Below, piece after piece: positions 1-64,000 of a stretch of 64,000 nucleotides of DNA. Position numbers and translations under genes: made by a program. The stretch lies in contig JAMCRP010000001.1 of the NCBI GenBank assembly GCA_023380635.1, forward strand, positions 469,200 to 533,199, in the 5' to 3' direction. The number at the start of each line of letters is the position of its first letter. The stretch's first letter is position 1. The notes beneath the pieces were generated by a model that worked only from the letters and a program-made list of their open reading frames with translations, had not been told where the DNA came from and did no database searches. Origin of the DNA: Patescibacteria group bacterium. Its GTDB lineage: Bacteria > Patescibacteriota > Microgenomatia > JAMCZE01.

Positions 1-579
1 ACCAGCACCACTAATAGCAGTAATGTGCCTTCGGCCACGACCGTGGGCAGTATTGTGACTAATAATGCCCCTACGGCCACTTTCAGCCTTTCGGAAATTG
101 ACGCTACTAAAGTGAAAGAGGGCCAGAAAGCCACCCTGACTTTGGATGCTTTGCCGGGCACGACCTTTACCGGCACGGTGGTGGGTATCAACCGCAGCGG
201 CGTGGTCTCTTCCAATGTGACGACTTATCCGATGGTTATCCAGTTTGACACTTCGCCCGAGGCGGTTCTGCCCAATATGTCTGTCACCGCCAATATCATT
301 ACCCAAACTAAAGACAACGCCTTGCTAATTCCTACAGCCGCGGTTACGACTCAAAACGGCCAAAGCACAGTCCGGGTGAAAGACGGTAACAATATTCAGA
401 CGGTGCCGGTAACTCTCGGGGTTTCTTCAGACACTCAGACAGAAATCACTTCCGGATTAACTGAAGGGCAAACGGTGATTGTTGGCGGCGGATTAACTAC
501 TCCCGGCAACCAAACTTCTTCGCCCTTCGGTGGCGGTTTTAGAATCGGCGGCGGAGGCGCGTTTAGAAGAGGAGGATAA
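1..579 (+). CDS. Efflux periplasmic adaptor subunit (HlyD/MacA family), C-terminal part; 5' end lies outside the window
   Basis: The reading frame is open from base 1 (the ORF track starts at a GTG at 25). Beta-rich, T/G-rich C-terminal domain typical of membrane-fusion proteins. It is followed, after a 4-nt gap, by a MacB-like ATPase and permease, preceded by a GGAGG RBS. Confidence 0.5.
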   Translation, partial: TSTTNSSNVPSATTVGSIVTNNAPTATFSLSEIDATKVKEGQKATLTLDALPGTTFTGTVVGINRSGVVSSNVTTYPMVIQFDTSPEAVLPNMSVTANIITQTKDNALLIPTAAVTTQNGQSTVRVKDGNNIQTVPVTLGVSSDTQTEITSGLTEGQTVIVGGGLTTPGNQTSSPFGGGFRIGGGGAFRRGG

Positions 580-583
580 ATGA

Positions 584-1291
584 ATGGGGCAACCAATTAT
601 CCAGGCTTCTCATCTGCGTAAAGTGTATGTGAATGACACGGTTGAAACCGTGGCTCTTTCCGATATTTCTTTTGGGGTTGAAAAGGGTGACTTTGTGGCC
701 ATTATGGGCCCGTCGGGTTCCGGCAAGTCCACTTTAATGCACATTATCGGCGCCTTGGACAAACCTACCAGCGGAACCTACGCAATCGACGGGGTAGAGG
801 TTGGCAAATTATCGGAAAATAAACTCTCCCAGCTGCGCAATAAAAAAATCGGTTTTGTCTTTCAGTTTTTTAATTTGCTTCCCCGGACTACCGCCTTAAA
901 AAATGTCATGCTACCCATGGTCTACGGAGGGGTAAGTTCGCAGGAACGGGTGCAAAAAGCCACTGAAGTGCTTCAGTTGGTAGGTTTAGGCGACCGGATG
1001 GACCATACCAGCAGTCAGCTTTCCGGCGGCCAAATGCAGCGGGTGGCTATCGCCCGGGCCCTGGTCATGGATCCGGCCATTATTCTGGCCGATGAACCGA
1101 CCGGAAACATTAGCAGCGTCCAGGCCGAAGAAATTATGCAAATCTTTGAACATCTGCATAAAAAAGGACATACGATTGTCATGATTACCCATGAACCGGA
1201 CATAGCCGCCCACGCCCAGAGAATTATTGAGTTAAAAGACGGCAAAATTGTTAGCGATAAACGAAACGGTCACCGGTATGGACATAAGTGA
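584..1291 (+). CDS. ABC transporter ATP-binding protein (MacB/LolD-like)
   Basis: Walker A GPSGSGKST, ABC signature LSGGQ, Walker B ILADEPTGN. GGAGG RBS 5 nt upstream. Confidence 0.85.
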   Translation: MGQPIIQASHLRKVYVNDTVETVALSDISFGVEKGDFVAIMGPSGSGKSTLMHIIGALDKPTSGTYAIDGVEVGKLSENKLSQLRNKKIGFVFQFFNLLPRTTALKNVMLPMVYGGVSSQERVQKATEVLQLVGLGDRMDHTSSQLSGGQMQRVAIARALVMDPAIILADEPTGNISSVQAEEIMQIFEHLHKKGHTIVMITHEPDIAAHAQRIIELKDGKIVSDKRNGHRYGHK

Positions 1292-2504
1292 ACTTTTTTA
1301 CTCAGCTTTAGAAGCGTTAACTTTAAATAAATTGCGTACCGCCCTGGCGGGTCTGGGTATCGTTATTGGCATTGGAGCAGTTATTGCCCTGATTTCTCTT
1401 GGTGAAGCCAGCCAGCTTGCGGTTCAAAATCAGATCCAGTCTCTGGGATCAAACCTATTGACAGTTATTCCGGGGTCTCAGCGGGCCGGCGGCGGGGTTC
1501 AAAGCGGGTTTGGGGGAGCTACCACCTTAACTTATGACGACGCCAAGGCGATTGCCACTTCACCGCAAATTACGACAGTCGCCCAGGTCTCACCGGAATT
1601 ATCCCGACGGGCTCAGGTAACCACCGGCGCTGCCAACACCAACACTTCAATCATGGGGGCCACCCCGGCTTACGAAACCGTCCACAATCTTACTCTGCAG
1701 TCGGGAAGTTTTATCACTTCTGACCAGGTCGATTCGCTGAGTAAAGTCGCCGTCATCGGCCCTACGACCGCCAGTAATCTCTTTGGTGACGGTACCGACC
1801 CGGTTGGCCAGAATGTCCGGATTAATAAGGTCGCTTTCCGGATCATCGGCGAAACCGCCTCAAAAGGAGGCACGGGTTTCAATAATCAGGACGACATGAT
1901 TATCATTCCCTTAACTACCGCCCAGAAACTGGTTTTCGGCGTCGATTATGTTTCGGATATTTCTCTTCAGGCTAAAAACGCCAATGACATGACCGCCGCC
2001 CAAAATGAAGTCGGTTATTTTCTGCTCTCCCGCCATCATTTTAACGATCCGTCCCAGGCGGATTTTTCTATCTTTTCCCAGGCAGATATTCTGGGAGCCG
2101 CCAGCCAGATTACCGGCACTTTTACTGTCCTTCTTTCCGGCATCGCCGCCATTTCTCTTCTGGTCGGCGGGATCGGAATTATGAACATCATGCTGGTGAC
2201 GGTTATTGAACGCACCCGGGAAATCGGCCTTCGCAAGGCCCTGGGAGCTACCAGCACGGTTATTATTACCCAGTTTTTAATCGAAGCCATTTTTCTGACC
2301 TTTGGCGGGGGAGTCATCGGTGCCGGTTTGGGAATTGGTCTATCTTTCGTAGCTTCGAAGTTAATCAGCTTGCCTTTTACTGTTTCCCTTTCCGCGATTT
2401 TGCTCTCTTTCAGTGTCTCCGCGGCAATTGGTATAATTTTTGGCTGGTACCCGGCCCAAAAAGCCGCCAAGTTGAGCCCGATCGAAGCTCTAAGATATGA
2501 ATAG
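1278..2504 (+). CDS. ABC transporter permease (FtsX/MacB-type)
   Basis: N-terminal TM segment, large periplasmic domain, C-terminal 3-TM FtsX-like domain. The internal ATG at 1278 is the preferred start (the ORF track starts at 1248). Confidence 0.7.
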   Translation: MDISELFYSALEALTLNKLRTALAGLGIVIGIGAVIALISLGEASQLAVQNQIQSLGSNLLTVIPGSQRAGGGVQSGFGGATTLTYDDAKAIATSPQITTVAQVSPELSRRAQVTTGAANTNTSIMGATPAYETVHNLTLQSGSFITSDQVDSLSKVAVIGPTTASNLFGDGTDPVGQNVRINKVAFRIIGETASKGGTGFNNQDDMIIIPLTTAQKLVFGVDYVSDISLQAKNANDMTAAQNEVGYFLLSRHHFNDPSQADFSIFSQADILGAASQITGTFTVLLSGIAAISLLVGGIGIMNIMLVTVIERTREIGLRKALGATSTVIITQFLIEAIFLTFGGGVIGAGLGIGLSFVASKLISLPFTVSLSAILLSFSVSAAIGIIFGWYPAQKAAKLSPIEALRYE

Positions 2505-3291
2505 CATTATTGAGGTTACCAATCTGGTTAAAAAGTTTGGCGATTTTACCGCCGTAAATAATATCTCTTTTAGCGTTGCCGCCGGAGAAGTCTTTGCTTT
2601 TTTGGGTCCTAACGGCGCCGGTAAAACCACCACGATTAAAATGCTGACGACTTTATTGGCCCCCACTTCCGGCAAAATTTTAATTAACGGTCAAAGCCCG
2701 GCAGAAAACCAGGATGCGGTGCGCAAATCCTTTGGCATTGTCTTTCAGGATCCCAGCCTGGATGACGAGCTGACCGCCTACGAAAATCTGCAGTTCCACG
2801 CGGTTTTGTACGGCGTACCGCCGGCGGTGGCTAAAAAAAGAATCGACGAACTCCTCACTATTGTCGAACTGGTCGACCGGCGTAATCACTTAGTTAAAAC
2901 TTTTTCCGGCGGGATGAAACGAAGACTGGAAATTGCCCGCGGCTTACTTCACCACCCCAAAGTCTTTTTTCTGGATGAACCTACCCAGGGCCTGGACCCG
3001 CAAACCCGAAACCGTATCTGGCAATATGTCCTGGATTTAAACAAGCGCGAGGGAATTACTATTTTCTTCACCACTCACTACATGGAAGAGGCTGACCGGG
3101 TAGCTCAAAGAATTGCCATTATTGATCACGGCAAGATTATTAACACTGGCACGCCGGCTCAGCTTAAAAAGCAAACCCAAAGCAAAACCCTGGAAGAAGC
3201 CTTTTTAGAATTAACCGGGCACGAAATCCGCGACGAAGAGGGAACGGCCATTGAAAGAATGCGCATGGGGAGACGGTTATGGCACCGATAA
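2497..3291 (+). CDS. ABC transporter ATP-binding protein (ABC-2/DrrA-like)
   Basis: Walker A GPNGAGKTT, signature FSGGMKRR, Walker B FLDEPTQGLD. Confidence 0.85.
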   Translation: MNSIIEVTNLVKKFGDFTAVNNISFSVAAGEVFAFLGPNGAGKTTTIKMLTTLLAPTSGKILINGQSPAENQDAVRKSFGIVFQDPSLDDELTAYENLQFHAVLYGVPPAVAKKRIDELLTIVELVDRRNHLVKTFSGGMKRRLEIARGLLHHPKVFFLDEPTQGLDPQTRNRIWQYVLDLNKREGITIFFTTHYMEEADRVAQRIAIIDHGKIINTGTPAQLKKQTQSKTLEEAFLELTGHEIRDEEGTAIERMRMGRRLWHR

Positions 3292-3298
3292 ATATTTT

Positions 3299-4045
3299 AT
3301 GAAAGCAATCTACATCCTTTGGCTTAGACAATTGAAACGGTACTTGCGCTCGCGATCAAGAATCGTGGGGTCTTTAGGCCAGCCAATCCTGTTTTTAGTG
3401 GCTTTAGGCTTTGGGCTGGGGCCGACTTTTGCCCGGGCCGGAGAGGGAAGTTACCTTCAGTTTTTAGCCCCGGGGGTCATTGCCATGAGCGTGTTGTTTA
3501 CGGCAATTTTTGCCGGAGTTGAAGTCATTTGGGATAAGCAGTTTGGCTTTCTTAAAGAAACTCTGGTTGCCCCCGTTCCGCGCTGGCAGATTATGACCGG
3601 TCGCACTTTGGGCGGCGCCACCGTTGCGGCCCTCCAAGGTTTAATCGTCTTTGTGATTGCCCTGTTTGCCGGCTTCCGGTTTCCGCCCCTGGTCAATTTG
3701 ATTCCCGCCGCCATTGTGGTCGTTTTGATTGCTTTACTGTTTACCGGATTGGGAACAGCTATCGCTTCAGTTTTGGACGACATGCAGGGTTTTCAGCTGA
3801 TTATGAATTTTTTGGTCATGCCGCTTTTCTTTCTTTCCGGCGCCCTGTTTCCGCTGCGGGGGCTGCCCGAGCCATTGTCCTTGATTACTATCTTAAACCC
3901 CCTGTCATACGGCGTTGACGGTTTGCGGGGGAGTCTGACCGGAATTTCGGCTTTCAGCTTTTCCTCAGATTTATCTGTTTTAATGGTAATTACTCTGATT
4001 ATTATTGCTATCGGCAGCTATTTGTTTAGCAAAATCGAGATATGA
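3299..4045 (+). CDS. ABC-2 type transporter permease
   Basis: Six predicted TM helices and a typical ABC-2 N-terminus starting at the internal ATG at 3299. The ORF-track start at 3251 would overlap the upstream gene. Confidence 0.7.
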   Translation: MKAIYILWLRQLKRYLRSRSRIVGSLGQPILFLVALGFGLGPTFARAGEGSYLQFLAPGVIAMSVLFTAIFAGVEVIWDKQFGFLKETLVAPVPRWQIMTGRTLGGATVAALQGLIVFVIALFAGFRFPPLVNLIPAAIVVVLIALLFTGLGTAIASVLDDMQGFQLIMNFLVMPLFFLSGALFPLRGLPEPLSLITILNPLSYGVDGLRGSLTGISAFSFSSDLSVLMVITLIIIAIGSYLFSKIEI

Positions 4046-4464
4046 CGAATAAAATAATCTACGGTTTAATTACTCTGGCCCTTGCCGGTTTGGCTTTTTA
4101 CGGCGGGATTAAATACCAACAAAAACAGGCTGCCGCCCGAATAAGCAGTTTTTCCCAAAACGGCGGGAATAACGGCCAAATACGCACCCGCTTTGGAAAC
4201 GGCGCCAACGGGGGAGCCGTGCGCGGAGAAGTTCTCTCGGTTGACGCCAATGGACTGACCGTGAAAAATCGGGACGGGAGCAGCAGAATCGTTTTGTTTT
4301 CCGGCAGCACGGTCATTAATAAGGCCGACGTCGCCACTAAGGATGACATTAAAACCGGAAGCACCGTGGCCGTCTTTGGCACTATCAACTCTGACGGCAG
4401 CATTACCGCTCAGAACGTGCAGATAAATCCCGTCCAACCGCCCCCGCCAAACCCCACCCAATAA
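4042..4464 (+). CDS. Hypothetical membrane-anchored or secreted protein (DUF5666-like beta-rich domain)
   Basis: N-terminal TM/signal segment and a Gly/Asn-rich region. Start overlaps the upstream stop (ATGA). Confidence 0.4.
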   Translation: MTNKIIYGLITLALAGLAFYGGIKYQQKQAAARISSFSQNGGNNGQIRTRFGNGANGGAVRGEVLSVDANGLTVKNRDGSSRIVLFSGSTVINKADVATKDDIKTGSTVAVFGTINSDGSITAQNVQINPVQPPPPNPTQ

Positions 4465-4542
4465 GTACCTATAGTTTGAAGTTGTGATATAGTTGGATAT
4501 ATTCGGGTTTTTTCTGGTTAGAACTGCTTAGCACTCTCCTGC

Positions 4543-4567
4543 TCCCCTTGCTAATCGGGGGTTTTTC
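4543..4567 (+). terminator. Weak intrinsic-terminator-like hairpin followed by TTTTT
   Basis: CTCCCC(4542-4547) / GGGGG(4557-4561) stem with a 9-nt loop, then GTTTTT. It lies downstream of the 4042-4464 gene. Confidence 0.3.
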
Positions 4568-4654
4568 GAGCCTGTTCTTGCCCAACTCTTACCCCCTTTT
4601 CAGTTTTAATTTCCAATCAAATTTTAGACTGCGGAACTAAGGAGGTGACAAATA

Positions 4655-4822
4655 ATGGATAACGACCAAAATAACAGCAACGCCGTTAATTTTACTCCGG
4701 ACCAATCCGGTCTAGAAAAGCCTGTCGAAAAGGCCCAGGAAAATGCCAAGACTAAAGGCTCTGAAAAAACACGCCAGAAAGGCGCGGGCCGCAAGTCGCG
4801 GTCTCGCAGCCACCGTAAGTAA
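4655..4822 (+). CDS. Small ORF (55 aa, basic C-terminus) with a strong RBS, overlapping the 5' end of mscL in another frame
   Basis: AGGAGGTG lies 7 nt upstream of the ATG at 4655. Below the 60-aa cutoff of the ORF track. Ends at TAA 4820-4822. Confidence 0.3.
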   Translation: MDNDQNNSNAVNFTPDQSGLEKPVEKAQENAKTKGSEKTRQKGAGRKSRSRSHRK

Positions 4823-5141
4823 TTCCCTGCTCGGCCGTCAAGCACGGGGCTTTGTCCGCTTTATCCGCAAGCAGGGCATTTTTAGCTTGGCGGTGGGTTT
4901 TGTTTTGGGCGGAAAAGTTTCCCAACTGGTGTCCGCCTTGGTTGCGGACATTATTAATCCCCCGCTAGGCGTGGTTTTAGGTAAGGTTAATCTTCGTGAC
5001 GCTGTTTTAACTTTAGGCAGCGTCAAAATTTTATGGGGCGATTTTGTCAGCAACCTGATTGATTTTCTGATTGTGGCGACGGTCGTCTACATCGGCACTG
5101 TCATTATCCAGGCGGAACCAGTTGCAAAAGAAGAAAAGTAG
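4743..5141 (+). CDS. mscL: Large-conductance mechanosensitive channel MscL
   Basis: GFVRFIRKQGIFSLAVGFVLGG...SALVADIINPPLG...FLIVATVVYI matches the MscL S1/TM1/TM2 pattern. The first 30 codons are an unusual basic extension, so the start is uncertain. Confidence 0.75.
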   Translation: MPRLKALKKHARKARAASRGLAATVSNSLLGRQARGFVRFIRKQGIFSLAVGFVLGGKVSQLVSALVADIINPPLGVVLGKVNLRDAVLTLGSVKILWGDFVSNLIDFLIVATVVYIGTVIIQAEPVAKEEK

Positions 5142-5176
5142 GTCTACGATAATTGTATGGTTGCTGAAACCGACAC

Positions 5177-5410
5177 ATGATGTATTCTGCCTTTCCCCGC
5201 TTTTGGCCGATGATGGGCGTTTCTGTTTTTGCTTGGCTTCTGCCTCTGGTGATTTTAGATCTTATCCTAAAAGGAATTGCCTTATGGCGGGCCGCCAGAA
5301 ACAATCAGTCCTACTGGTTTGTCGCTCTGTTAATTTTTAACACTGTTGGGATTCTTCCCTTAGTCTACCTGGCTTTTTTTCAGAAAACCCAAACCAGTAA
5401 AAAGAAATGA
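5177..5410 (+). CDS. PLDc_N-type small membrane protein (N-terminal membrane module of cardiolipin-synthase-like enzymes)
   Basis: 77 aa with two TM helices; W..A..N...YW...LLIFN.VGILPLVYL pattern of PF13396. Confidence 0.5.
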   Translation: MMYSAFPRFWPMMGVSVFAWLLPLVILDLILKGIALWRAARNNQSYWFVALLIFNTVGILPLVYLAFFQKTQTSKKK

Positions 5411-5961
5411 CCCTGAAATCTACCCGGACTCTGGAAGATCTGCGCCCGGTCCTTAAAGACCCTTTTTCTGTTGGCCCGAATGTGGTCTACCGGGTGTTTA
5501 CGAATTTGGAAAATCCCGGATGGAAACAGTGGATAAACATGACCCAAATCGGCCCGGGAATTTTTCAGGATGAATACGCTAAGACCTTTGGTCATTACCA
5601 TAACAACAATAACCCGGAAACCTACTTTGTGGAGGAAGGCAACGGAGTTTTGGAACTGCAAAAAGGGTTTGAGGCTAGTGAAGTGCTGCTTATTAAAGCT
5701 CAAAAGGGTGACCGGGTGGTAATTCCTGTCGGGTATGGCCATGCCTGGATTAACACCGGAAACGCCGACCTGGTTCTCTTGGATGACTGGGCCACCCCCC
5801 ATTCGCCTGAGGATTATAAATGGATAGAAGACCATCACGGCTTGGCCTATTACATTACCGACGGTAATAGCAAAGTTAGGGCCACCCCTAACCCGAACTA
5901 CAAAAACCTTCCGGAACCCAAATGGCTGACGGCTAAAGAGTTTAATGAACAAAAGCTTTAA
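5407..5961 (+). CDS. pgiA: Cupin-type glucose-6-phosphate isomerase (archaeal-type cPGI)
   Basis: Collinear with the Pyrococcus cPGI sequence: TFGHYH vs TKGHFH, EGNGVLELQ vs KGKGGMLLQ, GYGHAWINTGN vs YWAHRTVNIGD; metal ligands His/His/Glu/His are conserved. Confidence 0.75.
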   Translation: MTLKSTRTLEDLRPVLKDPFSVGPNVVYRVFTNLENPGWKQWINMTQIGPGIFQDEYAKTFGHYHNNNNPETYFVEEGNGVLELQKGFEASEVLLIKAQKGDRVVIPVGYGHAWINTGNADLVLLDDWATPHSPEDYKWIEDHHGLAYYITDGNSKVRATPNPNYKNLPEPKWLTAKEFNEQKL

Positions 5962-6910
5962 GGCTTCCTTTTACCTTCTGGTTTTTGCCGCGGTTACTTT
6001 TTACTTCGCCTTTTTTCGGCCGCCACCCAAGACTTCTTATTCCTCCGCCGAGGTTTTGGGCGAAAATACCAATTTAACTTTATTTATCGAGCCGGACGAC
6101 GGCCGGGCGCCTTTATTAAATTACATTAACGCCAGCCAAAACCAAATTCTTACCGAGGTTTACATTCTTTCCGACAAGGAAATCGGTTCGGCTTTGGCTT
6201 CCCGCAGCGCGATTACCAAGATACTTCTCGAAGAGCACCCGTTTGGCGGGGGTAATTTCAACCAAAAAACGAAAGATTGGCTGGGAAATATCGTCCGCTG
6301 GACCAATCCGGATTTTACCCTTACTCACCAAAAATCAATGGTCTTCGACGATGCGGTCGTCTGCATTTTAAACATGAATTTATCCGCCACGGCTTTTAGT
6401 AAAAACCGGGAGTACAACATCTGCAGCGAAAATAAAGAAGATGTCGCCGAGGTAACCAATATTTTTAACGCCGATTGGAACCGAAAGGACTTCTCTCCGG
6501 CTGATCCAAATTTGGTCGTCTCCCCCGTTAACTCCCGGGCCAAATTAACGGCGTTTATTTCCGGAGCCCAAAAATCCCTGGATATCGAGATGGAGGTGGT
6601 GAGCGACGACCAGATGGTTAATCTTTTAACTGATAAAGCTAAAAATATTCCGGTGCAAATCCTGGTTCCCAATCCAAAAGATGTTGCCAATTCTCCCGTT
6701 CCCGGCGCGCAGGTGAAATCTCTGAAAAAACCCTACCCTCATGCCAAATTAATTATCGTTGATGGAGTGCGGGCTTATACCGGCTCAGTCAACTTAACTA
6801 CCCAAAGCCTGGATCAAAACCGCGAGCTGGGCATCCTAGTTTCTCAGACAGATATCTTAGACCGACTTAACCAGACATTTGCAAAAGATTGGAATAATGC
6901 TAATCTATAA
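5945..6910 (+). CDS. Phospholipase D-family protein with two HKD motifs (cardiolipin synthase-like catalytic unit)
   Basis: HQKSMVFDD and HAKLIIVDG...GSVNLT (HxK(x)4D...GSxN) motifs. N-terminal TM/signal segment. Confidence 0.75.
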   Translation: MNKSFKASFYLLVFAAVTFYFAFFRPPPKTSYSSAEVLGENTNLTLFIEPDDGRAPLLNYINASQNQILTEVYILSDKEIGSALASRSAITKILLEEHPFGGGNFNQKTKDWLGNIVRWTNPDFTLTHQKSMVFDDAVVCILNMNLSATAFSKNREYNICSENKEDVAEVTNIFNADWNRKDFSPADPNLVVSPVNSRAKLTAFISGAQKSLDIEMEVVSDDQMVNLLTDKAKNIPVQILVPNPKDVANSPVPGAQVKSLKKPYPHAKLIIVDGVRAYTGSVNLTTQSLDQNRELGILVSQTDILDRLNQTFAKDWNNANL

Positions 6911-6913
6911 AAG

Positions 6914-7480
6914 ATGGACTTTATCAAAAAACATCTTCTCTGGGTCATTGCCGGAGCGGTTGTTTTTCTGCTGGTGGTTACCGCCGGCTATTACAACTCT
7001 TTTGTGGCCGCCAACAACGCCATCGACGGCCAATGGAAACAGGTCGAAGTGCAATATCAAAGGCGCTTTGATTTAATCCCCAATTTGGTTGAAGCTACCA
7101 AGGGAATTATGCAGCAGGAACAGACGGTTTTTGGCAACATCGCCGCCGCCCGGGCTAACTACGCCGGAGCCCAAACCCCTGACCAGAAAGTGGCCGCTGC
7201 CAATCAGGTCGAGTCTGCTCTGGGCAGATTATTGGCTATCGTCGAAAATTATCCTCAGCTTAAATCCGACCAAGCGGTTCTGCGCCTGCAGGATGAACTG
7301 GCGGGAACCGAAAACCGGATTGCCGTGGAAAGGCGACGCTATAACGATCTGGTTCAGCAATATAACACCAACATCAGCACTATTCCGGGCAATATTTTTG
7401 CCGGCATATTTGGTTTCAAGTCCCGGCAGTACTTTAACGCTACTCCCGGATCAGAAAACGCTCCCCAGGTAAAGTTCTAA
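6914..7480 (+). CDS. lemA: LemA family protein
   Basis: N-terminal TM; QWKQVEVQYQRRFDLIPNLVE...NRIAVERRRYNDLVQQYN is the canonical LemA signature. Confidence 0.8.
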   Translation: MDFIKKHLLWVIAGAVVFLLVVTAGYYNSFVAANNAIDGQWKQVEVQYQRRFDLIPNLVEATKGIMQQEQTVFGNIAAARANYAGAQTPDQKVAAANQVESALGRLLAIVENYPQLKSDQAVLRLQDELAGTENRIAVERRRYNDLVQQYNTNISTIPGNIFAGIFGFKSRQYFNATPGSENAPQVKF

Positions 7481-8403
7481 TGAAAAAACTTTTCCTTGTC
7501 TTCTTCTCTACCTTTCTTCTTTTCTTCCTTACTTCCTCCGTTTTTGCCGCTTCTTTTCCCGCTCCCACCGGTTTTGTCAATGACTTTGCGGGAATTTTAA
7601 CCGCTTCGCAAAAAGCCGACTTAGAACAAAATCTCCAAAATTTTCAAAACCAGACCGGCAACGAAATTGCCGTGGTCACGATTAAAGATTTGGGCGGCGA
7701 TACGATTGAAAATATGGCTGTTAAATTGTTTGAACAGTGGAAAATCGGCCAAAAGGGCAAAGATAACGGCGCCCTTCTACTAATTGCCGTAAACGACCGT
7801 AAACTGCATATCGAAGTGGGTTACGGCTTGGAACCGGCGCTGACTGACGCCCGGGCCGGCGACATTATTAGAAACGTCATTACTCCTAAATTTAAACAAA
7901 ACGACTATTACGGCGGGATAAAAGATGGGATTACTATTATGGAAGAGACCATTTCCAACTCCAATAATTCCCCCGCTTCTGGGACCACGACAACTTCTAA
8001 AACTTTAAGTTTCGGTTCGGTTTTTAACGCGGTGGTGTTTGTGGGAATTTTCGGCTGGTTTTTGATTCCATTGGCTATTTACCTGGCCGCCTTTTTCGGT
8101 CGCAGTAAAAGAATCTGGCCGGGAGGTTTGGTTGGGCTCTTGGCCGGTTTGGTAATCGGTGTAGTTTTTAGCTATCTGGCCGCCGCTATCTTGGGTGTCA
8201 TCTTGGGGTTAATAGGTTTGTTTCTTGATTGGGTCTTATCTAAAAATTATGACAGGCTGATAAAACTTGGGAAAAGCACCCGGTGGCACCATACCTGGGG
8301 CGGGTTTTATACCGGCGGCTTCGGGGGTGGTGGCAGTGGGGGCGGTTTTGGAGGGTTTGGCGGAGGCTCTTCCGGCGGCGGCGGTTCTTCCGGCAGCTGG
8401 TAG
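7480..8403 (+). CDS. TPM-domain protein (TLP18.3/Psb32/MOLO-1 family) with TM helices and a Gly-rich tail
   Basis: Signal peptide; FVNDFAGIL...IAVVTI...LLLIAVNDRKLHIEVGYGLE TPM fold signature; poly-Gly C-terminus. Start overlaps the LemA stop. Confidence 0.75.
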   Translation: MKKLFLVFFSTFLLFFLTSSVFAASFPAPTGFVNDFAGILTASQKADLEQNLQNFQNQTGNEIAVVTIKDLGGDTIENMAVKLFEQWKIGQKGKDNGALLLIAVNDRKLHIEVGYGLEPALTDARAGDIIRNVITPKFKQNDYYGGIKDGITIMEETISNSNNSPASGTTTTSKTLSFGSVFNAVVFVGIFGWFLIPLAIYLAAFFGRSKRIWPGGLVGLLAGLVIGVVFSYLAAAILGVILGLIGLFLDWVLSKNYDRLIKLGKSTRWHHTWGGFYTGGFGGGGSGGGFGGFGGGSSGGGGSSGSW

Positions 8404-8416
8404 TGTATACTGAAGT

Positions 8417-8807
8417 TATGAACAATTTTTTCCACAAACTGGCTAATAATATTGCCAATCTTGCCGGTTCTCCCTGGGCTTTTATCCTGGCCGTAGTCTT
8501 TATCCTTGGCTGGGTGGTTACCGGCCCGATTTTCGGTTTCTCCGACACCTGGCAGTTAATTATTAATACTGTCACCAATATCGTGGCCCTTCTTATGGTC
8601 TTTATCATCCAAAATACCCAAAACCGCGACTCCAAAGCGATAAATTTAAAACTCGACGAGCTTCTTAAGGGGGTTAAGGGCGCCCGCACCGGGATGGTGG
8701 ACATTGAAGATGTCACCGACGAGGAGCTGACCAGACTAGAGAAAGAATTTTCTGATATGCACCAGAAATATCGCGACGAACTCTCCCGCCGCCGGGCCAA
8801 AACCTAA
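8417..8807 (+). CDS. Low-affinity iron permease family protein (PF04120-like)
   Basis: FSDTWQLIINTVTNIVALLMVFIIQNTQNRDSKAINLKLDELL matches the family. Start taken at the internal ATG at 8417; the ORF-track N-terminal extension overlaps the TPM gene. Confidence 0.55.
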
Positions 8808-9385
8808 ACCCCCTTTTTCAGCGCCGTGGTCACAAAAATGTCCCGGTGATAGCGGCACGGACCGTATTTTTGTATGGCCGCCAAATGTTTTTTGGTCCCG
8901 TAGCCCTTATTAATTTTCCAGTGGTAGCGGCGAAATTCCTTGTGGAGTTGGCGCATAATTTTATCCCGTTCGACTTTTGCCACTATTCCCGCCAGGATTA
9001 CTTCCGGTATCGTCGCGTCTGCGTCAACGATGCTTTGTATCCTGTCGGTTTTACCCGCTACCCGGCCGATTTTTAGTTTTCCGTCAACAATATATTTATC
9101 AGTCTCTACCTTTTTAATTAACCGGCGAAAGATTTCTTTATTTGCCCAACCAATACCATGATTATTGATACTTCGCGCCGAAATAGTTTCGACAAGTATT
9201 ATTGCTCCAGATTTTCGTAATCGCCGGCATATCTCCTCTCGCTCCAGCGCCGTCAACAATTTTCCGTCTTTTAATTTATCCTTTTGTATCTTGTGTTTTG
9301 TTTCTTGGTTAATTACCACAGCAGCTGCCATGAGCGGACCGGCCAAGGCTCCCCGACCAGCTTCGTCTAATCCACAGATTACCAT
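8804..9385 (-). CDS. rnhB: Ribonuclease HII
   Basis: N-terminal ICGLDEAGRG catalytic-Asp motif; length 193 aa. Confidence 0.85.
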   Translation of the reverse strand: MVICGLDEAGRGALAGPLMAAAVVINQETKHKIQKDKLKDGKLLTALEREEICRRLRKSGAIILVETISARSINNHGIGWANKEIFRRLIKKVETDKYIVDGKLKIGRVAGKTDRIQSIVDADATIPEVILAGIVAKVERDKIMRQLHKEFRRYHWKINKGYGTKKHLAAIQKYGPCRYHRDIFVTTALKKGV

Positions 9386-9400
9386 GTCTTGAATTATAGT

Positions 9401-9431
9401 ATCCGTGATAATCCGTTACTAATCCGTGTTA
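9401..9431. repeat. Three phased direct repeats (ATCCGT, spacing 10-11 bp) in the divergent rnhB / prgI-like promoter region
   Basis: ATCCGTGATA ATCCGTTACTA ATCCGTGTTA at 9401, 9411 and 9422. Confidence 0.4.
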
Positions 9432-9467
9432 ATCAAAAAATGTGGCTCTGTGAAAATCTAAACCCTA

Positions 9468-10826
9468 TTGTTTTTCATATTGGGCTTGCTATTCTGGTTG
9501 ATAATGGAGCAACACGCTGTCCCCCAGGATATCACCGGCTTCAAGTTTAAGCTTGTCGGCGACATGACCCTCAAACAATTTGGCGAGTTGGCCGGTGGGA
9601 CGGTTATTGCCTATCTCTTTTTTGCTTCCAACTGGAACCCGCTTTTAAAATGGCCCGGGGTCCTCTTTTTTGGTTTCCTGGGCTTTGCCCTGGCTTTTTT
9701 GCCGATCGAAGAACGCCCACTGGATATCTGGATCGTGAATTTTTTGAAGGCAATTTACCAGCCAACGCTTTACGTCTGGAAAAAGGGGGCCGTCACCCCG
9801 GCTTTCACTTCTGCTGTCAGTCCTAATCCCGGTCATGTTCCAACCAATCCCCAACCGGCAGTTATGCCTTGGCCGTTCACCGAACCGCAACCCGCAACCA
9901 AACCCGCGGCGCCCACCCCGCCGCCACCGGTAACCCCCGCTTCTCAGCCAGCCGCGCCCATGCCTCAAGTTTCTCCTGGTCCGGTAGCTGCTCCTCCGGC
10001 TCCAAAACCCGAAGCGGCGCCAAGCCCGAAACCGTCCGCCATCCAGCCACAGGCTCCTTTTCCGGCTGCCCAAAACGGGCCCACCATCTCCATTGAGGAC
10101 CTGCAAAAGCTACGCGATCAGAAGATGGCAGAACTTCAGGGCATTACTAAAAGAATGGAAAAGGCCCAGACGGACCTCAAAGCCGATCTTTACAAAGCCC
10201 AAAACGGCCCGCGGGTAGTTACCGTCGACGACCTGGCTCGCCGCCGGGATGAGAAAAAACAGGCCGACGAAACCCAGCTCCAGTCGCTGTTGGAAGAAAA
10301 CACCAAACTGATATCAGAAATCGAAAGCATTAAAACCCGGATTCAGGCTCTCGCCGGCTCGGACACCACCCAGCTCCAAACTCAGTTAAATAATCTTACC
10401 ACTTCGCAGCGGGGTTTAAGCGGACAAATTTCTCTTATTCAAACCCAACTAGAAGGCAAAAAACCGGAAGAAAAGCCCGTTGCTACCCAACCAACCCCCG
10501 ACAACCAGGTTAAGGTTGTCGAAAAACCCGTAGCCCGGGAAGCCAGCATTTCTCTAACTGATGTCCCCAATATTATTAACGGGACAGTAACCAACGAGAC
10601 CGGCGTTCCTCTGGACAGCGCAATTTTGATCATTAAGGATAAAGCCGGCAATTCCATCCGGGCCCTTAAAACGAACCAGATTGGCCAATTTATCGCCAGC
10701 ACCCCGCTCGAAAACGGGACTTACTATTTAGAGTTTGAGCGTCAAGGTTACGTTTTTGATGTCCTGGAAATTACTTTAAACGGGAAAGTTATCCAACCCT
10801 TAGAAATTCATGGCCGACACAGTTAA
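9468..10826 (+). CDS. PrgI/VirB3-like membrane protein with Pro-rich linker, coiled coil and C-terminal CarboxypepD_reg-like beta-sandwich
   Basis: Two N-terminal TM helices as in PrgI-family proteins that precede VirB4/PrgJ. C-terminal GTVTNETGVPLDSAILIIKDKAGN...GTYYLEFERQGY. TTG start. Confidence 0.45.
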   Translation: MFFILGLLFWLIMEQHAVPQDITGFKFKLVGDMTLKQFGELAGGTVIAYLFFASNWNPLLKWPGVLFFGFLGFALAFLPIEERPLDIWIVNFLKAIYQPTLYVWKKGAVTPAFTSAVSPNPGHVPTNPQPAVMPWPFTEPQPATKPAAPTPPPPVTPASQPAAPMPQVSPGPVAAPPAPKPEAAPSPKPSAIQPQAPFPAAQNGPTISIEDLQKLRDQKMAELQGITKRMEKAQTDLKADLYKAQNGPRVVTVDDLARRRDEKKQADETQLQSLLEENTKLISEIESIKTRIQALAGSDTTQLQTQLNNLTTSQRGLSGQISLIQTQLEGKKPEEKPVATQPTPDNQVKVVEKPVAREASISLTDVPNIINGTVTNETGVPLDSAILIIKDKAGNSIRALKTNQIGQFIASTPLENGTYYLEFERQGYVFDVLEITLNGKVIQPLEIHGRHS

Positions 10827-11475
10827 AACCGCCATCCGGGGCACGACCCAGATCTTTTTGGAAATCGCCGATATCCGCGACGATTTAGTTTTGCTGCCCG
10901 ACGGGTCCGTGGCCCTAATCGTTGGCGTTTCTGCCGTTAACTTCGGGCTGTTGTCCGAAAAAGAGCAGGAGGCCATTATTTTTGCTTACGCCGGCTTCCT
11001 TAACTCGCTTAACTTTGCCGTCCAGATTGTCGTCCGCAGCCAGCAAAAAGACATTTCCGCTTATCTGGAAAAATTAACTGCCGAAGAAAAGAAGCAAACC
11101 AACCCTCTTTTAGCCAAACAAATTGCTTCTTACCGGGATTTTATTCTGCAAACAGTTAAAGACAATAATGTTCTGGATAAAAAGTTTTATATCGTCGTTC
11201 CGTTTTCTTCACTGGAACTAGGAGCTGGATCAGCTACCAAAGGCTTAGTAAAAAAACAAAAGAAACTACCACTGCCGCCCGAGACTATTTTAGAAAAGGC
11301 CAAAACTGCCCTTTTTCCCAAGCGTGACCATGTCCTGCGCCAGCTGGGTCGGCTGGGTCTTAAAGCCAAACAACTGACTACTTCGGAGCTTATCGAGCTG
11401 TTTTACGACATTTACAACCCCCATAAGCAGCACCAGGAAAATTCCGGTTCTAAATTTGAAACGCTTACCCAATAA
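10810..11475 (+). CDS. VirB4/TraC/TrbE N-terminal domain protein (split from the following ATPase ORF)
   Basis: IFLEIADIRDDLVLLPDGSVALIVGVSAVNFGLLSEKEQEAIIFAYAGFLNSL..FAVQIVV matches the N-terminal region of Gram-positive VirB4 homologues. It overlaps the next ORF by 20 nt. Confidence 0.5.
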   Translation: MADTVKTAIRGTTQIFLEIADIRDDLVLLPDGSVALIVGVSAVNFGLLSEKEQEAIIFAYAGFLNSLNFAVQIVVRSQQKDISAYLEKLTAEEKKQTNPLLAKQIASYRDFILQTVKDNNVLDKKFYIVVPFSSLELGAGSATKGLVKKQKKLPLPPETILEKAKTALFPKRDHVLRQLGRLGLKAKQLTTSELIELFYDIYNPHKQHQENSGSKFETLTQ

Positions 11476-13441
11476 ACCTATGACTCTGCCCTTTTTTAAA
11501 AAGAAGCCAGTAGCTAATCAGCCCAGCCAGCCGGCACCCGACCGGAAGAGCGTCAGTACCACTCCTATCTCCCAATCACCGATTACTAACCAAGCCGTCA
11601 ACCGCCTCCAGCCAACCTCCCCCTCCTCTTCGGTTTTGGATATCATCGCCCCGGAAAAAATCGAGGTGGATTTTAATTTTGTCAAAATCAGCGAAACCTA
11701 TTTCCGGACTTTTTTTATCGCCAATTACCCCCGATTTGTGTCTGCCAGCTGGCTGTCGCCGATTATCGATTTTGACTCGTCCCAGGATCTGGCCATGTTT
11801 ATTTACCCGGTAGAATCCCGGGATATTCTGTCTAACTTAAAACGCAAAATTGCCGAAATGGAGGCAACTATCGAGTCGGACATTAAACGGGGGCATGTGG
11901 TCGACCCGGCCGTTCAGGTGGCTTTAGATGACGCTTTAGCCTTACAAGAACAGCTGGCCAAAGGGGCCGAACGATTTTTCCAGTTTGGTCTTTATGTCAC
12001 GATTAACGCCCAATCTTTGGACAATTTAGAGAAGGTCAGTAAGCAAGTGGAGTCGACTTTGGCCTCCTTGATGTTGGTTTCCAAAAAGGCCACCTTGCAA
12101 ATGGAAGACGGTTTTCGCACTACCCAACCGCTTTGTGTCGATAAACTGCTCATCACCCGCAATATGGATACCACATCTCTGGCCACGACTTTTCCGTTTA
12201 CTTCCTCAGAATTGACGGCCAACGAAGGAGTGATGTACGGCTTAAACGAGCACAACGGCAGTTTAATTATTTTTGACCGGTTTAGTTTGGAAAACGCCAA
12301 CGAGGTAGTATTAGGAAAAAGCGGCGGCGGAAAATCTTACCTGGTAAAACTGGAGGCTCTGCGTAGTTTAATGTTTGGGGCCAGTGTAATTATTATTGAT
12401 CCAGAGGAAGAATATGAACCCATAACCCGGGCCGTTGGGGGCGATTACCTCTCTTTTTCGTTTAGTAGTCAAACCCACATTAATCCTTTTGATTTAGCCG
12501 GCACCAACGATGACCCGCAGGAAAATGATTTGCAGTATAAAATCGGCTTTTCCTTAACCCGGCTCATTAAACTCATGGTAGGAACGACGACCGCCGAAGA
12601 CGACGCCATTATTCATAACGCCTTAGAGCTGACCTACAAACAAAAAGGCATTACCTACGACCCGACGACCCACAAAAAAGAACCGCCGATTCTGGAAGAT
12701 TTATATAAAGTTCTGGTCGGCATGGAAACGCCGGCGGCGGCCAATCTCGCCTTGCGCCTGGAAAAGTTTGTCAAAGGCAGTTTTGGGGCCATTTTTAACC
12801 AGCGCAGCAATCTCAAACTGGATAACCCGTTTACCGTCTTTTCCTTCAAAAATCTCGAGGACCAGCTTCGCAGTTTGGCAATTTTTATTATTGTGGACTT
12901 TATCTGGAATTCTATTAAACGCGACTTCAAAAAGCGGATCTTGATTGTGGATGAAGCCTGGTATCTTATGAAAGACCCTTCTTCGGCGGAATTTTTGTGG
13001 GGTTTTGCCAAGCGGGCCCGGAAATACTACCTGGGTTTAACTACCATCACTCAGGACATTGAAGATTTCTTAAGTTCCGACCTGGGCAAGACGATTATTA
13101 CCAATAGCAGTATCCAAATTTTAATGAAACAGTCACCGGCGGCGATCGACAAGTTGGGCGAGGTTTTTTACCTGTCTGAAGGCGAAAAAAGCTTGCTTAT
13201 GTCCGCCGGGGTTGGTCAAGGTCTCTTTTTTGCCGGTTCTTCCCATGTGGCTATGCGAACCATCGCTTCTCCCGATGAACATAAACTAATCACTACCAAT
13301 CCGTTGGAAAAGAGTAGTTCCACTACGGCGCAACCCGCCGGCCCAACTCTAGCTCAGCCGGTTACTCCTCCGGTTCCCACCACTCCACCTATTACCCCCG
13401 TATCACCCGCCTCTCCTACCCCTGAACCCGGACCGGCATAA
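11456..13441 (+). CDS. virB4: Type IV secretion VirB4/TrbE/PrgJ-like ATPase (central and C-terminal ATPase domains)
   Basis: Walker A LGKSGGGKSY, Walker B ILIVDEAWYL, QDIEDF/TNSS motifs; Pro/Thr-rich C-terminal tail. TTG start at 11456. Confidence 0.8.
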   Translation: MKRLPNKPMTLPFFKKKPVANQPSQPAPDRKSVSTTPISQSPITNQAVNRLQPTSPSSSVLDIIAPEKIEVDFNFVKISETYFRTFFIANYPRFVSASWLSPIIDFDSSQDLAMFIYPVESRDILSNLKRKIAEMEATIESDIKRGHVVDPAVQVALDDALALQEQLAKGAERFFQFGLYVTINAQSLDNLEKVSKQVESTLASLMLVSKKATLQMEDGFRTTQPLCVDKLLITRNMDTTSLATTFPFTSSELTANEGVMYGLNEHNGSLIIFDRFSLENANEVVLGKSGGGKSYLVKLEALRSLMFGASVIIIDPEEEYEPITRAVGGDYLSFSFSSQTHINPFDLAGTNDDPQENDLQYKIGFSLTRLIKLMVGTTTAEDDAIIHNALELTYKQKGITYDPTTHKKEPPILEDLYKVLVGMETPAAANLALRLEKFVKGSFGAIFNQRSNLKLDNPFTVFSFKNLEDQLRSLAIFIIVDFIWNSIKRDFKKRILIVDEAWYLMKDPSSAEFLWGFAKRARKYYLGLTTITQDIEDFLSSDLGKTIITNSSIQILMKQSPAAIDKLGEVFYLSEGEKSLLMSAGVGQGLFFAGSSHVAMRTIASPDEHKLITTNPLEKSSSTTAQPAGPTLAQPVTPPVPTTPPITPVSPASPTPEPGPA

Positions 13442-14555
13442 TAATGTGGAGAAAATTGTCGTCTTTAGGTAAGCGAAAAACCCCAGCAGTCAAGGGACCA
13501 TTAAAATCGATAATTAGTTCCGTGCTCCCCACTGCGACAAACAAATCCAAAAGGTAACGATAATTAAACGCCACCACAAACTCTTCGTCAGCGCCTTTTT
13601 TCACTGTAATATCAATCTCACTCTCGTTCTCGCCAACCTCCGGCGCGTTTGCGCTGATTTTCAGTTTTCCCTTGTCTATTTTAAGCTTAACAATATTGGC
13701 GCTGTCGCGGGCAAAAATTGAAGCTAACTTAATAGCTTTCGAAAACTCTTCGGTTGCGGCCGTAACCTGAATTGTCGAATTTGCAGGAATAATTTTCTCA
13801 TAGTCAGGAAAATTACCGGCAATTAGGCGGGAATATATTTTTATTTCTCCCAAGTCAAAGGCCACCTGATTGATTTCCGGCAGGTAAATCATGAGAAAAG
13901 CTTTCTCATTCTCCCCTTTTTCTTCTCCTAAAAGCCGGTTAACTTCCGCCAGAGTTTTTGCCGGAATAATAAACTTCGTCTCTTTCTGGCCGCCTTCAGC
14001 CGGAATCTTATTAACCGACAGCCGGAAACCATCGGTTGCCGCCAGGGTTAAACCAACTTCGTCGCTGCTAAACAAAACTCCCGTCAAAACCGCCCGGCTT
14101 TCATCCTGGCCAGCCGCAAAAGCTACTTTACTGACACCTTCCTGGAACGCCTTTTTGTCTATTTTCCACTGGGCTTTAGTCTTTTCTTCCGGTACCAGCT
14201 TAGGAAACTCTGTCGCCGGGGTCCCGGCAATTTTCCCTTTAAATTTACCCCCGGAAAGGGTCAAGACGCCGTCCTTTTGGCTTATGGTAAGTTTCTCTGC
14301 CGGCAAGCCTGCTACCAGCTCTAAAAAGGTCCGTCCCGGCACGGTGTATTCTCCAGCTGCTTCAATTTTAGCCCCAATAGAGGTCATGATTGTGGTTTCC
14401 AGGTTTGAGGCAGTAATCTGCAATTGCCCGGTTTCCGTGCGCAGAAGAATATTAGAAAGAATCGCCACCTGCGGCCGGCTGGCTAAAACCCGGGCAACGG
14501 TGTTTAGTCCCCGGTTAAGATTTTCCTGAAGAACTTCCAGCTCCATCGTCCCCAA
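13416..14555 (-). CDS. dnaN: DNA polymerase III beta sliding clamp
   Basis: Three-domain beta-clamp pattern, about 379 aa, immediately downstream of dnaA; the start could equally be the M4 codon at 14546. Confidence 0.9.
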   Translation of the reverse strand: MGTMELEVLQENLNRGLNTVARVLASRPQVAILSNILLRTETGQLQITASNLETTIMTSIGAKIEAAGEYTVPGRTFLELVAGLPAEKLTISQKDGVLTLSGGKFKGKIAGTPATEFPKLVPEEKTKAQWKIDKKAFQEGVSKVAFAAGQDESRAVLTGVLFSSDEVGLTLAATDGFRLSVNKIPAEGGQKETKFIIPAKTLAEVNRLLGEEKGENEKAFLMIYLPEINQVAFDLGEIKIYSRLIAGNFPDYEKIIPANSTIQVTAATEEFSKAIKLASIFARDSANIVKLKIDKGKLKISANAPEVGENESEIDITVKKGADEEFVVAFNYRYLLDLFVAVGSTELIIDFNGPLTAGVFRLPKDDNFLHIIMPVRVQG

Positions 14556-14692
14556 TATACGATCTTAATAGTTTTTTTGCAACTTTCGTCTTTTTCTATT
14601 TCCAACTAGTAGTAACAGTAGTAGGCATTGTGAGTAAGTGACTAAAAACGGCGGGAACTGTGTATAGATTGTCTGTTACGGATTTTTTTCGT

Positions 14693-14833
14693 TGTGGATA
14701 TCTCTTAGGGGTGATTGTGAATATCTTTGAGGACAAACCTTCGGGGTTTGGGGATAAGTTGATAAGTTTTGGGGTTCTCCACTTATCCACAACTAGTTAA
14801 AAAAATATTCAGGAGTTATCCACAACTAGTTAA
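14693..14833. promoter_or_regulatory. oriC DnaA-box cluster and AT-rich region between dnaA and dnaN
   Basis: Perfect TTATCCACA at 14783-14791 and 14816-14824, each within an 18-bp direct repeat TTATCCACAACTAGTTAA. Degenerate boxes TGTGGATAT (14693), TGTGAATAT (14716) and GGGGATAAG/TTGATAAG (14746-14765). AT-rich stretch at 14570-14640. Confidence 0.6.
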
Positions 14834-16202
14834 CCAGGAGTTGTTGGAGTTGTTCTACTTCACCTCGGATACGCTCGTTGGTTTCTAATAAAGCCGAAAC
14901 TTTGTTAACGCCATGAATGATTGTGGTGTGGTCCCGGCCGCCGAGATAGTCGGCAATTTCTTCATAGGTCATTCCTCCCTTGTGGCGCAGGAGATACATG
15001 AGGATTTGCCGGGGTACGGCAATAGGCTTATCTCGCTTTTCGCCTTTAATAAGCTTTATTGGTAACTCGTAAAAAGCGCACACCCGGTCAACGATCAGCC
15101 GGGCGTCCAGCCTGGTTACCGCCTGAGCGGGAGTTTCTTTAATCTCCAGCACCTTTAGGACCAGTTCCGGAGTAAGTTCCAGTTTGTTTGCTTGAGCAGC
15201 CATAAGAATTTTTTGTAAGGCTCCCTCGAGAGACCGGATATTATCCACATTACTGGCAATAGAAAAGGCCACACTATTGGATAGTTCAATTCCTCGTTTA
15301 CGAGCTTTCTGCATACAGATAGCCGTCTTTAATTCTGAATCCGGTGTGGATATGTCGGCCACCATCCCGCCTTCAAACCGGCTGCGTAAGCGGTCGGCCA
15401 GATCAGCAATATCGGCGGGCTTGCGGTCGGAAGTCATGACAATCTGGCCGCCGTTTTGGGAAATGGCGTTAAAGGTATGGAAAAATTCTTCCTGGGCGGT
15501 ATCTTTACCGGAAAGAAACTGGATATCATCTATTAGTAAGGCGTCAGCCGACCGGTACCTTTCCTTAAATTCGGCCGTGTTTTTCGAGCGGATGCCGGCA
15601 ATAATTTCGTTGGTAAACTGCTCGCCGGGGGCAAAAATAATTTTAGCCCGCGGGTTTTTACGAAGTATCTCGTGGCCTACTGCCTGCATAAGGTGAGTTT
15701 TGCCCACGCCTACCCCGCCCCAAATAAACAGCGGGTTATAGTTTTTGCCGGGGTTTTGAGCCGTGGCCGTCGCGGCGGCAAAAGCCAGCTGATTACTGGT
15801 CGAGACGCAAAATTCTTCAAAGGTAAAATCAGGACGAAGGTGGCAACGCTTGATAGCGTCGAGTAGTTCTTGTTTATCTTCCTTGGGTTGGGCAAATAAC
15901 GGACCAGGTTCAGTTTTAGCTTCCGGTGTAGTTTGTGATTGGAGGCTAGTATCCACGTCAAAAACGAGACTTAATGGAGAAACGGTAGAGATTTTTTGTA
16001 AACTGTTTTGAATTAAGCTGTAATACCGAGAGCTTGTTGATTGGGCAACACCCTTATTCTTAAAACCTAATTTGGCAACACCATTTTCCAGAGAAAGAAG
16101 TGTACTATTTTTTAAATAAATGCCGAAATTATTTTTTCCAAGCTCGACCTCAAGTTCTCCAAGTGTAGCCTTCCATAAATCATGAAGTTGATCGTTGTTC
16201 AT
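14826..16202 (-). CDS. dnaA: Chromosomal replication initiator DnaA
   Basis: AAA+ Walker A GGVGVGKTHL and a C-terminal DnaA-box binding domain. The start is taken at the ATG at 16202 (MNNDQLHDLW...), which matches DnaA N-termini. The ORF-track start at 16244 would place the DnaA boxes inside the CDS. Confidence 0.9.
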   Translation of the reverse strand: MNNDQLHDLWKATLGELEVELGKNNFGIYLKNSTLLSLENGVAKLGFKNKGVAQSTSSRYYSLIQNSLQKISTVSPLSLVFDVDTSLQSQTTPEAKTEPGPLFAQPKEDKQELLDAIKRCHLRPDFTFEEFCVSTSNQLAFAAATATAQNPGKNYNPLFIWGGVGVGKTHLMQAVGHEILRKNPRAKIIFAPGEQFTNEIIAGIRSKNTAEFKERYRSADALLIDDIQFLSGKDTAQEEFFHTFNAISQNGGQIVMTSDRKPADIADLADRLRSRFEGGMVADISTPDSELKTAICMQKARKRGIELSNSVAFSIASNVDNIRSLEGALQKILMAAQANKLELTPELVLKVLEIKETPAQAVTRLDARLIVDRVCAFYELPIKLIKGEKRDKPIAVPRQILMYLLRHKGGMTYEEIADYLGGRDHTTIIHGVNKVSALLETNERIRGEVEQLQQLLVN

Positions 16203-16243
16203 GTGGATAGCGGCAGTATGCCCTATCTTACAAGTTATCCACA
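16203..16243. promoter_or_regulatory. DnaA boxes immediately upstream of dnaA (autoregulatory or oriC upstream cluster)
   Basis: TGTGGATAG at 16203-16211 and a perfect TTATCCACA at 16235-16243. Confidence 0.5.
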
Positions 16244-16305
16244 AAAATTCAAGGTATCTTACTAGGTCATCTTTACTCTAATAAACAGAGAATTAAACTT
16301 ATATC

Positions 16306-16334
16306 TTGACATAATTATCCCTATGGGATAGATT
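16306..16334 (+). promoter_or_regulatory. Sigma70-like promoter (TTGACA-17-TAGATT) with an embedded palindrome TATCCCtatGGGATA
   Basis: TTGACA at 16306-16311 and TAGATT at 16329-16334. The inverted repeat at 16316-16330 overlaps the spacer and -10; the ATG at 16350 lies about 9 nt past the predicted TSS. Confidence 0.4.
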
Positions 16335-16349
16335 CTTTGTATTCTCTTT

Positions 16350-16877
16350 ATGGTCAATAAAAATAATCCTGAAGTAAGACTCTACCGATCAGAAAAAGAC
16401 GTTAGGCGAGGTGATCTCCGGCAACTCATTACCCACTTTAGGGATGTTCTGAAACTGGAGCTTCAGGGAGACGACCTTGATTGGCTAGTTGGTCTTTTTC
16501 AAAACAGCCGTGTAGTGGCTAATAGCCGATTTGAAATAATTTTACCGAATGACACGGTGGTTATGGAAACTCTCCGTCGGGACAGAAAAATAACCCGCTG
16601 TTATTTAGTGCGGGGTATAGATGACCCCAAAAGGATCCATTTACAAGTAAACAGCAGAATTAAAAAAAGAGATATCTATCAAAGGAATGCGGAAGTTGAT
16701 GGTATTTTCCCTTTCCGTATTACAGGTATCAGAGAATCTGGTTCCTCGGACGGCGACCTTCTTACATTTTGTGCTTTAGGAACCCATGGTGGGGTGACGA
16801 TTACAGAAGACGGTAGGGTTGAGTTTCACCAGATGAACAACGAAGAACACAAGACTTTACATAGGCTTCATCTTTAA
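16350..16877 (+). CDS. Hypothetical protein (175 aa) inserted between dnaA and rpmH
   Basis: Clean ORF with its own promoter-like signal; no recognisable motif. Confidence 0.5.
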   Translation: MVNKNNPEVRLYRSEKDVRRGDLRQLITHFRDVLKLELQGDDLDWLVGLFQNSRVVANSRFEIILPNDTVVMETLRRDRKITRCYLVRGIDDPKRIHLQVNSRIKKRDIYQRNAEVDGIFPFRITGIRESGSSDGDLLTFCALGTHGGVTITEDGRVEFHQMNNEEHKTLHRLHL

Positions 16878-16929
16878 AACATCTTTCCCTCTTCCCAATC
16901 TCACTGATTTTTGACATAATCGGACTACT

Positions 16930-17067
16930 ATGCCTAAACGTGTCTGGCAACCAAAAAAAGTAAAACGGGTCCGCAAGCACGGGTTTTTGGAAAGAATGAA
17001 AACCCATGACGGCCGCAAGGTGCTCAAAAGACGGATAGCTAGGGGCCGCAAAAAACTAACGATTTAA
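16930..17067 (+). CDS. rpmH: 50S ribosomal protein L34
   Basis: [45 protein letters not shown] is a 45-aa L34. It is below the ORF-track cutoff and was found by hand. Confidence 0.9.
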
Positions 17068-17414
17068 TGCTTCCGCGCAAAAAGACCGTTAATTTAAAAA
17101 AAGAATTTCCCAAAATCCGGCAAACCGGCAAAAACTACGATTCCCCCTCCTTTGGTCTCTTAGTCTCCTATAATAATAGTAATAAGACGACCCAGGTGGC
17201 CTTTATTATTAGTAAAAAAGTCGATAAAAAATCTGTAGTTCGGCACGAGGTAAAAAGAAAGCTTTCAGACGCTATTGCTTTTTTTCTGCCTCACTTAGCC
17301 AATAATCTGGAGCTCGTTTTCCTTGCTAAGCAAAAAGCAGTACAATCCGACCGTGACCAACTTAAAACCGAAATCGAAACCGTTCTCCGTCGCGCTCGTC
17401 TTATTGCTGATTAA
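17067..17414 (+). CDS. rnpA: Ribonuclease P protein component
   Basis: Basic 115-aa protein directly after rpmH (TAATG overlap), with a KKV..AV.RNR.KR-like RNase P protein pattern. Confidence 0.8.
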   Translation: MLPRKKTVNLKKEFPKIRQTGKNYDSPSFGLLVSYNNSNKTTQVAFIISKKVDKKSVVRHEVKRKLSDAIAFFLPHLANNLELVFLAKQKAVQSDRDQLKTEIETVLRRARLIAD

Positions 17415-17565
17415 TTTTTATCGGCGTTACCTTTGGGCCCTGTTTCCTTCAAAGTGTCGGTATACTCCCACTTGCTCTGAATATACCTACCAACAAGTTC
17501 AAAAACTTGGTACAATAAAAGGATTGTCTTTAGGCTTTAAACGAATATTATCCTGTCATGGGTAA
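17323..17565 (+). CDS. yidD: Membrane protein insertion efficiency factor YidD
   Basis: INFYRRYLWALFPSKCRYTPTCSEY...KRILSCHG matches YidD. The start is uncertain because the long overlap with rnpA is unusual. Confidence 0.7.
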   Translation: MLSKKQYNPTVTNLKPKSKPFSVALVLLLINFYRRYLWALFPSKCRYTPTCSEYTYQQVQKLGTIKGLSLGFKRILSCHG

Positions 17566-18304
17566 CTTTTTCTTACAAATCATCTTGTTTATATATAACA
17601 CCATTGCCTTTCACAACCTCGGCGTGGCCATTATTGAAATCGCCGTTTTAACCCGGGTCATTTTCTACCCGTTTATTAAGCAGCAGACCCACTACAGCAA
17701 AAAAATGGCCGAGCTCCAGCCACACATTAACGCGCTTAAAGAAAAACATAAAGGAAACCAGCAGGCTTTCGCCCAGGCGCAAATGGAGTTGTTTAAGCAA
17801 CACGGAGTCAACCCGGCGGCCGGGTGTTTGCCGTCAATCGTCCAGATTGTAGTTCTGTTTGGTCTCTTGGGAGCACTGAATAATATTTTAAAAATGGACC
17901 ATATAAACTTGGATTTCTGGGTCTGGAATATGGCCAAGCCGGATGCGGTCAAAATTGATGGCCTTCCCTTTTTAGTGCCTGGGATCCTGGTTGTTCTGGC
18001 TGCCCTGACCCAATTTATCCAAACCAAAATGATGTTGCCGGTGGCCCCTAAAATCCGCAAAGAAGATAAACCGGCGGAAAAACAGGAGAAGAGCGATTTC
18101 ATGAGCGAATTTGCCGAGGCCCAAAGTTCCATGATTTGGATGTTTCCCTTAATGTTTTTATTTTTAGGCACCCAGTGGCCCTCGGGTCTGGCCCTTTACT
18201 GGACAATTAGCTCCGTTTTAATGATCATCCAGCAGTACCAAATCGCGGGACTTGGCGGATTGGAACAATATATAGTACAATTAAGAAAGTATGCCAAGAG
18301 CTAA
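17558..18304 (+). CDS. yidC: Membrane protein insertase YidC (short form)
   Basis: YidC/Oxa1 core (...QPHINALKEKHKGNQQAFAQAQMELFKQHGVNP..GCLP...) with multiple TM helices. Confidence 0.8.
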   Translation: MGNFFLQIILFIYNTIAFHNLGVAIIEIAVLTRVIFYPFIKQQTHYSKKMAELQPHINALKEKHKGNQQAFAQAQMELFKQHGVNPAAGCLPSIVQIVVLFGLLGALNNILKMDHINLDFWVWNMAKPDAVKIDGLPFLVPGILVVLAALTQFIQTKMMLPVAPKIRKEDKPAEKQEKSDFMSEFAEAQSSMIWMFPLMFLFLGTQWPSGLALYWTISSVLMIIQQYQIAGLGGLEQYIVQLRKYAKS

Positions 18305-18806
18305 AAAGACCGCCGAACCCCAGTCCAAGGCTGGTCCGCCCCAGGCGGGAAAAACCGAAAACTTTACCGAGGTGGTAAGAAGTACCGCTGAAGAGTTGCT
18401 GTCGCAACTCCAGATTGAAGCGACGGTTAGTGTTTCTGAAGTCGAGGGAATCTACAATATAAATCTGGAAACGCCGGAATCAGGGCTTTTAATTGGCTAT
18501 CACGGCGAAACCCTGTCCTCTTTCCAGCTGATTTTAGGCCTCATGATTTACAAACGTACCGGTTCCTGGGTTAAAGTGGTGGTGGAAGTTGGCGACTACC
18601 GAGCGAAACGGGCCGAACAACTGACGGCCATGGCCGAGTCTTATGCTAATCAGGTGGTTTCTACCGGCCAAGCCATTACTCTGCCACCGTTGCCGCCGGC
18701 CGAACGCCGGGTCATCCACATGGCGCTGCAAAACCGCGGTGATGTCGAAACCGAATCCGTTGGTGAAGGAAATCAAAGAAGAGTGGTTGTAAAACCAAAA
18801 GTATGA
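18291..18806 (+). CDS. jag: Jag/KhpB RNA-binding protein (KH + R3H domains)
   Basis: C-terminal R3H motif (RRVIHMALQN...GEGNQRRVVV) and its position after yidC. Confidence 0.75.
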   Translation: MPRAKKTAEPQSKAGPPQAGKTENFTEVVRSTAEELLSQLQIEATVSVSEVEGIYNINLETPESGLLIGYHGETLSSFQLILGLMIYKRTGSWVKVVVEVGDYRAKRAEQLTAMAESYANQVVSTGQAITLPPLPPAERRVIHMALQNRGDVETESVGEGNQRRVVVKPKV

Positions 18807-19135
18807 GGGGAAGAAATACTCCAGACTCAAGCGTGGGAAACACCATGCAAACCGCGTTGGAAAAGGCTGGCTTTAAAAGGTCTCCAGATCTTCCAGTCTT
18901 AAAAGAAGATAGACAAAAAGTAATTTGGGATCCAGTCCTCTTTCCGGCTCATGCCGCAGCCGCTCAAGGTAAGAGCGTAAATCCAGAATTTTTACAGGTG
19001 GAAGTTGAATTGAGGGACATCATGCAAGAATTCGATGAAAAATACGGACGCATTCCAGGAATGTCGAGACAGGATCGCCGAGCTGAAGCCTTGAACTGGC
19101 TGCAACTTCGCACCCACTTATTGAAGAATTCGTAG
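18803..19135 (+). CDS. Hypothetical protein
   Basis: 110-aa ORF in operon continuity with jag; no motif recognised. Confidence 0.35.
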   Translation: MRGRNTPDSSVGNTMQTALEKAGFKRSPDLPVLKEDRQKVIWDPVLFPAHAAAAQGKSVNPEFLQVEVELRDIMQEFDEKYGRIPGMSRQDRRAEALNWLQLRTHLLKNS

Positions 19136-19147
19136 TACTATTTCTTT

Positions 19148-20203
19148 GTGGCCAAAGCGCAAAAAATTCTTTTTGCCCTTCTGATTATTTTTCTGCCTTC
19201 CCAGCTGGGTTTGCATTTTTGGCCAGCCTGGTCCTATATTAATGGTGTCTGCGTGGATTACTTCTCGCCGACGGTGTACTTCACTGACCTTTTAGTAATC
19301 GCTTTACTTCCACTGTCATTACGAGCGAAGCGAAGTAATCTCCATTTACACAAAAGAGATTGCTTCGTCGCTTTGTTCCTCGCAATGACAATTGGAGTAA
19401 ACATTTATTTTTCTACTCTCCCCTGGTTGTCTTTCTATAAATGGTTAAAAATTGGCGAGATGGCGTTTTTGGCCTGGTTTGTGGCAAAAAATAAAACTTT
19501 CCTGCTTTCCCGCTTACCTATTTTCCTACTGGTTCCTGTTGTATACTCTTGTGTTCTAGCCCTTTGGCAATTTGCCAAACAAGGGTCGGTGGGCGGAATC
19601 TGGTACTGGCTCGGCGAGCGCAGTTTTAATAATAGTACTCCTGGGATTGCTTTAGCTTCGTTTAACGGGCAAATGTTCCTGCGGCCCTACGCCACCTTCC
19701 CCCACCCGAATGTCTTAATGGGCTTTTTGATGGTGGCCGGCCTGTTAATTCTTACACAATTCCCGCATATTTCCCGCAAGATAACCGCAGTGGTTTTGGG
19801 GCTACTATTAATAGTGTTAGTCTTGCTTCCGTCGCGGGGCAATCTGCTAACCGGCTGGGGCCTGCGAATGCAGCTAAACCAGATAGCGATACAACAATGG
19901 TTAAAATCTCCCCTGTTTGGTACCGGTTTGGGCACTTCCCCGCTTTACCCTCGCAATATTGCCAACTTTTCCCTCCTTCACCAGCCTATCCATAATCTCT
20001 ATTTCTTGAGTCTCTCGGAAACAGGGTTAATAGGACTGGGTATATTTGTGATTTTGCTCCTCGCAGCTTTATGGAAGAAAGAAAATATAAGGCATAAGAT
20101 TCCCCTGCTGGCGATCATGGGGCTGGGTCTTTTTGATCATTACTTTCTAACCCTGCAACAGGGACAACTGCTTTTTGCGATTGTTCTTGGTACAATCATC
20201 TGA
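19148..20203 (+). CDS. Polytopic membrane protein, O-antigen ligase (Wzy_C)-like
   Basis: About 10 TM helices with a larger loop; adjacent to a Wzx-type flippase. Confidence 0.45.
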   Translation: MAKAQKILFALLIIFLPSQLGLHFWPAWSYINGVCVDYFSPTVYFTDLLVIALLPLSLRAKRSNLHLHKRDCFVALFLAMTIGVNIYFSTLPWLSFYKWLKIGEMAFLAWFVAKNKTFLLSRLPIFLLVPVVYSCVLALWQFAKQGSVGGIWYWLGERSFNNSTPGIALASFNGQMFLRPYATFPHPNVLMGFLMVAGLLILTQFPHISRKITAVVLGLLLIVLVLLPSRGNLLTGWGLRMQLNQIAIQQWLKSPLFGTGLGTSPLYPRNIANFSLLHQPIHNLYFLSLSETGLIGLGIFVILLLAALWKKENIRHKIPLLAIMGLGLFDHYFLTLQQGQLLFAIVLGTII

Positions 20204-21510
20204 TGGCTTCCCTGTCACGCAAAATTGCCTGGAACACCTTGGTCCAAATGGCGGGTAAAGCGGCTACCACAACCCTGGGTGTTATTATCACCATCCTTTT
20301 AACCCGTTATCTTGGCCCGACCGGCTTTGGGACTTTTACTTTTGTCATGGTTTTTGTCACCCTTTTTGGCAGCGCCGCCGACTGGGGGTTAACTTTGATT
20401 ACCGTGCGCGAAGCCAGCAAAAACGGCGACCAGGCTCATGAAATTATCGGGAATGTGTTAATTATCCGCCTGCTTCTGGCGGCCGCCGCGGCCCTGGCGG
20501 CAATTATTGCTATTAATCTGCTTCCCTATGACCCCCTGACCCGGTTTCTGGTGGCGATTTTTTCCCTGTCGCTTTTGGCCACATCTCTAAAGACTTCGTT
20601 TCAGATTACCTTTAATGTGAAGCTTCAGATGGAAAACACCGCTCTGTCCGATTTTTCTGCCAATGTCATCATTGTGGCCCTGGTGGGTTTAATTATTTAT
20701 TTCCACCTGGGCTTAACCCAGATAATTTTGGCCTATTTGGCCGGGGATATTCTGGCGGCTCTGGTAGCCGGAGCTTTGGGTATCCGGCTGCTGCCGCTGC
20801 GGCTCAAGTTAGTGACCCCGACTACCAAATACCTGTTATTAGAATCTTTGCCGATGGGAGCAATTCTGGTCGTCTTTACGATTTACAACCGCATTGACAC
20901 GGTAGTGCTTTCCTACTTTAAGGGAGAGGAAGCGGTGGGACTTTATGGAGCGGCCTACAAAATCTACGAGGTTTTAACTCTTGGGGCGGCTTATTTTGCC
21001 AACGCCGTGCTGCCGTTAATTTCCACCCTGGCACATCAGGATAAGGCGAAGCTGGCGGAGGTGTACCGGAAATGTTTTGTCGTTTTGATGCTCCTGGGAA
21101 TAACTGTGGCGGCGGTTAACTATCTTCTGGCTCCCTTGGGCATTGCCATTATCGCCGGGCCGAGGTTTGCCGGGGCTGTTCCCGCCCTAAGAATTTTGTC
21201 GTTAGCTTTGGTCGTTGCTTATTTCAACCATTTAAACGGCTACACTTTGATTGCCTTGGGAAAACAGTGGTATTCGTTTGTCATTGCCATCGGAGCCCTA
21301 ATTATTAATGTTGCCCTAAATATTGTCTTTATCCCCCGTTTTAGCTTTGAAGCCGCAGCGTTTATCACCTTTGTGACCGAGGGTTTAATTGTCCTGGCGA
21401 CTTTATTATTTTTGCACCGAACCATTGGTTTGCGGCCGCAAATCCGGGATCTTGTTAGCGTCACTCGGGAAATCATTCAGAAAAGGGGGAAGATTTTTGA
21501 GTATGCTTAA
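20203..21510 (+). CDS. Oligosaccharide flippase family protein (Wzx/MOP superfamily)
   Basis: 12-14 TM helices and a typical polysaccharide-biosynthesis-protein N-terminus. Confidence 0.7.
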   Translation: MASLSRKIAWNTLVQMAGKAATTTLGVIITILLTRYLGPTGFGTFTFVMVFVTLFGSAADWGLTLITVREASKNGDQAHEIIGNVLIIRLLLAAAAALAAIIAINLLPYDPLTRFLVAIFSLSLLATSLKTSFQITFNVKLQMENTALSDFSANVIIVALVGLIIYFHLGLTQIILAYLAGDILAALVAGALGIRLLPLRLKLVTPTTKYLLLESLPMGAILVVFTIYNRIDTVVLSYFKGEEAVGLYGAAYKIYEVLTLGAAYFANAVLPLISTLAHQDKAKLAEVYRKCFVVLMLLGITVAAVNYLLAPLGIAIIAGPRFAGAVPALRILSLALVVAYFNHLNGYTLIALGKQWYSFVIAIGALIINVALNIVFIPRFSFEAAAFITFVTEGLIVLATLLFLHRTIGLRPQIRDLVSVTREIIQKRGKIFEYA

Positions 21511-21910
21511 AGTTTTTACTGATGGTGGAGCTCGTGGTAACCCCGGCCCGGCAGCCTGTGCTTTTGTGGTGTGGGAGGCTGCCGGAAATTTGCGGGAAAA
21601 ACGCGGAAAATTCCTCGGCAATAAGACCAACAACGAGGCGGAATATGCTGGGGTGATTGAAGCCCTAAGTTTCTTAAGGAACTTAAGTGACTTAAGAGAC
21701 TTAAAGATCGACCTTTTCCTGGATTCCCTGTTGGTGGTTAATCAGCTCAATGGGTTATGGAAGGTCAAAGAGGCTCGACTGCGGGAACTAATGCTTCAGG
21801 TTCGGAGCTTAGAAAACGGACTAACCGTCACCTACTCTCATGTTTCCCGTTCACAAAATAAAGAGGCGGATCTTCTGGTCAACGAAACACTCGACGGCCA
21901 AATGCGCTAG
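21503..21910 (+). CDS. rnhA: Ribonuclease HI
   Basis: FTDGGARGNPGPAA...NNEAEY catalytic motifs. Start at the internal ATG at 21503, which overlaps the upstream stop. Confidence 0.8.
   Translation: MLKVFTDGGARGNPGPAACAFVVWEAAGNLREKRGKFLGNKTNNEAEYAGVIEALSFLRNLSDLRDLKIDLFLDSLLVVNQLNGLWKVKEARLRELMLQVRSLENGLTVTYSHVSRSQNKEADLLVNETLDGQMR
21673..21708 (+). repeat. In-frame 9-nt tandem repeat x4 (CTTAAGNNA) inside rnhA
   Basis: cttaaggaa cttaagtga cttaagaga cttaaagat, encoding LRN LSD LRD LKI. Confidence 0.6.
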
Positions 21911-21919
21911 AATGAGTGT

Positions 21920-24406
21920 GTGAGCCCTGCTGCCAAAATTACTGTCGAAACGAACGAAAGCGCGCCCCTGGCAGTCGTTTATAACACTGGCGATTTAAGT
22001 CTGGCGGTGAGGCGGGCGCTCAAAAAACAGCACCTGCGCGTCCTGCACCTGGAAAACGAGGCCACTCCCCTGCCTGTTTTAGAACACCCGGCCTACATTT
22101 TTTTCTTCATTAGTGATCAGGTTCCGCTGGCGAACGCAAAATTGCAGTTTCAGGAAGCAGTCAGCAGCGCCGGCGCCAATGGGGCCAAAGTAGTTTTGAT
22201 TTTAGATAATGTTCAAAACTTTTACGAGAAAGTGCTGGCGTCTCAGGCGGAAAAATTGGGCTGGCCGCTTTCACTAGCCGAAGTTCATGGGGAGATGGAC
22301 GGGCCGGCCGGACCAACTACGGAAGCTGCCGCCGGAAAAATAGTGCGCCTGGCTTTTTCGTCCGGCGCCGGACATCGGCAGATGATCATGGGTAAAAATA
22401 AGGGGACGCCGGTTCAAAGCAACTTTCCCGAAAGGCACTTGTCGGCTCAGGATGTTTTCGACCGCTTAAACAAATTTAATCGCCGCCGCCCTCCGCCGCT
22501 AAAAAAATACGCCACGATTACTCTGGTATTAGCCCTGTTTTTTGGCATTTTGTCCCCCCTGTTTTTAATGGGAGCCGTCTCTTTAAAGGCGGTGTTTGAA
22601 TTAAGCCAGGCCAAGGAAATGCTTATAACCGGCCGCTTTACGCCAGCCGAGAGTTTGGCGACACAGGCAAAACAGGATCTGGTTTATTCCCAAAATATCG
22701 CCCGCTTTTTCGGGCCGCTTCTGATCGGTTTCAGTGGCCCCATGAACCGGTACTATGATCTGCTTTCTGTTGGCGAAACCGGAGCGGATGTGGCCGCCCG
22801 GGCGGCCCGTTTGGGACCCCTGGCAGATCTGGCAGCAAAAAGCTTTCTTAACGGAGGGCAAAACTTAAGCGCCCTGTCCTCGCAAATTCAAGACGAGACA
22901 GGGCCCCTTAATCAGGATCTGGGGTTAATTGAAGCCCAGGTGGGCGGCCTGTCGCCGGCTTCCTTGGGACTGCTTTCTTTTATGGGGGTTCCAGCTGGAA
23001 AAATTAAAACTTACGCCGGGGAAATTCCCCGGGTCCGTCAGCTCTTGACCCAGGCCGATCTGGTGCTTTCCGCCTGGCCTCAGATTGTGCCGGCCGAGGG
23101 TAAAAAGACCTATCTGGTAGTTTTTCAAAACAGTGCCGAGTTGCGGCCTACCGGCGGGTTCATTGGTTCCTACGGACTGGTCCGGTTTAATAACGGGAAG
23201 CTTCTGGATTGGAAAATTTACGATATTTACACGGCCGACGGCAAGCTTGCCGGGACGATTACCCCGCCGGATGAGATCCTGCAGTTCATGGGCCAGCCGG
23301 ACTGGTATATGCGTGACAGTAACTGGGCGGCAGATTTTCCTTTGACAGCTAAACGCTTGGAATGGTTTTTAGAAAAAGAAACCGGCGAAACAGCTGATGG
23401 CGTGATTGCCGTCAATCTGGGAGCAGTTCAAAAGCTTCTGGAGGCTACCGGACCGTTGAATTTGCCCGATTTTGACCAGACGGTTTCAGCCTCAGACTTT
23501 TTTCAGAAGGCGGAATATTCTTCGGAAATTAATTTTTTTGCCGGCTCCAGCCAAAAACAGGATTTTCTGGGGGGTGTGGCCCGGGCAATTTTGTCTAAGT
23601 TGACAACCGATGACGATAAGAATTATCCGGCTATAGCCAATGCTCTGGTAGCTAGCCTTAATGAAAAAAACATCCTTCTCTATTTTAACGGCACCGAAGC
23701 TCAAAAAGCCGTTTTTGGGGCCGGCTGGTCAGGAAGTATTGTTACTCCCGACTGTCAAAAGAAAGGCAGCAATTGCCTGATGCTCGTGGAAGCTAACTTG
23801 GGAGCCAATAAAGCCAATTATTTTGTCAAGCGCTCGCTGCGAGTGGATTCGACGGTCAGTAAAGGCGGCGATATTGAAAATACCGTGACGGTTCTTTACC
23901 GCAACGATTCCCCGTCTGACACTTGGCCGGGCGGTAAATACAAAAACTACCTGCGGTTTCTGGTACCGGCCGGTTCAAAGCTAATTAGTTTCGATCTGGG
24001 TGACGGCCGCAAGCCGGCGGTTTCCCCAACTTTAACCGCCGAGGAACTCTCAAAAGTCGCCCCTGATGAGTTTTTTGTCTTCCAGACGACAGAAAACAAT
24101 TATGCTAGTTTTGGAACCCTGGTGGAAATTCCTATTGAATCCGACCAGACGGTAACTTTCCGTTATCGTCTGCCGGACAAACTCTCGTTTGCCAACACTA
24201 AAACCACTTATGAGTTTCATCTTCTCAAACAGCCGGGAACAAGCGGCGACCTTTTTGATTTTTCCTTAGACTACCCCTCTTTCCTGTCTCCGGTTCAAAA
24301 GAATCTGGCAAGCACGGTTCCTCTTGTCTTTAACCAGAAGCTTATATATAATTCAGATCTAACCCAGGATCGGGATTTTGAGGTTAATTTTGAAACAAAG
24401 CTATGA
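21920..24406 (+). CDS. DUF4012-like large cell-surface protein with an N-terminal TM
   Basis: 828 aa; VVFQNSAELRPTGGFIGSYG motif characteristic of the DUF4012 family. Confidence 0.5.
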   Translation: MSPAAKITVETNESAPLAVVYNTGDLSLAVRRALKKQHLRVLHLENEATPLPVLEHPAYIFFFISDQVPLANAKLQFQEAVSSAGANGAKVVLILDNVQNFYEKVLASQAEKLGWPLSLAEVHGEMDGPAGPTTEAAAGKIVRLAFSSGAGHRQMIMGKNKGTPVQSNFPERHLSAQDVFDRLNKFNRRRPPPLKKYATITLVLALFFGILSPLFLMGAVSLKAVFELSQAKEMLITGRFTPAESLATQAKQDLVYSQNIARFFGPLLIGFSGPMNRYYDLLSVGETGADVAARAARLGPLADLAAKSFLNGGQNLSALSSQIQDETGPLNQDLGLIEAQVGGLSPASLGLLSFMGVPAGKIKTYAGEIPRVRQLLTQADLVLSAWPQIVPAEGKKTYLVVFQNSAELRPTGGFIGSYGLVRFNNGKLLDWKIYDIYTADGKLAGTITPPDEILQFMGQPDWYMRDSNWAADFPLTAKRLEWFLEKETGETADGVIAVNLGAVQKLLEATGPLNLPDFDQTVSASDFFQKAEYSSEINFFAGSSQKQDFLGGVARAILSKLTTDDDKNYPAIANALVASLNEKNILLYFNGTEAQKAVFGAGWSGSIVTPDCQKKGSNCLMLVEANLGANKANYFVKRSLRVDSTVSKGGDIENTVTVLYRNDSPSDTWPGGKYKNYLRFLVPAGSKLISFDLGDGRKPAVSPTLTAEELSKVAPDEFFVFQTTENNYASFGTLVEIPIESDQTVTFRYRLPDKLSFANTKTTYEFHLLKQPGTSGDLFDFSLDYPSFLSPVQKNLASTVPLVFNQKLIYNSDLTQDRDFEVNFETKL

Positions 24407-25098
24407 AAGCAATTCCTTTGGAAGTTCAGGTTCGGAGTTTAATCGGAAAAAAAGTCAAATCCCTTCGCCGAGACGGATTGGTGCCCGCGACGGTTTATGG
24501 GAAAGAAGTTAAATCCCAAAGTCTGGCCGTGCCGGTAAAGGAATTTGCGAAAGTTTTTGCTCAGGCGGGCGAGACCGGATTGGTGGAACTGAAATTTGAC
24601 AAGACTACGCTTCCTACTCTGATTTCCGAGGTCCAAATTCATCCTTTAAACCGCCAACTGCTTCATGTCCAGTTTCATGCGGTTAAGCTGACAGAAAAAA
24701 TTAAGGCCAACGTCCCTCTCGAATTGGTGGGCGAGTCGCCAGCAGTGACCAGCAACATTGGGTTGCTGCTTCAGACCCTAAACGAAATCGAAGTGGAAGC
24801 CTTGCCGACTGATTTGCCGGAAAAGATCGAAGTAGACACCAGGAAACTTTCCGAAGTGGATCAACAGATAACCGTAGCTGATTTGAAAATTCCCGGCGGA
24901 GTAGAAGTGCTCACCGGCAAAGAGGAAGTAGTAGTGAAAGTGGCTCCGGCTGTTTCAGAAGAAGCCAAGAAAGAGGCTGAAGAGGAAGCTGCCAAAGCGG
25001 CAGCGGAAGCTGCAACTGAAGGGGCTGGGGAAGCCGTCGCTCCCGCAGAAGGGGAATCCCCTAAAGCCGAAACTCCGGCTGGAGAGAAAGCTTCTTAA
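24403..25098 (+). CDS. rplY: 50S ribosomal protein L25 / general stress protein Ctc
   Basis: N-terminal R..GK...R.LR..G.VPA.VYG pattern, beta-barrel domain and an acidic Ala/Glu-rich tail. Confidence 0.8.
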   Translation: MKAIPLEVQVRSLIGKKVKSLRRDGLVPATVYGKEVKSQSLAVPVKEFAKVFAQAGETGLVELKFDKTTLPTLISEVQIHPLNRQLLHVQFHAVKLTEKIKANVPLELVGESPAVTSNIGLLLQTLNEIEVEALPTDLPEKIEVDTRKLSEVDQQITVADLKIPGGVEVLTGKEEVVVKVAPAVSEEAKKEAEEEAAKAAAEAATEGAGEAVAPAEGESPKAETPAGEKAS

Positions 25099-25663
25099 GA
25101 ACCTCGTTATTGGGATCAATTTCCGCAGCTTTTTCCAAGAATTTGTACACGTCAAAATTGCGGTAAATCTGCCCGGAAAGAACCGCTAATTTTAAATAGG
25201 CATCCCGGTATCCCGGAAAAGTTTCCGCAAGCTTTTGCCAGAAGACAATATCCTTCTTAATTTGATCTGGCTGATTTTTAATCGCCTGAATTTTCAACAC
25301 TTCAGAGCTATGAGGGTCATTAAAAGCTTTTAGGGTTTCTGTTTCGGCCGGACTAAAATCGTTAGAGTTAAGAAGAAGCTGTCCCAGAAGGCGGTGAGAG
25401 TTGGTGTCGTAGGAATTGACCAGGAGATTATCTTTCAGGGTTTCGAAGGGAGATTTAGGTAAAGTCAGGTTAATAAGCAGGATGACAACAAAGAAAAAAG
25501 CCAGCACAAAAACCAGCTCGCGGGCCAGGCGGCGCAGGTACAAGAGGGGAAGCTTTTTCCATGACATGAACAGCCTCAAGTAAGGGCGAAAATTTTGCAG
25601 TTTTTCGAAAACTTTTCCTAACTTCTTTCGGGGCAACCCCAAACCTTTCATGCGCCCAAGCAT
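25061..25663 (-). CDS. Hypothetical membrane protein
   Basis: 200 aa, one TM, helical repeat-like C-terminus; convergent overlap with rplY. Confidence 0.4.
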   Translation of the reverse strand: MLGRMKGLGLPRKKLGKVFEKLQNFRPYLRLFMSWKKLPLLYLRRLARELVFVLAFFFVVILLINLTLPKSPFETLKDNLLVNSYDTNSHRLLGQLLLNSNDFSPAETETLKAFNDPHSSEVLKIQAIKNQPDQIKKDIVFWQKLAETFPGYRDAYLKLAVLSGQIYRNFDVYKFLEKAAEIDPNNEVLKKLSLQPEFRL

Positions 25664-25683
25664 ACAGTACTATTATACCTTTC

Positions 25684-27660
25684 TTACCGGGGCCAGGGGG
25701 CAATAATGATAGGATTGTTGCTGTGGTCGGGGAGCAGTCCCCAAAGTTCTTCAGTGACAAACGGGATGAAGGGGTGGAGAAGTTTGAGCAGGGTTTCGAA
25801 AGTTTTCAGTAGGGAAGTGTAGGACACAAATCCTTTCTTGTAGTCTTCAAGATACTTATCCGCAAACTCATGCCAGGTAAATTGATAAAGATCTTCCGCC
25901 GCCACTCCCAGTTTAAAGGCGTCTAATTCCCGGGTAACCTTTTTAACCAAAGCAGCCAGCTTTTTCGCTAATTCCTTGTCAAGTTTGCCAGTTTTGTTTT
26001 TCTGTTCAACACCAAGAATGAACCGCCCGATATTCCAGAGTTTGTTAGTGAAATTCCGATAGCCAATAATCTTTTCTTCGAAGAGTCTCTGGTCCTGGCC
26101 GGCGCCAACATTGGCAACCAGGGAAAATCGCAGAGCGTCCGCGCCATATTTACTAACCATATCGAGGGGATTAATGACATTACCTTTGCTTTTACTCATT
26201 TTTTGACCTTCCTTGTCGCGGACCAAGCCATGAAGGTATACTGTTTTGAACGGAACTTTTCCTGTCACATACAGTCCAAGCATAATCATTCGGGCTACCC
26301 AGAAAAACAGAATATCGTAACCGGTTTCCATAACTGTCGTTGGATAGAATTTTTCAAAATCACCGGGTTTTGTGGTCATGAGGGTTGAGAACGGCCACTG
26401 GCCGGAAGAGAACCAAGTGTCAAAAGTGTCGGTTTCTCCCTCGATGGGAACCTTAGCGCCCCAAACAATTTGACGGCTAATGTTCCAATCGCGGATATTT
26501 TCCATCCAGCGAAAGTAAGTCTTCTCAAAAGATTTAGGAAGAATTTTAATTTCCCCATTCTTAACTGCGTCAATAGCCGGTTTTGCCAGAGGCTTAGTTT
26601 TGACAAACCATTGTTTCTGAAGAAGGGGTTCGATAACACCTTTACACTTATAACAAATGCCGACGGAGTGATGCAGGGGCTCTTCTTTAACAAGAAAGCC
26701 ATTTTCCTTCAAATCGGTAACAACGGCCTCTCGGGCTGGTTCGACTTTTAGTCCCCGATATTTTTCGGGGACATTACTGTTCAAGCGGCCGGAAAAATCA
26801 ATAATGGTAATTTGAGGCAGATCGTGGCGATTACCAATTTCAAAATCCAGAGGATCATGAGCGGGGGTAACCTTAAGCGCGCCGGTGCCAAACTTGATAT
26901 CCACCGCTTCGTCGGAAATAATCGGAATCTCCTTGTTGATTAAGGGAATTACGGCCGTTTTACCAATTAGGCTCTTGTAGTGTTTATCTTTAGGATTAAC
27001 GGCAATCGCCGCGTCGGCAAAAATTGTTTCCGGACGGGTGGTGGCAATGTGCAACAGCCCGTAGTTTAGAAAGTATAACTTGTCGTCACGTTCGGTATAG
27101 TCCACCTCCAAATCAGAAAAAGCCGTTCCGCAGCGGGGGCAATAATTAACAATTCTTTCACCCTTATACACCAAGCCTTCTTTTCTCATTTTTTCAAAAG
27201 TTTGGAAAACAATCTTAAGAGTATCAGGATCGAGGGTAAACTTTTCCCGGGACCAGTCAAGAGAAAAACCAAGCTTTTTCAGTTGATCGCGGACTGTTTG
27301 TTTGTTTTTATCAACAAAGTCCCAAATCATTTTATAGAGAGTAGTGTTGTCATAGTCGAAACGGCTTTTGTTTTCTTTTTTAAGCTGTTTTTCGAAAACA
27401 AATTGAGTTTCAAAGCCGGCATGATCTAAGCCCGGCAGCCACAAGGCAGCGAAGCCTTTCATCCGGTGATACCTAATGAGAATGTCTTCAATGGTAAATA
27501 AGGCATGGCCTAAGTGAAGATCGGCGTTGGCGTTTGGCGGGGGAAGAATAATAGTAAAGGGTTTGCCGTCGGGATTAATTTCCGGCTTAAAATAGCCGCC
27601 TTCTTCCCACATGCGGTAAATGTGGTCTTCAACCTTGAGATGGTCGTATTTTGGCTCCAT
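25684..27660 (-). CDS. valS: Valine--tRNA ligase (C-terminally short form)
   Basis: HIGH-region PPPNANADLHLGHA and exact KMSKSKGN. At 658 aa it lacks the usual C-terminal coiled-coil. Confidence 0.75.
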   Translation of the reverse strand: MEPKYDHLKVEDHIYRMWEEGGYFKPEINPDGKPFTIILPPPNANADLHLGHALFTIEDILIRYHRMKGFAALWLPGLDHAGFETQFVFEKQLKKENKSRFDYDNTTLYKMIWDFVDKNKQTVRDQLKKLGFSLDWSREKFTLDPDTLKIVFQTFEKMRKEGLVYKGERIVNYCPRCGTAFSDLEVDYTERDDKLYFLNYGLLHIATTRPETIFADAAIAVNPKDKHYKSLIGKTAVIPLINKEIPIISDEAVDIKFGTGALKVTPAHDPLDFEIGNRHDLPQITIIDFSGRLNSNVPEKYRGLKVEPAREAVVTDLKENGFLVKEEPLHHSVGICYKCKGVIEPLLQKQWFVKTKPLAKPAIDAVKNGEIKILPKSFEKTYFRWMENIRDWNISRQIVWGAKVPIEGETDTFDTWFSSGQWPFSTLMTTKPGDFEKFYPTTVMETGYDILFFWVARMIMLGLYVTGKVPFKTVYLHGLVRDKEGQKMSKSKGNVINPLDMVSKYGADALRFSLVANVGAGQDQRLFEEKIIGYRNFTNKLWNIGRFILGVEQKNKTGKLDKELAKKLAALVKKVTRELDAFKLGVAAEDLYQFTWHEFADKYLEDYKKGFVSYTSLLKTFETLLKLLHPFIPFVTEELWGLLPDHSNNPIIIAPWPR

Positions 27661-27688
27661 AAGGAGATTTTAGCAGAGCAGAAGGAAT

Positions 27689-27916
27689 TTAAGAAGCTTG
27701 GAATAGTCGTTGGAGGGTGACAAAAAGTCTTCGCGCCCTAGAAACCGGGGCCATCTCAGGCATGGTTATCAGGACGGGCTGATTAGAAACAAGGTTAATG
27801 ACGGCACTGTTGACCGGTTGGATAATATGGGGTCTATCCAGGTGGCCGCCGCCGGGCCTGGTATTAATTATTAATCTTCCCATTTTGTATTCGAGAGTCT
27901 TGATTACTTCTGCCAT
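27689..27916 (-). CDS. Hypothetical small protein (75 aa)
   Basis: ORF only; located upstream of valS. Confidence 0.3.
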   Translation of the reverse strand: MAEVIKTLEYKMGRLIINTRPGGGHLDRPHIIQPVNSAVINLVSNQPVLITMPEMAPVSRARRLFVTLQRLFQAS

Positions 27917-27938
27917 GCAATTATTTTAATTATCCTTC

Positions 27939-27967
27939 TTGACAAAGTCTACCGTGTTCCATAATAT
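27939..27967 (+). promoter_or_regulatory. Consensus sigma70-like promoter TTGACA-17-TAATAT driving a leaderless transcript
   Basis: TTGACA at 27939-27944 and TAATAT at 27962-27967; the ATG at 27975 is 7 nt downstream. Confidence 0.45.
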
Positions 27968-27974
27968 CGCCTAA

Positions 27975-29156
27975 ATGTGCAAGGCAGTTGCTATTTTTCT
28001 CTGCGGCTTCGTTGTTTTTCTTCTTTTTGCGCCAAAACCGGCCTTGGCCCAAGGCTACGAATTGCTACCGGCAGGGCAGAGTATTGATTCTGATTATTTC
28101 CGCACCGGCCAAACAGTACAGATTGACGGGGATATTCATGGAGACGCCTTTCTGGCCGGCGGGGTGGTGACGGTAAACGGCAAAATCGACGGGGACTTGT
28201 TTGTTCTTGGAGGCAAAGTTAATGTAAATGGGGAAGTGGGTAACAGCATTCGTGTAGTTGGCGGGGATGTCACTATTAATGCCCCGGTCAGCCGGAACAC
28301 CTTGTTAATTTGTGGAAATTGTAGTGTCACTAAACAGTCAACTATCGGTGGTAGTTTATTAGTAACTGCAGCTAATCTGGAACTATCCGCTGCGCAAATT
28401 GGTCGTGGCTTCCGTTTTTTTGGCAGCCGACTTTATTTAAACTCGCCGATTAATAATGAAGCGTATGTGGTTGCCAATCGGGAATTTTTGCTCGGCCCCC
28501 AGGCTTCCATTTCCAGCAGCTTAAAATACACCGGAAACTCCGAAGCCGTTCTGGAACCAGGAGCCACGATCGCCGGAAATATTTCTTATCAGAAAGAAAA
28601 CCCGGATACCAATTACCCGCGCTTTTTCGGAGCCCGGACCTTGTTGTCGTCTTATCAGAGAATTAAGCCGATTACGGAAGTTTTGGGTTTTGTGGTTTCT
28701 GCTTTAATCGGCTTTTTGCTTCTGGGGCTTTTTCCCCGGATTTTTGAAAAAACAGTCATGGCTATGGAAAACCGGCCGGCCGCTTCTTTTGGCTGGGGAA
28801 TAATTATCGCTTTAATGGCGCCGCTGGTTGTGGTTTTGTTTGCCATTACAATTGTAGGAATTCCAGTATCGCTGGTGCTTCTTCTGGTCGGTTCGCTGGC
28901 CTGGGTCGGGGCTCAATATTTAACGGCTTTCTTTATTGGCCGGAAGATAATGCTACCGCGGTTTGGCGAAAGACGGGGTTGGGCTTTGCTTTTGGGGTTG
29001 TTTTTGATCGCGCTTTTGGGATTAATTCCCATTGCCGGAGCCTTAGTTAAGATGCTTCTGGTGGTTTTTGCTCTGGGAGCAGCCGTTTTGGCCTACAAGC
29101 AACCGGTGATTATTGAACCCCGGCTGTTGGGGCACCGGCGAAAGTCAAGGTCTTAA
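27975..29156 (+). CDS. Bactofilin/CcmA-like beta-helix repeat protein with signal peptide and C-terminal multi-TM domain
   Basis: Repeated G.V.VNG.IDGD.F..GG.V.VNG beta-helix units; four C-terminal TM helices. Confidence 0.5.
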   Translation: MCKAVAIFLCGFVVFLLFAPKPALAQGYELLPAGQSIDSDYFRTGQTVQIDGDIHGDAFLAGGVVTVNGKIDGDLFVLGGKVNVNGEVGNSIRVVGGDVTINAPVSRNTLLICGNCSVTKQSTIGGSLLVTAANLELSAAQIGRGFRFFGSRLYLNSPINNEAYVVANREFLLGPQASISSSLKYTGNSEAVLEPGATIAGNISYQKENPDTNYPRFFGARTLLSSYQRIKPITEVLGFVVSALIGFLLLGLFPRIFEKTVMAMENRPAASFGWGIIIALMAPLVVVLFAITIVGIPVSLVLLLVGSLAWVGAQYLTAFFIGRKIMLPRFGERRGWALLLGLFLIALLGLIPIAGALVKMLLVVFALGAAVLAYKQPVIIEPRLLGHRRKSRS

Positions 29157-29739
29157 GGTTAACGGTTAAACCGTTATTGGTCTTCACTAAAACTCTCAGG
29201 ACGAATCCGGCCGGGTTTGTGTCGTAAACACAAGCGGTGCCGGAACAGGTACCAAGGGGGATGGCCTTGCGGGTGAAAGGCGCCGAAAAGCTGCCTTTAA
29301 CCAGGCGGGGGATATTGGGGTCGGCAGTATAGCTTAGGGAATAATCCATTCCGGTTACCAAATTTAAATCTGCTCCAGCAAAATCCACATACAAATTTTT
29401 CAGATCAAAACTAAAAGTTGGAGTAATGTCCACGTTTCCAGTGCCGGTTACCGTCCAGCCGGTGCTGGTAGTGGTTGAGGCCGGAGTGGCCGCCGGAGTG
29501 GCCGCCGGTGCCGGGCGGTTAGTTAGAGTAGTCGGGGCTGCGCTGGGAGTACTGGTTTTTGCCGGAGCCCCAGGCGGAGCCAGTTTGACGACGGTTGTCG
29601 GCGGAGTGGGTTCAGACTCGCTGGCTTTAGACAAAATAGAACGGGTGACGGCTACGCCGGTAGCAATAACCCCTCCGGCAGCTACGATGATGACGACGAT
29701 TAAAATTATTTTCCTGGCTTGCGGCGTAATTTCCACCAC
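29110..29739 (-). CDS. Hypothetical secreted Pro/Thr/Ala-rich protein
   Basis: N-terminal TM/signal segment, a PT-rich linker and a beta-rich C-terminal domain. Confidence 0.4.
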   Translation of the reverse strand: MVEITPQARKIILIVVIIVAAGGVIATGVAVTRSILSKASESEPTPPTTVVKLAPPGAPAKTSTPSAAPTTLTNRPAPAATPAATPASTTTSTGWTVTGTGNVDITPTFSFDLKNLYVDFAGADLNLVTGMDYSLSYTADPNIPRLVKGSFSAPFTRKAIPLGTCSGTACVYDTNPAGFVLRVLVKTNNGLTVNLKTLTFAGAPTAGVQ

Positions 29740-29743
29740 CTCT

Positions 29744-30724
29744 TTAGATTAAATCAAGGGCAGGGTTGGCGTCAACTTGTTGCCACGGAGCTGTCTTTTG
29801 GTTGAAGTAGGCAGCCGACGCAATGTAAGCGGCGTTATCAGTACAAAGTTGTATTGGCGGTACATGAAGAGTAACCGTAGTCGGTAGTCTGTAGACAGTA
29901 GATTGTAACTTTTCTCGTAGTCGTTTATTGGCGGCCACGCCGCCGGCCAGGAGAACACTTTTTACCTGATATTTTTCCGCTGCTTGCAAGGTTTTTCTAA
30001 CCAGAACATCGGTAACGGCTTCCTGAAGTTCGTAAGCAATTTCTTTAGAGTTTGGTGTCAAGCGGGAAGCGTAAAGAGAAGAAACCGCGGTTTTTAAGCC
30101 GCTAAAGCTAAAATCTAAATTTTTCTCGTTAATCATTGGCCTGGGTAACTTGACGCTTAACGCTTGACGCTTAACGCTTTCGGCTGCTTTTTCAACGGCT
30201 GGTCCGCCGGGATAACCGAGGTCAAGCAGTCTGGCACACTTATCAAAACATTCTCCGGCAGCGTCATCCCGGGTGCCCCCAAGATATTTAATGTTGCTGT
30301 GATCTCGCATAAGGATTAATTCGCTGTGCCCTCCGCTAACCAGTAACACCATTGCGGGTAAAACCGGGGGAGTCCCCGTCAGCCAATTAGCGTAAATGTG
30401 GCCAATAAGATGGTTGACAGGAATAAGGGGCTTTTTCCAGGCCAGAGCCAAGGCCTTAGCGGTTTCCACACCAACAAGTAGACTGCCAATCAGTCCGGGA
30501 CCAATAGTTACTGCGATCGCATCAAAATCAGTAATCATGGCTTCTTTTAAAACAGGAATCATTGAAGCCAATTGTTCCCGGGCTGCTTGTTCCGGAATAA
30601 TCCCGCCAAACTTAGCATGCATGGCCTGAGAACTGGCTACCACATTAGAAACTATCTTGGTTCCATCTTCAACAATAGCTGCCGCCGTTTCGTCACAGGA
30701 AGTTTCAATCCCTAATATGCGCAT
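29744..30724 (-). CDS. tsaD: tRNA N6-adenosine threonylcarbamoyltransferase TsaD
   Basis: MRILGIETSCDETAAAIV N-terminus, FSFSGLKT and HxxH-family pattern. Confidence 0.9.
   Translation of the reverse strand: MRILGIETSCDETAAAIVEDGTKIVSNVVASSQAMHAKFGGIIPEQAAREQLASMIPVLKEAMITDFDAIAVTIGPGLIGSLLVGVETAKALALAWKKPLIPVNHLIGHIYANWLTGTPPVLPAMVLLVSGGHSELILMRDHSNIKYLGGTRDDAAGECFDKCARLLDLGYPGGPAVEKAAESVKRQALSVKLPRPMINEKNLDFSFSGLKTAVSSLYASRLTPNSKEIAYELQEAVTDVLVRKTLQAAEKYQVKSVLLAGGVAANKRLREKLQSTVYRLPTTVTLHVPPIQLCTDNAAYIASAAYFNQKTAPWQQVDANPALDLI
30149..30180 (-). repeat. 7-nt tandem repeat x4 (ACGCTTN) inside tsaD
   Basis: acgctta acgcttg acgctta acgcttt on the plus strand; it encodes the SVKRQALSVK duplication in a TsaD loop. 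Confidence 0.55.
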
Positions 30725-30971
30725 AACATTGCTATAATATCAGATGTGGTTAATGAAAAGGCAAGGGAACTGGTAAACAAGGCTGATGATCTTGCTAATG
30801 ACAGCGCTTTGCGCATTGCTCGTGGATTGGCAGCCAGAAAGATATTTTTTAACGAAAATGTTGAGGAAAGAATAGAAGAATTAGAAAGACTAGCTGGCCA
30901 AGAACACGATGGCATAGCGTCTAAAATTCTAATATCTTACAAAAATATAGTAGAAGACCTTAAACCTAAAA

Positions 30972-32435
30972 CTAATTAGTTTTCGTACCCCGCAAGTATC
31001 TAGCAGGCCAAGGAACATAATCTGACCAAACTGTTTCGTTAATTAGAGTTTGCCCGCTGCGGGTGACCAGTCTTTTAAAGTAAACTTTTGCCCCATAGTG
31101 GGCTGTGTCAACCTGAGTAACAACGCCTACCGGCTTAGTTGGGTCGTCTTCATAAATCGGCGCCGGCGGGGGAGCGGTCGAAACAATCACTGGGCCGGTA
31201 ATATTTACTACTCGGTTATCCGAGGTCCCGAAAAGATCAAAAGTTAATTTTTTATTGGCTTCATCAAAGGTAGTTTGAATTAAAATCCAACCGTTAGTAT
31301 CGTTTTTAAACCTAAAGTCTGGATCGGGAGGGTAAACCGTTGCATCCAGGCCGGGCAAAAAGCCGCCCTGTTCATAATAGCCGACCCGGTATGAATGGGC
31401 GGTGCGGGCGATCACTGGTAACCCTGCGTTTAAAACCGCCCGGTATAAAGTCGTCGACACTTGGCAAACGCCACCGCCGTCATCCAAAACGGTTTTTCCC
31501 TCTTTAATGGAGTAGGCCTTCGCAAAGCCAAAAACGGCTGAAACCGTGCCAATCGCCTGATCAAATGAAAAAGTTTCCCCGGGGGCTACCAAGCTGCCGT
31601 TAATTTTACTGGCGCCCAGAGAAATGTTATAAACGCGGCCGGGGATGGAATCATAAAAATAGGATTCGCCCCGTCCCAAGAGGGTTTTAATGCCCAGACT
31701 ATCGGCTGTCGAGGAATTGACTGAAGGGTAGATTACCTGGGTCGGCAGAATATAAGTAGCTGTAGTCGGCTGCCTGTAGTCAGCAGACTTCTTGGCGGCG
31801 GCCAAAATGGTTTCCTTAATTTTTTCCCGGTCGATACTTAGCCCGTTTTCGGAAGGGCGGAAAGCGGTGACGCGGCCCCGGCGGTCCGGTCCGCTATTGG
31901 GCACAAACTGATAAACCGCGTCGACGGCCACTTTTTCGATCTTGGGCGCTACCGTGTCAATTTTTTGGTCGAGAGGTTTTTCGTCGAAATTAACTTCAAA
32001 GGGTAAATTAATCTGGTTTTGCCAGGCGGCGACAATCTGCAGGAAATTGTAATAAGGGTTGGGGGTTTGCCGGCCGATAGAAAAAGCCCGTCTGGCCATA
32101 AGGCCGGTGTCGGGACGAAGGTTTAATTCTTTACCGGTAGCCGACACGGTTGCTTTGGGGTCAGAAAAAACAAAACTCAAGCTGTTTAAAGAGTTCGCGT
32201 ATCTTAAGCTTAATTCTTTCTCCAGTTCCGGTTCGGATTTGCCGGATACTTCCACTCCGGCCACTCTGACACCGGGATAAACTTTGTTTTTAAAAGTGGC
32301 GGCAAAGACCAAATATAAAGCGGCGCTTATGCTTAAAGCGGTTACCGTGGCGCCCAGCAGAAAAAAGAAGGTTGTCTTTAAAAAAGCGCGCGTCCGGTGC
32401 ATAATGATGGTAATCATTGTAGCAAAGATGGACAC
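30972..32435 (-). CDS. VanW family protein
   Basis: N-terminal TM, middle PG-binding-like region and C-terminal VanW pattern (GYYEQGGFLPGLDATVY). Confidence 0.6.
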   Translation of the reverse strand: MSIFATMITIIMHRTRAFLKTTFFFLLGATVTALSISAALYLVFAATFKNKVYPGVRVAGVEVSGKSEPELEKELSLRYANSLNSLSFVFSDPKATVSATGKELNLRPDTGLMARRAFSIGRQTPNPYYNFLQIVAAWQNQINLPFEVNFDEKPLDQKIDTVAPKIEKVAVDAVYQFVPNSGPDRRGRVTAFRPSENGLSIDREKIKETILAAAKKSADYRQPTTATYILPTQVIYPSVNSSTADSLGIKTLLGRGESYFYDSIPGRVYNISLGASKINGSLVAPGETFSFDQAIGTVSAVFGFAKAYSIKEGKTVLDDGGGVCQVSTTLYRAVLNAGLPVIARTAHSYRVGYYEQGGFLPGLDATVYPPDPDFRFKNDTNGWILIQTTFDEANKKLTFDLFGTSDNRVVNITGPVIVSTAPPPAPIYEDDPTKPVGVVTQVDTAHYGAKVYFKRLVTRSGQTLINETVWSDYVPWPARYLRGTKTN

Positions 32436-33687
32436 TAAAAAAATCCTGCTTTTAGCCGGAGGAGTTTTGGCCGTTCTAATCGTCGCCCTGGTAGTGTTTC
32501 TCCTGACTTTCGTGCGCCGGGTCGGCCCGGTAACTTTAACCTACTGGGGTTTGTGGGAGCCGGAGGAGGTTTTTCAGGGAATAATTGCCGATTACGAGCG
32601 TCTCCATCCCAATGTCACCATTAAATATATTAAGCAATCACCGTTAAATTACCGCGACCGGGTGGTGACGGCTTTATCCGGTACCAACGGTCCGGATATT
32701 GTCCGGATTCACGATAGCTGGGTGCTTACTCTGGCTTCGGGCTTATCTCCAATGCCGGCCAATGTTTATTCCCAGGCTTCTTTTAAACAAACTTTTTATC
32801 CAGCGGCCGCTACTCTTTATCCTTACGCGATCCCCCTGGAAATTGACGATTTGGCCATGTATGTTAACGATGATATTTTGCGGGCCGGGGGGGTCAGTGT
32901 CCCAACCATTTGGGACGGCGACCAGGGGTTTATGGCGACAGCCAGGAAACTAACGGTCCGGGACAGCAGCGGCCGGATTAAAACTGCCGGAGCGGCTATG
33001 GGGACAGCTTCCAATGTTGACCAGTGGCAGGATATTGTGGGTTTAATGATGGCTCAGGCAGGCGATAACTTTAACGCTGAGGCTCTGAATTACTATGTGG
33101 CTTTTGCCACTTCCGAACATATGTGGGACGAAACCCTGGATAATTCCACTCTGGCTTTTGCCAACGGCCAGGTGGCGATGTATTTTGGCCCGTCATGGCG
33201 CTATTTTGACATTAAACAAATCAACCCGAACTTAAATTTCCATCTGGCCCCGGTACCCCAGTTGGCCGGGGGAGCGGCCGCTAATTATGCTTCCTTTTGG
33301 ACCGAAGCCGTTTCCAAGCGCAGTTCTCATCAAAAAGAAGCCTGGGACTTTCTCAAATACCTTTCCAGCAGAGAAGTCTTAACGAAGTTATATGCGGCTG
33401 AAACTAATGTCCGGGGTTTCGGGGAGCCTTATGCGCGAACCGATATGGCCGATCTGCTCTCTGCTGATCCCAATGTTGGCCCGTTTATCGCGGCTGCGCC
33501 GACAGCCAAGACCTGGTATCTCGCATCTAACACCGGCGACGGGGACACCGGCATCAACACCCGGATCGGCAAATACTATGCTGATGCCATAAACTCTATG
33601 CTCCAGGGCAATAACGCCTCTTCCGTCCTGCAGACAGTGCAGCAAGGGGTAACTCAGGTACTTTCACAATATGGTCTTACAAAATAA
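32428..33687 (+). CDS. ABC transporter extracellular solute-binding protein (family 1, sugar-type)
   Basis: TM/signal anchor then LTYWGLWEPEE...; about 420 aa periplasmic binding fold. Start at the internal ATG at 32428. Confidence 0.65.
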   Translation: MDTKKILLLAGGVLAVLIVALVVFLLTFVRRVGPVTLTYWGLWEPEEVFQGIIADYERLHPNVTIKYIKQSPLNYRDRVVTALSGTNGPDIVRIHDSWVLTLASGLSPMPANVYSQASFKQTFYPAAATLYPYAIPLEIDDLAMYVNDDILRAGGVSVPTIWDGDQGFMATARKLTVRDSSGRIKTAGAAMGTASNVDQWQDIVGLMMAQAGDNFNAEALNYYVAFATSEHMWDETLDNSTLAFANGQVAMYFGPSWRYFDIKQINPNLNFHLAPVPQLAGGAAANYASFWTEAVSKRSSHQKEAWDFLKYLSSREVLTKLYAAETNVRGFGEPYARTDMADLLSADPNVGPFIAAAPTAKTWYLASNTGDGDTGINTRIGKYYADAINSMLQGNNASSVLQTVQQGVTQVLSQYGLTK

Positions 33688-33807
33688 ATTCCAAACCACA
33701 AATTCCAAACAAACTCCAATTTTTAAAAATTCAAAACCCGTAGCTTGAGGACTTTGGAGTTTAGAACCTAAGACTTGTTTGGAGCTTGTGTTTGGAACCT
33801 GGAATTT
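33686..33807. repeat. Long imperfect hairpin built from AAATTCCAAAC-family repeats between convergent genes (probable bidirectional terminator)
   Basis: Arms AAATTCCA(33687-33694)/TGGAATTT(33800-33807), TTCCAAAC(33703-33710)/GTTTGGAA(33790-33797) and CTCCAA(33714-33719)/TTGGAG(33779-33784). Confidence 0.5.
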
Positions 33808-34799
33808 TATCGATCTGCTTCTTCTTTCCAATATTTTAGTAAATCCTTCCCGATAATGGCCAGAGCTGAGGTTACCGGAATGGCAAAAATAGCGCCCCAG
33901 ACGCCGGCCAGTTTGTAGCCGATTAAAAACGAAAGCAGGACAATAATCGGATGAATTTTCAAGGCTGTGCCCATGAGTTTTGGAGCCACAAGGTTGTAAA
34001 CCAGCTGGGCGGCCAAAATGACCACGATTACGGCAATAATCATTTTCTGAACCGAGACTGTCAGCCCGGCCAAAATTATCGGAATGACAAAGATTACTGA
34101 TCCCACGACCGGAATCATGGCCAAAATGCCGGAAAGAAGAGCAGTAGACAGGGCAAAGTTAATGTTGAGAATAACCAGAGTGAGTAGAGTAATTAGTCCC
34201 AGCAGCAAGCCCAAAACAACCTGAATCTGAATAAAGGAAGCAAAGGTCTGGTTTAGAGTTTTTTCTAGGAACAGGTAATCCTCTTCATATTCGTCGGGAA
34301 TAATATCCAGGAAAAACTTGGAAATTTCCTTGCGGGAGATCAAAAAGTAAAACGAGAGAATCAGAATCAAAAGTAAATTAGTCGCCGTGGTAGCGACTCC
34401 TGATGCCAGAACCAGAGAATTATTGGCGGTCGTGCTTAAGAAACTTTCGACCCGGGCAGACAAGAAAGAATTATCCGGCAGGTAAGCCGGAACCAGGGTG
34501 GCCAGCTGGGAAAACTGAGTGACCATTGTTGGTAACACAACAAGAACCAACAAAACCACACCGGCCGCTAAGGCCAGATAAGTAATAATAGCCGCGGCTA
34601 TTCGCGGTATCCCGCCGGAAGAAATTTTAACGACCAGTGGTTCAAGAATGAAAGCCAGAACCCAGGATAAAATTAGAAGGATAAACAAATCAGCAAAAAG
34701 GCCCAGGAAAGAGCTAAACAGACCCAACAAATGCCAGCCGAGAGTTATAATGCCAAGGATGGCCAAAATCCGCAGCTCTGGAAAGTCTTTAAACTTCAT
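33807..34799 (-). CDS. AI-2E family transporter (UPF0118/PerM-like)
   Basis: 330 aa with about 8 TM helices and the family-typical topology. Confidence 0.6.
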   Translation of the reverse strand: MKFKDFPELRILAILGIITLGWHLLGLFSSFLGLFADLFILLILSWVLAFILEPLVVKISSGGIPRIAAAIITYLALAAGVVLLVLVVLPTMVTQFSQLATLVPAYLPDNSFLSARVESFLSTTANNSLVLASGVATTATNLLLILILSFYFLISRKEISKFFLDIIPDEYEEDYLFLEKTLNQTFASFIQIQVVLGLLLGLITLLTLVILNINFALSTALLSGILAMIPVVGSVIFVIPIILAGLTVSVQKMIIAVIVVILAAQLVYNLVAPKLMGTALKIHPIIVLLSFLIGYKLAGVWGAIFAIPVTSALAIIGKDLLKYWKEEADR

Positions 34800-35607
34800 T
34801 AATTCTCATTATAGCCAACCCCGATCCGTTTTCAATCGGGGCCGGCTCGCTGCCGTTGTCTACGCTGACCTCTTTGGCTATCCGCTGACGGTTAAAGAAG
34901 CCAAACTTTGGGACATCCGCCAGGTCAGGGCAAAATATTCTTCGCAAAAAGAAAAAGAAGCGCTAAAAGTTACGGGGCTGCTAAAAAAAATCCCGACAGT
35001 GGCGGCAGTCTTTTTAACGGGGTCGGTGGCCGCGCAGAATGCCACTTCTAGGGCTGATATTGATTTAATGATCGTCACCCAGCCTAATACTTTATGGCTG
35101 ACGCGATTATTGGTATTTCCCTGGCTAAAACGGCGGTTTTGTCCCAACATTTTTCTCGATTTAAACCATTTGGAAATTAAGGATCAGAATTTGTTCACTG
35201 CCCATGAAATATTACAAGCAAAATGTTTATATGACCGGGACAAGGTAGAACGACGGTGGTTGAAGGTTAATTTGTGGACAAAGGAATACTTACCAGAGGC
35301 CTACAAAAATTCCAAATCCCGAATTCCAAATCCCAAACATGCTTTAAATTCAAAATCGCAAACCCCGAAATTTTGGAATTTTCCCAATTGGACATTGAAA
35401 TTTATTTGGAATTTGGTGCTTAGCGCCTGGAATTTATTTTTACTTATCCCGGAATTTTTTGCTTTTCTCTTTCAGTATTTGTATATGAAACCAAAAATGA
35501 CTCATGAACGGGTGGGTTGGGGCTTTGCTTTTTTTCACCCTTACAACTTATCAGAAATAGTGGTACAAAAGTTTGAGAAGAAATTGCTAAAATATACCCA
35601 CCTATGA
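34750..35607 (+). CDS. Nucleotidyltransferase-domain protein (Pol-beta superfamily)
   Basis: GS...(x)9..DIDLMIV motif (LTGSVAAQNATSRADIDLMIV). The start is uncertain; the ORF-track start at 34648 overlaps the divergent gene. Confidence 0.45.
   Translation: MPRMAKIRSSGKSLNFINSHYSQPRSVFNRGRLAAVVYADLFGYPLTVKEAKLWDIRQVRAKYSSQKEKEALKVTGLLKKIPTVAAVFLTGSVAAQNATSRADIDLMIVTQPNTLWLTRLLVFPWLKRRFCPNIFLDLNHLEIKDQNLFTAHEILQAKCLYDRDKVERRWLKVNLWTKEYLPEAYKNSKSRIPNPKHALNSKSQTPKFWNFPNWTLKFIWNLVLSAWNLFLLIPEFFAFLFQYLYMKPKMTHERVGWGFAFFHPYNLSEIVVQKFEKKLLKYTHL
34808..34841 (-). promoter_or_regulatory. Promoter-like TTGAAA-16-TATAAT (minus strand) overlapping a CCCCGAT/ATCGGGG hairpin; leaderless start for the AI-2E transporter gene
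   Basis: Reverse complement of 34830-34835 is TTGAAA and of 34808-34813 is TATAAT. Hairpin arms at 34819-34825 and 34835-34841. Confidence 0.35.
35305..35390 (+). repeat. AAATTCCAAA-family repeat with an internal inverted repeat, in frame inside the nucleotidyltransferase CDS
   Basis: AAAAATTCCAAATCCCGAATTCCAAATCCCAAAC ... GAAATTTTGGAATTTTCCCAATTGG; it encodes NSKSRIPNPK...KFWNFPNW. Confidence 0.5.
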
Positions 35608-37334
35608 AGAAGCTTCTTCTGGTAGTAACAATTCTCTTAACACTTTATGCTTTCCGCTCGACGCTGTCTTTTGCTGACGAGTGTAATTCCAGCTGTAATT
35701 CCGACTCCGAATGCAGTGCCAAAATTGCTGAATGTCAAAAACTTCTGGATATGTCCATCGCTGCTACCAAGCCACACGAACAGACGGTGCAGACCCTGGA
35801 AAAGGAGATTGCCGATATTGAAACTAACACCAAAGCGTTGGCAGCCCTAATTGAGAAAAAAAAGGAGCTGATTGACGCTGACGAGATTAAATTTACCAAA
35901 CAACAGCAAAGTCTGGACAGTCAAATTCGTGATTACTACAAGAAAAACTGGACTTCGCCCCTCGAATACTTTCTCGTTATGGCCTTAAGCGGGGACAATG
36001 TCGGTGACACTTTGCATAATCTGGCTTACCGGCAAACCTTGATTAATCAGGAAAAAAACACCATTACCACTTTGGTCATGGAGCTTTCCGATTTAAACTC
36101 CCAAAAACAGAAACTGGAGGACAACCAGACCTGGCTGGCGGCCAAACGGGCGGGCCTGGAAACAACTTTAGCGCCAATTAAAAAACTGGTTGCCGACGCT
36201 AAAGCCTACCAATCTCAGTTAAATCAAACAGTGGGAACTTTAAGCGCCCGTCAGCAGGAATTGTTGGCGGAAAAAACAGGAAACTTTTCCACCAGTGTCG
36301 GCGATGTACCGGACACCCAGGATGACAACTCATCAATTGATGGTTTTCGACGAAACGCCCCCGCGGGCTCTTTTGCCGGCTTTTCCTTCGGGGCACCGCA
36401 CCGCAAGGGAATGAGCCAATACGGTGCCTGGGGTCGGGCTAAATCCGGACAAAGCGCCGAAGATATTCTCCACGCCTACTACGGCGGGATCGAAATTAAA
36501 AAAGATTATTCCACTTCGATTAATATTTCTGTTCAGGGTTACGGAACATACAATATTGAGGACTATGTTAAAAGAATTTATGAGATGCCTTCTTCCTGGA
36601 CAGATAATAACCGGGCAGCCCTAATGGCTCAGGCGGTGGCGGCCCGGTCGTACGCTTTGGCCTACACGAATAACGGCAGCGGGTCAATTTGTGCCACGGA
36701 ATCCTGTCAGGTATTTCAGCCGAATGACAAGGGCGGAGACTGGGATGCGGCGGTGGACGCTACCCGAGGTTGGGTACTGGTGGCCAACGGCCAGCCGTTT
36801 TCCGCTTGGTATGCCGCTTCCGCCGGCGGTTATACTTATTCCTATTCTGCTCAGGGCTACTCAACGCCGGGCGGGTGGGATACCAAGTGCGGCAGTCAAT
36901 CCTGCTGGACCAACGACGCCTACGAAAAAATTGCCAATTCTCCCTGGTTTTATAAAGCCTGGTATAAACCCCGCTATAGCAGTGCCAGCCGTCCCAATGC
37001 CTGGCTCTCCGGCGATGAATTTACCGATATTGCCAATGCCGCGCTGCTTTACGAGAAAGACAGCAGTACTATGTCTCATCTTTCTCAGACGGACAAATCC
37101 AATCCGGATACCTGGTCGAGAGATCAGGTTAAAAATGAACTGCGCAACCGGGGCGTGACCCCTTTTGACAATGTGAGCAGCGTAAGCGTGTCGTATTCCA
37201 CCGGCGGCTATACAAACACAGTGACCATTAACGGTCATAATTTTGACGGTGGTAACTTCCGGCAAATTTTTAACATTCGCGCTCCGGGAGAAATCTGGCT
37301 AGCCAGCGCCCTGTTTAACATAGAACATAAGTAA
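35604..37334 (+). CDS. SpoIID/LytB-domain protein with signal peptide and coiled-coil region
   Basis: RSYALAYTNNGSGSICATESCQVFQP resembles the SpoIID/LytB catalytic motif. Cys-rich N-terminus and a long coiled coil. Confidence 0.55.
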   Translation: MKKLLLVVTILLTLYAFRSTLSFADECNSSCNSDSECSAKIAECQKLLDMSIAATKPHEQTVQTLEKEIADIETNTKALAALIEKKKELIDADEIKFTKQQQSLDSQIRDYYKKNWTSPLEYFLVMALSGDNVGDTLHNLAYRQTLINQEKNTITTLVMELSDLNSQKQKLEDNQTWLAAKRAGLETTLAPIKKLVADAKAYQSQLNQTVGTLSARQQELLAEKTGNFSTSVGDVPDTQDDNSSIDGFRRNAPAGSFAGFSFGAPHRKGMSQYGAWGRAKSGQSAEDILHAYYGGIEIKKDYSTSINISVQGYGTYNIEDYVKRIYEMPSSWTDNNRAALMAQAVAARSYALAYTNNGSGSICATESCQVFQPNDKGGDWDAAVDATRGWVLVANGQPFSAWYAASAGGYTYSYSAQGYSTPGGWDTKCGSQSCWTNDAYEKIANSPWFYKAWYKPRYSSASRPNAWLSGDEFTDIANAALLYEKDSSTMSHLSQTDKSNPDTWSRDQVKNELRNRGVTPFDNVSSVSVSYSTGGYTNTVTINGHNFDGGNFRQIFNIRAPGEIWLASALFNIEHK

Positions 37335-37355
37335 GCTGCCTGATATAATGGCGTA

Positions 37356-38078
37356 ATGCCAAGAATTGCCGTTGATAACTTAGAGCCGGATAGTAAGTCT
37401 GTTCTCACCCAACCGGTTGAAGTAAAACCGGAAAAGACAACGCTGGCTGAGCCGCCCGCGCTGGCCAACAGCCAGATTAAAAACGAAACCGCGGTCGATA
37501 AAGAATTGGAAGAAAAATCAGGAACCTCGCTTTTGGCTGCCTTTAAAGCCTTTCCCCAAAGCATTACTTTTTCCGATAAAGAACCCGACGAGGATATTAT
37601 TCTTCTCTTGCGAGCCCATATCATTACGACTTTACCCTGGATTTTAGCAACCCTGGGGCTAATTGTTTTGCCTTTAATTATTCTGCCCCTGGTGTCAATG
37701 CTCCATTTACCGGTTAACCCGGGCACGGTTTTTGTCTTTTTTCTGCTTTGGTACGCTGGGACTTTTTCCTACGCCTTTATTAATTTTTTGTCTTGGTATT
37801 TTAATGTTTATATCGTCACTTCTGGACGGGTGGTGGATGTTGACTGGTACTCGATTATTTACCGCAAAGTGAGTGCGGCCCAGATCAGTCACATCGAGGA
37901 TGTCAGCTCCAGCGCCATCGGCGTTCTGGCCGGGGTTTTCGATTACGGAAATGTGGCTATCCAGACGGCGGCAGAAGAGGAAAATTTTGAGTTTGAAGCT
38001 GTCCCGCATCCCCAGTTGGTTTCCAAAAAAATTCAGGAATTAATGGAAATCGAAGACCAGGAAAAAGAGGGAAGATAG
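37356..38078 (+). CDS. Membrane protein with bacterial PH domain (bPH_2/YdbT-like)
   Basis: Two TM helices followed by the SGRVVDVDW...NVAIQTAAEE bPH_2 pattern. Extended -10 TGATATAAT at 37338-37346. Confidence 0.45.
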   Translation: MPRIAVDNLEPDSKSVLTQPVEVKPEKTTLAEPPALANSQIKNETAVDKELEEKSGTSLLAAFKAFPQSITFSDKEPDEDIILLLRAHIITTLPWILATLGLIVLPLIILPLVSMLHLPVNPGTVFVFFLLWYAGTFSYAFINFLSWYFNVYIVTSGRVVDVDWYSIIYRKVSAAQISHIEDVSSSAIGVLAGVFDYGNVAIQTAAEEENFEFEAVPHPQLVSKKIQELMEIEDQEKEGR

Positions 38079-38079
38079 T

Positions 38080-38298
38080 ATGGAGCTGCTTAATCTTTTA
38101 CAATTTAGCATTTTTATTAAGCTTTTCTTTGCGGTTCTGATGCTTTTGTACTTTGTTTTTACAGTAGTGGTTTACCGGCAGATTGTCCTTATGACCCAGG
38201 TGCTGAACAGCAAGATCTCTCCGCTGTTTAAGATGATAGCTTTGGGGCAAGTTGTGGCTGTAGGAATTCTTTTCTTTCTAGGGATATTGCTGGTTTAG
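38080..38298 (+). CDS. Small membrane protein (72 aa, 2 TM)
   Basis: Hydrophobic ORF tightly coupled to the upstream gene. Confidence 0.35.
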   Translation: MELLNLLQFSIFIKLFFAVLMLLYFVFTVVVYRQIVLMTQVLNSKISPLFKMIALGQVVAVGILFFLGILLV

Positions 38299-38849
38299 TT
38301 GCAAGCGCTCCATAATCCGCGATCCTGAAATTTAGCTTCTTCAGCGGCGGCATTAAACTGGCTGGCAAAATGCAAATCGGGGGCAAGGGGCAGAGGTCTA
38401 GCATAACCCTGCCGCACAAGATAATCATTCACAAAGATTTCCCGGCCGGAACTGTCAGTGGCGTAGACATAGCGCAGTAATCGGCCGTATTTATCCCGGT
38501 TGGTGGTGTCTTTTTCCAGACGGATAGTTTTACCCGCCAGTAATTTTTCGTTTTCGGCTTTAGCTTCCGGGGCAAAACATTGGGGTTGCTTATTCATGTC
38601 TGCCATTTCCGGAGTATTAATCCCGATGTAGCGCACCCGCCGGCCATCGGTTAAAGCAATGGTGTCACCGTCTATAACTTTAGCCACGGTGGGATTTTCT
38701 ACTGTTTCACTAACTTCAGCCGAGGTTTGCTGGTCGAGGATTAACTGCGCGCCCAGACCGGAGGTAGCCACCCGGGCTAGGATTAAAGCGCAAGCGACCA
38801 GAATAAGGCCACATGAGGAAAGAACAAGAAAACTGTGCTTTTGGTCCAT
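38295..38849 (-). CDS. Thermonuclease family protein (secreted SNase-like nuclease)
   Basis: Signal/TM then DGDTIAL...RVRYIGINTPE...GRLLRYVY staphylococcal-nuclease motifs. Confidence 0.8.
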   Translation of the reverse strand: MDQKHSFLVLSSCGLILVACALILARVATSGLGAQLILDQQTSAEVSETVENPTVAKVIDGDTIALTDGRRVRYIGINTPEMADMNKQPQCFAPEAKAENEKLLAGKTIRLEKDTTNRDKYGRLLRYVYATDSSGREIFVNDYLVRQGYARPLPLAPDLHFASQFNAAAEEAKFQDRGLWSACN

Positions 38850-38915
38850 TAATTAATATTACCAGTTTTTATGGGGCCGTGGTGGTTGGCAGGGGCGAGG
38901 CCACGAGGGTGGTAG

Positions 38916-39617
38916 CTACCGCGGCGCGTTCACGGCAGCGGAAGGTGTTGCTACTGGTGGGGTTGGCTGGGAGAAGTCTTTAACCAGGGTTACTTCGGTA
39001 ATGGTGTTGAGTTTGTTATCCCACATTCCTCGAATCATCACCCGGTGGCCGGCGATAATTGTTGAGGGGTTAATCGTTTTCATCCGGCGGTCGAGATACC
39101 GGGTAGTTTTGCCGGCAGTGACTGTCTGTTGAGGCCGGGCCAGAGGCTGGAAAATAAAGCCGGTGGCGTTTGTACTAACAATTGTTCCTACAAAAGTGCC
39201 CCGGCGTTTTTGGATGGAAATATCGCGGACCAGCCGGGCGTTCACGGCGGTTTGGGTGGTGTTGGTCCATTTGCCGAAAGCTTGCACCTGGTCGCCGACA
39301 CTAAATTCTGAAAAAGCCGATCTGGCCCCGAACTGGCGCAACAAAATTGTTGTCGGCGTTAAGTTTACCGTCACGCCGTTAATGACGAAATTATTGGTGC
39401 CCAGAGAAGAAATCGTTCCGGCGAGTTTGGCAATTGTGCTTCGCGTTTGCGCCTGCGCAGTGATTTTTTCCTGAAGCTGACCGGCACTACTAGCTGCTCT
39501 GACTGAATTGTTGACTATGGGTGGGGTAACCGTAGTGACCACAGCGAAAGCCGTCGAACTGGCTAAAACAGTGGAAGTTAAAAAGACGACGGAACCGGTT
39601 AAAAATTTTCTGGTCAT
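38916..39617 (-). CDS. Hypothetical secreted protein (DUF5666-like beta repeats)
   Basis: Signal peptide plus repeated ..VGD.V...G.. beta units. Confidence 0.4.
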   Translation of the reverse strand: MTRKFLTGSVVFLTSTVLASSTAFAVVTTVTPPIVNNSVRAASSAGQLQEKITAQAQTRSTIAKLAGTISSLGTNNFVINGVTVNLTPTTILLRQFGARSAFSEFSVGDQVQAFGKWTNTTQTAVNARLVRDISIQKRRGTFVGTIVSTNATGFIFQPLARPQQTVTAGKTTRYLDRRMKTINPSTIIAGHRVMIRGMWDNKLNTITEVTLVKDFSQPTPPVATPSAAVNAPR

Positions 39618-40255
39618 GAGCCGGCAGGCTGATAGGTAACGGTTAATTCCCGTTCGGAGGTTTGGCCGTTTTCATCAACGGCGTCAATCACTATGGGATT
39701 ATCGCCTTCAGACAGGGTAAGAGTAGCCGAGAATTTGCCGGTGGCGTCGGCTTTAGTATCAATTTCATTAACGGATACATCAGCCCTGGCGGAAGTGGTT
39801 CCGGTAACTTTGATAGTAGCTGTGGTTACGGTCACATTGTTTACTGGTGTGGCAATCGTTAAAGGAATTTCGTCAATTGGTTGCGGCGAGGCGGGGGGCT
39901 GGGGAGCTGTAGGTGGAGTTTGAGTTGGGGTTTTTGGCACCAGCGGCGGATTAGCGGCTGGAGTCGTTGTTTGAGCTTTATTGCCGGTTAAGCTGCCAAG
40001 CATTTGCGGGTTGGACATGATCAAAAAAGCGCCGGCGCCAACCAAGACAACGACTAAAATGATCCCTGCAATGGCTAAAAAGTTCCATTTGTCGGAAGAA
40101 GCCTCTGCTGCTACCGGTGGAGGATTAACCGAGACTGTTTGTCCAACCGGATTAGCAGACGGGGGAGTAATAGGTGTGGGTGCAGGTGACGGAGCAACAG
40201 GAGCAGCGGGATTGGTTGGTCCTGACTGGGCCGGGGTAGTATTTGCAGAATCCAT
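39614..40255 (-). CDS. Hypothetical Pro-rich membrane-anchored protein with a C-terminal Ig-like domain
   Basis: Pro-rich N-terminus, one TM and a beta-sandwich-like C-terminus. Confidence 0.4.
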   Translation of the reverse strand: MDSANTTPAQSGPTNPAAPVAPSPAPTPITPPSANPVGQTVSVNPPPVAAEASSDKWNFLAIAGIILVVVLVGAGAFLIMSNPQMLGSLTGNKAQTTTPAANPPLVPKTPTQTPPTAPQPPASPQPIDEIPLTIATPVNNVTVTTATIKVTGTTSARADVSVNEIDTKADATGKFSATLTLSEGDNPIVIDAVDENGQTSERELTVTYQPAGS

Positions 40256-40304
40256 GGAATTAGTTTAGCCAAATTGGAAAACAGATGTCAAGTGGCGAGG
40301 AAGT

Positions 40305-41423
40305 TTATGATTTTAAAGAAGCCAGTATCTCTTCTGCCTGTTGTTGGAGGCTTGGCTGGCCAGCCTGAGACATTTCTAAAATAAAATCTTTGAGAGTGTC
40401 GGGGGTTGGAACAATTTTCAATAAATCAAAGTGTAGCTGGTTACGAAGACCGGGGTCGTCGACCTGAAGCCAGGATTTTTGAGCCAGAGCGGTGATGACG
40501 GCGGTTTTGTTGGCGGTTTTAGTGATGTTTTCCAGATAATCCACCATTTCTTTCTGGTAGGCCTGGTACTCCGGGTCCTGACTAAAGCTCCAGTCTGTGG
40601 CTGTTTGCGCGCTCAAATGAATATCCTGGCGGACCAGATTATCCGCCGGCTTAACGACGACTTCGATGTTGGCCGGATCTTTATAAATCCCGCTGGCGAT
40701 AATTTCTGCCAGTAATTTTTTGGCGTCGTTATAAGAAATATCCGTATCGATAGTTTTAAAGCCCAGATATTTAATCGGCTCCGGCAAGGCATTAATCTGG
40801 TCCAGGTGTTGGACTAACATATCTTTGAGAAAATTGGCCTGGTTAAAACTACGCTGGTTGTCGCCGATGGCGTAGTCATGCCGGTCGCGAAGAAACTGTA
40901 AAGTGGGTGATGGAGGTAAACCTAGTAATCTAAATGCCCCCATGGTTTGGGAAAAACCGGTTTTGACAGTGTAGTCGGCGGGGATGCCGGTGATCTTTTC
41001 GATTTCCTTTTTGGCGGTATCAAAACCGTAAATCGAACACACATTGGCAATAATATTTCCATCTTTAGAAATAGTGCCGCGGGGAACGGAAGTGATAATT
41101 ATTTTGCCTTGGCTTGGCAAAAAGCTAACCGTATGAATGGCGTCACAGCGGGCGGACTTGTCGCCCTTGCGCGAATCCAGACCCAAAAGCAAAATACTGG
41201 TATCTTTAAGCGGTTCGGCCATGGTGGCAGTGCCCAAAACGGCGGCAAAATGGCCGGAAGCGGCCGGGATTTTTGCTTGAGCGAGATAAACCGGGACAGA
41301 ATGATTGGAGTTAGCAATAATTTGTTCCTGGTGAACTTGAAAAGCCAAGGAAGCTCCGGTTAGAGAGAAAAATAATAAAAAGAGAAATAGGAAGCTGCCT
41401 TTAAAAAACGACGGCCAGTGCAT
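40305..41423 (-). CDS. LCP family (LytR-CpsA-Psr) cell-envelope phosphotransferase
   Basis: N-terminal TM; LLLGLDSRKGDKSARCDAIHTVSF...IITSVPRGT LCP core motif. Confidence 0.65.
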   Translation of the reverse strand: MHWPSFFKGSFLFLFLLFFSLTGASLAFQVHQEQIIANSNHSVPVYLAQAKIPAASGHFAAVLGTATMAEPLKDTSILLLGLDSRKGDKSARCDAIHTVSFLPSQGKIIITSVPRGTISKDGNIIANVCSIYGFDTAKKEIEKITGIPADYTVKTGFSQTMGAFRLLGLPPSPTLQFLRDRHDYAIGDNQRSFNQANFLKDMLVQHLDQINALPEPIKYLGFKTIDTDISYNDAKKLLAEIIASGIYKDPANIEVVVKPADNLVRQDIHLSAQTATDWSFSQDPEYQAYQKEMVDYLENITKTANKTAVITALAQKSWLQVDDPGLRNQLHFDLLKIVPTPDTLKDFILEMSQAGQPSLQQQAEEILASLKS

Positions 41424-41440
41424 GAAACCATTGTAGCGAT

Positions 41441-42013
41441 TTATTGCTGAATTTGCTCGAGAATATGATAGCTGACAATGGCAGCGGACATAGCCACATT
41501 GTGGGAATTGCCCATCCCTAACATCGGAATTTCCACGACTAAATCCGATTTTTCTAACAGATCATCTTCCACGCCGGTGCGTTCGTGGCCAAAGATTAAA
41601 GCGACGGGTTTTTTATACTTTGCTTCCCGAAAATCGATGCTCTGATCCGTTTGCTCGACGGAGACGCGTTGGTAACCGGACCGGCGTAAATCCGCTATTA
41701 ATCCATGAATATCTTCGGTTTTCTCCCAAGGTACGAAGGGGACCAATTTAATCGCGGTTTTTTCAATTTCCTTTTCGGCGTGGTTAACAATCCGTTCGTC
41801 ACGGGTGTCGTTTTCCAGCCGCGGATAGCCGGTGTAGCCGGTCAAATAAACTTTTTCTGCCCGGATGGCGTCAGCCAATCTAAAGAATAATCCCACGTTT
41901 TGTAACGAGCGGATGTTATGCAAAACAAAAACGATGGGATTTCGTTTCAAATTAGTAAAATCAGCCTCGTTTGGCTTTTGCGCCACTAGCTCATCAGTGG
42001 TATACTTGTGCAT
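41441..42013 (-). CDS. SpoU/TrmH family RNA 2'-O-methyltransferase
   Basis: SPOUT pattern (LHNIRSLQNVGLFFRLADA...IFGHERTG...IPMLG.GNSHNV). Confidence 0.7.
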   Translation of the reverse strand: MHKYTTDELVAQKPNEADFTNLKRNPIVFVLHNIRSLQNVGLFFRLADAIRAEKVYLTGYTGYPRLENDTRDERIVNHAEKEIEKTAIKLVPFVPWEKTEDIHGLIADLRRSGYQRVSVEQTDQSIDFREAKYKKPVALIFGHERTGVEDDLLEKSDLVVEIPMLGMGNSHNVAMSAAIVSYHILEQIQQ

Positions 42014-42074
42014 GAAGCTATTCTACTTCTTGAGGGACAGGCTTACCATCCTCTAGTAAGCCAAAGCTCAAACT

Positions 42075-42569
42075 ATGACCGACCATCATATCGACCAATT
42101 TCGTTCGCCGACCCTGGGGTTAATGGATTTGCCGCGGCTTGTTGACCGGGTGGTAAGTTTTATTGAAAAAGAAAATAATTCCCACTTCAAAATCGTTATT
42201 GGGACGGATTCAGAATTAACCGATCGCCAGACGGCCCATTTTGTGTCCGCGGTTGTGGTCCATCATGTGGGTCACGGTGGGGTCTATTTCTGGGGTCAGG
42301 TGACTAAAAGCGGCATCAAAGACCTCCGGCAACGGATGTATGAAGAGGCGACCTACTCATTAACCCTGGCTCAGCGCCTCTTAGATGAGTTTAAATTAAG
42401 GGAGTTACCTTTGGACAAGCTTCTAGAAATCCATGTGGATATCGGCCAAAACGGGGATACCAAAATGATGATTAACGAAATTGTGGGAATGATCCGCGGC
42501 AGTGGTTTTATCTGTAAAACCAAACCCGACAGTTTTGGAGCTTCTAATGTTGCCGACCGCCACACGTAA
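42075..42569 (+). CDS. DUF458/YkuK-like RNase H-fold protein
   Basis: VIGTDSE motif and length typical of the YkuK family. Confidence 0.4.
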   Translation: MTDHHIDQFRSPTLGLMDLPRLVDRVVSFIEKENNSHFKIVIGTDSELTDRQTAHFVSAVVVHHVGHGGVYFWGQVTKSGIKDLRQRMYEEATYSLTLAQRLLDEFKLRELPLDKLLEIHVDIGQNGDTKMMINEIVGMIRGSGFICKTKPDSFGASNVADRHT

Positions 42570-42590
42570 CTCGTGCCTTTGCTCGCTAAA

Positions 42591-42665
42591 TTGTTTTCGC
42601 GCTCGGCCGCTATGGCGAGGTACCAAGTGCCTGCGCAGCTTACCCTCGCGCTGCAAAAATTTAGC
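42591..42665. terminator. Long imperfect palindrome between convergent genes (bidirectional terminator candidate)
   Basis: GCTAAATT(42591-42598) pairs with AATTTAGC(42658-42665); the inner arms GTTTTCGCGCTCGG / CCTCGCGCTGCAAAA are partially complementary. Confidence 0.3.
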
Positions 42666-42674
42666 TCACCGGCG

Positions 42675-43748
42675 CTACAGTTCTTGCTTCGCTCGAACGA
42701 TAAATGCGTTAATGCTTCCTACTAATTGTGGTCCTTCGTAAATCATACCAGTAATCAGCTGGACTAAATTGGCTCCGGAATCTAGCCTCTCTAAAGCGTC
42801 TTCGGGGGTAAAAATGCCGCCGGTGCTGATAAGGGCGACGCTTTCTCCAAACTTCTGGCGGGTATGCGCCACTAAATTTTTGGCATTGGCGGCGACCGGT
42901 TTGCCGCTAAAACTGCCTTTGTGATTCTGATATTTGGTTACCTCTTCAGAATTAAGAATGGGATTGTCGCGCCTCTTCACTAAATTAGAAAAAATAAAGC
43001 CGCGAATGCCCAACTTAAGGGCAATTTGGACTAATTTATCGCTTTCGACCACAGTAATCTCGTTAGGCATTTTGATAAAGATTGGTTGTCTAATTTTTAG
43101 AGTTTTTACGGCGACTAATAATTTCTGAAAGTTTTTTGGATTAGTAAACGATTCGGACATGGCCGTGTTGGGGCAGCTAATATTGAGTTCAAAATATTTG
43201 ACGTAAGGTTTATTTTTGAAAACATTAAAAGTAAACAGATAATCTTCAATAGCCTTGGGAATCGTATTAATCTCCGGTAAATTGGAGCTGCCAACGCTAA
43301 TTCCCAGGATTTGGCCATCCAGTTTCTTTTTGTCTAGACGCCTAGCTACAACTGCGGCACCACTGGACTTAAAACCTTTGTTAACCAGCAAACTCCCGGA
43401 CTTGGGTAAACGAGCCAGGCGGGGCGGGGGATTGCCGGGATAGGCTTTCGCCGTGACCGTCCCCACGGTGTTAAACCCAAAACCCGTATCGGCAATAACC
43501 TTGGCCAGATGGCCGTCGTAATCGAACCCGGCGGCTAAACCAATAGGATTAGGAAACTCCAGCCCCAGGACTTTTCTTTTTAAAGCGGGGTTTTGGTAAG
43601 CAAAAAGGGTTTGAACCACCGGTCCGGCGTTTTCTAGCAGTTCCCCAAAGTCAGTAAAAAGATTATGGATAAGTTCGGCGTCAAAAAGAAAAAAAACCGG
43701 CTTGGCCAAGTTTTTATAAAGCGCTTTTTCGAGTTGGGGTGTAAGCAT
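42675..43748 (-). CDS. pyrD: Dihydroorotate dehydrogenase, class 2 (quinone-dependent)
   Basis: N-terminal membrane-association helix, NPIGLAAGFDYDGH, GFGFNTVGTVT and FMN-binding C-terminal motifs. Confidence 0.8.
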   Translation of the reverse strand: MLTPQLEKALYKNLAKPVFFLFDAELIHNLFTDFGELLENAGPVVQTLFAYQNPALKRKVLGLEFPNPIGLAAGFDYDGHLAKVIADTGFGFNTVGTVTAKAYPGNPPPRLARLPKSGSLLVNKGFKSSGAAVVARRLDKKKLDGQILGISVGSSNLPEINTIPKAIEDYLFTFNVFKNKPYVKYFELNISCPNTAMSESFTNPKNFQKLLVAVKTLKIRQPIFIKMPNEITVVESDKLVQIALKLGIRGFIFSNLVKRRDNPILNSEEVTKYQNHKGSFSGKPVAANAKNLVAHTRQKFGESVALISTGGIFTPEDALERLDSGANLVQLITGMIYEGPQLVGSINAFIVRAKQEL

Positions 43749-43772
43749 TAGAGTTATTATATCGGTTATAGT

Positions 43773-46211
43773 TTACGGCTGCTTATTATTTTCCGGAGGG
43801 TGCAGGATTTTGTCGACCTCTTCTTTGGTAAAGTTGCACGCGGTTTTAGGTTCAGTGCCCTTGATAAAGTATTCAGTCTTGGTCGGACAATTCTCGCAAG
43901 GCAACAAGCCATTCAGGCTGCAGACCTGGATCGGAATAATATTATCCGGGCGGGCCACGCCTTCATCAGGTTTGCCGGCGAGCAAATATTTCATGATCGG
44001 ATTCCAGACAGCCGCCGCTCCGCTGTTGCCGGATTCGAGAGCCGCTCCCATGGGTGAATTATCGTTGTTACCTACCCAAACAGCAGCCAGTATACTGGGA
44101 GTGTAGCCAATCGTCCAGTTATCCCGTTTGTCTTCCGTTGTACCCGTTTTAACGCTGACCGTCCGGCCGGGGATAACCAGGTTGCTGTTGGGACCAAAAG
44201 TGGGTGTCCGGGCGGAATTATCGGCAAGAATGTCGCTAATGAGAAAGGCGGTTTGTGGCGAAATAACCTGAGTGCTTTGAGGAACGCTATTAAAGCCAAG
44301 ATGATCTTCCAAAACTTTTCCCCGATAGTCCGTAATTTTTTCGATGGGGTTTAAATCCACTCTTTTCCCGCCGGTGGCAAAAGCGCTGTAGGCGGTAGCC
44401 AAATCCATCATTGTCACTTCGCCTCCACCCAGAGTTAATGACAGACCAAACCGGCTGCGGTCGGTCCAGGTGGTAATTCCCATCTTCTGGGCGAAATCAA
44501 TAAAATTGCCCACGCCGTTTTTTTCCAGAACTCTGACCGCCGGGATATTGTAGGAGCTCGCCAGGGCGGTGCGCACCGAAACCCGACCATGGAACCGGTT
44601 GTCGTAATTTTGTGGGGCGTAATCCGGACCGCCGGCACTGCGATAGACTACCGGCGAATCGTCGAGAATGGTTGACGGGGTAATAAAGCCTTTTTCAAAG
44701 GCTAGGGCATAGTTTAGGGGTTTAATCGAGGAACCAGGGGAACGGGCGGCCAGAGTGACATTAACATTGCCGTCATGAGCGCTGTCAAAAAAATTGACCG
44801 AGCCGACCATGGCCAGAATTTCTCCGGTCGCCGGGTTAGTGACCAGAGCTGCTCCGTTACCGACATTTAAACTTTTTTGGGCGACGACGCCGTCAGAAAT
44901 CATCTTGGTCACCTGTTCGTAAATACCATAATCCAAGCTGGTAGTAACTTCCAGTCCACCTTGTTCGACTGTCCGTGCCCCATATTTTTTGGTCAGATAA
45001 TCGCGGACATACATGACAAAATGGGGGGCCTTAATGGCAGTTTCCGGGGGCGTAAAGTTAAGCGGTTGGGCTAAAGCGGCCACCAGCTGGTCGCCGTTAA
45101 TGTAGCCCTGGGAAGCCATGTCTTCAAGGACTTGTCTTTGGCGTTCGCGGGAGAGTTCCGGTCTGGTGCCAAAAGGCGAATAGGTCGTCGGGGCGGAAGT
45201 CAGTCCGGCCAAAAGTGCCGCCTCGCCCAGCGTTAAATCTTTGGCGTGTTTGCCGAAATAGGTTTGGGCGGCGGCATCAATGCCGTAAGCCGCGCCGCCA
45301 TAAGGAATCTGGTTAAGGTACATGGTTAAAATCTGGTCTTTGGAATAAAGCCGCTCTGCCCAGAAAGACAAAATTAATTCTTTAATTTTTCGCGACCAAG
45401 TCTTTTCCGGGGAAAGCAAAGCGGAGCGGATCAGCTGTTGGGTAATGGTGGAACCGCCCTGGACAATTTCTCCCTGGGAATTGGCAAACGCCGCCCGGGT
45501 AATGCCCGCCAGGTCAAAGCCCCAGTGGTGGTAAAAATTTTTGTCTTCAATCGCAATGGCAGCCTCCGGGACATATTTTGGCAAGTCGGAGAGGGCAATC
45601 ATGTTGCGGTTTTCCCCGGAATAAATTTGGTAAAGTAGGACGCCGTTTCGGTCATAAATTTTTGTCGAGACAGGAATGTCCCGGGCTGATAACAACTCTG
45701 GGTTAGGCAACTGGTCCAGTTCAAACTTGGCCCAGACGGGAATGAAAATAAAAAAAACGGCCAGGACCGCTCCAATTCCCAGGTAAGCCATTTTTTGCGG
45801 TAACCTCACGGAGCGGAAGCGAAAATTAATATAGAACCAGTTTGTCAGCCGGCGGATTTTGGTTTTTATCCGAGGTTTTTTGAAGCGGGGCAGGGGCAAT
45901 TTGGGCCAGGAAAATTCCGGCCAGTAAATTTTTGGCAGCGATTTTTGTGGAGGTTCAGGTAGTTCGGGAAACCGGAAATTTTTGGCTAAAGTGACGATCG
46001 GAGACAAAAACCAGAAGAGGGTTTTAATTAAACCTTCAAACAGGAAAACGATTTTCTGGCATAGTTTGATAGTTTCGTTGCCGAGCCAATAGATGGTCCA
46101 AACGAGAATTTTAATGGCGAACAAAACAGGAGTTCCGATGGCACTTAAAGTTTGCCCGGTTATTTTTAATAATTCTAGAAGCCAGTTTTTAGCATAATAA
46201 TGGGAAGACAT
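43773..46211 (-). CDS. Class A penicillin-binding protein (transglycosylase + transpeptidase)
   Basis: GT51 motifs EDKNFYHHWG...GGSTITQQL; transpeptidase SSIKPL, SYN and KTGTT. Confidence 0.85.
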   Translation of the reverse strand: MSSHYYAKNWLLELLKITGQTLSAIGTPVLFAIKILVWTIYWLGNETIKLCQKIVFLFEGLIKTLFWFLSPIVTLAKNFRFPELPEPPQKSLPKIYWPEFSWPKLPLPRFKKPRIKTKIRRLTNWFYINFRFRSVRLPQKMAYLGIGAVLAVFFIFIPVWAKFELDQLPNPELLSARDIPVSTKIYDRNGVLLYQIYSGENRNMIALSDLPKYVPEAAIAIEDKNFYHHWGFDLAGITRAAFANSQGEIVQGGSTITQQLIRSALLSPEKTWSRKIKELILSFWAERLYSKDQILTMYLNQIPYGGAAYGIDAAAQTYFGKHAKDLTLGEAALLAGLTSAPTTYSPFGTRPELSRERQRQVLEDMASQGYINGDQLVAALAQPLNFTPPETAIKAPHFVMYVRDYLTKKYGARTVEQGGLEVTTSLDYGIYEQVTKMISDGVVAQKSLNVGNGAALVTNPATGEILAMVGSVNFFDSAHDGNVNVTLAARSPGSSIKPLNYALAFEKGFITPSTILDDSPVVYRSAGGPDYAPQNYDNRFHGRVSVRTALASSYNIPAVRVLEKNGVGNFIDFAQKMGITTWTDRSRFGLSLTLGGGEVTMMDLATAYSAFATGGKRVDLNPIEKITDYRGKVLEDHLGFNSVPQSTQVISPQTAFLISDILADNSARTPTFGPNSNLVIPGRTVSVKTGTTEDKRDNWTIGYTPSILAAVWVGNNDNSPMGAALESGNSGAAAVWNPIMKYLLAGKPDEGVARPDNIIPIQVCSLNGLLPCENCPTKTEYFIKGTEPKTACNFTKEEVDKILHPPENNKQP

Positions 46212-46313
46212 TCCACACTTAACAAAAACGGATCCCGAAGTTTGCTTCCCAAAGCTAGCCTGATTATTAACAAACTTTTTCCGTTTGGCAATAGGGAAAA
46301 AGTAAGAAGTTTG

Positions 46314-46829
46314 TTAAGTGGTGGGGAGACGGATAGCGTCGAGAATCTGGGGACTGGGGACACAGTAAGCCATGAGTAAAAATGCTTCCTGATACTGGTA
46401 AAGTTTTTCCCGGCCCTTCTCGGCTTCCAGACTTTCGGGGTCCCGATAGGTTAATTCAAAATTATTTCCACGGCCAAAGTGTAAGGGTAACGGTTTAGGG
46501 TTTTCTTTCCAGTCCCGCGGAAGCAAACAAACGGAACAGCGGGTGTTAGGCTGACCGGGATAAGGATCAAAAGAAATATGAATAATTTCGTTCTTAACGA
46601 AAGGCTGCGGACACCGAACTACCTGATAGTTATTCAGCGGACCCTGATTTGTTTTAGCTACCACCAGGGTAGTTTCTTTATTCTGATCAATTTCAAAAAG
46701 TAAAGCGGTCAAGTTAAAACCCGGCCGGGTGATAGTAATTTGGCCCAAAATGTCAGTGCAACTATCTTGCTGGATTGGGTGGAGAGAGGGTGGGGCGACA
46801 CGAGACAGCCCTTGCGTTTCGGTAATCAT
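46314..46829 (-). CDS. Hypothetical protein
   Basis: 171-aa ORF between the two PBP genes; no motif recognised. Confidence 0.35.
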   Translation of the reverse strand: MITETQGLSRVAPPSLHPIQQDSCTDILGQITITRPGFNLTALLFEIDQNKETTLVVAKTNQGPLNNYQVVRCPQPFVKNEIIHISFDPYPGQPNTRCSVCLLPRDWKENPKPLPLHFGRGNNFELTYRDPESLEAEKGREKLYQYQEAFLLMAYCVPSPQILDAIRLPTT

Positions 46830-46878
46830 TGCTATAAAGCCACATTAACAGAAGCTAGCGGTTCTGGCAAGAATTAGA

Positions 46879-49092
46879 TTACATAGCGCAGTCGGCGCAG
46901 TAGTTTTTCTGGAAGGGGTCGGAAATAACCAGGTGATCTTCTTCTGTCAGTTGATCCGGGGTAGGTTTGTCATTTGGTCCCGGGACTTTGTGGCTATCTT
47001 TGTAAACCAGAACTTTCTGTTTTTGGCCCCAGACGGAATCCTTTTGGGTGGGCACAAAAGCCTTAATAAAATATTCGCCGCGCTGGGGACAATCGTGATC
47101 GGGTAGCAAACCGGACAAACTGCAGACCTGGGCAAAGACAATGCCGTCGGGTTTAACCGGCCATTCGGCGGGTTTGCCCTTTAGAACATAGCCGAAAATA
47201 TCATGCCAGATGGGAGCGGCGCCAGTGTCGCCGGATTCGAGATAGGGTGACATCGGCGAATTGTCATTATTGCCGACCCAGACCGCAACTAAGTAACTTG
47301 GAGTATAACCAATGGTCCAATTATCCCGTTTGTCTTCGGTCGTACCCGTTTTAACGGAAACGGTTTCCCCGGGAATATTTAAGATGCTGCCGGCACCGAA
47401 AGTGGTGGCCCGGGCACTGTCATCTAAGAGGATATGAGAAATAAGATAAGTTACTTCCGAAGGTAAAACCCAGTGGCCATGCGGCACCCAGGGAGCGGAA
47501 CCGTCCCAAGAAGGTTGGGTGGTCTCGGTAGTAAAATGAGTGTTGTCTTCCAAAACTCGGCCGGTAGCGTCTTCAACCTTTAAAATTGGAGTTAAATCCT
47601 GTCGCCGTCCGGCGTTAGCAAACACGCCGTAAGCCACGGCCATGTCGACCATTTTTACTTCGCCGCCACCAAGAGTCAGGGAGTAACCATAGCGGCTGGG
47701 GTCATCATTAAAAGTGGTGATTCCCATGGCGGAGGCGGTGGCGATAAAGTCCGGAACAGTATTTAAAGCCAGTTCTTTTACGGCCGGGATATTAAAGGAA
47801 TTGCCCAAAGCAAACCGGGTTTGGACCACACCGTGGAATTTGCCGTCATAATTTCCCGGACAATAACTTTTGCCGTTAAACGGCGGAAAACAAAACGGAG
47901 CGTCGATCCAGGCGGTGGCTGGGGTGGTAGTGCCTTTCAAAAAACCCAGAGCGTAATTTAAGGGTTTAATAGAAGAGCCCGGGGACCGATTAGCCAAAGT
48001 AACATTAACCTTGCCGGAATCGGAGGCGAAATAATCTTTGGAGCCGATCATAGCCAAAATTTCCCCAGTGCTCGGTCTAGTGACCAGAGCTGCCCCGTTG
48101 CCGACATTTAAACTGGCTTGTTTAGCCACATCCGCGGATAAAGAAGCCTGAACGGCGTCTTGAAGATCTAAGTCCAGACTGGTCGTCACTTTTAGTCCGC
48201 CGTTTTCGACCAGGGTTTCGCCGTATTTTTGCACCAGCAGCTCTTTAACATAGGCGACAAAATGCGGGGCTTTAATCCCGGCAGAAACAGAGGCCATGTG
48301 GAGATTTTCATTTTCCGCAGTTTGGAGCTGGGCGTTGGAAATATAACCATCTTCAGCCATGCGCTGCAAAACCTGGTGTTGGCGGACAACACTGCGACTT
48401 GGATCGGTTCCAAAGGGGGAATAATAAGTGGGAGCCTGAGGTAATCCGGCCAAAAGTGCAGCTTGGGCCAGATCCAGATCTTTGGCGTGTTTGTTAAAAT
48501 AAATTTCGGCGGCCTCCTCAATGCCGTAAGCCGTGCCGCCATATGGTACCCGGTTAAGGTACATCGTTAAAATTTGGTCTTTGGTGTAAATTTTTTCTGT
48601 CCAGAAGGCCAAAGCCACCTCTCTAATTTTGCGCGTTATCGTGCGTTCAGGGGTTAATAAACTCATTTTAACCAGTTGTTGGGTGATTGTTGAGCCGCCC
48701 TCCAGTTGACTGCCGGTCAACATGTCTTTAATGGCCCGTAAAATTCCGCCGGCAAAATTAATCCCACCGTGTTTGTAAAAATCCTTGTCTTCAATAGAAA
48801 TTGTAGCTTCCTTAACTACCTGGGGAATATCTGAGGAGGGAATGACTGTTCGGTTCTCAGAGACATAAATGTTGTAAAGCAGTTTGCCGTTACGATCTAA
48901 AATCTTGGTAGTCTGGGGGACCGGCCGGTCGGTTAGGGCTGTAGGTCCGGGAAGGTCTTTGAGGGTTGCCACCAGAGTAATAAGTAGGGCAATTGCCCCG
49001 ACAGAAACCAAAGCCAAAAGATAAGGAATAAAGGAACGAAAGTCTTTCGGAGGAAAATGGAAACGGACAAAAAGTTTCCTGATTTTCTGCAC
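46879..49092 (-). CDS. Class A penicillin-binding protein (second paralogue)
   Basis: IEDKDFYKHGG...GGSTITQQL; SSIKPL, KTGTT. Confidence 0.85.
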   Translation of the reverse strand: MQKIRKLFVRFHFPPKDFRSFIPYLLALVSVGAIALLITLVATLKDLPGPTALTDRPVPQTTKILDRNGKLLYNIYVSENRTVIPSSDIPQVVKEATISIEDKDFYKHGGINFAGGILRAIKDMLTGSQLEGGSTITQQLVKMSLLTPERTITRKIREVALAFWTEKIYTKDQILTMYLNRVPYGGTAYGIEEAAEIYFNKHAKDLDLAQAALLAGLPQAPTYYSPFGTDPSRSVVRQHQVLQRMAEDGYISNAQLQTAENENLHMASVSAGIKAPHFVAYVKELLVQKYGETLVENGGLKVTTSLDLDLQDAVQASLSADVAKQASLNVGNGAALVTRPSTGEILAMIGSKDYFASDSGKVNVTLANRSPGSSIKPLNYALGFLKGTTTPATAWIDAPFCFPPFNGKSYCPGNYDGKFHGVVQTRFALGNSFNIPAVKELALNTVPDFIATASAMGITTFNDDPSRYGYSLTLGGGEVKMVDMAVAYGVFANAGRRQDLTPILKVEDATGRVLEDNTHFTTETTQPSWDGSAPWVPHGHWVLPSEVTYLISHILLDDSARATTFGAGSILNIPGETVSVKTGTTEDKRDNWTIGYTPSYLVAVWVGNNDNSPMSPYLESGDTGAAPIWHDIFGYVLKGKPAEWPVKPDGIVFAQVCSLSGLLPDHDCPQRGEYFIKAFVPTQKDSVWGQKQKVLVYKDSHKVPGPNDKPTPDQLTEEDHLVISDPFQKNYCADCAM

Positions 49093-49099
49093 GGCTTGA

Positions 49100-49690
49100 T
49101 TGTACCACGGACTTTGGGTTATTCTAAATTCAATGAAGATTAATAATATCGCCTTTTTGGGGTTTGCCGAGTGTAAACCGGAAAGTGACGAGTATAAAGA
49201 AGCTTTCGAAACGGCTAAACTTCTGGCGCAGGCGGGTTATACCATTATCGACGGCGGGGGACCGGGGATCATGCGGGCGGCTACCGAAGGGGCCCATGCC
49301 GGCGGGGGAAAAGCCATTGGCATTACTTATTATCCGGAAAGCAAGGAGCCAAACTTTGAAGGCCGGGACCCGGAAAATAAATTTGATGAAGAAATTATTG
49401 CCGACACCTATGTTGAACGGACGCTGCGAATTATGAACATGGCGGATGTCTATCTCATATTTAATGGCGGGACAGGAACGATTTCGGAGTTTGGCATGGC
49501 TTGGGGCTTAGCCCGGATTCATTTCGGCCACCACCGGCCTCTGATTTTGTTTGGCAATTTCTGGCACCAAATTATTGAAGCTTTCGGCAAGGGCATGCAT
49601 CTGCGGCCGGAAGAACTTCAGGTTTACCACATCGTGACCACTCCCGAAGAGGCGTTGATTAAGATTAAAGCGCTGGAAGCCGGCACGTAA
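49100..49690 (+). CDS. LOG family protein (TIGR00730; cytokinin riboside 5'-monophosphate phosphoribohydrolase-like)
   Basis: GGGPGIMRAATEGA ... GGTGTISE motifs. Confidence 0.7.
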   Translation: MYHGLWVILNSMKINNIAFLGFAECKPESDEYKEAFETAKLLAQAGYTIIDGGGPGIMRAATEGAHAGGGKAIGITYYPESKEPNFEGRDPENKFDEEIIADTYVERTLRIMNMADVYLIFNGGTGTISEFGMAWGLARIHFGHHRPLILFGNFWHQIIEAFGKGMHLRPEELQVYHIVTTPEEALIKIKALEAGT

Positions 49691-49695
49691 TTTTT

Positions 49696-49713
49696 AATTT
49701 GAAATTTCAAATT
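49696..49713. promoter_or_regulatory. Perfect 18-bp palindrome AATTTGAAATTTCAAATT at the deoC start
   Basis: Self-complementary; lies between the LOG stop (49690) and deoC. Confidence 0.4.
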
Positions 49714-50382
49714 GTGGATATTGCTAAATATCTCGACTTAGCTAATCATCATCCCAACTCTACTGAGGCGGATATTAAAAACATCTGCGACAAGGTAAAA
49801 GAATACGGCTTTAATTCCGCTTTTGTAAATCCGTTCTATATTCAGTACGCGAAAAGTTTTGGAGTAAAGGTCGGAACGGTAATCTCCTTCCCGTTGGGTC
49901 AGGAAACTCTATCCGTAAAAAGTGGCTGCGCGGAAAGCTACGCCTCGCTGGGGGCTGACGAGCTGGATGTTTCCTTAAATGTTGGGTACATCAAGTCGGG
50001 AAAATATACCGAGAGTTTGGTGGAAATGAAAGCGGTGGTGGAAGCAGCCAGAAGGATTAATCCTAAGATAATCATTAAATTTATTCCGGAAACCGGTTAT
50101 TTAACCCCCGATGAGATTAAGCAGACGGCAGAAATCATGGCCGATTCTGGCGCGGATTTTTTCAAAACCTGTTCGGGGCTGGGGCCGCGGGGAGCTACCG
50201 TCGAAGATATCAAACTAGTTCGCGAAGCCATTGGTAAGAAGCTAAAGATAAAAGTGGCCGGTGGCATTGAAACTTTTACCCAGGCAAAATCCTTTATCGA
50301 TGCCGGAGCGGACCGCATTGGAACTTCTCATGCGGTGGAAATTACGACTAAGTCCGCCGCTACAAAATTCTCCGGAGAGTAG
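49699..50382 (+). CDS. deoC: Deoxyribose-phosphate aldolase
   Basis: DeoC N-terminal pattern (ANHHPNSTEADIKNICDKVKEYGF..AFVNP), Schiff-base region KIKVAGGI. The start is either TTG 49699 or GTG 49714. Confidence 0.75.
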   Translation: MKFQIVDIAKYLDLANHHPNSTEADIKNICDKVKEYGFNSAFVNPFYIQYAKSFGVKVGTVISFPLGQETLSVKSGCAESYASLGADELDVSLNVGYIKSGKYTESLVEMKAVVEAARRINPKIIIKFIPETGYLTPDEIKQTAEIMADSGADFFKTCSGLGPRGATVEDIKLVREAIGKKLKIKVAGGIETFTQAKSFIDAGADRIGTSHAVEITTKSAATKFSGE

Positions 50383-50396
50383 TGTAATATGAATAT

Positions 50397-51314
50397 ATGC
50401 TGCCCGAGTTTGTTTGCGTGGGGGACGCGACCCGCGATTTTTTCATTTTTCCTGAAAGCCTGACCGTAACCAACGGCAAACTGGAGCTGGAATACGGGGC
50501 CAAAATTCCGGTTTCCGACATTGCCTGGTCGCTGGGCGGCAACGCGGCCAATGTTTCCGTGGGACTGTCCCGGCTGGGAATAAACGCTGCCTTGGTAACC
50601 ATCTTTGGCGATGACGACCGGGGAGTCTGGATTAAACGGGAACTAATGAAAAATAATGTCGTTTTAGACTATTCTGTAATTGATCCGGCGCGCCAGTCCA
50701 ATCTATCGACGGTGATCGTGGTCGGCGGCGACCGGACAATTTTAAGCTATCACGCTCCAACAACTCAAAAAATCGCTAAAATCCCTGAAACTAAGTGGCT
50801 GTATCTGACCTCGTCTGCCGGAAAAAGTTCCGACGAAACCTTTGCGGCGATAGAAACTTTCCTGACTGCCCGCGGCCAATCGGGCGGTCTCTGCCCCAAA
50901 ATTGCCTTTAACCCCAATATGCAGGATTTAAAGAAGGGCCGGGAATATCTCCAATCGATTTTAGCAGTGACCGAAGTTTTAATCCTTAATAAGGAAGAGC
51001 TGGAAACTTTAATCGGGGAAGTGACAGAAGAAAAGATGCGGGAACTAGGACCAAAAATAATTGCCGTGACTGACGGACCCAACGGGGCCGGAATTTTTGA
51101 TGGCCAAAAGTATTGGCAAAAACCTTCTGTCGGCGGTAAAGCAGTTGAAGCCACCGGAGCCGGAGATGCCTTTAGCAGCGGCTTTCTGGCCGCGCTGTAT
51201 TACGGTAAAAATCTGGAAGAGGCCCTCGATTGGGGACTGCGAAATTCAGGTTCTGTTATTAAGAGGGTTGGAGCCATAGAAGGTCTCCTGGATAAAAATG
51301 CTATCTCAATTTGA
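50397..51314 (+). CDS. PfkB-family carbohydrate/nucleoside kinase (ribokinase-like)
   Basis: GGNAANVSVGLSRLG and GAGDAF motifs. Confidence 0.7.
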   Translation: MLPEFVCVGDATRDFFIFPESLTVTNGKLELEYGAKIPVSDIAWSLGGNAANVSVGLSRLGINAALVTIFGDDDRGVWIKRELMKNNVVLDYSVIDPARQSNLSTVIVVGGDRTILSYHAPTTQKIAKIPETKWLYLTSSAGKSSDETFAAIETFLTARGQSGGLCPKIAFNPNMQDLKKGREYLQSILAVTEVLILNKEELETLIGEVTEEKMRELGPKIIAVTDGPNGAGIFDGQKYWQKPSVGGKAVEATGAGDAFSSGFLAALYYGKNLEEALDWGLRNSGSVIKRVGAIEGLLDKNAISI

Positions 51315-51362
51315 AATTTGAATTTTTCAATTTGAATTTAATTTCAAATTTTAAATTTCAAA
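51308..51362. repeat. AT-rich block of TTTGAAATT / AATTTCAAA inverted motifs upstream of the aldolase gene
   Basis: AATTTGAAATTTGAATTTTTCAATTTGAATTTAATTTCAAATTTTAAATTTCAAA; related to the deoC palindrome and to the AAATTCCAAA repeat family. Confidence 0.4.
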
Positions 51363-51387
51363 ATGAAAATTGGAGTTGAAAAAGAAA

Positions 51388-52251
51388 ATGGAAAATCAGT
51401 TAAAAGCTTTCCTAGACAAAGCAAATAGGGAAAAGTTTGCTATTGGCGCTTTTAATTTGGATAGCCTAGAGACTTTAAAAGCCCTAGCAGCAGCGGCGAA
51501 AAAAATGCGGGCGCCAGTTTTGGCGGAAGTGTCGCCGGGAGAAGTGGATTATATTGGTATCCGGAATTTAGCAGCTTTAATCGATAATACGAGACGCGAG
51601 TTTGGGATACCGCTTTTTCTCAATCTCGATCATGCGGAAGATACCGACAAGATAGAAGAAGCTTTAAATTTCGGTTTTGACCTGGTTCATTATGACGGCT
51701 CAAAGTTGTCGTTTGAGAAGAATTTGCATAACGCGATTCCGGTAGTCAAAGCCGCCCACGAAAAAGGAATTTTAGTCGAGGGAGAGTTTGATCATTTTCC
51801 CGGGAGTAGTGAACTGCATGAAGAGACTTCTACGGACTCAGAGCAGATTCTCACCGACCCCGAAATGGCCAGAGCCTTTGTAAAAGAAACGAGAATAGAT
51901 ATTTTGGCCGTTTTTGTCGGGAATAAGCACGGGGTCTATACCGACGGCAGCGAGCGGATTAATTTAGAGCATTTAAAAAAACTGCGGGAGATTTTACCTG
52001 ATACCTGGTTTTCGCTGCACGGCGGATCGGGGATACCAGCCGAAGATATCAGGGAAGCGATAAAGTACGGCATCGTTAAGGTGAACATTAATACCGAACT
52101 GCGCCTGGCCTGGCGGGAAAGTTTGGAAGTAACCCTTGGTGATAACCGCCATGAAGCTGCCTGGTACAAACTGACCGAAAAACCAATTGCTGAAGTAGAA
52201 AGGGTCATCGAAGAGAAGATCAAGGTTTTCTCCGGTTCTAGTTCAGATTGA
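51388..52251 (+). CDS. fba: Class II fructose/tagatose-bisphosphate aldolase family protein
   Basis: N-terminal FAIGAFN, metal-binding LDHAED/HGGSG motifs. The ATG at 51388 with a GGAG RBS is preferred to the TTG at 51370. Confidence 0.7.
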   Translation: MENQLKAFLDKANREKFAIGAFNLDSLETLKALAAAAKKMRAPVLAEVSPGEVDYIGIRNLAALIDNTRREFGIPLFLNLDHAEDTDKIEEALNFGFDLVHYDGSKLSFEKNLHNAIPVVKAAHEKGILVEGEFDHFPGSSELHEETSTDSEQILTDPEMARAFVKETRIDILAVFVGNKHGVYTDGSERINLEHLKKLREILPDTWFSLHGGSGIPAEDIREAIKYGIVKVNINTELRLAWRESLEVTLGDNRHEAAWYKLTEKPIAEVERVIEEKIKVFSGSSSD

Positions 52252-52534
52252 TTTCGTGATATATCTGCGGTTGACAGTCACTTCTTTTTTCTAATGGAAC
52301 AAGAAGATTACTACTGGACAGGTCGGCTATAAGTGCCAGGGTGAAGCATTCGCTGAAACTGATTCTGGATTGGATTGCCAGATAGAGCCGTTCGGCCCGA
52401 AGTTTATGTCTTTCGTGGGGTGTTTGGCCCGACCGGCGGCGGAAATTAAAGGATTCGTAAAATTCGTCCATGTTATCCGGATCATACAAAGAAACGAGTT
52501 GAAAAAGAAGCCGGTAAATGACACTATTAATTAG

Positions 52535-53473
52535 ATGAAAGTTGTAATTACTCACCATATTCCCGGACCGGCGGAAGAAATGCTAAAGAAGGCCGGATAC
52601 GAAGTGGCTGTCGGGTCAGACATGACCGGGGCGGACGCGCTCCTGACTTTACTTACCGATAAAATTGACGGGGCAGTGATGGATGCGGTAGGGGAGCAGC
52701 TAAAAATTATTGCCAATTATGCGGTCGGCTACGACAATATTGATCTGGAAGCGGCCACGCAGAGAAATATCTTTGTTACCAACACTCCGGGGGGTTTTGA
52801 AAGATCAGTGGCGGAACATACAATGCTTTTGCTTTTGGCGGTGGCCCGGAAACTTATTCCGGCGGACCGGTTTTTGCGCAATAACGAGTACGAGCGCTGG
52901 GACCCGAATTTATTTTTAGGAGACGAACTGTACGGGAAAACTTTGGGCATAGTCGGGTTGGGTCGAATCGGATCATGTGTTGCCAAAATTGCCGCGGCGG
53001 GGTTCGGAATGAAAATTTTATACCATTGTCACACTCCCAATCCTGACCTGGAAAAAGAGCTGGGGGCGACACATTACCTTAATTTGCTGGAAATGCTGCC
53101 TTTATGCGACGCGGTTTCTTTGCATGTGCCTCTGACTCCGGAAACGAAGCATTGCATCGGGCAAAAAGAGCTGTCCAGTATGAAAAAAACGGCCTATTTA
53201 ATTAATACTGCCCGGGGAGCAGTGGTGGACGAAATGGCTCTGGCAAAAGCCCTACAGGAAAATTGGATCGCCGGGGCGGGGTTGGATGTGTTTGAAGATG
53301 AAACCAAAACTGTCACGGAGTCAGAAAGTATTCTCTATAAACTAGATAATGTCGTCTTAACGCCGCACATCGCCTCAGCGACGATAGCCGCGAGAAACGA
53401 AATGAGCCGAATTGCTGCGGAAAATATTCTTACGGCTTTGTCCGGTCAGACGCCGAAGGATTTGGTGAAGTAG
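52535..53473 (+). CDS. D-isomer-specific 2-hydroxyacid dehydrogenase (glycerate/hydroxypyruvate or phosphoglycerate dehydrogenase-like)
   Basis: NAD-binding GIVGLGRIGSCVAKIA, catalytic R/E/H pattern. Confidence 0.75.
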   Translation: MKVVITHHIPGPAEEMLKKAGYEVAVGSDMTGADALLTLLTDKIDGAVMDAVGEQLKIIANYAVGYDNIDLEAATQRNIFVTNTPGGFERSVAEHTMLLLLAVARKLIPADRFLRNNEYERWDPNLFLGDELYGKTLGIVGLGRIGSCVAKIAAAGFGMKILYHCHTPNPDLEKELGATHYLNLLEMLPLCDAVSLHVPLTPETKHCIGQKELSSMKKTAYLINTARGAVVDEMALAKALQENWIAGAGLDVFEDETKTVTESESILYKLDNVVLTPHIASATIAARNEMSRIAAENILTALSGQTPKDLVK

Positions 53474-53726
53474 TTACTGCTCGTTGTTCGAAAGGACAAT
53501 GGCCCGAGCGGGTACAAACGCAAAACCTCTGGCCGGTTTTGACGAAGCCCCGGGAAAACTGATAGCCGCCTTCTGTAAAAATGGCCACTGAAACTCTCTG
53601 GCCTGCCATTGTCGGGTCCTGACAAGTTGTTTTGTCCGGCAGCCGCTTGTTTTTCCTTTCCGGCATCTGGCTATTTTCCCCCATTTTTCCGGAAAGTCAA
53701 TTTGGCTAATCGTCGAAATAATCGAG

Positions 53727-53954
53727 CTAAGATTTAGGGGCTGGATTAGGGGAGGGAATTTCGTTGATTGAAACCCGGCGAAAGTAGACAAAAGCGGATT
53801 TTTTGCCGTGGTCCGGGCAGACGGCTATTAAATCGTTTTCGGGGGGTAAGCGCCGGGAAGCAGTCACCACCCGGCGAAAATAATGGGGCCCTTCCGGACA
53901 TTCATTAGTAATCACAAATAAGCGTTTTTCGGTCATAGGCAGCTTTCTTGGCAA
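53727..53954 (-). CDS. Hypothetical small Cys/His-containing protein (75 aa)
   Basis: ORF only (NECPEGPH...VCPDHG). Confidence 0.2.
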   Translation of the reverse strand: MPRKLPMTEKRLFVITNECPEGPHYFRRVVTASRRLPPENDLIAVCPDHGKKSAFVYFRRVSINEIPSPNPAPKS

Positions 53955-53967
53955 ATGCTACACTAAA

Positions 53968-54975
53968 TTGATGATGAAACTGTTAACAATTGATCAGGAA
54001 GAAGTGAAGGAGAAGCGGGTGCTGGTAAGGGGAGATATTGACGTTCCGCTTCAAATTCCAAGCTCCAAATCCCAAATTCCAATAATCACTGACGACACAC
54101 GACTGCAAGCGATGAAACCGATGCTGGAATACCTTATTAAAAACGAGGCTTCGGAAATAATTCTTTGCGGACATATAGGCAGGCCGGAAGGGAAAGTGAG
54201 GCCGGAGTTGTCAACTAAACCCGTACAAGAATGGATAAGCGGGAAAGTGGGTAAGCAGGTAAGGGTTTTAGAAAACTTAAGGTTCGACCCGAGAGAAGAG
54301 GCCAATGATGAAAGTTTCGCGCGCGAATTGGCCGCAATGGCGGATATTTATATTAATGAAGCTTTTGCCGCTTGCGAGAGAGAACACGCGTCTATCGTCG
54401 GAGTACCGAAGCTGCTCCCGCATTACGCTGGATTTAGGTTAGCGGAAGAGGTAGAAAAATTAAGCAGGGTAATGGATAACCCGGAGAGACCAATGCTGGT
54501 AATTATCGGCGGAGCGAAGTTGGAAACAAAACTGCCGGTCATTACAAAAATGGTGCAAGCGGCTGATGAGATAGTTGTGGGAGGGAAATTGTTGGGGGAG
54601 ATAAAGGACAAAGGATCCGGAACAAAGATCCACTACCTTGAATTGACTGACGGCGGGAAAGATGTCACACTGGAATCAATCGACGCTAATAAAGAGGCGA
54701 TTGCCGACGCAGCGACCATTGTCTGGAACGGGCCGATGGGAGTAGTGGAGGACTACACCTTTCAAGTTGGCACTAGGAGAATCGCCGAATTGGTCGCCAG
54801 CAATCAAAAGGCGAATAAGATTATCGGTGGCGGGGATACAATTGGATTTGTGAATAAGTTGGGGTTATTAGATAAGTTTCAGTGGGTGAGCACGGGCGGA
54901 GGGAGCATGCTGAAATTTTTAGCCGGGGAAAAACTACCCGGCATTGAAGCACTTTATGATCAGACTGGCAATTAA
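53968..54975 (+). CDS. pgk: Phosphoglycerate kinase
   Basis: KRVLVRGDIDVPL...ITDDTRL, GHIGRPEG, GGGDT motifs; 335 aa. Confidence 0.85.
   Translation: MMMKLLTIDQEEVKEKRVLVRGDIDVPLQIPSSKSQIPIITDDTRLQAMKPMLEYLIKNEASEIILCGHIGRPEGKVRPELSTKPVQEWISGKVGKQVRVLENLRFDPREEANDESFARELAAMADIYINEAFAACEREHASIVGVPKLLPHYAGFRLAEEVEKLSRVMDNPERPMLVIIGGAKLETKLPVITKMVQAADEIVVGGKLLGEIKDKGSGTKIHYLELTDGGKDVTLESIDANKEAIADAATIVWNGPMGVVEDYTFQVGTRRIAELVASNQKANKIIGGGDTIGFVNKLGLLDKFQWVSTGGGSMLKFLAGEKLPGIEALYDQTGN
54049..54087 (+). repeat. AAATTCCAA-family repeat inserted in frame in the pgk N-terminal loop
   Basis: TTCAAATTCCAAGCTCCAAATCCCAAATTCCAATAATC encodes QIPSSKSQIPII, which is absent from canonical Pgk between DVPL and ITDDTR. 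Confidence 0.55.
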
Positions 54976-55996
54976 CGGTTACGGGCGGATTGGCCGGGTG
55001 GCTCATCGGGTGATTTTGGAAAGATTTTCCGACCAGATAGAGATTGCCGCGATTAACGGTGGCGCTTCCACGGATACGGTTGGCTGGGCCTACCTTCTGA
55101 AATATGACACGGCGTACGGGATTTTGAATAATCATCTGGTTGCCGGCGAGCCGGGAAAACTGGTCGTTGACGGAAGAGACATTCCTTTTTTAACGGAAAA
55201 GGATCCGGCCAAATTGCCCTGGAAAGATCTTAATATCGATGTAGTGCTCGAATGCACCGGTCAATTTACTACGGCGGAAAAAATTAAACCCCATCTGGAT
55301 GCCGGAGCCAAAAAAGTAGTTTTGTCCGCGCCGGCTAAAGACAGCACCATTAAAACTTTTGTTCTGGATGTCAATTTGGATCCCGGAGTCAAAACAATGT
55401 CCGGAGCTTCAAACTTACCTGCCGATCAAGTAATTTCTAACGCTTCCTGCACGACCAACTGCATTTCCCCGGTGGCTCAGATTATGGTCGAGAAATTTGG
55501 CGTTAATAAGGCCATGATGACCACCATGCACGCCTACACTTCCGACCAAAGGCTTCAGGATGGGGGCCACAAAGATTACCGCCGGGCGCGGGCAGCCGGC
55601 CAAAACATTATCCCAACCACGACCGGAGCCGCCATTGCCGCCACCGAAACCGTGCCGGAATTAAAAGGTCTGTTTACCGGGGTTGCCATAAGAGTTCCGG
55701 TGATCGTGGGGTCGCTTTCCGATTTTACTTTTCATTTAAAGCGGACTACGACCGTCGAAGAAGTAAACGGTGTTTTGAAAACAGCGGCTGAAAGCCCGCG
55801 GTACAAAAATGTCCTGGAAGTATCCAGCGACCCCCTGGTTTCCTCGGATATCGTCGGCAATCCGCACTCGGCTATAGTCGATTTGTCATTGACTCAGGTT
55901 GCCGGCGGGGATTTAGTTAAGGTTTTTGCCTGGTATGATAACGAATGGGGTTATGCAAACAGATTGGTCGAAGAAGCGATATTAGTCGGGAGCTAA
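54956..55996 (+). CDS. gap: Glyceraldehyde-3-phosphate dehydrogenase, type I
   Basis: INGYGRIGR, catalytic SCTTNC, WYDNEWGY. Start taken at the ATG at 54956. Confidence 0.9.
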   Translation: MIRLAINGYGRIGRVAHRVILERFSDQIEIAAINGGASTDTVGWAYLLKYDTAYGILNNHLVAGEPGKLVVDGRDIPFLTEKDPAKLPWKDLNIDVVLECTGQFTTAEKIKPHLDAGAKKVVLSAPAKDSTIKTFVLDVNLDPGVKTMSGASNLPADQVISNASCTTNCISPVAQIMVEKFGVNKAMMTTMHAYTSDQRLQDGGHKDYRRARAAGQNIIPTTTGAAIAATETVPELKGLFTGVAIRVPVIVGSLSDFTFHLKRTTTVEEVNGVLKTAAESPRYKNVLEVSSDPLVSSDIVGNPHSAIVDLSLTQVAGGDLVKVFAWYDNEWGYANRLVEEAILVGS

Positions 55997-56131
55997 TTAT
56001 TTTTTCTTTTTTTCAACTTTGGCTTCGTCTTCATCGGGGATTTGAGTCAGAATCAGAAATAAAATTATGCCGGCAAAGACCGAGGTTCCAATGATAAAAA
56101 CATTAACTGGAATGGCGTCAATTAACCACAT
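55997..56131 (-). CDS. Possible 44-aa single-TM peptide with KKKK tail
   Basis: MWLIDAIPVNVFIIGTSVFAGIILFLILTQIPDEDEAKVEKKKK; below the ORF-track cutoff and unsupported beyond the ORF. Confidence 0.2.
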   Translation of the reverse strand: MWLIDAIPVNVFIIGTSVFAGIILFLILTQIPDEDEAKVEKKKK

Positions 56132-56179
56132 ATCTACTTGCAATTGTAGGCGGAAAGTCGGAAGATATTCAAGAGGGAG

Positions 56180-56683
56180 ATGAAAAAAGTTAGTCTCTTT
56201 GTTCTGGTTCTATTCTTTCTGAGTCTGTCCTTTTCCAAATCAATTTTGGCGGCCGGAGTGGAGTACAACCTGCCTTACCCGGGGATTTTGCCGGATAGCC
56301 CGCTTTATATTTTCAAAGTAGCCCGGGATAATCTTTTCGAGTTGATTTTGCTGGACCCAAAACAAAAAGCCTTTTATCTGCTTCTTATGGCGGACAAACG
56401 GTTGTCAGCCGGATTTATTCTGATTAATAACGGCAAAACTGATTTGGGAGTGACCACAATTACTCAGGGGCAGCAGGATTACACTCGGGCCGTGGACTTG
56501 GCGGTTAAAAATAAAGACGCAAATCTGCTGTCGAAACTGGCCGTGGCCGGAGCCAAACACGAGGAAGTGATTACTCTTTTACAGCCAAAAGTTACTGATA
56601 ATAAAAGTGCCGAATTGCAAAAAGCTCTCGACGCCGACCAAAATGACAAAAACCGAGTACTGGAGTTATCGATGACGAAGTAA
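56180..56683 (+). CDS. Hypothetical secreted protein
   Basis: Signal peptide; helical 167-aa ORF with a GGAG RBS. Confidence 0.45.
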   Translation: MKKVSLFVLVLFFLSLSFSKSILAAGVEYNLPYPGILPDSPLYIFKVARDNLFELILLDPKQKAFYLLLMADKRLSAGFILINNGKTDLGVTTITQGQQDYTRAVDLAVKNKDANLLSKLAVAGAKHEEVITLLQPKVTDNKSAELQKALDADQNDKNRVLELSMTK

Positions 56684-56819
56684 AATTCCCGCAAAAATTT
56701 TGCGGCTGCCTCAAAAAATAAAATTGATTTCCTCTGATACAAAAGTTAGTAGTTGACTGAACTAACGGCCGGGTTTACCTTGTATGCTGCCACTGTCAAA
56801 AGTGGCGTTTTAATTTCTT

Positions 56820-59312
56820 ATGGCGCAAGTTGATCCGCAAACCAAAATTACCGAACCGATTCCGGCTATTGTCCGGCCGGGGCGCCCACCAAAGGCGGAA
56901 GTTCCAAATTCCAAGCACCAAATTCCAAACACCCAGAACTCTACTAATACCAATATTAGTATTGTGCCGCCGATGCCGGAAGATCTGCCTCAGGGTCACT
57001 GGAGCGAACAGGCGGAAAAAGTCCTGCGGGAAAGATATCTTCTAAAAAACGAAAGCGGCGAGATTCTGGAAACTGCGGATCAGATGTGCTGGCGGGTTGC
57101 CTGGGACATAGCTTGCGCTGAAGCCAATTTCGGCCACAGCTACGAGAGGATTATGGAAGTAGCCCGGCAGTATTATCACCTTCTGGCCACCCACGAATTC
57201 TTGCCCAATTCTCCAACCTTAATGAATGCCGGCAAAAATAACGGCTTGCAGTACAGCGGCTGTTACGTGTTGCCGATTGACGACTCATTAATCGGCATTT
57301 TTGACGGGATCAAATACGCTGCCATTATCCACCAAAGCGGTGGGGGCACGGGTTTTTCTTTTTCGAGATTGCGGCCGGCCGGGTCCCGGGTTGGTTCTTC
57401 ACATGGAGTGGCTTCCGGGCCGGTATCCTTTCTGCAGGTTTACGACAGCGCTACTGAACAAATTAAACAGGGCGGGTCTCGCCGGGGTGCCAACATGGGA
57501 GTGTTACGCATTGACCATCCCGATGTTTTGAAATTCATTCATTGTAAAGAAGACGGCGGGATAACAAACTTCAATATTTCCGTGGCCGTCACCGATAAGT
57601 TTATTCAGGCTGTAAAAGAGGGGACTACTTATGATCTTATTGACCCGCACACCAAAAAAGTGACTGCTCAACTGGATGCCCGTCAGGTGATGGAAGAAAT
57701 TGCTCAGGGGGCCTGGAAAACCGGTGACCCGGGCCTGATTTTTATTGACCGGATAAACGCGGGGTCGGGCAATCCCGTGCCGTCTTTGGGCCCGGTAGAG
57801 ACCACAAACCCCTGCGGCGAGCAACCACTCTATCCGTTTGATGTCTGCAATCTCGGCAGTATCTTCTTAACCTACTTTGTTAAAGATAATAATGGCCAAA
57901 AAGAGGTTGATTGGGAAAAACTGGAAAAAGTGACCAAACTGGCTGTCCGGTTTCTGGATAGCGTCATTGAAAGAAATCCTTACCCGCTTCCCCAGGTGCG
58001 GGAAATGTCCCGCTTGATCCGCCGGATTGGCCTGGGAGTAGGGGGCTGGGCGGACATGCTTGTCCAGTTGGGTATTCCCTATAACAGCGATGAAGCCATT
58101 GTCCTGGCGGAAAAAGTGATGGGCTTTGTCAAGGAAAAGTCGCACGAAGCCTCACAAGAATTAGCACAAGAGCGCGGGACTTTTCCCATGTTTGCCGAAA
58201 GTATTTACCGAGACGGTCCGGCGATGCGTAACGCTACAGTGACGACCATTGCCCCGACCGGTTCCATTGGCGTGATTGCTCACACTTCGACCGGCATTGA
58301 ACCACTGTTTGCCATCGCTTTCAAGCATGTCGTCAAAGATAAATTTCTGGACCGGGAAATGAGTTACTTTAATAATTATTTTGAAAAAGCCGCAATCGGT
58401 CAGTCCTGGTATACCCCGGAAGTCAAAGAAAAAATTGTCACCCAGGGAACTATTGCCCATATTAACGAAATCCCCGAAGAAGTCCGCCGGGTCTTTGCCA
58501 CGGCTCACGAAATTTCTTATGACTGGCATGTCAAAATGCAGGCGGCTTTTCAAAAATACACCGATAACGCCGTGTCTAAAACAATAAATCTTCCTCATGA
58601 CGCCACCGCTGAAGACATTAAAAATGCCTACCTTTTGGCCTACGAGACGGGCTGCATGGGGATCACAGTCTACCGTGACGGCTGCAAAGACATGCAGGTG
58701 TTAAATTTGGGGACCAAAACCAAAGAGGCTAAAGAAGAACCCAAGACTAACGGCCACGCAGTGACGGCGGCCGCGGAAATAATGCCGCGGCCGGTGAAAG
58801 TGGACGGAGCCACTTATAAAATCGAAACGCCTTTAGGCCGGGCTTACATTACCGTTAACCAGGATGCCGAAGGCAATCCCTACGAAGTTTTTATCAGCGT
58901 CGGCAAGGCGGGTTCAGAAGTAGCGGCTATGGCCGAAGCGATCGGAAGACTAATATCCACGACTTTGCGTTTTGGTAATCATCTGCCGGCCCGCGAACGG
59001 GCCAGGGAGATAGTTAACCAATTGCATGGCATTGGCGGTGGCAGTGCCGTCGGCTTTGGACCCAACCGGGTTCGCAGCTTACCCGATGCGGTGGCCAAAG
59101 CGATCAGCATGCATTTTGGGTTAAGCGGCCAAATTGATATTGCCAATTTGAAACTGGACGCGGAAGCGCAAAGAGCCAAAGCCGAAGACCCAACCCTTAG
59201 TCCTAAATATCTTTCCGCCAAGCGTGATCTTTGTCCCTCCTGCGGGGCCGCAGCCTTTGTTTTTGAAGAAGGCTGCTCCAAATGTTACGCCTGTGGCTAT
59301 TCAAAATGCTAA
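56820..59312 (+). CDS. nrdJ: Ribonucleotide reductase class II (adenosylcobalamin-dependent) with a C-terminal Cys4 zinc ribbon
   Basis: Active-site NPCGEQPL, thiyl-radical region, C-terminal CPSCG...CSKCYACGYSKC. Confidence 0.85.
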   Translation: MAQVDPQTKITEPIPAIVRPGRPPKAEVPNSKHQIPNTQNSTNTNISIVPPMPEDLPQGHWSEQAEKVLRERYLLKNESGEILETADQMCWRVAWDIACAEANFGHSYERIMEVARQYYHLLATHEFLPNSPTLMNAGKNNGLQYSGCYVLPIDDSLIGIFDGIKYAAIIHQSGGGTGFSFSRLRPAGSRVGSSHGVASGPVSFLQVYDSATEQIKQGGSRRGANMGVLRIDHPDVLKFIHCKEDGGITNFNISVAVTDKFIQAVKEGTTYDLIDPHTKKVTAQLDARQVMEEIAQGAWKTGDPGLIFIDRINAGSGNPVPSLGPVETTNPCGEQPLYPFDVCNLGSIFLTYFVKDNNGQKEVDWEKLEKVTKLAVRFLDSVIERNPYPLPQVREMSRLIRRIGLGVGGWADMLVQLGIPYNSDEAIVLAEKVMGFVKEKSHEASQELAQERGTFPMFAESIYRDGPAMRNATVTTIAPTGSIGVIAHTSTGIEPLFAIAFKHVVKDKFLDREMSYFNNYFEKAAIGQSWYTPEVKEKIVTQGTIAHINEIPEEVRRVFATAHEISYDWHVKMQAAFQKYTDNAVSKTINLPHDATAEDIKNAYLLAYETGCMGITVYRDGCKDMQVLNLGTKTKEAKEEPKTNGHAVTAAAEIMPRPVKVDGATYKIETPLGRAYITVNQDAEGNPYEVFISVGKAGSEVAAMAEAIGRLISTTLRFGNHLPARERAREIVNQLHGIGGGSAVGFGPNRVRSLPDAVAKAISMHFGLSGQIDIANLKLDAEAQRAKAEDPTLSPKYLSAKRDLCPSCGAAAFVFEEGCSKCYACGYSKC
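56901..56934 (+). repeat. Tandem CAAATTCCAA(G/A)CAC repeat in frame in the nrdJ N-terminus
   Basis: GTTCCAAATTCCAAGCACCAAATTCCAAACACCC encodes VPNSKHQIPNTQ. Confidence 0.55.
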
Positions 59313-59528
59313 GGCCGCCGGATTTTGGCCCGGAAATATTTCTGCAAACAGTTGGCCCGAAAGCGATGGAAAAAGACGCTATCGCTTCTAAGGGACCGAA
59401 TGAAGTTTCGGTAAGAGCAGTAATTCTCCCGTATTCTCTGAGGAAAAGAGCCGAAGTAGCGAAGCTTAGTCTCCCCCGGATCGATTTTAGCCCTTCCCAA
59501 AAGGCCGCTCTCTCTGGCTCGTAGTTAG

Positions 59529-59915
59529 CTAAATCAGCTCGAAGTCGATGATGATGAAGGGGTCGTCGTCGGCAATAGAACGACCCAGATAGGCATAATA
59601 GCCGCTTAAAATTTGCCGCTGGTGTTCTTTGTTTTCCGGCGCTTCGTGGCCAGGATTGGTTAAAGGTAAATCTTTAAAAAAGGTTTTTTTCTTTCCGGTA
59701 ATAACTGCCTTGTAAGAAGGTTCGGGCTTGTTGTTTTCCCGGATAATGATGGTGTCCCCAATATTTAAATAATCATACTTATTGCCGTAGCGATAGGTAG
59801 AAGACTTCTTCTTTGCTTTGACAAATTCAATCAGTTCCGGCGGAAAATAAATTTCCCCCTTCGGATTATTAATTTTAGATGTCCAAACTGTAGTTTTCTT
59901 GGGGGCTTTTAACAT
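59529..59915 (-). CDS. Hypothetical protein (possible ASCH/PUA-like fold)
   Basis: 128-aa ORF; weak resemblance only. Confidence 0.3.
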   Translation of the reverse strand: MLKAPKKTTVWTSKINNPKGEIYFPPELIEFVKAKKKSSTYRYGNKYDYLNIGDTIIIRENNKPEPSYKAVITGKKKTFFKDLPLTNPGHEAPENKEHQRQILSGYYAYLGRSIADDDPFIIIDFELI

Positions 59916-59939
59916 AAAGATATGATACTATAGCTCCAA

Positions 59940-60383
59940 ATGAAGATCTATACTAAAAAGGGAGATAAGGGGGAGACGGGGTTAATCGGTGGTAAACGGG
60001 TGCCCAAAACCGATCCGGTGGTGGAGGCGTTGGGGACAATTGACGAGTTGAACGCCCACCTTGGTAATTTGAATTTGCCTTTGGAAAAAATTCAGCAAGA
60101 CCTGATGGCTCTTGCCTCGGAGGTGGCCGGCGGCAAAAAAGCCAGAGTAAATGAAAAATGGCTGGAAAAAGAGATTGACCGGATGGAAAAAGAGCTGCCG
60201 CCGCTGCACAATTTTATCCTGCCGACGGGGTCAGTGCACCTGGCCCGGGCGGTGTGCCGGCGGACGGAGCGGCGGGTGACGGCAGTGCTTGGTTACTCAA
60301 AGTACCTGAACCGTTTGTCTGACTACTTGTTTGTTTTGGCCCGCTGGGTGACCCGCGAAAAATCTTACCGTGCGCCTTCTTAA
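59940..60383 (+). CDS. pduO: ATP:cob(I)alamin adenosyltransferase, PduO-type
   Basis: MKIYTKKGDKGETGLIGGKRVPKTDPVVEALGTIDELN N-terminal signature and LNRLSDYLFVLAR C-terminal motif. Confidence 0.7.
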   Translation: MKIYTKKGDKGETGLIGGKRVPKTDPVVEALGTIDELNAHLGNLNLPLEKIQQDLMALASEVAGGKKARVNEKWLEKEIDRMEKELPPLHNFILPTGSVHLARAVCRRTERRVTAVLGYSKYLNRLSDYLFVLARWVTREKSYRAPS

Positions 60384-60852
60384 CAAGATAATGGGCCTTG
60401 AGTAACTGGTAAATAAACCACTCGACCAGCCAGCGAAATCCGGAAGAAGTCGGTTTGGTTAAACCGATTCCCAATTGCTCGTCAGTTAAGGCGACTCCCC
60501 GAATCGTAAAATCCGCCACCTGGGCAATAGGAGTATCAATAGTTACAGTCGGCTGGATTCCCATCTCACGGGCGGCCGGTTCCGGCAGTTTGACTTCTCC
60601 GGATTCTACTTTTTCCACGCCTCCCATTTCGGCAATAGCCTTTTCCAGCTCAATTTCCCGAGCGTAACTTTCCCAGTATTGGTCGCCCTCCTCCTTGGCC
60701 ACCTTATCCGCTTCCTGATAGTTGGGTTCCGACTCTTTGGTTGCCGGCGCAGCAGGGGCGGTTTGGGGGATAATCGGTGTTGGGTTTGGCGCCTGCGGAT
60801 CAGGCGTAATGTCTAACGGGATTCCGTTATGGGTCGGGGCAGGATTATCCAT
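60214..60852 (-). CDS. Hypothetical Pro-rich protein divergent from the VirD4-like gene (3' end overlaps pduO antisense)
   Basis: ORF with Pro-rich N-terminus and an amphipathic C-terminal segment; 170-nt antisense overlap makes the 3' extent doubtful. Confidence 0.3.
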   Translation of the reverse strand: MDNPAPTHNGIPLDITPDPQAPNPTPIIPQTAPAAPATKESEPNYQEADKVAKEEGDQYWESYAREIELEKAIAEMGGVEKVESGEVKLPEPAAREMGIQPTVTIDTPIAQVADFTIRGVALTDEQLGIGLTKPTSSGFRWLVEWFIYQLLKAHYLVKKAHGKIFRGSPSGPKQTSSQTNGSGTLSNQALPSPAAPSAGTPPGPGALTPSAG

Positions 60853-60874
60853 GAGAAAATGATATCATAGTCCT

Positions 60875-63238
60875 ATGGATTTGGTGGCCAACTTTTCGAC
60901 CTTTATGGTGGGTTTGGTCTTCGTCTTAATCGGCCTGGGTCTTCTAGCCGGTGTGGGCGCGGTAGCGGGCTATTTTTTTCTCCAATTCTATAAATGGCGG
61001 GGGCGGGAGGACAATGCCTTAACTTTTGTCACTCTCCAGGTGGCCGTGCCCAAAGATAACGAGATCAAAATTGACGCCATGGAGCAGTTTTTTGCTTCCC
61101 TGTACACTCTTTTTAAAAGCAAGAAGATGTTTTTTGATATGCTGGATTTAACCTGGTCAGTGCCCCAGGATCATCTCGCTTTTGAAATTGTCGGCCAGCC
61201 GGGCGATATCCGTTTTTATATTTCCGTCCCTTCAAAGCACCGCGAGTTGATCGAAAAGCAGATTCATGGCACCTATCCGGGAGCGATGGTGACGGAAGTT
61301 GAGGACCCTAACATCTTTACGGAAAACGGGGAAGTGGCTTACGCTTCCCTCAAATTAAAATCTTCCAACTACTATCCCATTAAAGTTTTCCGCGATCTGG
61401 CCGTTGACCCGATGTCTTTAATTACCTCGTCACTGGCGAAGTTAAACCCGGGCGAAGCGGCGGCCATACAATATGTTGTGGCGCCGGCGGACGGGAAGTG
61501 GCGCTCCCAGGGCCGAAGATTTATTTCTAAAACCAAGAAAAACGAAGCCGATCCGGAAAAGGCTCGGTTTAATGTTGACGCCAAAACGCTGGAGGCGATT
61601 GAAAACAAAACCAGTAAGCCAGGTTTTGCAACTTCTATCCGGATTGTGGCCAACGCTCCTACCAAAGAAGAGGCCAAAGTGATCCTGGATAATTTAAAAA
61701 GCTCGTTTACCCAGTTTTCCTCGGACCAGAATAATTTTAAAAACGACAAGATCCGTATCCAGCAGAATTTTATGACGGATTTCATTTACCGCTTCCAGCC
61801 GCTGTTCGCCAAGCCGCCGGTCTTAACTTCCGAAGAACTGGCGACGGTTTTCCATTTTCCCAATAAATCGATCGAAACGCCCAATATTTTCTGGCTCAAC
61901 GCCAAACGGGCGCCGGCCCCGCAGGAGATTCCCGAAAAAGGCGATATTTACCTGGGTAAATCCATTTACCGCGGCCAGGAGCGGCCGGTCAGTCTGCTTA
62001 ATCCGGACCGCCGACGCCATGTCTATATTGTCGGCGCCACCGGAACGGGAAAATCCACACTTTTGGCCCAGATGATTTTGCAGGACATTAGGGCGGGCCG
62101 GGGAGTGTGCTTTATTGATCCCCATGACACCTACGAGCAAGTTATGGAAAGTATTCCGCCGGAAAGAGCCGAAGATGTCATTTATTTCGATGTTTCCGAT
62201 CACGAACGGCCGTTCGGTTGGAACATCATGGAAGCAAAAGATGACTATGAGCGGCATATGACGGTGACCGGCTTTATCGGGTTACTTTACAAGCTTTTTG
62301 ATCCGCACCAGACCGGTATTGTCGGCCCGCGTTTGGAACATTCTGTCCGTAACGCCATGTTAACCGTGATGGAAGCGGAACCGCGGGGAACTATTATCGA
62401 AGTGATGCGCGTCCTGCAGGATCCGGGCGGCCCGTATCTTCAGGAACTCCTGCCTCGGGTAACCGATCCGTTGGTGAAACGCTTCTGGACGGAGCAAATT
62501 GCCGCTACAAGCGAGTTTCATAAGTCGGAAACTTTGGACTACATTGTTTCCAAATTCGGCCGGTTTGTCACCAATAAATTAATGCGCAACATCGTAGGTC
62601 AGTCCCAAAGTTCGTTTAATTTCCGCCAAGCCATGGACGAGGGAAAAATCATTATCGTCAATCTGGCCAAAGGTTTAATCGGGGAAGAGAATAGCTCCTT
62701 TATGGGCACACTTCTGGTCCCCAAAATTCTTTCCGCCGCGACTTCCCGGCAGAATATTCCCGCCGAAGCCCGCCGGGATTTTTATCTTTATGTTGACGAG
62801 TTTCAAAACTTTGCCACCCCGGATTTTGCCACGATTTTGTCTGAGGCCAGAAAGTACGCCCTTAATTTAACTGTCGCGAATCAGTTTATCGCCCAGGTCG
62901 AAGAAGACATTAAAAATGCGATTTTTGGCAATGTCGGCACGAAGATCGCCTTCCGGGTGGGTGTCGCCGACGCCCAGTTTTTGGCCCATGAGTACGCTCC
63001 CACCTTTGGCGAATCGGATTTAATTAAGGTTGAAGCTTTTAACGCCTATGTCAAAACCCTGGTAAATAACGAACCGACTTCGGCCTTCAGTTTGGAAATT
63101 GATCATGATTTTGGCAAAATCAATGCCCAGCGCAACAAAAAAGTGGCGGAAATGATTAAAGAATTGTCTTCCCTTAAATACGGCCGCGATGTTCGGGAAG
63201 TGGAAGCGGAAATCGCTTCCCGAAGCCACCTCTTTTAA
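60875..63238 (+). CDS. Type IV secretion coupling-protein-like ATPase (VirD4/TraG/TraD family, TraG-D_C-like C-terminus)
   Basis: N-terminal TM, Walker A GATGTGKST, Walker B LYVDEFQNF, ARKYALNLTVANQF...NVGTKIAFRV. Confidence 0.6.
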   Translation: MDLVANFSTFMVGLVFVLIGLGLLAGVGAVAGYFFLQFYKWRGREDNALTFVTLQVAVPKDNEIKIDAMEQFFASLYTLFKSKKMFFDMLDLTWSVPQDHLAFEIVGQPGDIRFYISVPSKHRELIEKQIHGTYPGAMVTEVEDPNIFTENGEVAYASLKLKSSNYYPIKVFRDLAVDPMSLITSSLAKLNPGEAAAIQYVVAPADGKWRSQGRRFISKTKKNEADPEKARFNVDAKTLEAIENKTSKPGFATSIRIVANAPTKEEAKVILDNLKSSFTQFSSDQNNFKNDKIRIQQNFMTDFIYRFQPLFAKPPVLTSEELATVFHFPNKSIETPNIFWLNAKRAPAPQEIPEKGDIYLGKSIYRGQERPVSLLNPDRRRHVYIVGATGTGKSTLLAQMILQDIRAGRGVCFIDPHDTYEQVMESIPPERAEDVIYFDVSDHERPFGWNIMEAKDDYERHMTVTGFIGLLYKLFDPHQTGIVGPRLEHSVRNAMLTVMEAEPRGTIIEVMRVLQDPGGPYLQELLPRVTDPLVKRFWTEQIAATSEFHKSETLDYIVSKFGRFVTNKLMRNIVGQSQSSFNFRQAMDEGKIIIVNLAKGLIGEENSSFMGTLLVPKILSAATSRQNIPAEARRDFYLYVDEFQNFATPDFATILSEARKYALNLTVANQFIAQVEEDIKNAIFGNVGTKIAFRVGVADAQFLAHEYAPTFGESDLIKVEAFNAYVKTLVNNEPTSAFSLEIDHDFGKINAQRNKKVAEMIKELSSLKYGRDVREVEAEIASRSHLF

Positions 63239-63262
63239 CATAATCTGCTAGAATACCATTAG

Positions 63263-63336
63263 GGATCCGTAGCTCAATGGTAGAGCAGATGTCTTATACA
63301 CATCATGTTGTAGGTTCGAGTCCTACCGGATCCACC
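63263..63336 (+). tRNA. tRNA-Ile with anticodon UAU (decodes AUA)
   Basis: Hand-folded cloverleaf: acceptor GGATCCG/CGGATCC, D-stem GCTC/GAGC, anticodon stem GATGT/ACATC with loop CTTATAC, 5-nt variable loop, T-stem GTAGG/CCTAC with TTCGAGT loop, discriminator A and CC encoded. Confidence 0.8.
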
Positions 63337-63372
63337 GCAGCCCGAAAACACCTTAGAGAGAAGGTGAGAAAT

Positions 63373-63621
63373 ATGGGCAAGACAGTTGGCACGGTTTCAC
63401 ATTACTTTGACCACATAGGAGTCGCGGTTCTAGATTTAACGGGGCAAATCGCACTAGGCGATTCGATCGATATTGTGGGTAAAACCGGCCCCAAGTTTTC
63501 ACAAACGGTCACTTCGATGCAGGTGGATCACCAACCAGTTAAAACCGCCAAGAAAGGAGACGAAGTGGCAATCAAAGTCGATATGCCGGTCAAAGACGGA
63601 GATACAATCGAGAAAGAGTAA
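63373..63621 (+). CDS. Hypothetical small beta-barrel protein resembling EF-Tu domain 2
   Basis: Start at the ATG at 63373 with an AAGGTGA RBS; the ORF-track N-terminus overlaps the tRNA. GD.I.IVG...Q.V.SMQ.D...V..A..GDEV.I pattern. Confidence 0.4.
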   Translation: MGKTVGTVSHYFDHIGVAVLDLTGQIALGDSIDIVGKTGPKFSQTVTSMQVDHQPVKTAKKGDEVAIKVDMPVKDGDTIEKE

Positions 63622-63674
63622 ATTAGTTCTTTAAAAATCTTCACAAGTGTAAGATACTCCTTTTTGTTGCTTTT

Positions 63675-64000
63675 ATGGCGCTACGAGCTGAACATTTTCG
63701 TTCCAGATTAATAACCCACGAGTTCAAGCAAAACGGGGAAGGTTTGTGTTGGGTGGCTTTAGAAGAAGCGCGACTGCACTCTGTTGAATATCATAATGGC
63801 AACCGTCAGCAATTGCGGCAAAAGTTAATTAAAGAAATGAAAACAACGGTAGCCGGAGGAACGGATAACGATGATGTAGTGGCTTACCTGGAAAAAATTG
63901 GTATCCGTCATCATATTGAGTGGGATTGTCCTTTCGAACGACTGGTAGCGATGGTGGAAAAACTTCCAGTTCATGTCGACATCTTCGCGTCGGTATGGGA
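63675..64000 (+). CDS. Hypothetical protein, 3' end outside the window
   Basis: Open frame from the ATG at 63675 to the window end (at least 108 codons, no stop). Confidence 0.35.
   Translation, partial: MALRAEHFRSRLITHEFKQNGEGLCWVALEEARLHSVEYHNGNRQQLRQKLIKEMKTTVAGGTDNDDVVAYLEKIGIRHHIEWDCPFERLVAMVEKLPVHVDIFASVW

Follow-up and report, generated by a model that had tools for sequence, protein, structure and literature searches.

The three genes considered here lie on the plus strand of a 64-kb window (the whole stretch of DNA that was analysed, 64,000 nt) from a Microgenomates-type Patescibacteria (CPR) genome. ORF1 (5177-5410, 77 aa) overlaps ORF2 (5407-5961, 184 aa) by 4 nt, with an ATGA stop/start, and ORF2 overlaps ORF3 (5945-6910, 321 aa) by 17 nt, consistent with the three overlapping genes of a previous sequence-only reading of this DNA. 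They form part of a dense same-strand run with the order MscL, DUF5652, cupin, PLD, LemA and TPM. The gene upstream encodes an MscL mechanosensitive channel (4743-5141, +; PF01741, 69.1 bits). Downstream, a LemA family membrane protein (6914-7480, +; PF04011, 196 bits) starts 4 nt past the stop of ORF3 and is followed by a TPM-domain membrane protein with a Gly-rich tail (7480-8403, +; PF04536, 158.6 bits), which in the gene orders compared is the usual LemA partner within the conserved block. Such tight packing is routine in the window and nothing special to the trio: 16 of the 46 same-strand neighbour pairs (35%) overlap, another 10 are spaced by 20 nt or less, and the coding density is 94%. 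Judged from the overlaps, co-transcription of ORF1, ORF2 and ORF3 is plausible. A promoter/terminator scan of positions 2300-9500 returned 10 promoter-like sites, with 8.7 expected by chance, and none inside the three-gene run; this absence is compatible with co-transcription, but uninformative.

The sequence-only reading took ORF1 for the PLDc_N membrane domain of a cardiolipin synthase (Cls), detached from its catalytic part (ORF3) by the intervening cupin gene. Judged by profile matches, however, ORF1 is a DUF5652 protein and not PLDc_N. It matched PF18893 at 83.9 bits (Pfam cutoff 23.4), it has the same length as the family and the same conserved motif (WKGxALWRAARNNQxYWFVALLxxNTVGILP) with no notable difference, and hydropathy places two hydrophobic segments at about residues 9-29 and 49-69. 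The 46 DUF5652 homologue clusters are all 64-135 aa long, with DUF5652 as their sole precomputed Pfam domain; a literature search on this family returned nothing relevant. The Pfam scan did not detect PF13396 (PLDc_N) in ORF1 even at E<=10, while in the positive control residues 22-59 of E. coli ClsA matched this family at 31 bits. Using hhalign, DUF5652 aligned to residues 1-75 of E. coli ClsA with a probability of 1.6%, and to a profile built from the N-termini of seven diverse Cls proteins, encoded on plasmids and chromosomes, with a probability of 0.8% (E values 0.03-0.07). A tblastn search of ORF1 against annotated plasmids gave no PLDc_N-annotated match either, and on these grounds we rejected the assignment. 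Of the three Pfam families named in the sequence-only reading, PF06560 was thus found in ORF2 and PLDc_2 (PF13091) in ORF3, and PF13396 was not found in ORF1.

What remains in favour of DUF5652 as a detached PLDc_N module, acting together with ORF3 as the catalytic half of one Cls and with a horizontally acquired cupin-type phosphoglucose isomerase (cPGI) inserted between them, is a motif-level resemblance between ORF1 and the second PLDc_N helix (R-x-x-x-x-x-W, then hydrophobic residues, then G-I-x-x-Y-L), in the same region that hhalign aligns. The order DUF5652, cupin, PLD also recurs at one other locus (L165), and some ORF3 homologues are labelled “cardiolipin synthase A/B” by JGI. The distribution of the genes argues against it. 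DUF5652 was absent within 6 kb of the cupin at all 80 other species-level loci, and it was not found at nine other PLD-linked loci. Conversely, no PLD-family or any HKD-motif ORF was found within 5 kb of DUF5652 at 80 other loci, of which 50 include 1.2 kb or more of downstream sequence. Among the loci compared, DUF5652 and PLD occur together only in the window and in L165, and neither the 46 DUF5652 clusters nor the 120 PLD homologues listed include a fusion of the two. Furthermore, the cupin family shows a vertical pattern in CPR rather than that of a recent insertion, and ORF3 has a membrane helix of its own and scores far below the Cls model (see below). With neither homology nor co-occurrence behind it, we regard the split enzyme as largely refuted, and its probability as very slight. 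The main yield of the analysis is the removal of this tempting misreading, which motif-level resemblance and tight packing had suggested.

The two HKD motifs first noticed in ORF3 are present. PLDc_2 matched twice (108 bits); all 32 homologues compared retain H128/K130/D135 and H266/K268/D273, and G280, S281 and N283 are likewise invariant. ORF3 does not lack a membrane part: the AF2 model (pLDDT 94.7) has an N-terminal hydrophobic helix at about residues 3-24, and 117 of 119 homologues have their own membrane helix, with the positive-inside rule satisfied in 115 of these 117. The location predicted from this topology for the catalytic domain is extracytoplasmic. ORF3 has no Pfam match to PF13396, and it scored 38.4 bits against TIGR04265 (cutoff 290), 27.8 bits against NF009107 (cutoff 787) and 19.0 bits against NF008427 (cutoff 281); overall, the equivalog models for Cls, NucT and DrmC all gave scores far under their cutoffs. 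The family has at least 578 homologues, and those that are named come from Patescibacteria.

The best PDB match of ORF3, both in sequence profile (E 8e-19) and in fold (TM 0.71), is the compact bacterial two-HKD PLD of Serratia plymuthica AS9 (PDB 7E0M, PMC8004604), although identity is only 16-17%, and the Serratia enzyme is about 390 aa long and does not share the N-terminal anchor arrangement. The fold also resembles vaccinia F13 (TM 0.70). ORF3 shares the two-HKD architecture and the membrane association with ClsA (PLDc_N plus two HKD domains; TIGR04265), but it is shorter than the E. coli protein (321 vs 486 aa), a single N-terminal helix takes the place of the two-helix PLDc_N, and no G-S-x-N tail follows its first HKD motif. 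A further precedent, by analogy only, is the Acinetobacter ClsO, a PLD-type cardiolipin synthase without PLDc_N that acts on the outer envelope face, the location predicted for the catalytic domain of ORF3; ClsO, from a diderm, is a lipoprotein of the outer membrane (PMC12846801), whereas ORF3 is helix-anchored.

In our preferred reading, ORF3 would be a separate PLD-superfamily phosphodiesterase or transphosphatidylase, tethered by a single helix at its N-terminus, its two-HKD domain predicted outside the cytoplasmic membrane, and it would most likely hydrolyse phospholipid head groups or exchange them, with a covalent phosphohistidine as intermediate. For the substrate we lean modestly towards a lipid; nucleic acid appears a distinctly weaker candidate, and any other substrate weaker still. 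In bacterial PLD nucleases, Nuc and NucT among them, two single-HKD chains pair as a homodimer, unlike the fused two-HKD chain of ORF3 at the membrane surface. This difference speaks against the possibility, which we hold only tentatively, that ORF3 is an extracytoplasmic Nuc/NucT-like nuclease, serving nucleotide salvage or DNA uptake by degrading DNA or RNA from outside the cell. The profile search of ORF3 also matched Nuc (1e-14), Zucchini/MitoPLD, NucT and the PLD3/4 exonucleases, and partial matches to NucT and DrmC were seen with NCBIfam and PADLOC. A catalytic domain predicted to face outwards would suit such a role, as would the PrgI/TraC/TraG-type cluster that lies a few kb downstream of ORF3 and the plasmid homologue that adjoins ligD and type IV secretion (T4SS) genes. 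Nonetheless, the best matches in both sequence and fold are to the lipid-active 7E0M, and the nuclease models scored far under their cutoffs. The plasmid homologues as a whole are found in mixed contexts, uninformative on substrate. Some CPR bacteria have been suggested to import external phospholipids and interconvert them (PMC6031116); if this applies here, the ORF3 family would be a candidate for lipid remodelling or nucleic-acid salvage.

We also considered ORF3 as a DISARM DrmC or other defence nuclease, and rejected it: the match to the model is partial, restricted to the HKD region (45.9 bits vs a cutoff of 133; NCBIfam, PADLOC), the neighbours are MscL, LemA and TPM rather than DISARM partner genes, and the protein has a membrane anchor. 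PADLOC found no defence family match in the four other proteins scanned.

The middle gene had been read as a cupin PGI collinear with the Pyrococcus enzyme, and this assignment held: sequence, metal ligands and predicted fold support the membership of ORF2 in the cupin-PGI family. ORF2 matched PF06560 (GPI) at 80.7 bits (cutoff 20.7), compared with only 29 bits for Cupin_2 and 21 bits for Cupin_1, and it is collinear with the cPGIs of T. litoralis and P. furiosus across residues 20-166. Its top sequence match in PDB is 1J3P (E 1.2e-9), with the metal ligands aligned. The ligands of the P. furiosus enzyme (PfPGI) are His88, His90, Glu97 and His136 (PMC6627849); they align to H63, H65, E71 and H112 of ORF2, so that the His/His/Glu/His set is kept, and it is invariant in 26 family members. 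Also invariant are T46, E56, T60, G62, Y73, N116 and Y137, which correspond to PfPGI T71, E81, T85, G87, Y99, N140 and Y160. The AF2 model has a pLDDT of 96, and in a Foldseek search its best 12 PDB matches were cPGIs or a design on the cPGI fold (TM 0.71-0.74, E about 1e-12 to 1e-13), with the next-ranked fold at TM 0.40 and E 5e-6; good fold matches were limited to the cPGIs of Pyrococcus and Thermococcus. Two cPGI signatures, which Hansen et al. are said to have given in 2005, read T-x3-P-x3-G-x-E-x3-T-x-G-H-x-H-x6-11-E-x-Y and P-P-x3-H-x3-N. ORF2 carries T46-QIG-P50-GIF-Q54-D-E56-YAK-T60-F-G62-H63-Y-H65-NNNNP-E71-T-Y73 and P-V-GYG-H112-AWI-N116, with three deviations from these signatures: Q replaces G, the spacer is 5 residues long, and PV stands in place of PP.

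ORF2 has in common with P. furiosus PgiA (1X7N/1X82) and T. litoralis PGI (1J3P) the Pfam family, the fold, the metal site, the seven conserved residues flanking it (Thr, Glu, Thr, Gly, Tyr, Asn, Tyr) and a similar length (184 vs 189 aa). It differs from them in an N-terminus about 25 residues shorter and a C-terminus about 18 residues longer, the latter with a conserved NLPEPKWLT motif, and in its assignment to a CPR/DPANN subfamily of PF06560 with a mesophilic bacterial host, unlike the Pyrococcus and Thermococcus enzymes. Identity to characterised cPGIs is about 23-26%, and ORF2 sits on a long branch in the tree. In NCBI, the protein is labelled only “cupin domain-containing protein”.

A further difference lies in the loop that holds PfPGI Tyr152 and His158, two residues to which roles in proton transfer and in contacting the substrate have been attributed (PMC6627849). 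In the sequence alignment, the Tyr152 position is occupied by Trp128 in ORF2 and by His in its nearest relatives, and the loop His (H132 in ORF2) is present but shifted. This remodelling, together with the low identity to assayed enzymes, the long branch and the unspecific NCBI label, would fit a cPGI fold without a glucose-6-phosphate isomerase role, acting on another sugar or sugar phosphate (e.g., mannose-6-phosphate, or a pentose/lyxose type) or not as an isomerase at all. We think this unlikely. A His in the remodelled loop is kept in all 26 aligned members, either within W-x-x-[GP]-H or at the Trp position, and the metal ligands and the seven flanking residues equivalent to those of PfPGI are invariant. 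The gene neighbours in other lineages, the glucose-6-phosphate (G6P) users Zwf, PGM and ROK kinase, also point to the conventional substrate, as do the approximately 15 CPR genomes that encode a cupin PGI as their sole PGI type (PMC7304191). On family, fold and ligands, ORF2 would therefore be a soluble, cytoplasmic, metal-dependent cPGI interconverting G6P and fructose-6-phosphate (F6P), with a divalent metal held by H63, H65, E71 and H112, E71 being the counterpart of Pyrococcus Glu97.

The presence of cPGI in CPR has already been published, and in this respect ORF2 is a largely ordinary find: Jaffe et al. 2020 (BMC Biol 18:69, PMC7304191) reported PF06560 PGIs scattered across CPR. Their proteins are the same thing as ORF2, a Patescibacteria-encoded cupin PGI that is usually the sole PGI type in its genome, although that study highlights Nealsonbacteria and ORF2 comes from a Microgenomates-type lineage. 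The view that cPGI is rare in bacteria and was acquired by horizontal transfer is accordingly outdated for CPR. Our scan of a genome collection identified PF06560-type PGIs in about 74 bacterial species-level genomes. Since cupin identity declines with taxonomic distance and the GC content of the ORF2 gene is unremarkable, a recent transfer is argued against.

In other lineages, the genes next to the cupin belong to central carbon metabolism. Zwf is divergent to it at 54-159 nt in seven loci, a ROK kinase lies 45-75 nt away in two, and PGM/PMM is found directly upstream and overlapping in L051 and L053, the first of which has the order PGM, cupin, PEP synthase, enolase. This neighbourhood evidence (Zwf, PGM, ROK, PEP synthase-enolase) is absent from Jaffe 2020 (PMC7304191). 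It provides new, independent, context-based support for placing CPR/DPANN PF06560 proteins at the G6P/F6P node, which is relevant to metabolic reconstruction of reduced CPR genomes. In the window itself, the pgk/gap/fba block noticed in the sequence-only reading was recovered: Pfam matches identified a DeoC-family aldolase, a PfkB kinase, a class II FBA, a 2-hydroxyacid dehydrogenase, PGK and GAPDH at 49699-55996 (+), with the PfkB, FBA, PGK and GAPDH genes at 50.4-56.0 kb. ORF2 would join hexose phosphates to these genes, 45 kb away. No conventional PGI, of PF00342 or SIS type, was found among the ORFs of at least 300 aa in the window, which spans 64 kb of a 559-kb contig.

The association of the cupin with the PLD gene is confined to one Microgenomates sub-lineage. 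PLD was found at three of the 80 species-level cupin loci, in addition to the nearest relatives of the window (L161-L167). In the cupin sub-clade to which the window belongs, PLD directly follows the cupin in all members (the window, L161 and L164-L167), and the 17-nt overlap is kept in L161, L164 and L166 despite a cupin identity to the window of 47-61%. Of seven distinct contigs with PLD directly downstream, five have an overlap of either 17 or 32 nt. This conservation could reflect selection for co-expression. The E. coli pair YmdB-ClsC offers an analogue of an accessory or activator of a PLD-type enzyme, and by this precedent cupin and PLD may be a translationally coupled functional pair in the sub-lineage, with the cupin as an accessory protein or as a processor of a sugar-phosphate head group that the PLD uses or releases.

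Several observations make such a pair quite improbable. The PLD gene is missing from 77 of the 80 species-level cupin loci, and in related genomes the two genes are 1.4-4.7 kb apart, with an opposite-strand MacB ABC operon between them in three (L034, L168 and L169) and three small ORFs in another (L029). Elsewhere, the partners of the cupin are glycolytic and pentose-phosphate genes. The PLD is anchored by a helix of its own, its catalytic domain is predicted to face outwards, and hydropathy revealed no hydrophobic segment in the cupin; different compartments are therefore predicted for the two proteins. The synteny also takes in many unrelated flanking genes. LemA follows PLD in L161-L165 and L167 as well, MscL precedes DUF5652 in L165, where the order MscL, DUF5652, cupin, PLD, LemA is that of the window, and conservation reaches LemA, TPM, PrgI and TraC; therefore, it is the whole region that is conserved, not a two-gene module. 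We consider it probable, with good confidence, that these are three independent genes, neighbours by inherited local synteny in one sub-lineage and by genome compaction, and not a split cardiolipin synthase. ORF1 would then be a two-helix DUF5652 membrane protein unrelated to ORF2 or ORF3. A more specific form of the coupled pair, in which the outward PLD carries out ClsO-like surface remodelling of host-scavenged lipids with the cupin as accessory or head-group processor, is marginally less probable than the pair itself. Were cupin and PLD to cooperate, a protein of the cPGI fold would have a second, lipid-linked role.

A longer ORF of 190 aa lies antisense to the cupin gene (5380-5952, -), and a naive gene caller ranked it above ORF2. 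Because the plus-strand product has a conserved family, fold and Pfam match, we treated the antisense frame as a shadow ORF.

Three overlapping genes on the forward strand encode a 77-aa DUF5652 protein (ORF1, 5177-5410), a 184-aa cupin-type phosphoglucose isomerase (cPGI; ORF2, 5407-5961) and a 321-aa protein of the PLD superfamily (ORF3, 5945-6910). The sequence-only reading had described them as a split cardiolipin synthase (Cls), made of a PLDc_N membrane protein and a two-HKD protein, interrupted by an archaeal-type cPGI. The genes and their overlaps are real: ORF1 and ORF2 share an ATGA stop/start, and the end of the cupin gene contains the PLD start codon, 17 nt in. At NCBI, the annotations of the identical proteins go no further than “DUF5652 family protein”, “cupin domain-containing protein” and “phospholipase D-like domain-containing protein”. 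Novelty is low, with nothing new in kind: a cPGI of a sort already in the literature for the Candidate Phyla Radiation (CPR), a DUF, and an ordinary member of the PLD superfamily.

ORF2 scored 80.7 bits against Pfam PF06560 (cutoff 20.7), and at most 29 bits against generic cupin models. Its closest solved structures by sequence were the PGIs of T. litoralis (1J3P, E 1.2e-9) and P. furiosus (PfPGI); unrelated cupins appeared only from E 0.004. The top 12 PDB matches of its AlphaFold2 model (pLDDT 96, pTM 0.92) were all Pyrococcus/Thermococcus cPGIs or a protein designed on their scaffold (E ~1e-12 to 1e-13, TM 0.71-0.74), and the next fold in the ranking was CapF (E 5e-6, TM 0.40). The Mn ligands of PfPGI are His88, His90, Glu97 and His136 (PMC6627849), to which H63, H65, E71 and H112 of ORF2 align; all four are invariant across an alignment of 26 family members. 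Also invariant in this alignment are Y28, T46, E56, T60, G62, Y73, N116 and Y137, corresponding to PfPGI Y52, T71, E81, T85, G87, Y99, N140 and Y160. By sequence, active site and fold, ORF2 is a cupin-type PGI, as had been proposed, and its activity is predicted accordingly.

ORF2 differs from the characterised cPGIs, however, in its termini, and identity to them is just ~23-26%. PfPGI Tyr152 and His158 have been implicated in proton transfer (PMC6627849). The loop carrying them is remodelled in ORF2, with Trp128 in place of the Tyr and the His shifted (H132). One His is retained in the loop in all 26 aligned sequences, and looks like a maintained requirement, judging from conservation. Two forms of the loop (residues 126-137 in the window protein) were found: W-x-x-[G/P]-H-x-P-x-D-Y, and a shorter H-x-x-P-[K/Q]-x-D-Y, in which the His takes the place of the Trp. 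Four of the five relatives within the sub-clade of the window (L161 and L165-L167) have the short form, and all four also carry a PLD gene directly downstream.

We examined 80 loci with cupin relatives, taken from one-genome-per-species data, and clustered their neighbours. Roughly 72 were patescibacterial in type (the MAG labels of several being plainly wrong), six were from DPANN archaea and two were others. Many of the cupin sequences grouping with Patescibacteria came from TPA MAG assemblies titled “uncultured Gammaproteobacteria” or “uncultured Candidatus Saccharibacteria”; such labels look unreliable, and unfit for inferring the distribution of cPGIs. A glucose-6-phosphate dehydrogenase gene was the divergent immediate neighbour of the cupin in 7 of the 80 loci, from at least two sub-clades (gap 54-159 nt), and a ROK-family kinase occupied this position, 45-75 nt off, in L003 and L052. 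In L051 and L053, a PGM/PMM gene lies directly upstream of the cupin and overlaps it. The remaining recurrent neighbours were housekeeping genes (SecG, SurA-like, UppS, RNase J, TrpRS). Since the partners that handle glucose 6-phosphate differ by lineage, gene context supports a predicted PGI function for the CPR/DPANN cupin subfamily. In the patescibacterial loci L051 (210-5814) and L053 (18-1750), the cupin gene sits between those for PGM/PMM and a PEP synthase/PPDK-type enzyme, translationally coupled by overlaps of 23-32 nt (enolase comes next in L051); this arrangement is a compact glycolysis/gluconeogenesis operon around the cupin PGI.

The assignment is right but not new, because PF06560 PGIs have already been reported scattered across CPR, as sister to the archaeal sequences, with more than one PGI type in ~2% of genomes (Jaffe et al. 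2020, PMC7304191). It had also been remarked that cPGIs are usually attributed to horizontal transfer. Identity to the window cupin drops in line with taxonomy, from 53-45% in Microgenomates through 42-36% in WWE3 to 35-30% in Giovannonibacteria, with 37-28% in DPANN archaea (the two upper values there being partial matches). This gradient speaks against a recent transfer and for long residence in the phylum.

The window does contain the expected glycolytic genes. A sugar-phosphate cluster on the forward strand (49699-55996) encodes a DeoC-family aldolase, a PfkB kinase, class II fructose-bisphosphate aldolase (FBA), a D-2-hydroxyacid dehydrogenase, PGK and GAPDH, the last two overlapping by 32 nt. 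No PF00342 or SIS-type PGI was found among the window ORFs of at least 300 aa. The PfkB kinase gene is immediately upstream of that for FBA. Classical PFK is usually absent from this lineage, and the PfkB kinase could be a substitute.

The split synthase did not survive analysis of ORF1, which matches PF18893 (DUF5652) at 83.9 bits and gave no Pfam match to PF13396, the PLDc_N model, even at E<=10; as a positive control, residues 22-59 of E. coli ClsA did match. When an alignment of 30 DUF5652 sequences was compared profile to profile with ClsA, the probability was 1.6%; with a profile built from the N-termini of seven diverse, genuine Cls proteins it was 0.8% (E 0.07). The aligned stretch (R-x-x-Q...W, a hydrophobic run, G-I-x-x-Y-L), which is without statistical support, is presumably the resemblance seen at first. 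In all 46 DUF5652 homologue clusters the proteins are 64-135 aa long, with DUF5652 as sole precomputed Pfam domain. Among 80 metagenomic DUF5652 loci (50 with at least 1.2 kb downstream), not one held an ORF of the PLD family or with an HKD motif, and the 80 cupin loci contained no DUF5652. With no PLDc_N homology, no DUF5652-PLD linkage, and an ORF3 that carries its own membrane anchor, we reject the split Cls.

ORF3 has two PLDc_2 domains, and both HKD motifs are invariant in 32 homologues, as expected from the initial description. In place of the usual G-S-x-N tail, the first motif has L-N-M-N, of which N145 alone is conserved. We found at least 578 homologues; most of the 120 listed have a length of 300-370 aa, and none of the 120 has a PLDc_N or DUF5652 annotation. 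Identity as a cardiolipin synthase is not demonstrable (TIGR04265, 38 bits vs a cutoff of 290), and scores were also low with the DrmC model (46 bits, cutoff 133). The AlphaFold2 model (pLDDT 94.7) places an N-terminal helix (residues 3-24) ahead of a bilobed PLD fold. An N-terminal hydrophobic segment is present in 117 of 119 homologues, and in 115 of these 117 its N-flank is more positive than its C-flank (mean net charge +3.3 vs +0.6); by the positive-inside rule, the catalytic domain is therefore predicted to be outside the cytoplasm. The top match in both sequence-profile and fold searches was 7E0M, the lipid-active PLD of Serratia plymuthica (E 8e-19, TM 0.71), followed by vaccinia F13, PPK1 C-terminal domains and PLD3/4. 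On balance, the most likely role for ORF3 is that of a phospholipid hydrolase or transphosphatidylase at the cell surface. The sequence-profile search gave high ranks to Nuc, Zucchini and NucT as well, making a Nuc-like nuclease the main alternative, although the NucT model itself gave 30 bits (cutoff 297); we regard this as possible but the less probable role, and plasmid contexts of homologues do not decide between lipid enzyme and nuclease. The family, with a single N-terminal anchor, named members from Patescibacteria and none characterised, may act in the remodelling of host lipids or the salvage of nucleic acids.

Gene orders were compared using exact-protein look-ups for the nearest relatives together with the species-level loci; synteny counts are limited by short contigs. 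The PLD gene follows the cupin with a 17-nt overlap in L161-L163 (malic enzyme, cupin, PLD, LemA, TPM, PrgI, TraC-like), L164 (then LemA) and L166, and with a 32-nt overlap in L167 (then three small ORFs and LemA). L165 has MscL, DUF5652, cupin (4-nt overlap), PLD (144-nt gap), LemA, one ORF, TPM and VKOR, and only this locus and the window include DUF5652 in the arrangement. In L012 the order is cupin, PLD (6-nt gap), Nramp-like (by eye) and PrgI-like. Three small ORFs separate cupin and PLD by 1.4 kb in L029, and an opposite-strand MacB-type ABC operon separates them by 3.7-4.7 kb in L034 (by eye), L168 and L169. In an unbootstrapped NJ tree, which carries no support values, the window, L161 and L164-L167 form one sub-clade in which PLD always directly follows the cupin; the other PLD-linked loci are dispersed over Microgenomates branches without linkage. 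A functional cupin-PLD pairing within the sub-clade would fit this constancy, but the two proteins are predicted in different compartments and the cupin's partners elsewhere are glycolytic, so that we consider it very unlikely. The pattern is best read as an eroding ancestral regional synteny that includes many unrelated envelope genes.

Nor does the overlap itself tell much about functional coupling in this genome, since 16 of 46 same-strand neighbour pairs in the window overlap (another 10 are within 20 nt) and coding density is 94%, as measured with a simple greedy gene call. The trio belongs to a forward-strand series of ABC transporter genes, a DUF5666 protein, MscL (4743-5141), ORF1-3, LemA (6914-7480), a TPM-domain protein with a Gly-rich tail (7480-8403) and a low-affinity iron permease; regional GC (45-47%) is inside the range of the window. 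A promoter/terminator scan gave signal at or near background, with two weak promoter-like sites upstream of MscL and none within the three-gene run. An antisense 190-aa ORF (5380-5952, reverse strand) covers the cupin gene almost exactly and is probably a shadow ORF; being longer, it would be chosen over the real gene by a length-based gene caller. The iron permease ORF (8283-8807, GTG start as listed) overlaps the Gly-rich tail of the TPM-domain protein by ~120 nt; its true start is probably an internal Met near 8418, because the Pfam match starts at residue 50.

Downstream of the PLD gene, 2.5 kb away, is a type IV secretion-like set (9468-13441; PrgI-like membrane protein, TraC-like protein, TraG/VirB4-type P-loop ATPase); this spacing of PLD to PrgI/TraC recurs in L161, L012 and L029, and a second coupling-protein-like ATPase is found at 60875-63238. 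Cumulative GC skew falls steadily over 1-14 kb. The dnaN and dnaA genes are adjacent on the reverse strand (13416-16244), which places the chromosomal replication origin probably near 16.3 kb.

Follow-up and report, generated by a model that had tools for sequence, protein, structure and literature searches.

A PrgI/VirB3-like, TrsD-like and VirB4 operon beside dnaN and dnaA in a Microgenomatia genome

Known systems and the layout of the locus

The type IV secretion systems (T4SSs) of a Patescibacteria clade contain TrsD and PrgI, lack a relaxase and have a distant coupling protein (T4CP) (Quinonero-Coronel et al. 2025, Microb Genom; PMC12102498), and those of Microgenomatia lie close to dnaA and dnaN (PMC12102498). 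An experimentally essential example is the T4SS of Southlakia epibionticum, SEML1_0006-0019 (Wang et al. 2023; PMC10633639), where SEML1_0008 to 0010 encode VirB4, a 293-aa hypothetical protein and a 300-aa PrgI-family protein, all of them essential (PMC10633639 and supplement). Possible T4SS pili have been described in a cultured Microgenomatia strain (bioRxiv 10.64898/2026.06.21.733656). The patescibacterial T4SS is a clade nested inside the MPF-FATA conjugation machines of Gram-positive bacteria.

In Bacillota, TrsD/TrsE of pGO1 is the prototype of the TrsD-containing MPF-FATA systems, of which those of Geobacillus pLW1071 and of a Pontibacillus megaplasmid were compared here. These are plasmid-borne, and pLW1071 is typed as conjugative, with a relaxase and an FtsK-like coupling gene.

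In a 64,000-nucleotide stretch of a Microgenomatia genome (the window), three tightly coupled genes at 9504-13441 of the plus strand form one operon, ordered PrgI/VirB3-like, TrsD-like, VirB4:

9504..10826, plus strand: PrgI/VirB3-like membrane protein, 440 aa (maximal ORF from TTG 9468; Pfam, AlphaFold2, Foldseek)
10810..11475, plus strand: TrsD-like protein, 221 aa, homologous to the VirB4 N-terminal part (NCBIfam, PF26593, fold, hhalign)
11480..13441, plus strand: VirB4 ATPase, 653 aa (maximal ORF from TTG 11456; NF045971, Pfam, PDB, hhalign)

The three ORFs of a first-pass annotation, in their maximal forms of 452 aa (9468-10826), 221 aa (10810-11475) and 661 aa (11456-13441), are all present on the plus strand. 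ATG 9504 and ATG 11480 are likely to be the true starts, later than the maximal ones, since database entries of 100% identity have lengths of 440 and 653 aa and homologues align from those residues. The prgI-like and trsD-like genes share 17 nt at their junction. GC content is unremarkable, with no shift in composition seen.

Like the Patescibacteria-clade T4SSs, the locus is chromosomal, at dnaA/dnaN, without a relaxase, with its coupling protein elsewhere and with an MPF-FATA VirB4. The gene order PrgI-family, TrsD-like, VirB4 is also that of this clade and of S. epibionticum. Unlike in Saccharibacteria, the window holds the three core genes only, with no adjoining pilin array, VirB6-like gene or hydrolase. 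Anchoring in the membrane and motor function are thus the part of these genes in the T4SS that nearly all ultra-small Patescibacteria carry beside the replication origin. The locus is real, yet ordinary for its phylum: TrsD with VirB4, PrgI, the absence of a relaxase, the distant coupling protein and closeness to dnaA were all published for Patescibacteria in 2025. The architecture, which the first-pass annotation had called atypical, is so when set against textbook T4SSs but not within the phylum, where it is standard (PMC12102498).

The three proteins

Judged by sequence, the VirB4 is of the Gram-positive (MPF-FATA, CD1110) type, as had been proposed. It scores 382 bits against NF045971 (NCBIfam CD1110-family VirB4; cutoff 325; model positions 185-735 of 752), and further matches are to PDB 4AG5 (VirB4; E=6.5e-45), Pfam P-loop_TraG (8.5e-29), Pfam CagE_TrbE_VirB (PF03135; 21 bits, residues 77-220) and, over the homologous P-loop domain, R388 TrwK (VirB4; E=7e-6). 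The chain opens with a low-complexity stretch of ~50 residues, continues with what remains of the VirB4 N-terminal domain and then the P-loop domain, and closes with a tail rich in Pro and Thr (residues ~600-653). The DNA encoding this tail, at the 3' end of the operon, reaches 26 bp into the 3' end of the convergent dnaN. The ATPase motifs are intact:

12314..12337, plus strand: Walker A, GKSGGGKS, residues 279-286 of the 653-aa protein (translation)
12950..12955, plus strand: Walker B acidic pair D491-E492 in ILIVDEAW

Walker A residues K280, S281, G282, G284, K285 and S286 show no variation in an alignment of homologues, where the Walker B pair is also invariant. The protein had been annotated as an ATPase core; an ATPase it is, but not the core alone, as some of the VirB4 N-terminal domain (PF03135) is also present in it, and what the separate 221-aa protein carries is limited to the ~180-220 residues with which a canonical VirB4 begins.

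The latter protein matches the NCBIfam TrsD/TraD model (E=9.5e-8, 32 bits, under the curated cutoff), carries PF26593 ('TraC-like') in precomputed domain annotation, and aligns with two full-length VirB4 models towards their N-termini, VirB4_plasma (positions 129-233, E=3.8e-8) and CD1110 (positions 28-121, E=3.8e-5). Both models are tiled colinearly, with VirB4 covering positions 293-892 of the former and 185-735 of the latter. When the predicted TrsD-like structure is compared with PDB folds, TrwK/VirB4 chains of R388 fill the first ten places (E=6e-3 to 6e-2). VirB4 aligns only with residues 222-776 of the 796-aa PrgJ of Enterococcus faecalis pCF10 (E=1.8e-28, hhalign), so that ~221 residues are absent from it, the size of the 221-aa protein. 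These profile matches bear out the earlier claim that VirB4 is divided over two genes. A lineage-specific gene fission or a pseudogene was rejected as an account of the 'split', which is the known TrsD plus VirB4 arrangement, found on Bacillota plasmids too.

As in the window, the Bacillota systems have a separate TrsD-like gene directly 5' of a VirB4 of ~600-620 aa, and the TrsD-like family aligns with the TrsD-like part of the pLW1071 protein (E=4e-9, hhalign), with an identity to Bacillota TrsD of only 24-32%. The Pontibacillus cluster runs from a small PrgI/TraL-like gene through a TrsD-like gene and VirB4 to a 1050-aa M23 peptidase, which is the order in patescibacterial relative L003. 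In pCF10, prgI likewise lies directly 5' of the ATPase gene, but there the N-terminal ~220 residues belong to the single PrgJ chain, PrgI is small (117 aa), and a relaxase, an adjacent T4CP, VirB6, VirB8 and VirB1 homologues and adhesins are present. Profile comparison (hhalign) gave no significant relation of the window families to the single pCF10 PrgI and PrgJ N-terminal sequences. R388 differs in being Gram-negative, with an outer-membrane complex, a single-chain VirB4 and a small VirB3.

The 452-aa ORF matches Pfam PrgI (E=6e-4, 20.8 bits, under the Pfam cutoff of 27) and CarboxypepD_reg (E=1.6e-7), matches that recur in 38/39 and 37/39 members of its family; 744 homologues were found. 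In the AlphaFold2 model the first two helices form a membrane hairpin, and four parts are distinguished:

9570-9788, plus strand: two membrane helices and a third helix, residues 23-95
9792-10076, plus strand: Pro-rich disordered linker, residues 97-191
10092-10451, plus strand: three long helices, residues 197-316
10578-10811, plus strand: transthyretin/CnaB-like beta-sandwich, residues 359-436 (also Foldseek)

Pfam and the model agree with the first-pass description of a two-TM PrgI-like protein with a Pro-rich linker and a CarboxypepD_reg-like beta-sandwich, and Foldseek against the PDB relates the last to transthyretin-like and CnaB domains. SEML1_0010, of 300 aa, has a helical extension instead of the beta-sandwich end. 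The Bacillota proteins in the VirB3 position are small, or a 2-TM segment fused straight to a TrsD-like domain, and, unlike the window protein, are without coiled coil or beta-sandwich. A residual oddity is that the VirB3-like protein has ~340 additional residues, with the beta-sandwich at their end; topology arguments place this C-terminal extension in the cytoplasm.

Proposed mechanism and alternatives

As a whole, the locus is very probably the core of a patescibacterial T4SS; domain searches, fold matches and synteny all confirm the T4SS module noticed at first. Counting against this, the VirB3-like protein exceeds a canonical VirB3 three- to fourfold in size, the PrgI and TrsD matches score under their curated cutoffs, the comparison with single pCF10 sequences was not significant, and the window has no pilin, VirB6, VirB8 or hydrolase genes, so that a complete machine is only presumed for this genome.

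The mechanism proposed here is modelled on R388 and pCF10. The N-terminal domains of R388 VirB4 are membrane-embedded, join protomers into dimers and touch VirB3 and VirB8. In the window, the VirB4 ATPase would be tethered to the membrane by the two-helix hairpin and following helix of the VirB3-like protein, for which the R388 TrwM (VirB3)/TrwK cryo-EM structures (7O41, 8RTB, 8RTD) serve as template, and its absent N-terminal ~200 residues would be provided in trans by the TrsD-like protein. ATP hydrolysis by a VirB4 hexamer would drive assembly of the other components, which presumably include VirB2-like pilins, a VirB6-like channel and a cell-wall hydrolase, with genes located beyond the window; it would also power macromolecule transfer where the host bacterium is contacted. 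Subunit contacts, a pilus, and the nature and direction of the substrate we infer, as we do a role in host dependence, which is extrapolated from the Tn-seq essentiality of the orthologous PrgI-TrsD-VirB4 genes of the Saccharibacterium S. epibionticum. The system is probably non-conjugative. A Pfam sweep of most window ORFs above ~100 aa found no relaxase, VirB6, VirB1, VirB8 or pilin families, in line with the first-pass remark on the first three. The VirD4-like partner had also been placed correctly, 47.4 kb from virB4:

60875..63238, plus strand: VirD4-like coupling protein (T4CP), 787 aa (Pfam, hydrophobic segments)

This protein has a P-loop and two N-terminal hydrophobic segments, with above-cutoff matches to Pfam TrwB_AAD_bind (33.9 bits, cutoff 20.5) and TraG-D_C (30.8 bits, cutoff 22) and weak ones to NCBIfam TraD/CD1115.

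An unlikely alternative is that the same hardware works as an importer, bringing in DNA or RNA of the host or other macromolecules and exporting no effectors, in the manner of the archaeal Ced or Helicobacter ComB system. VirB4 is weakly similar to the DNA-import ATPase CedB (NCBIfam, E=1e-13), and both ATPases to CedD (NCBIfam), but the match to the CD1110-type conjugation VirB4 is much stronger (382 bits versus 51 bits for CedB). Nucleotide synthesis is missing in Patescibacteria, the cultured Microgenomatia strain takes up host RNA and has tubular structures at the host interface (bioRxiv 10.64898/2026.06.21.733656), and the absence of a relaxase argues against DNA export; however, the S. 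epibionticum T4SS is essential whereas ComEC DNA uptake is dispensable, and the sequence gives no indication of which way transport runs.

It is improbable that the module only builds a surface filament or adhesin for host attachment, with VirB4 as a pilin-dislocation motor and no passage of substrate. VirB4 is the pilus-biogenesis ATPase of Gram-negative systems, VirB2-like pilin arrays are frequent in patescibacterial loci, and the coupling protein is non-essential in S. epibionticum (PMC12102498). Against this, the window lacks a pilin gene, and the VirD4-like gene is retained in the genome, its homologues lying divergently and directly 5' of the prgI-like gene in five relatives (L009, L012, L015, L018, L024), which suggests that substrate coupling is retained.

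Conservation beside dnaN and dnaA

The operon lies ~1.3 kb from a DnaA-box cluster, and a short element precedes it:

9441..9503, plus strand: upstream DNA element, candidate promoter/operator of the operon (by-eye comparison with relatives)
13416..14555, minus strand: dnaN (DNA polymerase III beta clamp), convergent with virB4 (precomputed Pfam DNA_pol3_beta domains)
14693..14824, no strand: DnaA-box cluster between dnaN and dnaA, candidate oriC (box scan, GC skew)
14826..16244, minus strand: dnaA (precomputed Pfam Bac_DnaA, Bac_DnaA_C)

The cluster has two perfect and two one-mismatch TTATCCACA boxes; the window's four perfect boxes all lie at 14783-16243, the scan gave 32 matches where chance would give 12, and the sign of the GC skew flips between ~14 and 20 kb.

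More than 7,900 VirB4 homologues were found, the top 120 at 60-90% identity, and all named matches are Patescibacteria (Gottesmanbacteria, Microgenomates). The prgI-like and trsD-like genes lie 5' of virB4 in 65/67 relatives' loci, and dnaN or dnaA is within 10 kb in 49/51 (~96%); most relatives repeat the virB4/dnaN convergence. Conservation is very strong: median amino-acid identity is 59% for VirB4, 43% for DnaA and 37% for DnaN, VirB4 being highest in 50/50 loci, which marks the module as a core machine passed on by vertical descent, as opposed to a mobile element in decay. In the comparison with the nearest relative dS greatly exceeds dN, and the VirB4 core is 92% identical, DnaN 74%. Synteny, conservation and the lack of a relaxase among the ORFs scanned support the first-pass view of an apparatus that is fixed in the chromosome and probably does not conjugate.

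The genes might instead be what is left of an integrated conjugative element in decay, one that has lost relaxase, channel and hydrolase genes and forms no working machine. This would fit the grouping of just three T4SS genes, the coupling-protein gene 47 kb away and the absence here of the hydrolase gene found 3' of virB4 in 25 relatives, but is highly improbable, the present data speaking strongly against it: the TrsD-like protein and PrgI domain, like VirB4, are conserved above DnaA and DnaN in 50 genomes, the reading frames and their catalytic motifs are undamaged, the place next to dnaN/dnaA is kept in ~96% of relatives, virB4 also abuts dnaN directly in L007, L019, L029, L034 and L040, and there are no integrase or other mobile-element Pfam families among the ORFs scanned in the 64 kb, and no repeats, flanking tRNA or composition shift were seen.

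A consensus promoter scan of the region upstream of the operon gave matches not above chance. The element at 9441..9503 reads GTGAAAATC...TTGTTTTTCATATTGGG..., with a TGAAAA/TTTTCA inverted repeat, and by eye is also seen 5' of the prgI-like gene in L002, L005 and, partly, L087. The L002 copy is out of frame and ~100 nt 5' of the prgI-like gene, so the element would be conserved at the DNA level.

A T4SS operon beside the probable replication origin

This patescibacterium, of the Microgenomatia/Gottesmanbacteria type, carries three ORFs for components of a type IV secretion system (T4SS) on the plus strand next to dnaN and dnaA:

9468-10826, plus strand: ORF 1 at its maximal extent, PrgI/VirB3-like; probable start ATG 9504, giving 440 aa
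10810-11475, plus strand: ORF 2, TrsD-like, 221 aa
11456-13441, plus strand: ORF 3 at its maximal extent, VirB4; probable start ATG 11480, giving 653 aa
13416-14555, minus strand: dnaN, convergent with virB4
14826-16244, minus strand: dnaA, next after dnaN

The three ORFs are present where a first-pass annotation had placed them. Its 452-aa first ORF does exist from TTG 9468, but the probable protein is the 440-aa product of ATG 9504. Database entries 100% identical to the window proteins begin at ATG 9504 (440 aa) and ATG 11480 (653 aa), and homologues align from these residues, so that these are the probable starts. The prgI-like and trsD-like genes overlap by 17 nt, the gap between the trsD-like gene and ATG 11480 is 4 nt, and the 3' end of the operon reaches 26 bp into the 3' end of the convergent dnaN. 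The 64-kb window contains four perfect DnaA boxes (TTATCCACA), all within 14783-16243, two further boxes with one mismatch are found in the dnaN-dnaA spacer, and the GC skew changes sign at about 14-20 kb. The module therefore directly adjoins the probable origin, as the first-pass annotation had proposed.

A DNA element at 9441-9503 (GTGAAAATC...TTGTTTTTCATATTGGG, containing a TGAAAA/TTTTCA inverted repeat) is seen again 5' of the prgI-like gene in the related loci L002 and L005, and partly in the closest relative, L087. It overlaps the TTG-start extension counted within the 452-aa ORF; in L002 it lies out of frame, about 100 nt upstream of the gene, and its conservation is therefore non-protein-coding. 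Short direct repeats, TATCCGT followed by two copies of TAATCCGT, occupy 9400-9430 in the divergent promoter region between RNase HII and the prgI-like gene; the 64 kb contain no further exact copy of TAATCCGT, and conservation of the repeats was not seen in the relatives examined. Scans of the operon region gave sigma-70 promoter-like sites at chance level and a modest excess of terminator-like sites, with no clear terminator.

Elsewhere in the origin region, a 175-aa orphan ORF (16350-16877) between dnaA and rnpA had no Pfam or NCBIfam match and no homologue among 82 related loci. L002 carries an unrelated 720-aa protein without a family at the same position, and the spot appears variable. 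An 828-aa DUF4012 protein (21920-24406) belongs to a conserved origin-region order of yidC, jag, Wzy-like, polysaccharide synthesis and DUF4012 genes, and recurs near the T4SS operon in 19 related loci.

VirB4 and its TrsD-like partner

The 661-aa ORF had been read as a VirB4 ATPase, and this identification is confirmed. The protein matches NCBIfam NF045971, the CD1110 family of the Gram-positive MPF-FATA type, with 382.4 bits (cutoff 325, E=4e-114) over model positions 185-735 of 752, and it also matches the Mycoplasma-ICE VirB4, TraC and VirB4_CagE models of NCBIfam. Pfam matches are P-loop_TraG (E=8.5e-29), AAA_10 and CagE_TrbE_VirB, and PDB matches are the Thermoanaerobacter VirB4 domain 4AG5 (E=6.5e-45) and R388 TrwK. 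Within the TraG/VirB4-type P-loop domain, Walker A (GKSGGGKS) and Walker B (DE) show no variation across 14 VirB4 homologues. Wherever the nearest homologues (60-90% identity) are named, they come from Patescibacteria.

A complete VirB4 N-terminal domain is absent from this large polypeptide, and the missing part corresponds to the TrsD-like protein. When the window VirB4 was aligned by hhalign with pCF10 PrgJ (796 aa), only PrgJ residues 222-776 were covered; about 220 N-terminal residues are therefore missing, which is the size of the 221-aa protein. The CagE_TrbE_VirB match (PF03135) covers residues 77-220 of the large protein and enters the model only at its position 60, which places the split inside the N-terminal domain. 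The description as a split VirB4 thus holds, except that the large protein retains part of that domain.

That the 221-aa ORF resembles the VirB4 N-terminal domain, another proposal of the first reading, is supported by two full-length VirB4 models, VirB4_plasma (positions 129-233 of 894, E=3.8e-8) and CD1110 (positions 28-121 of 752, E=3.8e-5), in which its regions are colinear with those of VirB4 and do not overlap them. The protein also matches the TrsD/TraD family NF041427 (E=9.5e-8) with 32 bits against a cutoff of 200. Precomputed annotation assigns PF26593 (TraC-like) to the identical protein and to all 120 listed homologues; our Pfam scan gave no PF26593 match, and only weak TraC_F_IV and DUF7789 matches. 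The ten best PDB fold matches of its AlphaFold2 model (pLDDT 73) are R388 TrwK/VirB4 chains, and they are weak (E=6e-3 to 6e-2, TM-score 0.37). Comparison of the TrsD family alignment with pCF10 PrgJ by hhalign gave E=0.22, and that of the PrgI-like family alignment with pCF10 PrgI gave E=0.019 at a probability of 2%. Since such comparisons of a profile with a single sequence are too weak, the link to the pCF10 prototypes is based on the family models of Pfam and NCBIfam.

The VirB3-like protein and its extension

The PrgI model (PF12666) scores 20.8 bits on the window protein, below the gathering threshold of 27, and matches 38 of 39 family members at E<=1e-3 (best E=1.7e-10); CarboxypepD_reg matches 37 of the 39. 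The AlphaFold2 model contains the following parts:

residues 23-41 and 46-65: membrane hairpin (helix block-mean pLDDT about 77-96)
residues 72-95: further helix (helix block-mean pLDDT about 77-96)
residues 97-191: disordered Pro-rich stretch
residues 197-316: three long helices
residues 359-436: beta-sandwich

This agrees with the Pro-rich linker, coiled coil and CarboxypepD_reg-like beta-sandwich that had been described behind two membrane segments. The beta-sandwich has fold matches in carboxypeptidase D (transthyretin-like domains) and in surface proteins of Gram-positive bacteria (CnaB-type domains). A canonical VirB3 has 10-15 kDa and short cytoplasmic tails (PMC12857230); here the VirB3-like part is followed by about 340 more residues, well beyond that small size. 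The extension is conserved across relatives, in which the stretch running from the PrgI-domain match to that of the beta-sandwich measures 815-1430 nt, and an HMM search of the window found no further PrgI-domain or beta-sandwich paralogue. We found no discussion of it in the papers examined or their text supplements.

Among 120 family members, two N-terminal hydrophobic segments are predicted in 63 and one in 51, and a third or later membrane segment in none. The K+R values are 2.6 for the N flank, 1.0 for the hairpin and 4.9 for the C flank. Other systems have cytoplasmic TrsD or VirB4 fused on at this same junction. Because of this fusion, the lack of a third segment and the positive-inside N-in/C-in charge pattern, the extension should hang in the cytoplasm beside the VirB4 barrel, with both protein ends cytoplasmic. 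Such a topology would put a fold typical of extracellular proteins inside the cytoplasm, where the extension could provide a dock, built into VirB3, for substrates or adaptors in place of relaxosome and coupling protein. If the topology were inverted, it would form a VirB3-anchored stalk across the cell wall, a substitute for the missing VirB8/VirB10-type parts. That VirB3 has been rebuilt here as a 440-aa protein, whether cytoplasmic dock or inverted stalk, in an undescribed variant of the T4SS inner-membrane complex, is a speculative reading to which we give about one chance in four. The extension is the one element of the locus on which further work might be worthwhile, and with its terminal beta-sandwich it poses a concrete, testable structural question for cultured Microgenomatia or Saccharibacteria systems.

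Under the standard model of the inner-membrane complex, the VirB3-like hairpin would anchor VirB4, the TrsD-like protein would provide the missing VirB4 N-terminal subdomain in trans, and a VirB4 hexamer would power assembly and transfer, the remaining parts of the machine presumably being encoded elsewhere in the genome. What the locus itself demonstrates is the homology of the proteins, their motifs, the operon, its synteny and its constraint; the subunit contacts, and likewise any pilus, substrate or direction of transfer, are inferred.

Conservation, missing partners and known systems

The neighbouring genes of 82 related loci were located by tblastn. A PrgI-domain gene, usually including the beta-sandwich, and a trsD-like gene lie 5' of virB4 in 65 of the 67 loci with enough upstream sequence, the trsD-like gene immediately so, as in the window and in Bacillota plasmids. 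Downstream of virB4, dnaN or dnaA follows in 49 of the 51 loci having at least 9 kb there. VirB4 is more conserved than both DnaA and DnaN in 50 of 50 loci (L002-L084), with median amino-acid identities of 59%, 43% and 37%, respectively; medians above that of DnaA are also reached by the TrsD-like protein (51%) and the PrgI domain (52%). The closest relative shares 92% identity with the window in the VirB4 core and 74% in DnaN, and dN/dS ratios for this pair are rough only, as dS is saturated (1.1-3.4, or undefined). Conservation of VirB4 above DnaA and DnaN supports a housekeeping-grade role, and the pattern is consistent with a core function that is inherited vertically and under strong constraint. 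Transcription of the operon runs toward dnaA/dnaN in 59 of 62 loci, head-on to the fork from the presumed origin, which is an unusual orientation for a highly conserved operon. Many of the third-party-annotation MAG records behind the patescibacterial loci L005-L084 are titled 'uncultured Gammaproteobacteria', 'Pseudomonadales' or 'Candidatus Methanoperedens', which look like taxonomic mislabels.

Pfam scans covered most window ORFs above about 100 aa, together with precomputed annotation of the identical contig. Apart from T4SS-related genes, these revealed only housekeeping genes, the neighbours of the operon included, and no relaxase, integrase, VirB6/TrbL, VirB8, VirB1-type hydrolase or T4SS pilin was found among the scanned ORFs of the 64-kb window, in keeping with the first-pass annotation, which had seen no relaxase, VirB6 or VirB1 nearby. 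Its VirD4-like partner, placed 47 kb away, is indeed the sole other T4SS-related gene among the scanned ORFs:

60875-63238: VirD4-like coupling protein, TrwB_AAD_bind and TraG-D_C above threshold, two N-terminal hydrophobic segments

A chromosomally fixed, non-conjugative apparatus, as suggested at first reading, fits the strong conservation, the fixed synteny and the lack of a relaxase in the scanned ORFs; the distant coupling-protein gene and housekeeping flanks likewise do not describe a conjugative element. The remnant of an ICE or a decaying mobile element, and equally a horizontally acquired island, are rejected on conservation, synteny and composition.

In 25 relatives virB4 and dnaN are separated by a long gene (286-1229 aa, median 783 aa), namely at L003 11888-15040, L045 11828-14179 and 23 other loci. 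Its product combines a coiled coil with a multi-pass membrane region rich in Gly/Ala and, at the C-terminus, a hydrolase-like domain (in L003 an M23 peptidase by Pfam), and may be a combined VirB6/VirB1-like component. The window is without this gene, as are several relatives whose virB4 abuts dnaN. When 214 ORFs from this gap in relatives, including the membrane-plus-hydrolase family, were compared with the window by tblastn, nothing was obtained at E<=1e-5, and comparison of the unannotated window ORFs with the T4SS neighbourhoods of the 82 relatives revealed no hidden T4SS partner. A 393-aa protein with six membrane segments (27975-29156) was rejected as VirB6, being absent from those neighbourhoods. 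The VirD4-like gene is divergent and directly 5' of the operon in five loci. In the window it is directly followed on its 3' side by the only tRNA gene, tRNA-Ile with anticodon UAU (63263-63336). A minus-strand cluster of predicted membrane-anchored or secreted proteins at 38295-40255 comprises a homologue of staphylococcal nuclease that has a hydrophobic segment at its N-terminus, a DUF5666 protein and a protein with an Ig-like/glucodextranase-B domain; surface or nucleic-acid-scavenging roles are possible, and the cluster has no linkage to T4SS loci in relatives.

The feature is real and the system already known: the finding and its original interpretation were correct, and the same system has been published (Quinonero-Coronel et al. 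2025, PMC12102498). That survey of 3,035 Patescibacteria genomes found VirB4 in 2,417, as a clade nested in MPF-FATA, with TrsD as its most abundant partner and PrgI/VirB3 homologues also reported. Relaxases were almost absent, coupling proteins lay mostly far from virB4, and closeness to dnaA/dnaN in Microgenomatia and Paceibacteria was interpreted as a gene-dosage effect (PMC12102498). The window resembles that clade in being chromosomal, near dnaA/dnaN, with no relaxase in the Pfam sweep and a distant coupling protein, but differs in that no associated VirB2-like pilin, VirB6 or hydrolase was found in the 64 kb. Wang et al. 2023 (PMC10633639) showed that S. epibionticum cannot do without the orthologues (SEML1_0008, VirB4; 0009, a 293-aa hypothetical protein; 0010, a 300-aa PrgI-family protein) in epibiotic growth; the extension of the essential Saccharibacteria PrgI-family protein is shorter and helical, whereas that of the window protein ends in a beta-sandwich. 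Possible pili and macromolecule uptake are discussed in a 2025 review (PMC12857230) and in a preprint of 2026 that deals with a cultured strain of Microgenomatia. The patescibacterial T4SS is near-universal in a phylum holding a large share of bacterial diversity, and no T4SS before it had been shown to be essential to the organism that carries it. The window is only one further example; modestly beyond the published survey go the almost invariable contiguity of the PrgI-TrsD-VirB4 trio in the Microgenomatia-type group, the conservation of VirB4 above DnaA and DnaN in every genome compared, and the conserved, predictedly cytoplasmic VirB3-like extension ending in a beta-sandwich.

A separate TrsD-like gene 5' of a VirB4 gene of about 600-620 aa occurs on 405 plasmids, mostly of Bacillota. 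A Pontibacillus megaplasmid has the order pilin-like, VirB6/TrbL-like, PrgI/TraL-like, TrsD-like, VirB4 (CD1110) and 1050-aa M23 peptidase, which is that of the patescibacterial relative L003, and Geobacillus pLW1071 has a T4SS_pilin gene, a two-TM segment fused to a TrsD-like domain, VirB4 and M23 peptidase. The two-TM N-terminus of the latter was rejected as PrgI-like, and with it a VirB3-TrsD fusion, as neither hhalign nor Pfam gave a match. To our knowledge, MPF-FATA systems are described in the literature as being without VirB2 pilins. VirB2-type pilins are encoded on pLW1071 (L085 6356-6580; PF18895 T4SS_pilin, 30.2 bits, cutoff 26.6) and on the Pontibacillus plasmid (L086 3249-3704; annotated as Mbov_0395 pilin-like protein), and this pilin-bearing TrsD-VirB4-M23 subclass of Bacillota may be the source of the pilin-bearing T4SS of Patescibacteria.

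Follow-up and report, generated by a model that had tools for sequence, protein, structure and literature searches.

What fills the gap between two convergent genes in the genome of a Patescibacteria group bacterium, and how are the similar strings that recur inside coding sequences related to it? We addressed this question in a 64-kb stretch of DNA (hereafter the window, to which all coordinates refer). The gap lies between a gene for a solute-binding protein (Pfam SBP_bac_1; 32284..33687, + strand) and one for an AI-2E family transporter (Pfam AI-2E_transport; NCBI MCL4397949.1; 33807..34799, - strand), and is occupied entirely, from one stop codon to the other, by a 119-nt hairpin (33686..33807, no strand assigned; hereafter S1). 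The stop codon of the former gene overlaps the first bases of S1, and that of the latter overlaps its last base. The sequence, the inverted repeats I1-I11, the folds and the profile described below all identify S1 as a complete palindrome of heptamers with no ORF, composed of an A/C-rich arm (~33686-33737), a loop (~33738-33752) and a G/T-rich arm (~33753-33807). Its RNA folds into a long imperfect stem-loop of -32.9 kcal/mol (z -3.8), which none of 200 shuffles equalled, and the corresponding DNA fold is also significant (z -3.1). The ~120-nt intergenic hairpin proposed for this gap in a preliminary description is thus borne out. In a syntenic relative (L143), the two orthologous genes are separated by 4 nt. 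As detailed below, the repeat is a real small palindromic element of 7-base units, found in intergenic gaps as well as, in frame, within genes.

The preliminary description had regarded the repeat family as over-represented, and this holds under a dinucleotide-shuffle check: CAAATTCCAA occurs exactly six times on both strands of the window against an expectation of 0.38, and none of 100 shuffles reached six. Similarly, CAAATTCCAARC with at most one mismatch was found eight times in the window, against 1.4 expected. The repeat itself, taken for a 10-12-mer at first, turned out to be a degenerate tandem heptamer with the units CAAATTC, CAAATCC, CAAGCNC and CAAACAA. The sequence of S1 divides into heptads, and TRF (period 7/14) detected a 7-nt period at 35307-35337, 54048-54082 and 56902-56933. 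This periodicity had gone unmentioned in the preliminary description. G-free or C-free runs were unspecific as a detector of the element (87 observed against 45 expected).

To locate copies, we used an nhmmer profile built from 127 arms of other genomes only, with a cut-off of E<0.01 in the window. The sole matches were S1 (E 2.5e-4) and three further sites, S2 (4e-8), S3 (1.3e-8) and S4 (5.9e-7); the G/T-rich arm of S2 scored E 0.012. The foreign profile therefore finds exactly the four main sites recognised beforehand (33686-33807, 35305-35440, 54051-54087 and 56901-56937). The second had been positioned correctly, but its end had been set too early, at 35390, with the loss of the G/T-rich arm at 35402-35435. 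The 64-kb window, to which the copy count of four refers, thus holds four dispersed loci, three of them within reading frames. Folding was run for each copy, as had been proposed, and among S1-S4 only S1 forms a significantly stable hairpin.

S2 (35305..35440, + strand) lies in frame in a gene for a Polbeta-type nucleotidyltransferase of 282 aa (34759..35607, + strand; Pfam PF18765; identical to NCBI protein P0121). The alignment to S1, the profile and the orthologue alignment indicate a decayed full-length copy, with an A/C arm (35306-35345) and a G/T arm (35402-35435), which encodes ...KNSKSRIPNPKHALNSKSQTPKFWNFPNWTLKFIWNLVLSAWNLF... in the protein. S2 aligns with S1 along its length, and its fold is no better than those of shuffles (z -0.8). 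In the orthologue alignment, the insert sits between the conserved motifs WTKEYLP and FELxAFxxQYLYMKPK. One orthologue clade (L145) carries no insert at this site (6 nt), and other orthologues carry hairpins of 150-156 nt at exactly the same position (-44.3 kcal/mol, z -2.9 in L142; -44.9 kcal/mol, z -4.6 in L144). These hairpins are made of AATTTCC/GGAAATT, as against AAATTCC/GGAATTT in S2, so that the unit has changed on both arms. Only the L142 orthologue has TTGGTCA, known as the STRR2 unit, in its insert. The copies in the window have diverged from one another, S1 resembling S2 only loosely, and as S2 has also lost its fold, nothing in this genome points to a recent transposition.

The other two sites are single A/C-rich arms, both unstructured in the fold test. 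S3 (54051..54087, + strand; identified by the profile and the homologue alignment) consists of ~5 heptamers in frame in the gene for phosphoglycerate kinase (PGK; 334 aa; 53971..54975, + strand; 100% identity to P0001; PF00162), where it encodes QIPSSKSQIPI between DIDVPL and ITDDTRL. The nearest PGK homologues lack S3, and the loop that hosts it is hypervariable; the best homologue in the collections searched was 64% identical. S4 (56901..56937, + strand; identified by the profile) consists of four heptamers and encodes VPNSKHQIPNT. It belongs to the N-terminal extension of a class II, B12-dependent ribonucleotide reductase (56820..59312, + strand; 830 aa as annotated; Pfam, NCBI), or, should translation actually begin at Met52, to the leader. 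The Pfam domains of this enzyme begin at residue 62, and NCBI MCL4397973.1 is the long, 830-aa form. That copies lie in frame within coding sequence, as claimed from the outset, is confirmed for the nucleotidyltransferase and PGK inserts by alignment with orthologues lacking them.

All copies but S1 are translated, and the resulting peptides are similar (QIPSSKSQIP, VPNSKHQIPN and KNSKSRIPNPK), as expected if a QIPNSK-like peptide were under selection or if the repeat reflected a frequent codon pair. We give this explanation almost no credence, as (i) S1 is intergenic and a relative of the element lies within 16S rRNA, non-coding copies that refute a protein-level motif and show that no codon-pair artefact is involved, and (ii) the inserts are missing from the nearest orthologues. 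Furthermore, since 7 and 3 are coprime, (AAATTCC)n read in any frame yields the same cyclic peptide, and the similarity of the peptides therefore follows from the DNA repeat itself.

Another explanation starts from S1. The hairpin may be a cis-acting RNA element under selection, namely a bidirectional terminator, an RNase III site or an mRNA-stabilising 3' structure, with the genic copies as by-products. Consistent with this, S1 is significantly stable and is placed precisely where two convergent stop codons face each other, and in other genomes a stop codon is no more than 60 nt away from ~20 of ~35 hairpins. The polarity, an A-rich arm followed by a U-rich arm on either strand, resembles that of bidirectional terminators, and the stems of rRNA intervening sequences (IVS) are RNase III substrates (PMC4990558). 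Nevertheless, most of the window copies are in reading frames, S3 and S4 are single arms with no structure, S2 has lost its stability, and the relative L143 copes with a gap of 4 nt at the S1 site. The terminator-like character first attributed to S1 also found no support, as it was not called in a simple terminator scan; its stem of ~45 bp is A/U-rich and followed by only 4 U, and is not the short G+C-rich stem plus U-tract of an intrinsic terminator. At the Rfam gathering score, the window matches only a tRNA family, with no match on S1, and at E values up to 10 the best match of S1 was a chance, miRNA-like one (E 0.59) with nothing relevant. We thus consider a selected RNA element improbable. 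In BLAST searches of phage and plasmid collections, S1 had no match, to which the low-complexity filter may contribute.

Two additional sites, 49696-49713 and 51308-51362, had been listed as related to the repeat. Both are real, but they are made of a different heptamer, AATTTGA (TRF), and the profile of the AAATTCC family has no match at either. The site between the PfkB and aldolase genes (51308..51362, no strand assigned) comprises 8.3 copies of AATTTGA with the T-rich arm first. The surrounding segment, 51300-51372, folds as a hairpin (z -3.2), which is of the same class as S1-S4 with a different unit. The other is an 18-nt perfect palindrome, AATTTGAAATTTCAAATT (49696..49713, no strand assigned; fold z -2.3), in a gene gap of 8 nt, and is a minimal form of the AATTTGA unit. 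AAATTTCAAA was found four times in the window against 1.03 expected.

The family proved not to be private to this genome: more than 120 loci in ~15 phyla carry the element as hairpins, arrays, in-frame inserts and one 16S rRNA insert. S3, S4 and loci of several phyla have their units in the same order, AAATTCC-AAGCNCC-AAATYCC, and 17 aligned arms from ~8 phyla have the non-periodic motif CAAATYCCAAACAAAYTY in common. In one Aminicenantes genome, two copies are ~86% identical over both arms and have different loops. The foreign hairpins are highly stable (median fold z -7.3 for 28 of them), and 29 foreign elements begin with the A-rich arm, versus seven with the reverse order. In-frame inserts were confirmed by Pfam in LeuRS, IleRS, SecA (2), P-type ATPases (2), MurG, PriA, RluD and TrmD, and the in-frame candidates comprise 21 sense and three antisense cases. 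Several single-arm AAATTCC arrays stand directly upstream of start codons. The elements end sharply against unrelated flanks, and no target-site duplication of at least 6 nt was detected at 31 hairpins, the distribution being the same as that of controls. Arms of the AAATTCC family pair with their own partners no better than with arms of other elements (38 versus 32), so that element-specific co-evolution of arms is rejected within this family and arm matching alone is silent on selection per hairpin. A pattern scan of IMG/VR recovered only 20 loci, and thus gave no sign of viruses as the main carriers. Searching the literature for the repeat strings as such yielded no paper.

Could such loci have arisen where they stand? 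On a purely local origin, heptanucleotide microsatellites grow in place by slippage, the second arm is made or matched via template switching at quasi-palindromes, nothing moves, and the likeness among loci is convergence, mutational or selective, on A/C-rich, stop-free heptamers. Heptamers are the commonest long simple repeats of bacteria and are thought to slip (Mrazek 2007, as reported in PMC4679880 and PMC4692102), and copy numbers differ among strains of Coxiella (PMC4990558) and, at shared intergenic sites, among Xanthomonas species (PMC4692102). The carrier genomes are indeed rich in period-7 arrays of many units (138 in ~0.9 Mb, counted >300 nt from anchors), and the absence of target duplications fits as well. 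At the nucleotidyltransferase site, the position is kept and the unit drifts on both arms (AAATTCC versus AATTTCC); a conserved site with drifting sequence is equally expected from pure in-place evolution. Some of the resemblance between phyla could be due to convergence, given that the vocabulary is A/C-rich and of low complexity. However, slippage in place does not account readily for (i) the same non-periodic unit order at unrelated sites of the window and in distant phyla, (ii) the detection of all four sites by a profile from foreign genomes, (iii) the two Aminicenantes copies, so similar over complex arms, (iv) the sharp ends against unrelated flanks, or (v) the empty orthologous S1 site. 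We therefore regard a local origin as unlikely, albeit as a more serious contender than a selected RNA element.

Our preferred reading, to which we assign a probability of roughly 0.6, is that S1-S4 are copies of a non-coding heptamer palindrome with no ORF, IVS-like and selfish or neutral, which were copied between sites and reshaped by 7-nt slippage. S1 would then be a complete copy, S2 an old, decaying complete copy, and S3 and S4 single-arm fragments, of an element in which an A/C-rich arm is followed by the complementary G/T-rich arm. Selfish or neutral DNA of this kind would have been copied to new sites, leaving sharp ends and no target duplication, and subsequently been remodelled locally through gain or loss of 7-nt units by slippage and changes hitting both arms. 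Copies would persist only where they are harmless: in gaps that separate convergent genes, at the termini or in the surface loops of proteins, and in rRNA loops. Survival within genes is possible since the main units are free of stop codons (AAATTCC, AAATCCC and AAGCACC contain none in any of the six frames) and the A/C-rich strand yields a hydrophilic K/N/Q/S/P/I peptide. A complete copy, if transcribed, may form a long imperfect double-stranded stem of the type that RNase III cuts from rRNA IVS, and where two genes converge, the stem probably sets the 3' end of each mRNA or shields it.

The element shares traits with several known systems. Rickettsia palindromic elements (RPEs), reportedly described by Ogata et al. 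in 2000, are likewise palindromes of ~100-150 nt that are found both intergenically and in frame in conserved genes, are tolerated at protein surfaces and have no transposase of their own; S2 is such a palindrome in a conserved gene, as are the foreign inserts in LeuRS, SecA and RluD. In contrast to the cross-phylum element, here in a Patescibacteria host, RPEs are confined to Rickettsia and contain no tandem heptamers; the two are compared by description, and no sequence relation is expected. The resemblance to RPEs noted in the preliminary description thus stands for the behaviour but not for membership.

Other short, non-autonomous palindromic repeats are the MITE, REP, BIME and REPIN types (PMC2229807, PMC3184786, PMC3116915). 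BIMEs resemble the element in being mosaics of a small motif vocabulary, and the pairing of REPINs with RAYT (PMC3116915) parallels the pairing with PF05635 proposed below. S1 has the terminal inverted repeats and small size of a MITE. Nevertheless, the element differs from MITE, REP and REPIN in that it has no target-site duplication and no GTAG/CGTC tag on its arms, and the window copies are not near-identical; no Y1 transposase/RAYT gene was found in the window. Because neither target-site duplications (at 31 hairpins) nor, in the window, a transposase or near-identical copies were found, the MITE-like reading entertained earlier is not established. Several further candidates were rejected: CRISPR (no arrays with spacers), integron attC sites (no RYYYAAC/GTTRRRY cores), IHF sites (no WATCAANNNNTTR), G-quadruplexes (only GG runs) and curved DNA (A-tracts phased at 7, not 10.5 nt).

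Among heptameric repeats, those of cyanobacteria termed STRR were reportedly described by Mazel et al. in 1990; their canonical units, CCCCAGT, TTGGTCA and CAACAGT, are not those of the window (AAATTCC, AAATCCC and AAGCNCC). Heptamers with inverted pairs are also known from Xanthomonas (GGGAATC) and Nostoc (GGGGA(C/T)T) (Rehm et al. 2015, PMC4692102). Like the element, the Xanthomonas, Nostoc and STRR repeats (i) are tandem, degenerate 7-nt units of the form C-run/A-run/T-run on one strand, (ii) are dispersed, the element at four loci of the window and the others over the genome, often as two inverted arrays that can form a stem-loop, and (iii) keep their sites while varying in length and sequence between relatives. 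They differ in that the unit of the element, AAATTCC/AAATCCC, is too G-poor for a quadruplex, and in that coding sequence, the host of three of our four window copies, is avoided by the repeats of Xanthomonas and Nostoc. A further difference is the unit order of the element, which is common to ~15 phyla. Direct repeats of TAACTGA occur in Beggiatoaceae, Cyanobacteria and Bacteroidetes (MacGregor 2015, PMC4679880), and thus are, as the element is, arrays that distant phyla have in common and for which no mechanism of transfer is known. They often stand directly 5' of start codons, as do several single-arm AAATTCC arrays. Nevertheless, the TAACTGA unit is different and contains stop codons, and its arrays are almost only intergenic and rarely in inverted pairs.

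The rRNA IVS of Coxiella, Leptospira and Salmonella (PMC4990558) resemble the element in their long stem of terminal inverted repeats with internal heptameric direct repeats. IVS may or may not contain an S23p/PF05635 ORF. In Coxiella, RNase III cleaves the 28-bp stem of the IVS, whose S23p ORF is preceded by heptameric repeats (PMC4990558). A relative of our element is likewise inserted in rRNA: the 16S rRNA of a Saccharibacteria member (L008) carries a 173-nt insert of the element in a helix. The window copies differ in being outside rRNA, of which the window has no gene, and in having no ORF; moreover, the IVS described so far are built of other units (GACAGAT in Coxiella).

Genes of the PF05635 family, that of the rRNA intervening-sequence protein, connect the two. 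They are located in the loops of AAATTCC-type hairpins at two foreign loci (L026 and L080), and a PF05635 ORF is present at a third (L071). A regular expression (YDLEER) detected no four-helix-bundle ORF, and jackhmmer seeded from L080 found three. PF05635, the 'four helix bundle' family, is very large, has solved structures and is not known to have a particular role; its fold is that of Avd, the accessory protein of diversity-generating retroelements. Among metagenomic PF05635 genes, 50 of 73 are flanked by inverted heptamer arrays, as compared with one of 99 controls, a strong bracketing. In larger relatives within the heptamer-hairpin class, to which the rRNA IVS belong, the loop holds a PF05635 four-helix-bundle gene. 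The window itself contains no gene for a transposase, reverse transcriptase, PF05635 protein or RNase III. It is attractive to speculate, tentatively and with the odds against it, that inverted heptamer arrays and a PF05635 gene together constitute a widespread, unrecognised genetic element, of which the rRNA IVS would be one special case. The hairpins and single arms that contain no ORF (S1-S4, cyanobacterial STRR and Xanthomonas GGGAATC) would be its non-autonomous relatives, the PF05635 protein would bind, spread or maintain the arrays, and the arrays, chiefly in Patescibacteria, would be able to insert in frame into essential genes.

For the window alone, the significance is modest, as it concerns four small, probably neutral insertions. 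Beyond it, heptamer repeats (STRR and others) and rRNA IVS have, to our knowledge, been known for ~35 years without any consensus on where they come from or what they do. The data given here tie them to PF05635 through one heptamer-built hairpin that is found between genes, in essential genes, in 16S rRNA and around PF05635 genes. Genome annotation is affected as well: elements open in six frames generate spurious ORFs and make proteins seem extended at the N-terminus; genuine proteins also gain low-complexity stretches of K/N/Q/S/P or W/L/G/I from them, a common occurrence in Patescibacteria. The link between heptamers and PF05635 opens concrete experiments, and the carriers of the element include cultured Flavobacterium strains.

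The repeat family in the window is real, and the short motif is over-represented, as the preliminary description had proposed: the exact core CAAATTCCAA is present six times, both strands counted, where dinucleotide-preserving shuffles predict 0.38 and none reached six, and CAAATTCCAARC with one mismatch allowed occurs eight times against 1.4 expected. The repeating unit, however, is not a 10-12-mer core as first described, but a heptamer repeated in tandem with degenerate units (CAAATTC, CAAATCC, CAAGCNC and CAAACAA; TRF period 7/14) and one strand poor in G. The four main sites stood where they had been placed, except that the second, S2, runs to ~35440, because a G/T-rich arm at 35402-35435 lies beyond the end originally given. 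An nhmmer profile of 127 arms, all from other genomes, matched S3 (54051-54087, E 1.3e-8), the A/C arm of S2 (35306-35345, E 4e-8), S4 (56901-56937, E 6e-7), S1 (33685-33709, E 2.5e-4) and the G/T arm of S2 (E 0.012), with no match in the window outside these sites. The AAATTTCAAA sites at 49.7 and 51.3 kb, thought to be related forms, do exist in excess (4 vs 1.03 expected), but are arrays of another heptamer, AATTTGA, and drew no match from the foreign profile. A further heptamer array, with 4.4 tandem copies of CTTAACG/CTTGACG (30149-30179; period 14 at 100% match), lies inside the TsaD gene (29744-30724, minus strand).

In S1 (33686-33807), an A/C-rich arm and its G/T-rich complement enclose a short loop, and the element fills exactly the 119 nt separating the stop codons of the convergent genes for a solute-binding protein (SBP) and an AI-2E transporter. 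The stem-loop predicted there was supported by folding (RNA -32.9 kcal/mol, z -3.8, 0/200 shuffles; DNA z -3.1), whereas S2 folds no better than shuffles (z -0.8) and S3 and S4 are unstructured single arms. S1 could plausibly serve as an RNase III or 3'-end element; a simple terminator scan did not call it. S2, alignable to S1 along its full length, lies in frame within a gene for a 282-aa Polbeta-type nucleotidyltransferase (34759-35607) identical to the NCBI protein. S3 codes for QIPSSKSQIPI in a phosphoglycerate kinase (PGK) loop flanked by DIDVPL and ITDDTRL. S4 falls within the first 60 residues of an annotated class II ribonucleotide reductase, N-terminal to its first Pfam domain; NCBI annotates the long form that includes S4, Met52 is an alternative start, and the S4 peptide may be part of the predicted enzyme if the long form is used.

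Comparison with orthologous sites recovered empty counterparts of S1, S2 and S3. The gene order VanW-SBP-AI-2E(-)-nucleotidyltransferase-SpoIID is kept in four related contigs, and in one of them (L143) only 4 nt separate the SBP and AI-2E stop codons; thus, S1 is a lineage-specific insertion. One nucleotidyltransferase clade lacks the insert between W(T/V)KEYLP and FELxAFxxQYLYMKPK (6 nt in contig L145), whereas most remaining members carry 20-60 additional residues there, hydrophilic K/N/Q/S/P followed by W/L/G/I, which correspond to the translated A/C and G/T arms. Two members hold hairpins at this site, of 156 nt in L142 (-44.3 kcal/mol, z -2.9) and 150 nt in L144 (-44.9 kcal/mol, z -4.6), with the unit AATTTCC and the other arm GGAAATT, against AAATTCC/GGAATTT in the window. 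At this orthologous site, the unit has been altered in both arms, a two-arm change seen solely in this comparison. Close nucleotidyltransferase orthologues (P0126/P0131/P0132) differ by a QPRFDRG indel inside the insert, whose 7 residues (21 nt, or three heptamers) are consistent with in-frame length change by three-unit steps. The nearest PGK homologues lack S3, and other lineages hold unrelated inserts of 0-28 residues in the same loop. The 28-residue insert of one homologue (P0049), SLRGASAASDAAIQDKIASSSSTPRNDM, resembles a translated palindromic repeat of another, G+C-rich type, and a DNA motif like it, gtcattgcgaggagcggagcgacgcggcaatctcg, adjoins the heptamer array in locus L108.

The AAATTCC family extends beyond this genome. 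Scanning 185,579 species genomes for AAATTCCAARYNNNRAATYCCAAA gave at least 120 loci, where we roughly estimate that ~4 would be expected at uniform composition. Among the matches listed, at least 18 are from Patescibacteria, and the other carriers are Bacteroidota (including cultured Flavobacterium strains), Ignavibacteria, Calditrichota, Balneolaceae, Planctomycetota, Acidobacteriota, Aminicenantes, Desulfobacterota, Gammaproteobacteria, Omnitrophota, Verrucomicrobiota, Armatimonadota, Chloroflexota, Nitrospirota, Chrysiogenales, Stahlbacteria and a Dolichospermum. IMG/VR yielded only 20 loci by pattern scan, and BLAST searches of phage and plasmid collections were negative. Foreign copies take three forms, namely hairpins (median z -7.3 for 28 examined), single arrays and in-frame inserts. 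Among the matches listed, the A-rich arm precedes the other in 29 elements vs 7, ~20 of ~35 hairpins have a stop codon within 60 nt, several single arrays stand directly 5' of start codons, and candidate in-frame inserts are sense in 21 cases vs 3 antisense. For ten in-frame inserts, Pfam domains that span or flank them gave confirmation (LeuRS, IleRS, SecA x2, P-type ATPase x2, MurG, PriA, RluD and TrmD). In a Saccharibacteria MAG (L008:1-448, minus strand), the 16S rRNA carries, in the hairpin at ~model position 211, a 173-nt insert that consists of the heptamer hairpin element throughout. Large domain insertions occur besides the heptamer inserts in a Patescibacteria LeuRS (NUDIX; L007:169-3648, minus strand) and a Wolfebacteria IleRS (histidine-phosphatase; L101:3-3011, minus strand). 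A Flavobacteriaceae chromosome (L099:7000-7700) bears a long higher-order tandem array, in which (AAATTCC/AAATCCC)n blocks alternate with CTCGTCG and CTTGGCT heptamers at a ~110-140 nt repeat interval.

Such arrays are of a known kind, as precedents show. Among the long simple repeats of bacteria, those with a heptamer unit are most frequent (Mrazek 2007, as cited in PMC4679880). A Xanthomonas genome carries ~185 GGGAATC arrays, of which 70-75 form inverted pairs, and Nostoc has GGGGA(C/T)T arrays; both kinds keep their sites while varying in length and sequence, and no function is known for them (PMC4692102). TAACTGA arrays recur in Beggiatoaceae, Cyanobacteria and Bacteroidetes, with no transfer route known (PMC4679880). 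Our literature search found no description of the AAATTCC family and its spread across phyla, of how often it lies in frame within essential Patescibacteria genes, or of the PF05635 bracket described below.

The non-periodic motif CAAATYCCAAACAAAYTY, which the search pattern did not demand, is common to arms of ~8 phyla, and one Aminicenantes genome has two copies ~86% identical across both arms with unequal loop lengths. This pair, the shared unit order, family-wide profile matches, sharp ends and the empty orthologous site are evidence for copying between sites. Classical transposition is opposed by the absence of target duplications of at least 6 nt at 31 hairpins and of any transposase in the window; the 64 kb likewise hold no reverse transcriptase, RNase III or PF05635 gene. 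AAATTCC, AAATCCC and AAGCACC lack stop codons in all six frames (AAATTCC is among the 18% of two-G/C heptamers that do so), and, 7 and 3 being coprime, all frames encode one and the same cyclic peptide, KFQIPNS. Selection would spare only harmless copies, namely hydrophilic inserts in loops or termini and copies in gaps between convergent genes or in rRNA loops. Hairpin arms did not match their own partner better than arms of other elements (38 vs 32), so we make no claim for selection on individual hairpins within the family.

A link to intervening sequences (IVS) emerged from PF05635, the '23S rRNA-intervening sequence protein' family. In a Dolichospermum locus (L080), a PF05635 gene (4430-4943, E 5.8e-25) is flanked by perfectly complementary 33-nt arrays, (TAATTCG)n and (AATTACG)n, which adjoin (AAATTCC)3. 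It is inserted between genes for an Eco57I-like methylase (417-4424, minus strand; 1335 aa), with six in-frame NYELRITNYEL inserts that are (AATTACG)n arrays, and an SNF2 helicase (4924-7842, minus strand) with one. In L026:1-510, a PF05635 gene occupies the loop of an AAATTCC/AAATCAC-type hairpin. Across 80 metagenome loci (L146-L225; 73 genes testable), inverted repeats scoring at least 30 flank 50 of 73 PF05635 genes vs 1 of 99 controls displaced by 900 nt (median scores 38 vs 18). The arms are heptamer arrays of many units (AATTACG, AATTGCG, AATTATG, GGGGTCA, GGGGTTC, AAAAAGG, GGTTGAA and AGAGTTC); a period-7 array is present in 74 of 80 loci, and median lag-7 identity of the flanks is 0.70 vs 0.375 in controls. 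The Coxiella IVS has a 28-bp stem cleaved by RNase III, and strain-variable tandem GACAGAT heptamers upstream of its S23p ORF (PMC4990558); in our literature search heptamers were noted only for this IVS, and a general association with PF05635 was not found. The likeness to Rickettsia palindromic elements drawn earlier is apt as to behaviour only, and a better description of the element is an ORF-less palindrome, IVS-like and built of heptamer repeats, from a class that spans phyla. In the window it comes down to four small and probably neutral insertions; of broader interest are the class and its PF05635 link.

The window lies on a 559-kb contig of a Patescibacteria group bacterium without close relatives in the collections searched, as its nearest PGK homologue is only 64% identical. 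The presence of dnaN, dnaA (minus strand), rnpA, yidC and jag (plus strand; all within 13416-18806), together with a cumulative GC-skew minimum at 16-20 kb, places the chromosome origin in the window, probably within 16245-17066. No Pfam family matched an ORF at 16350-16877, and genes for PrgI-like and TraG/VirB4-like ATPase proteins, components of type IV secretion or conjugation-like systems, adjoin the origin region (9468-13441).
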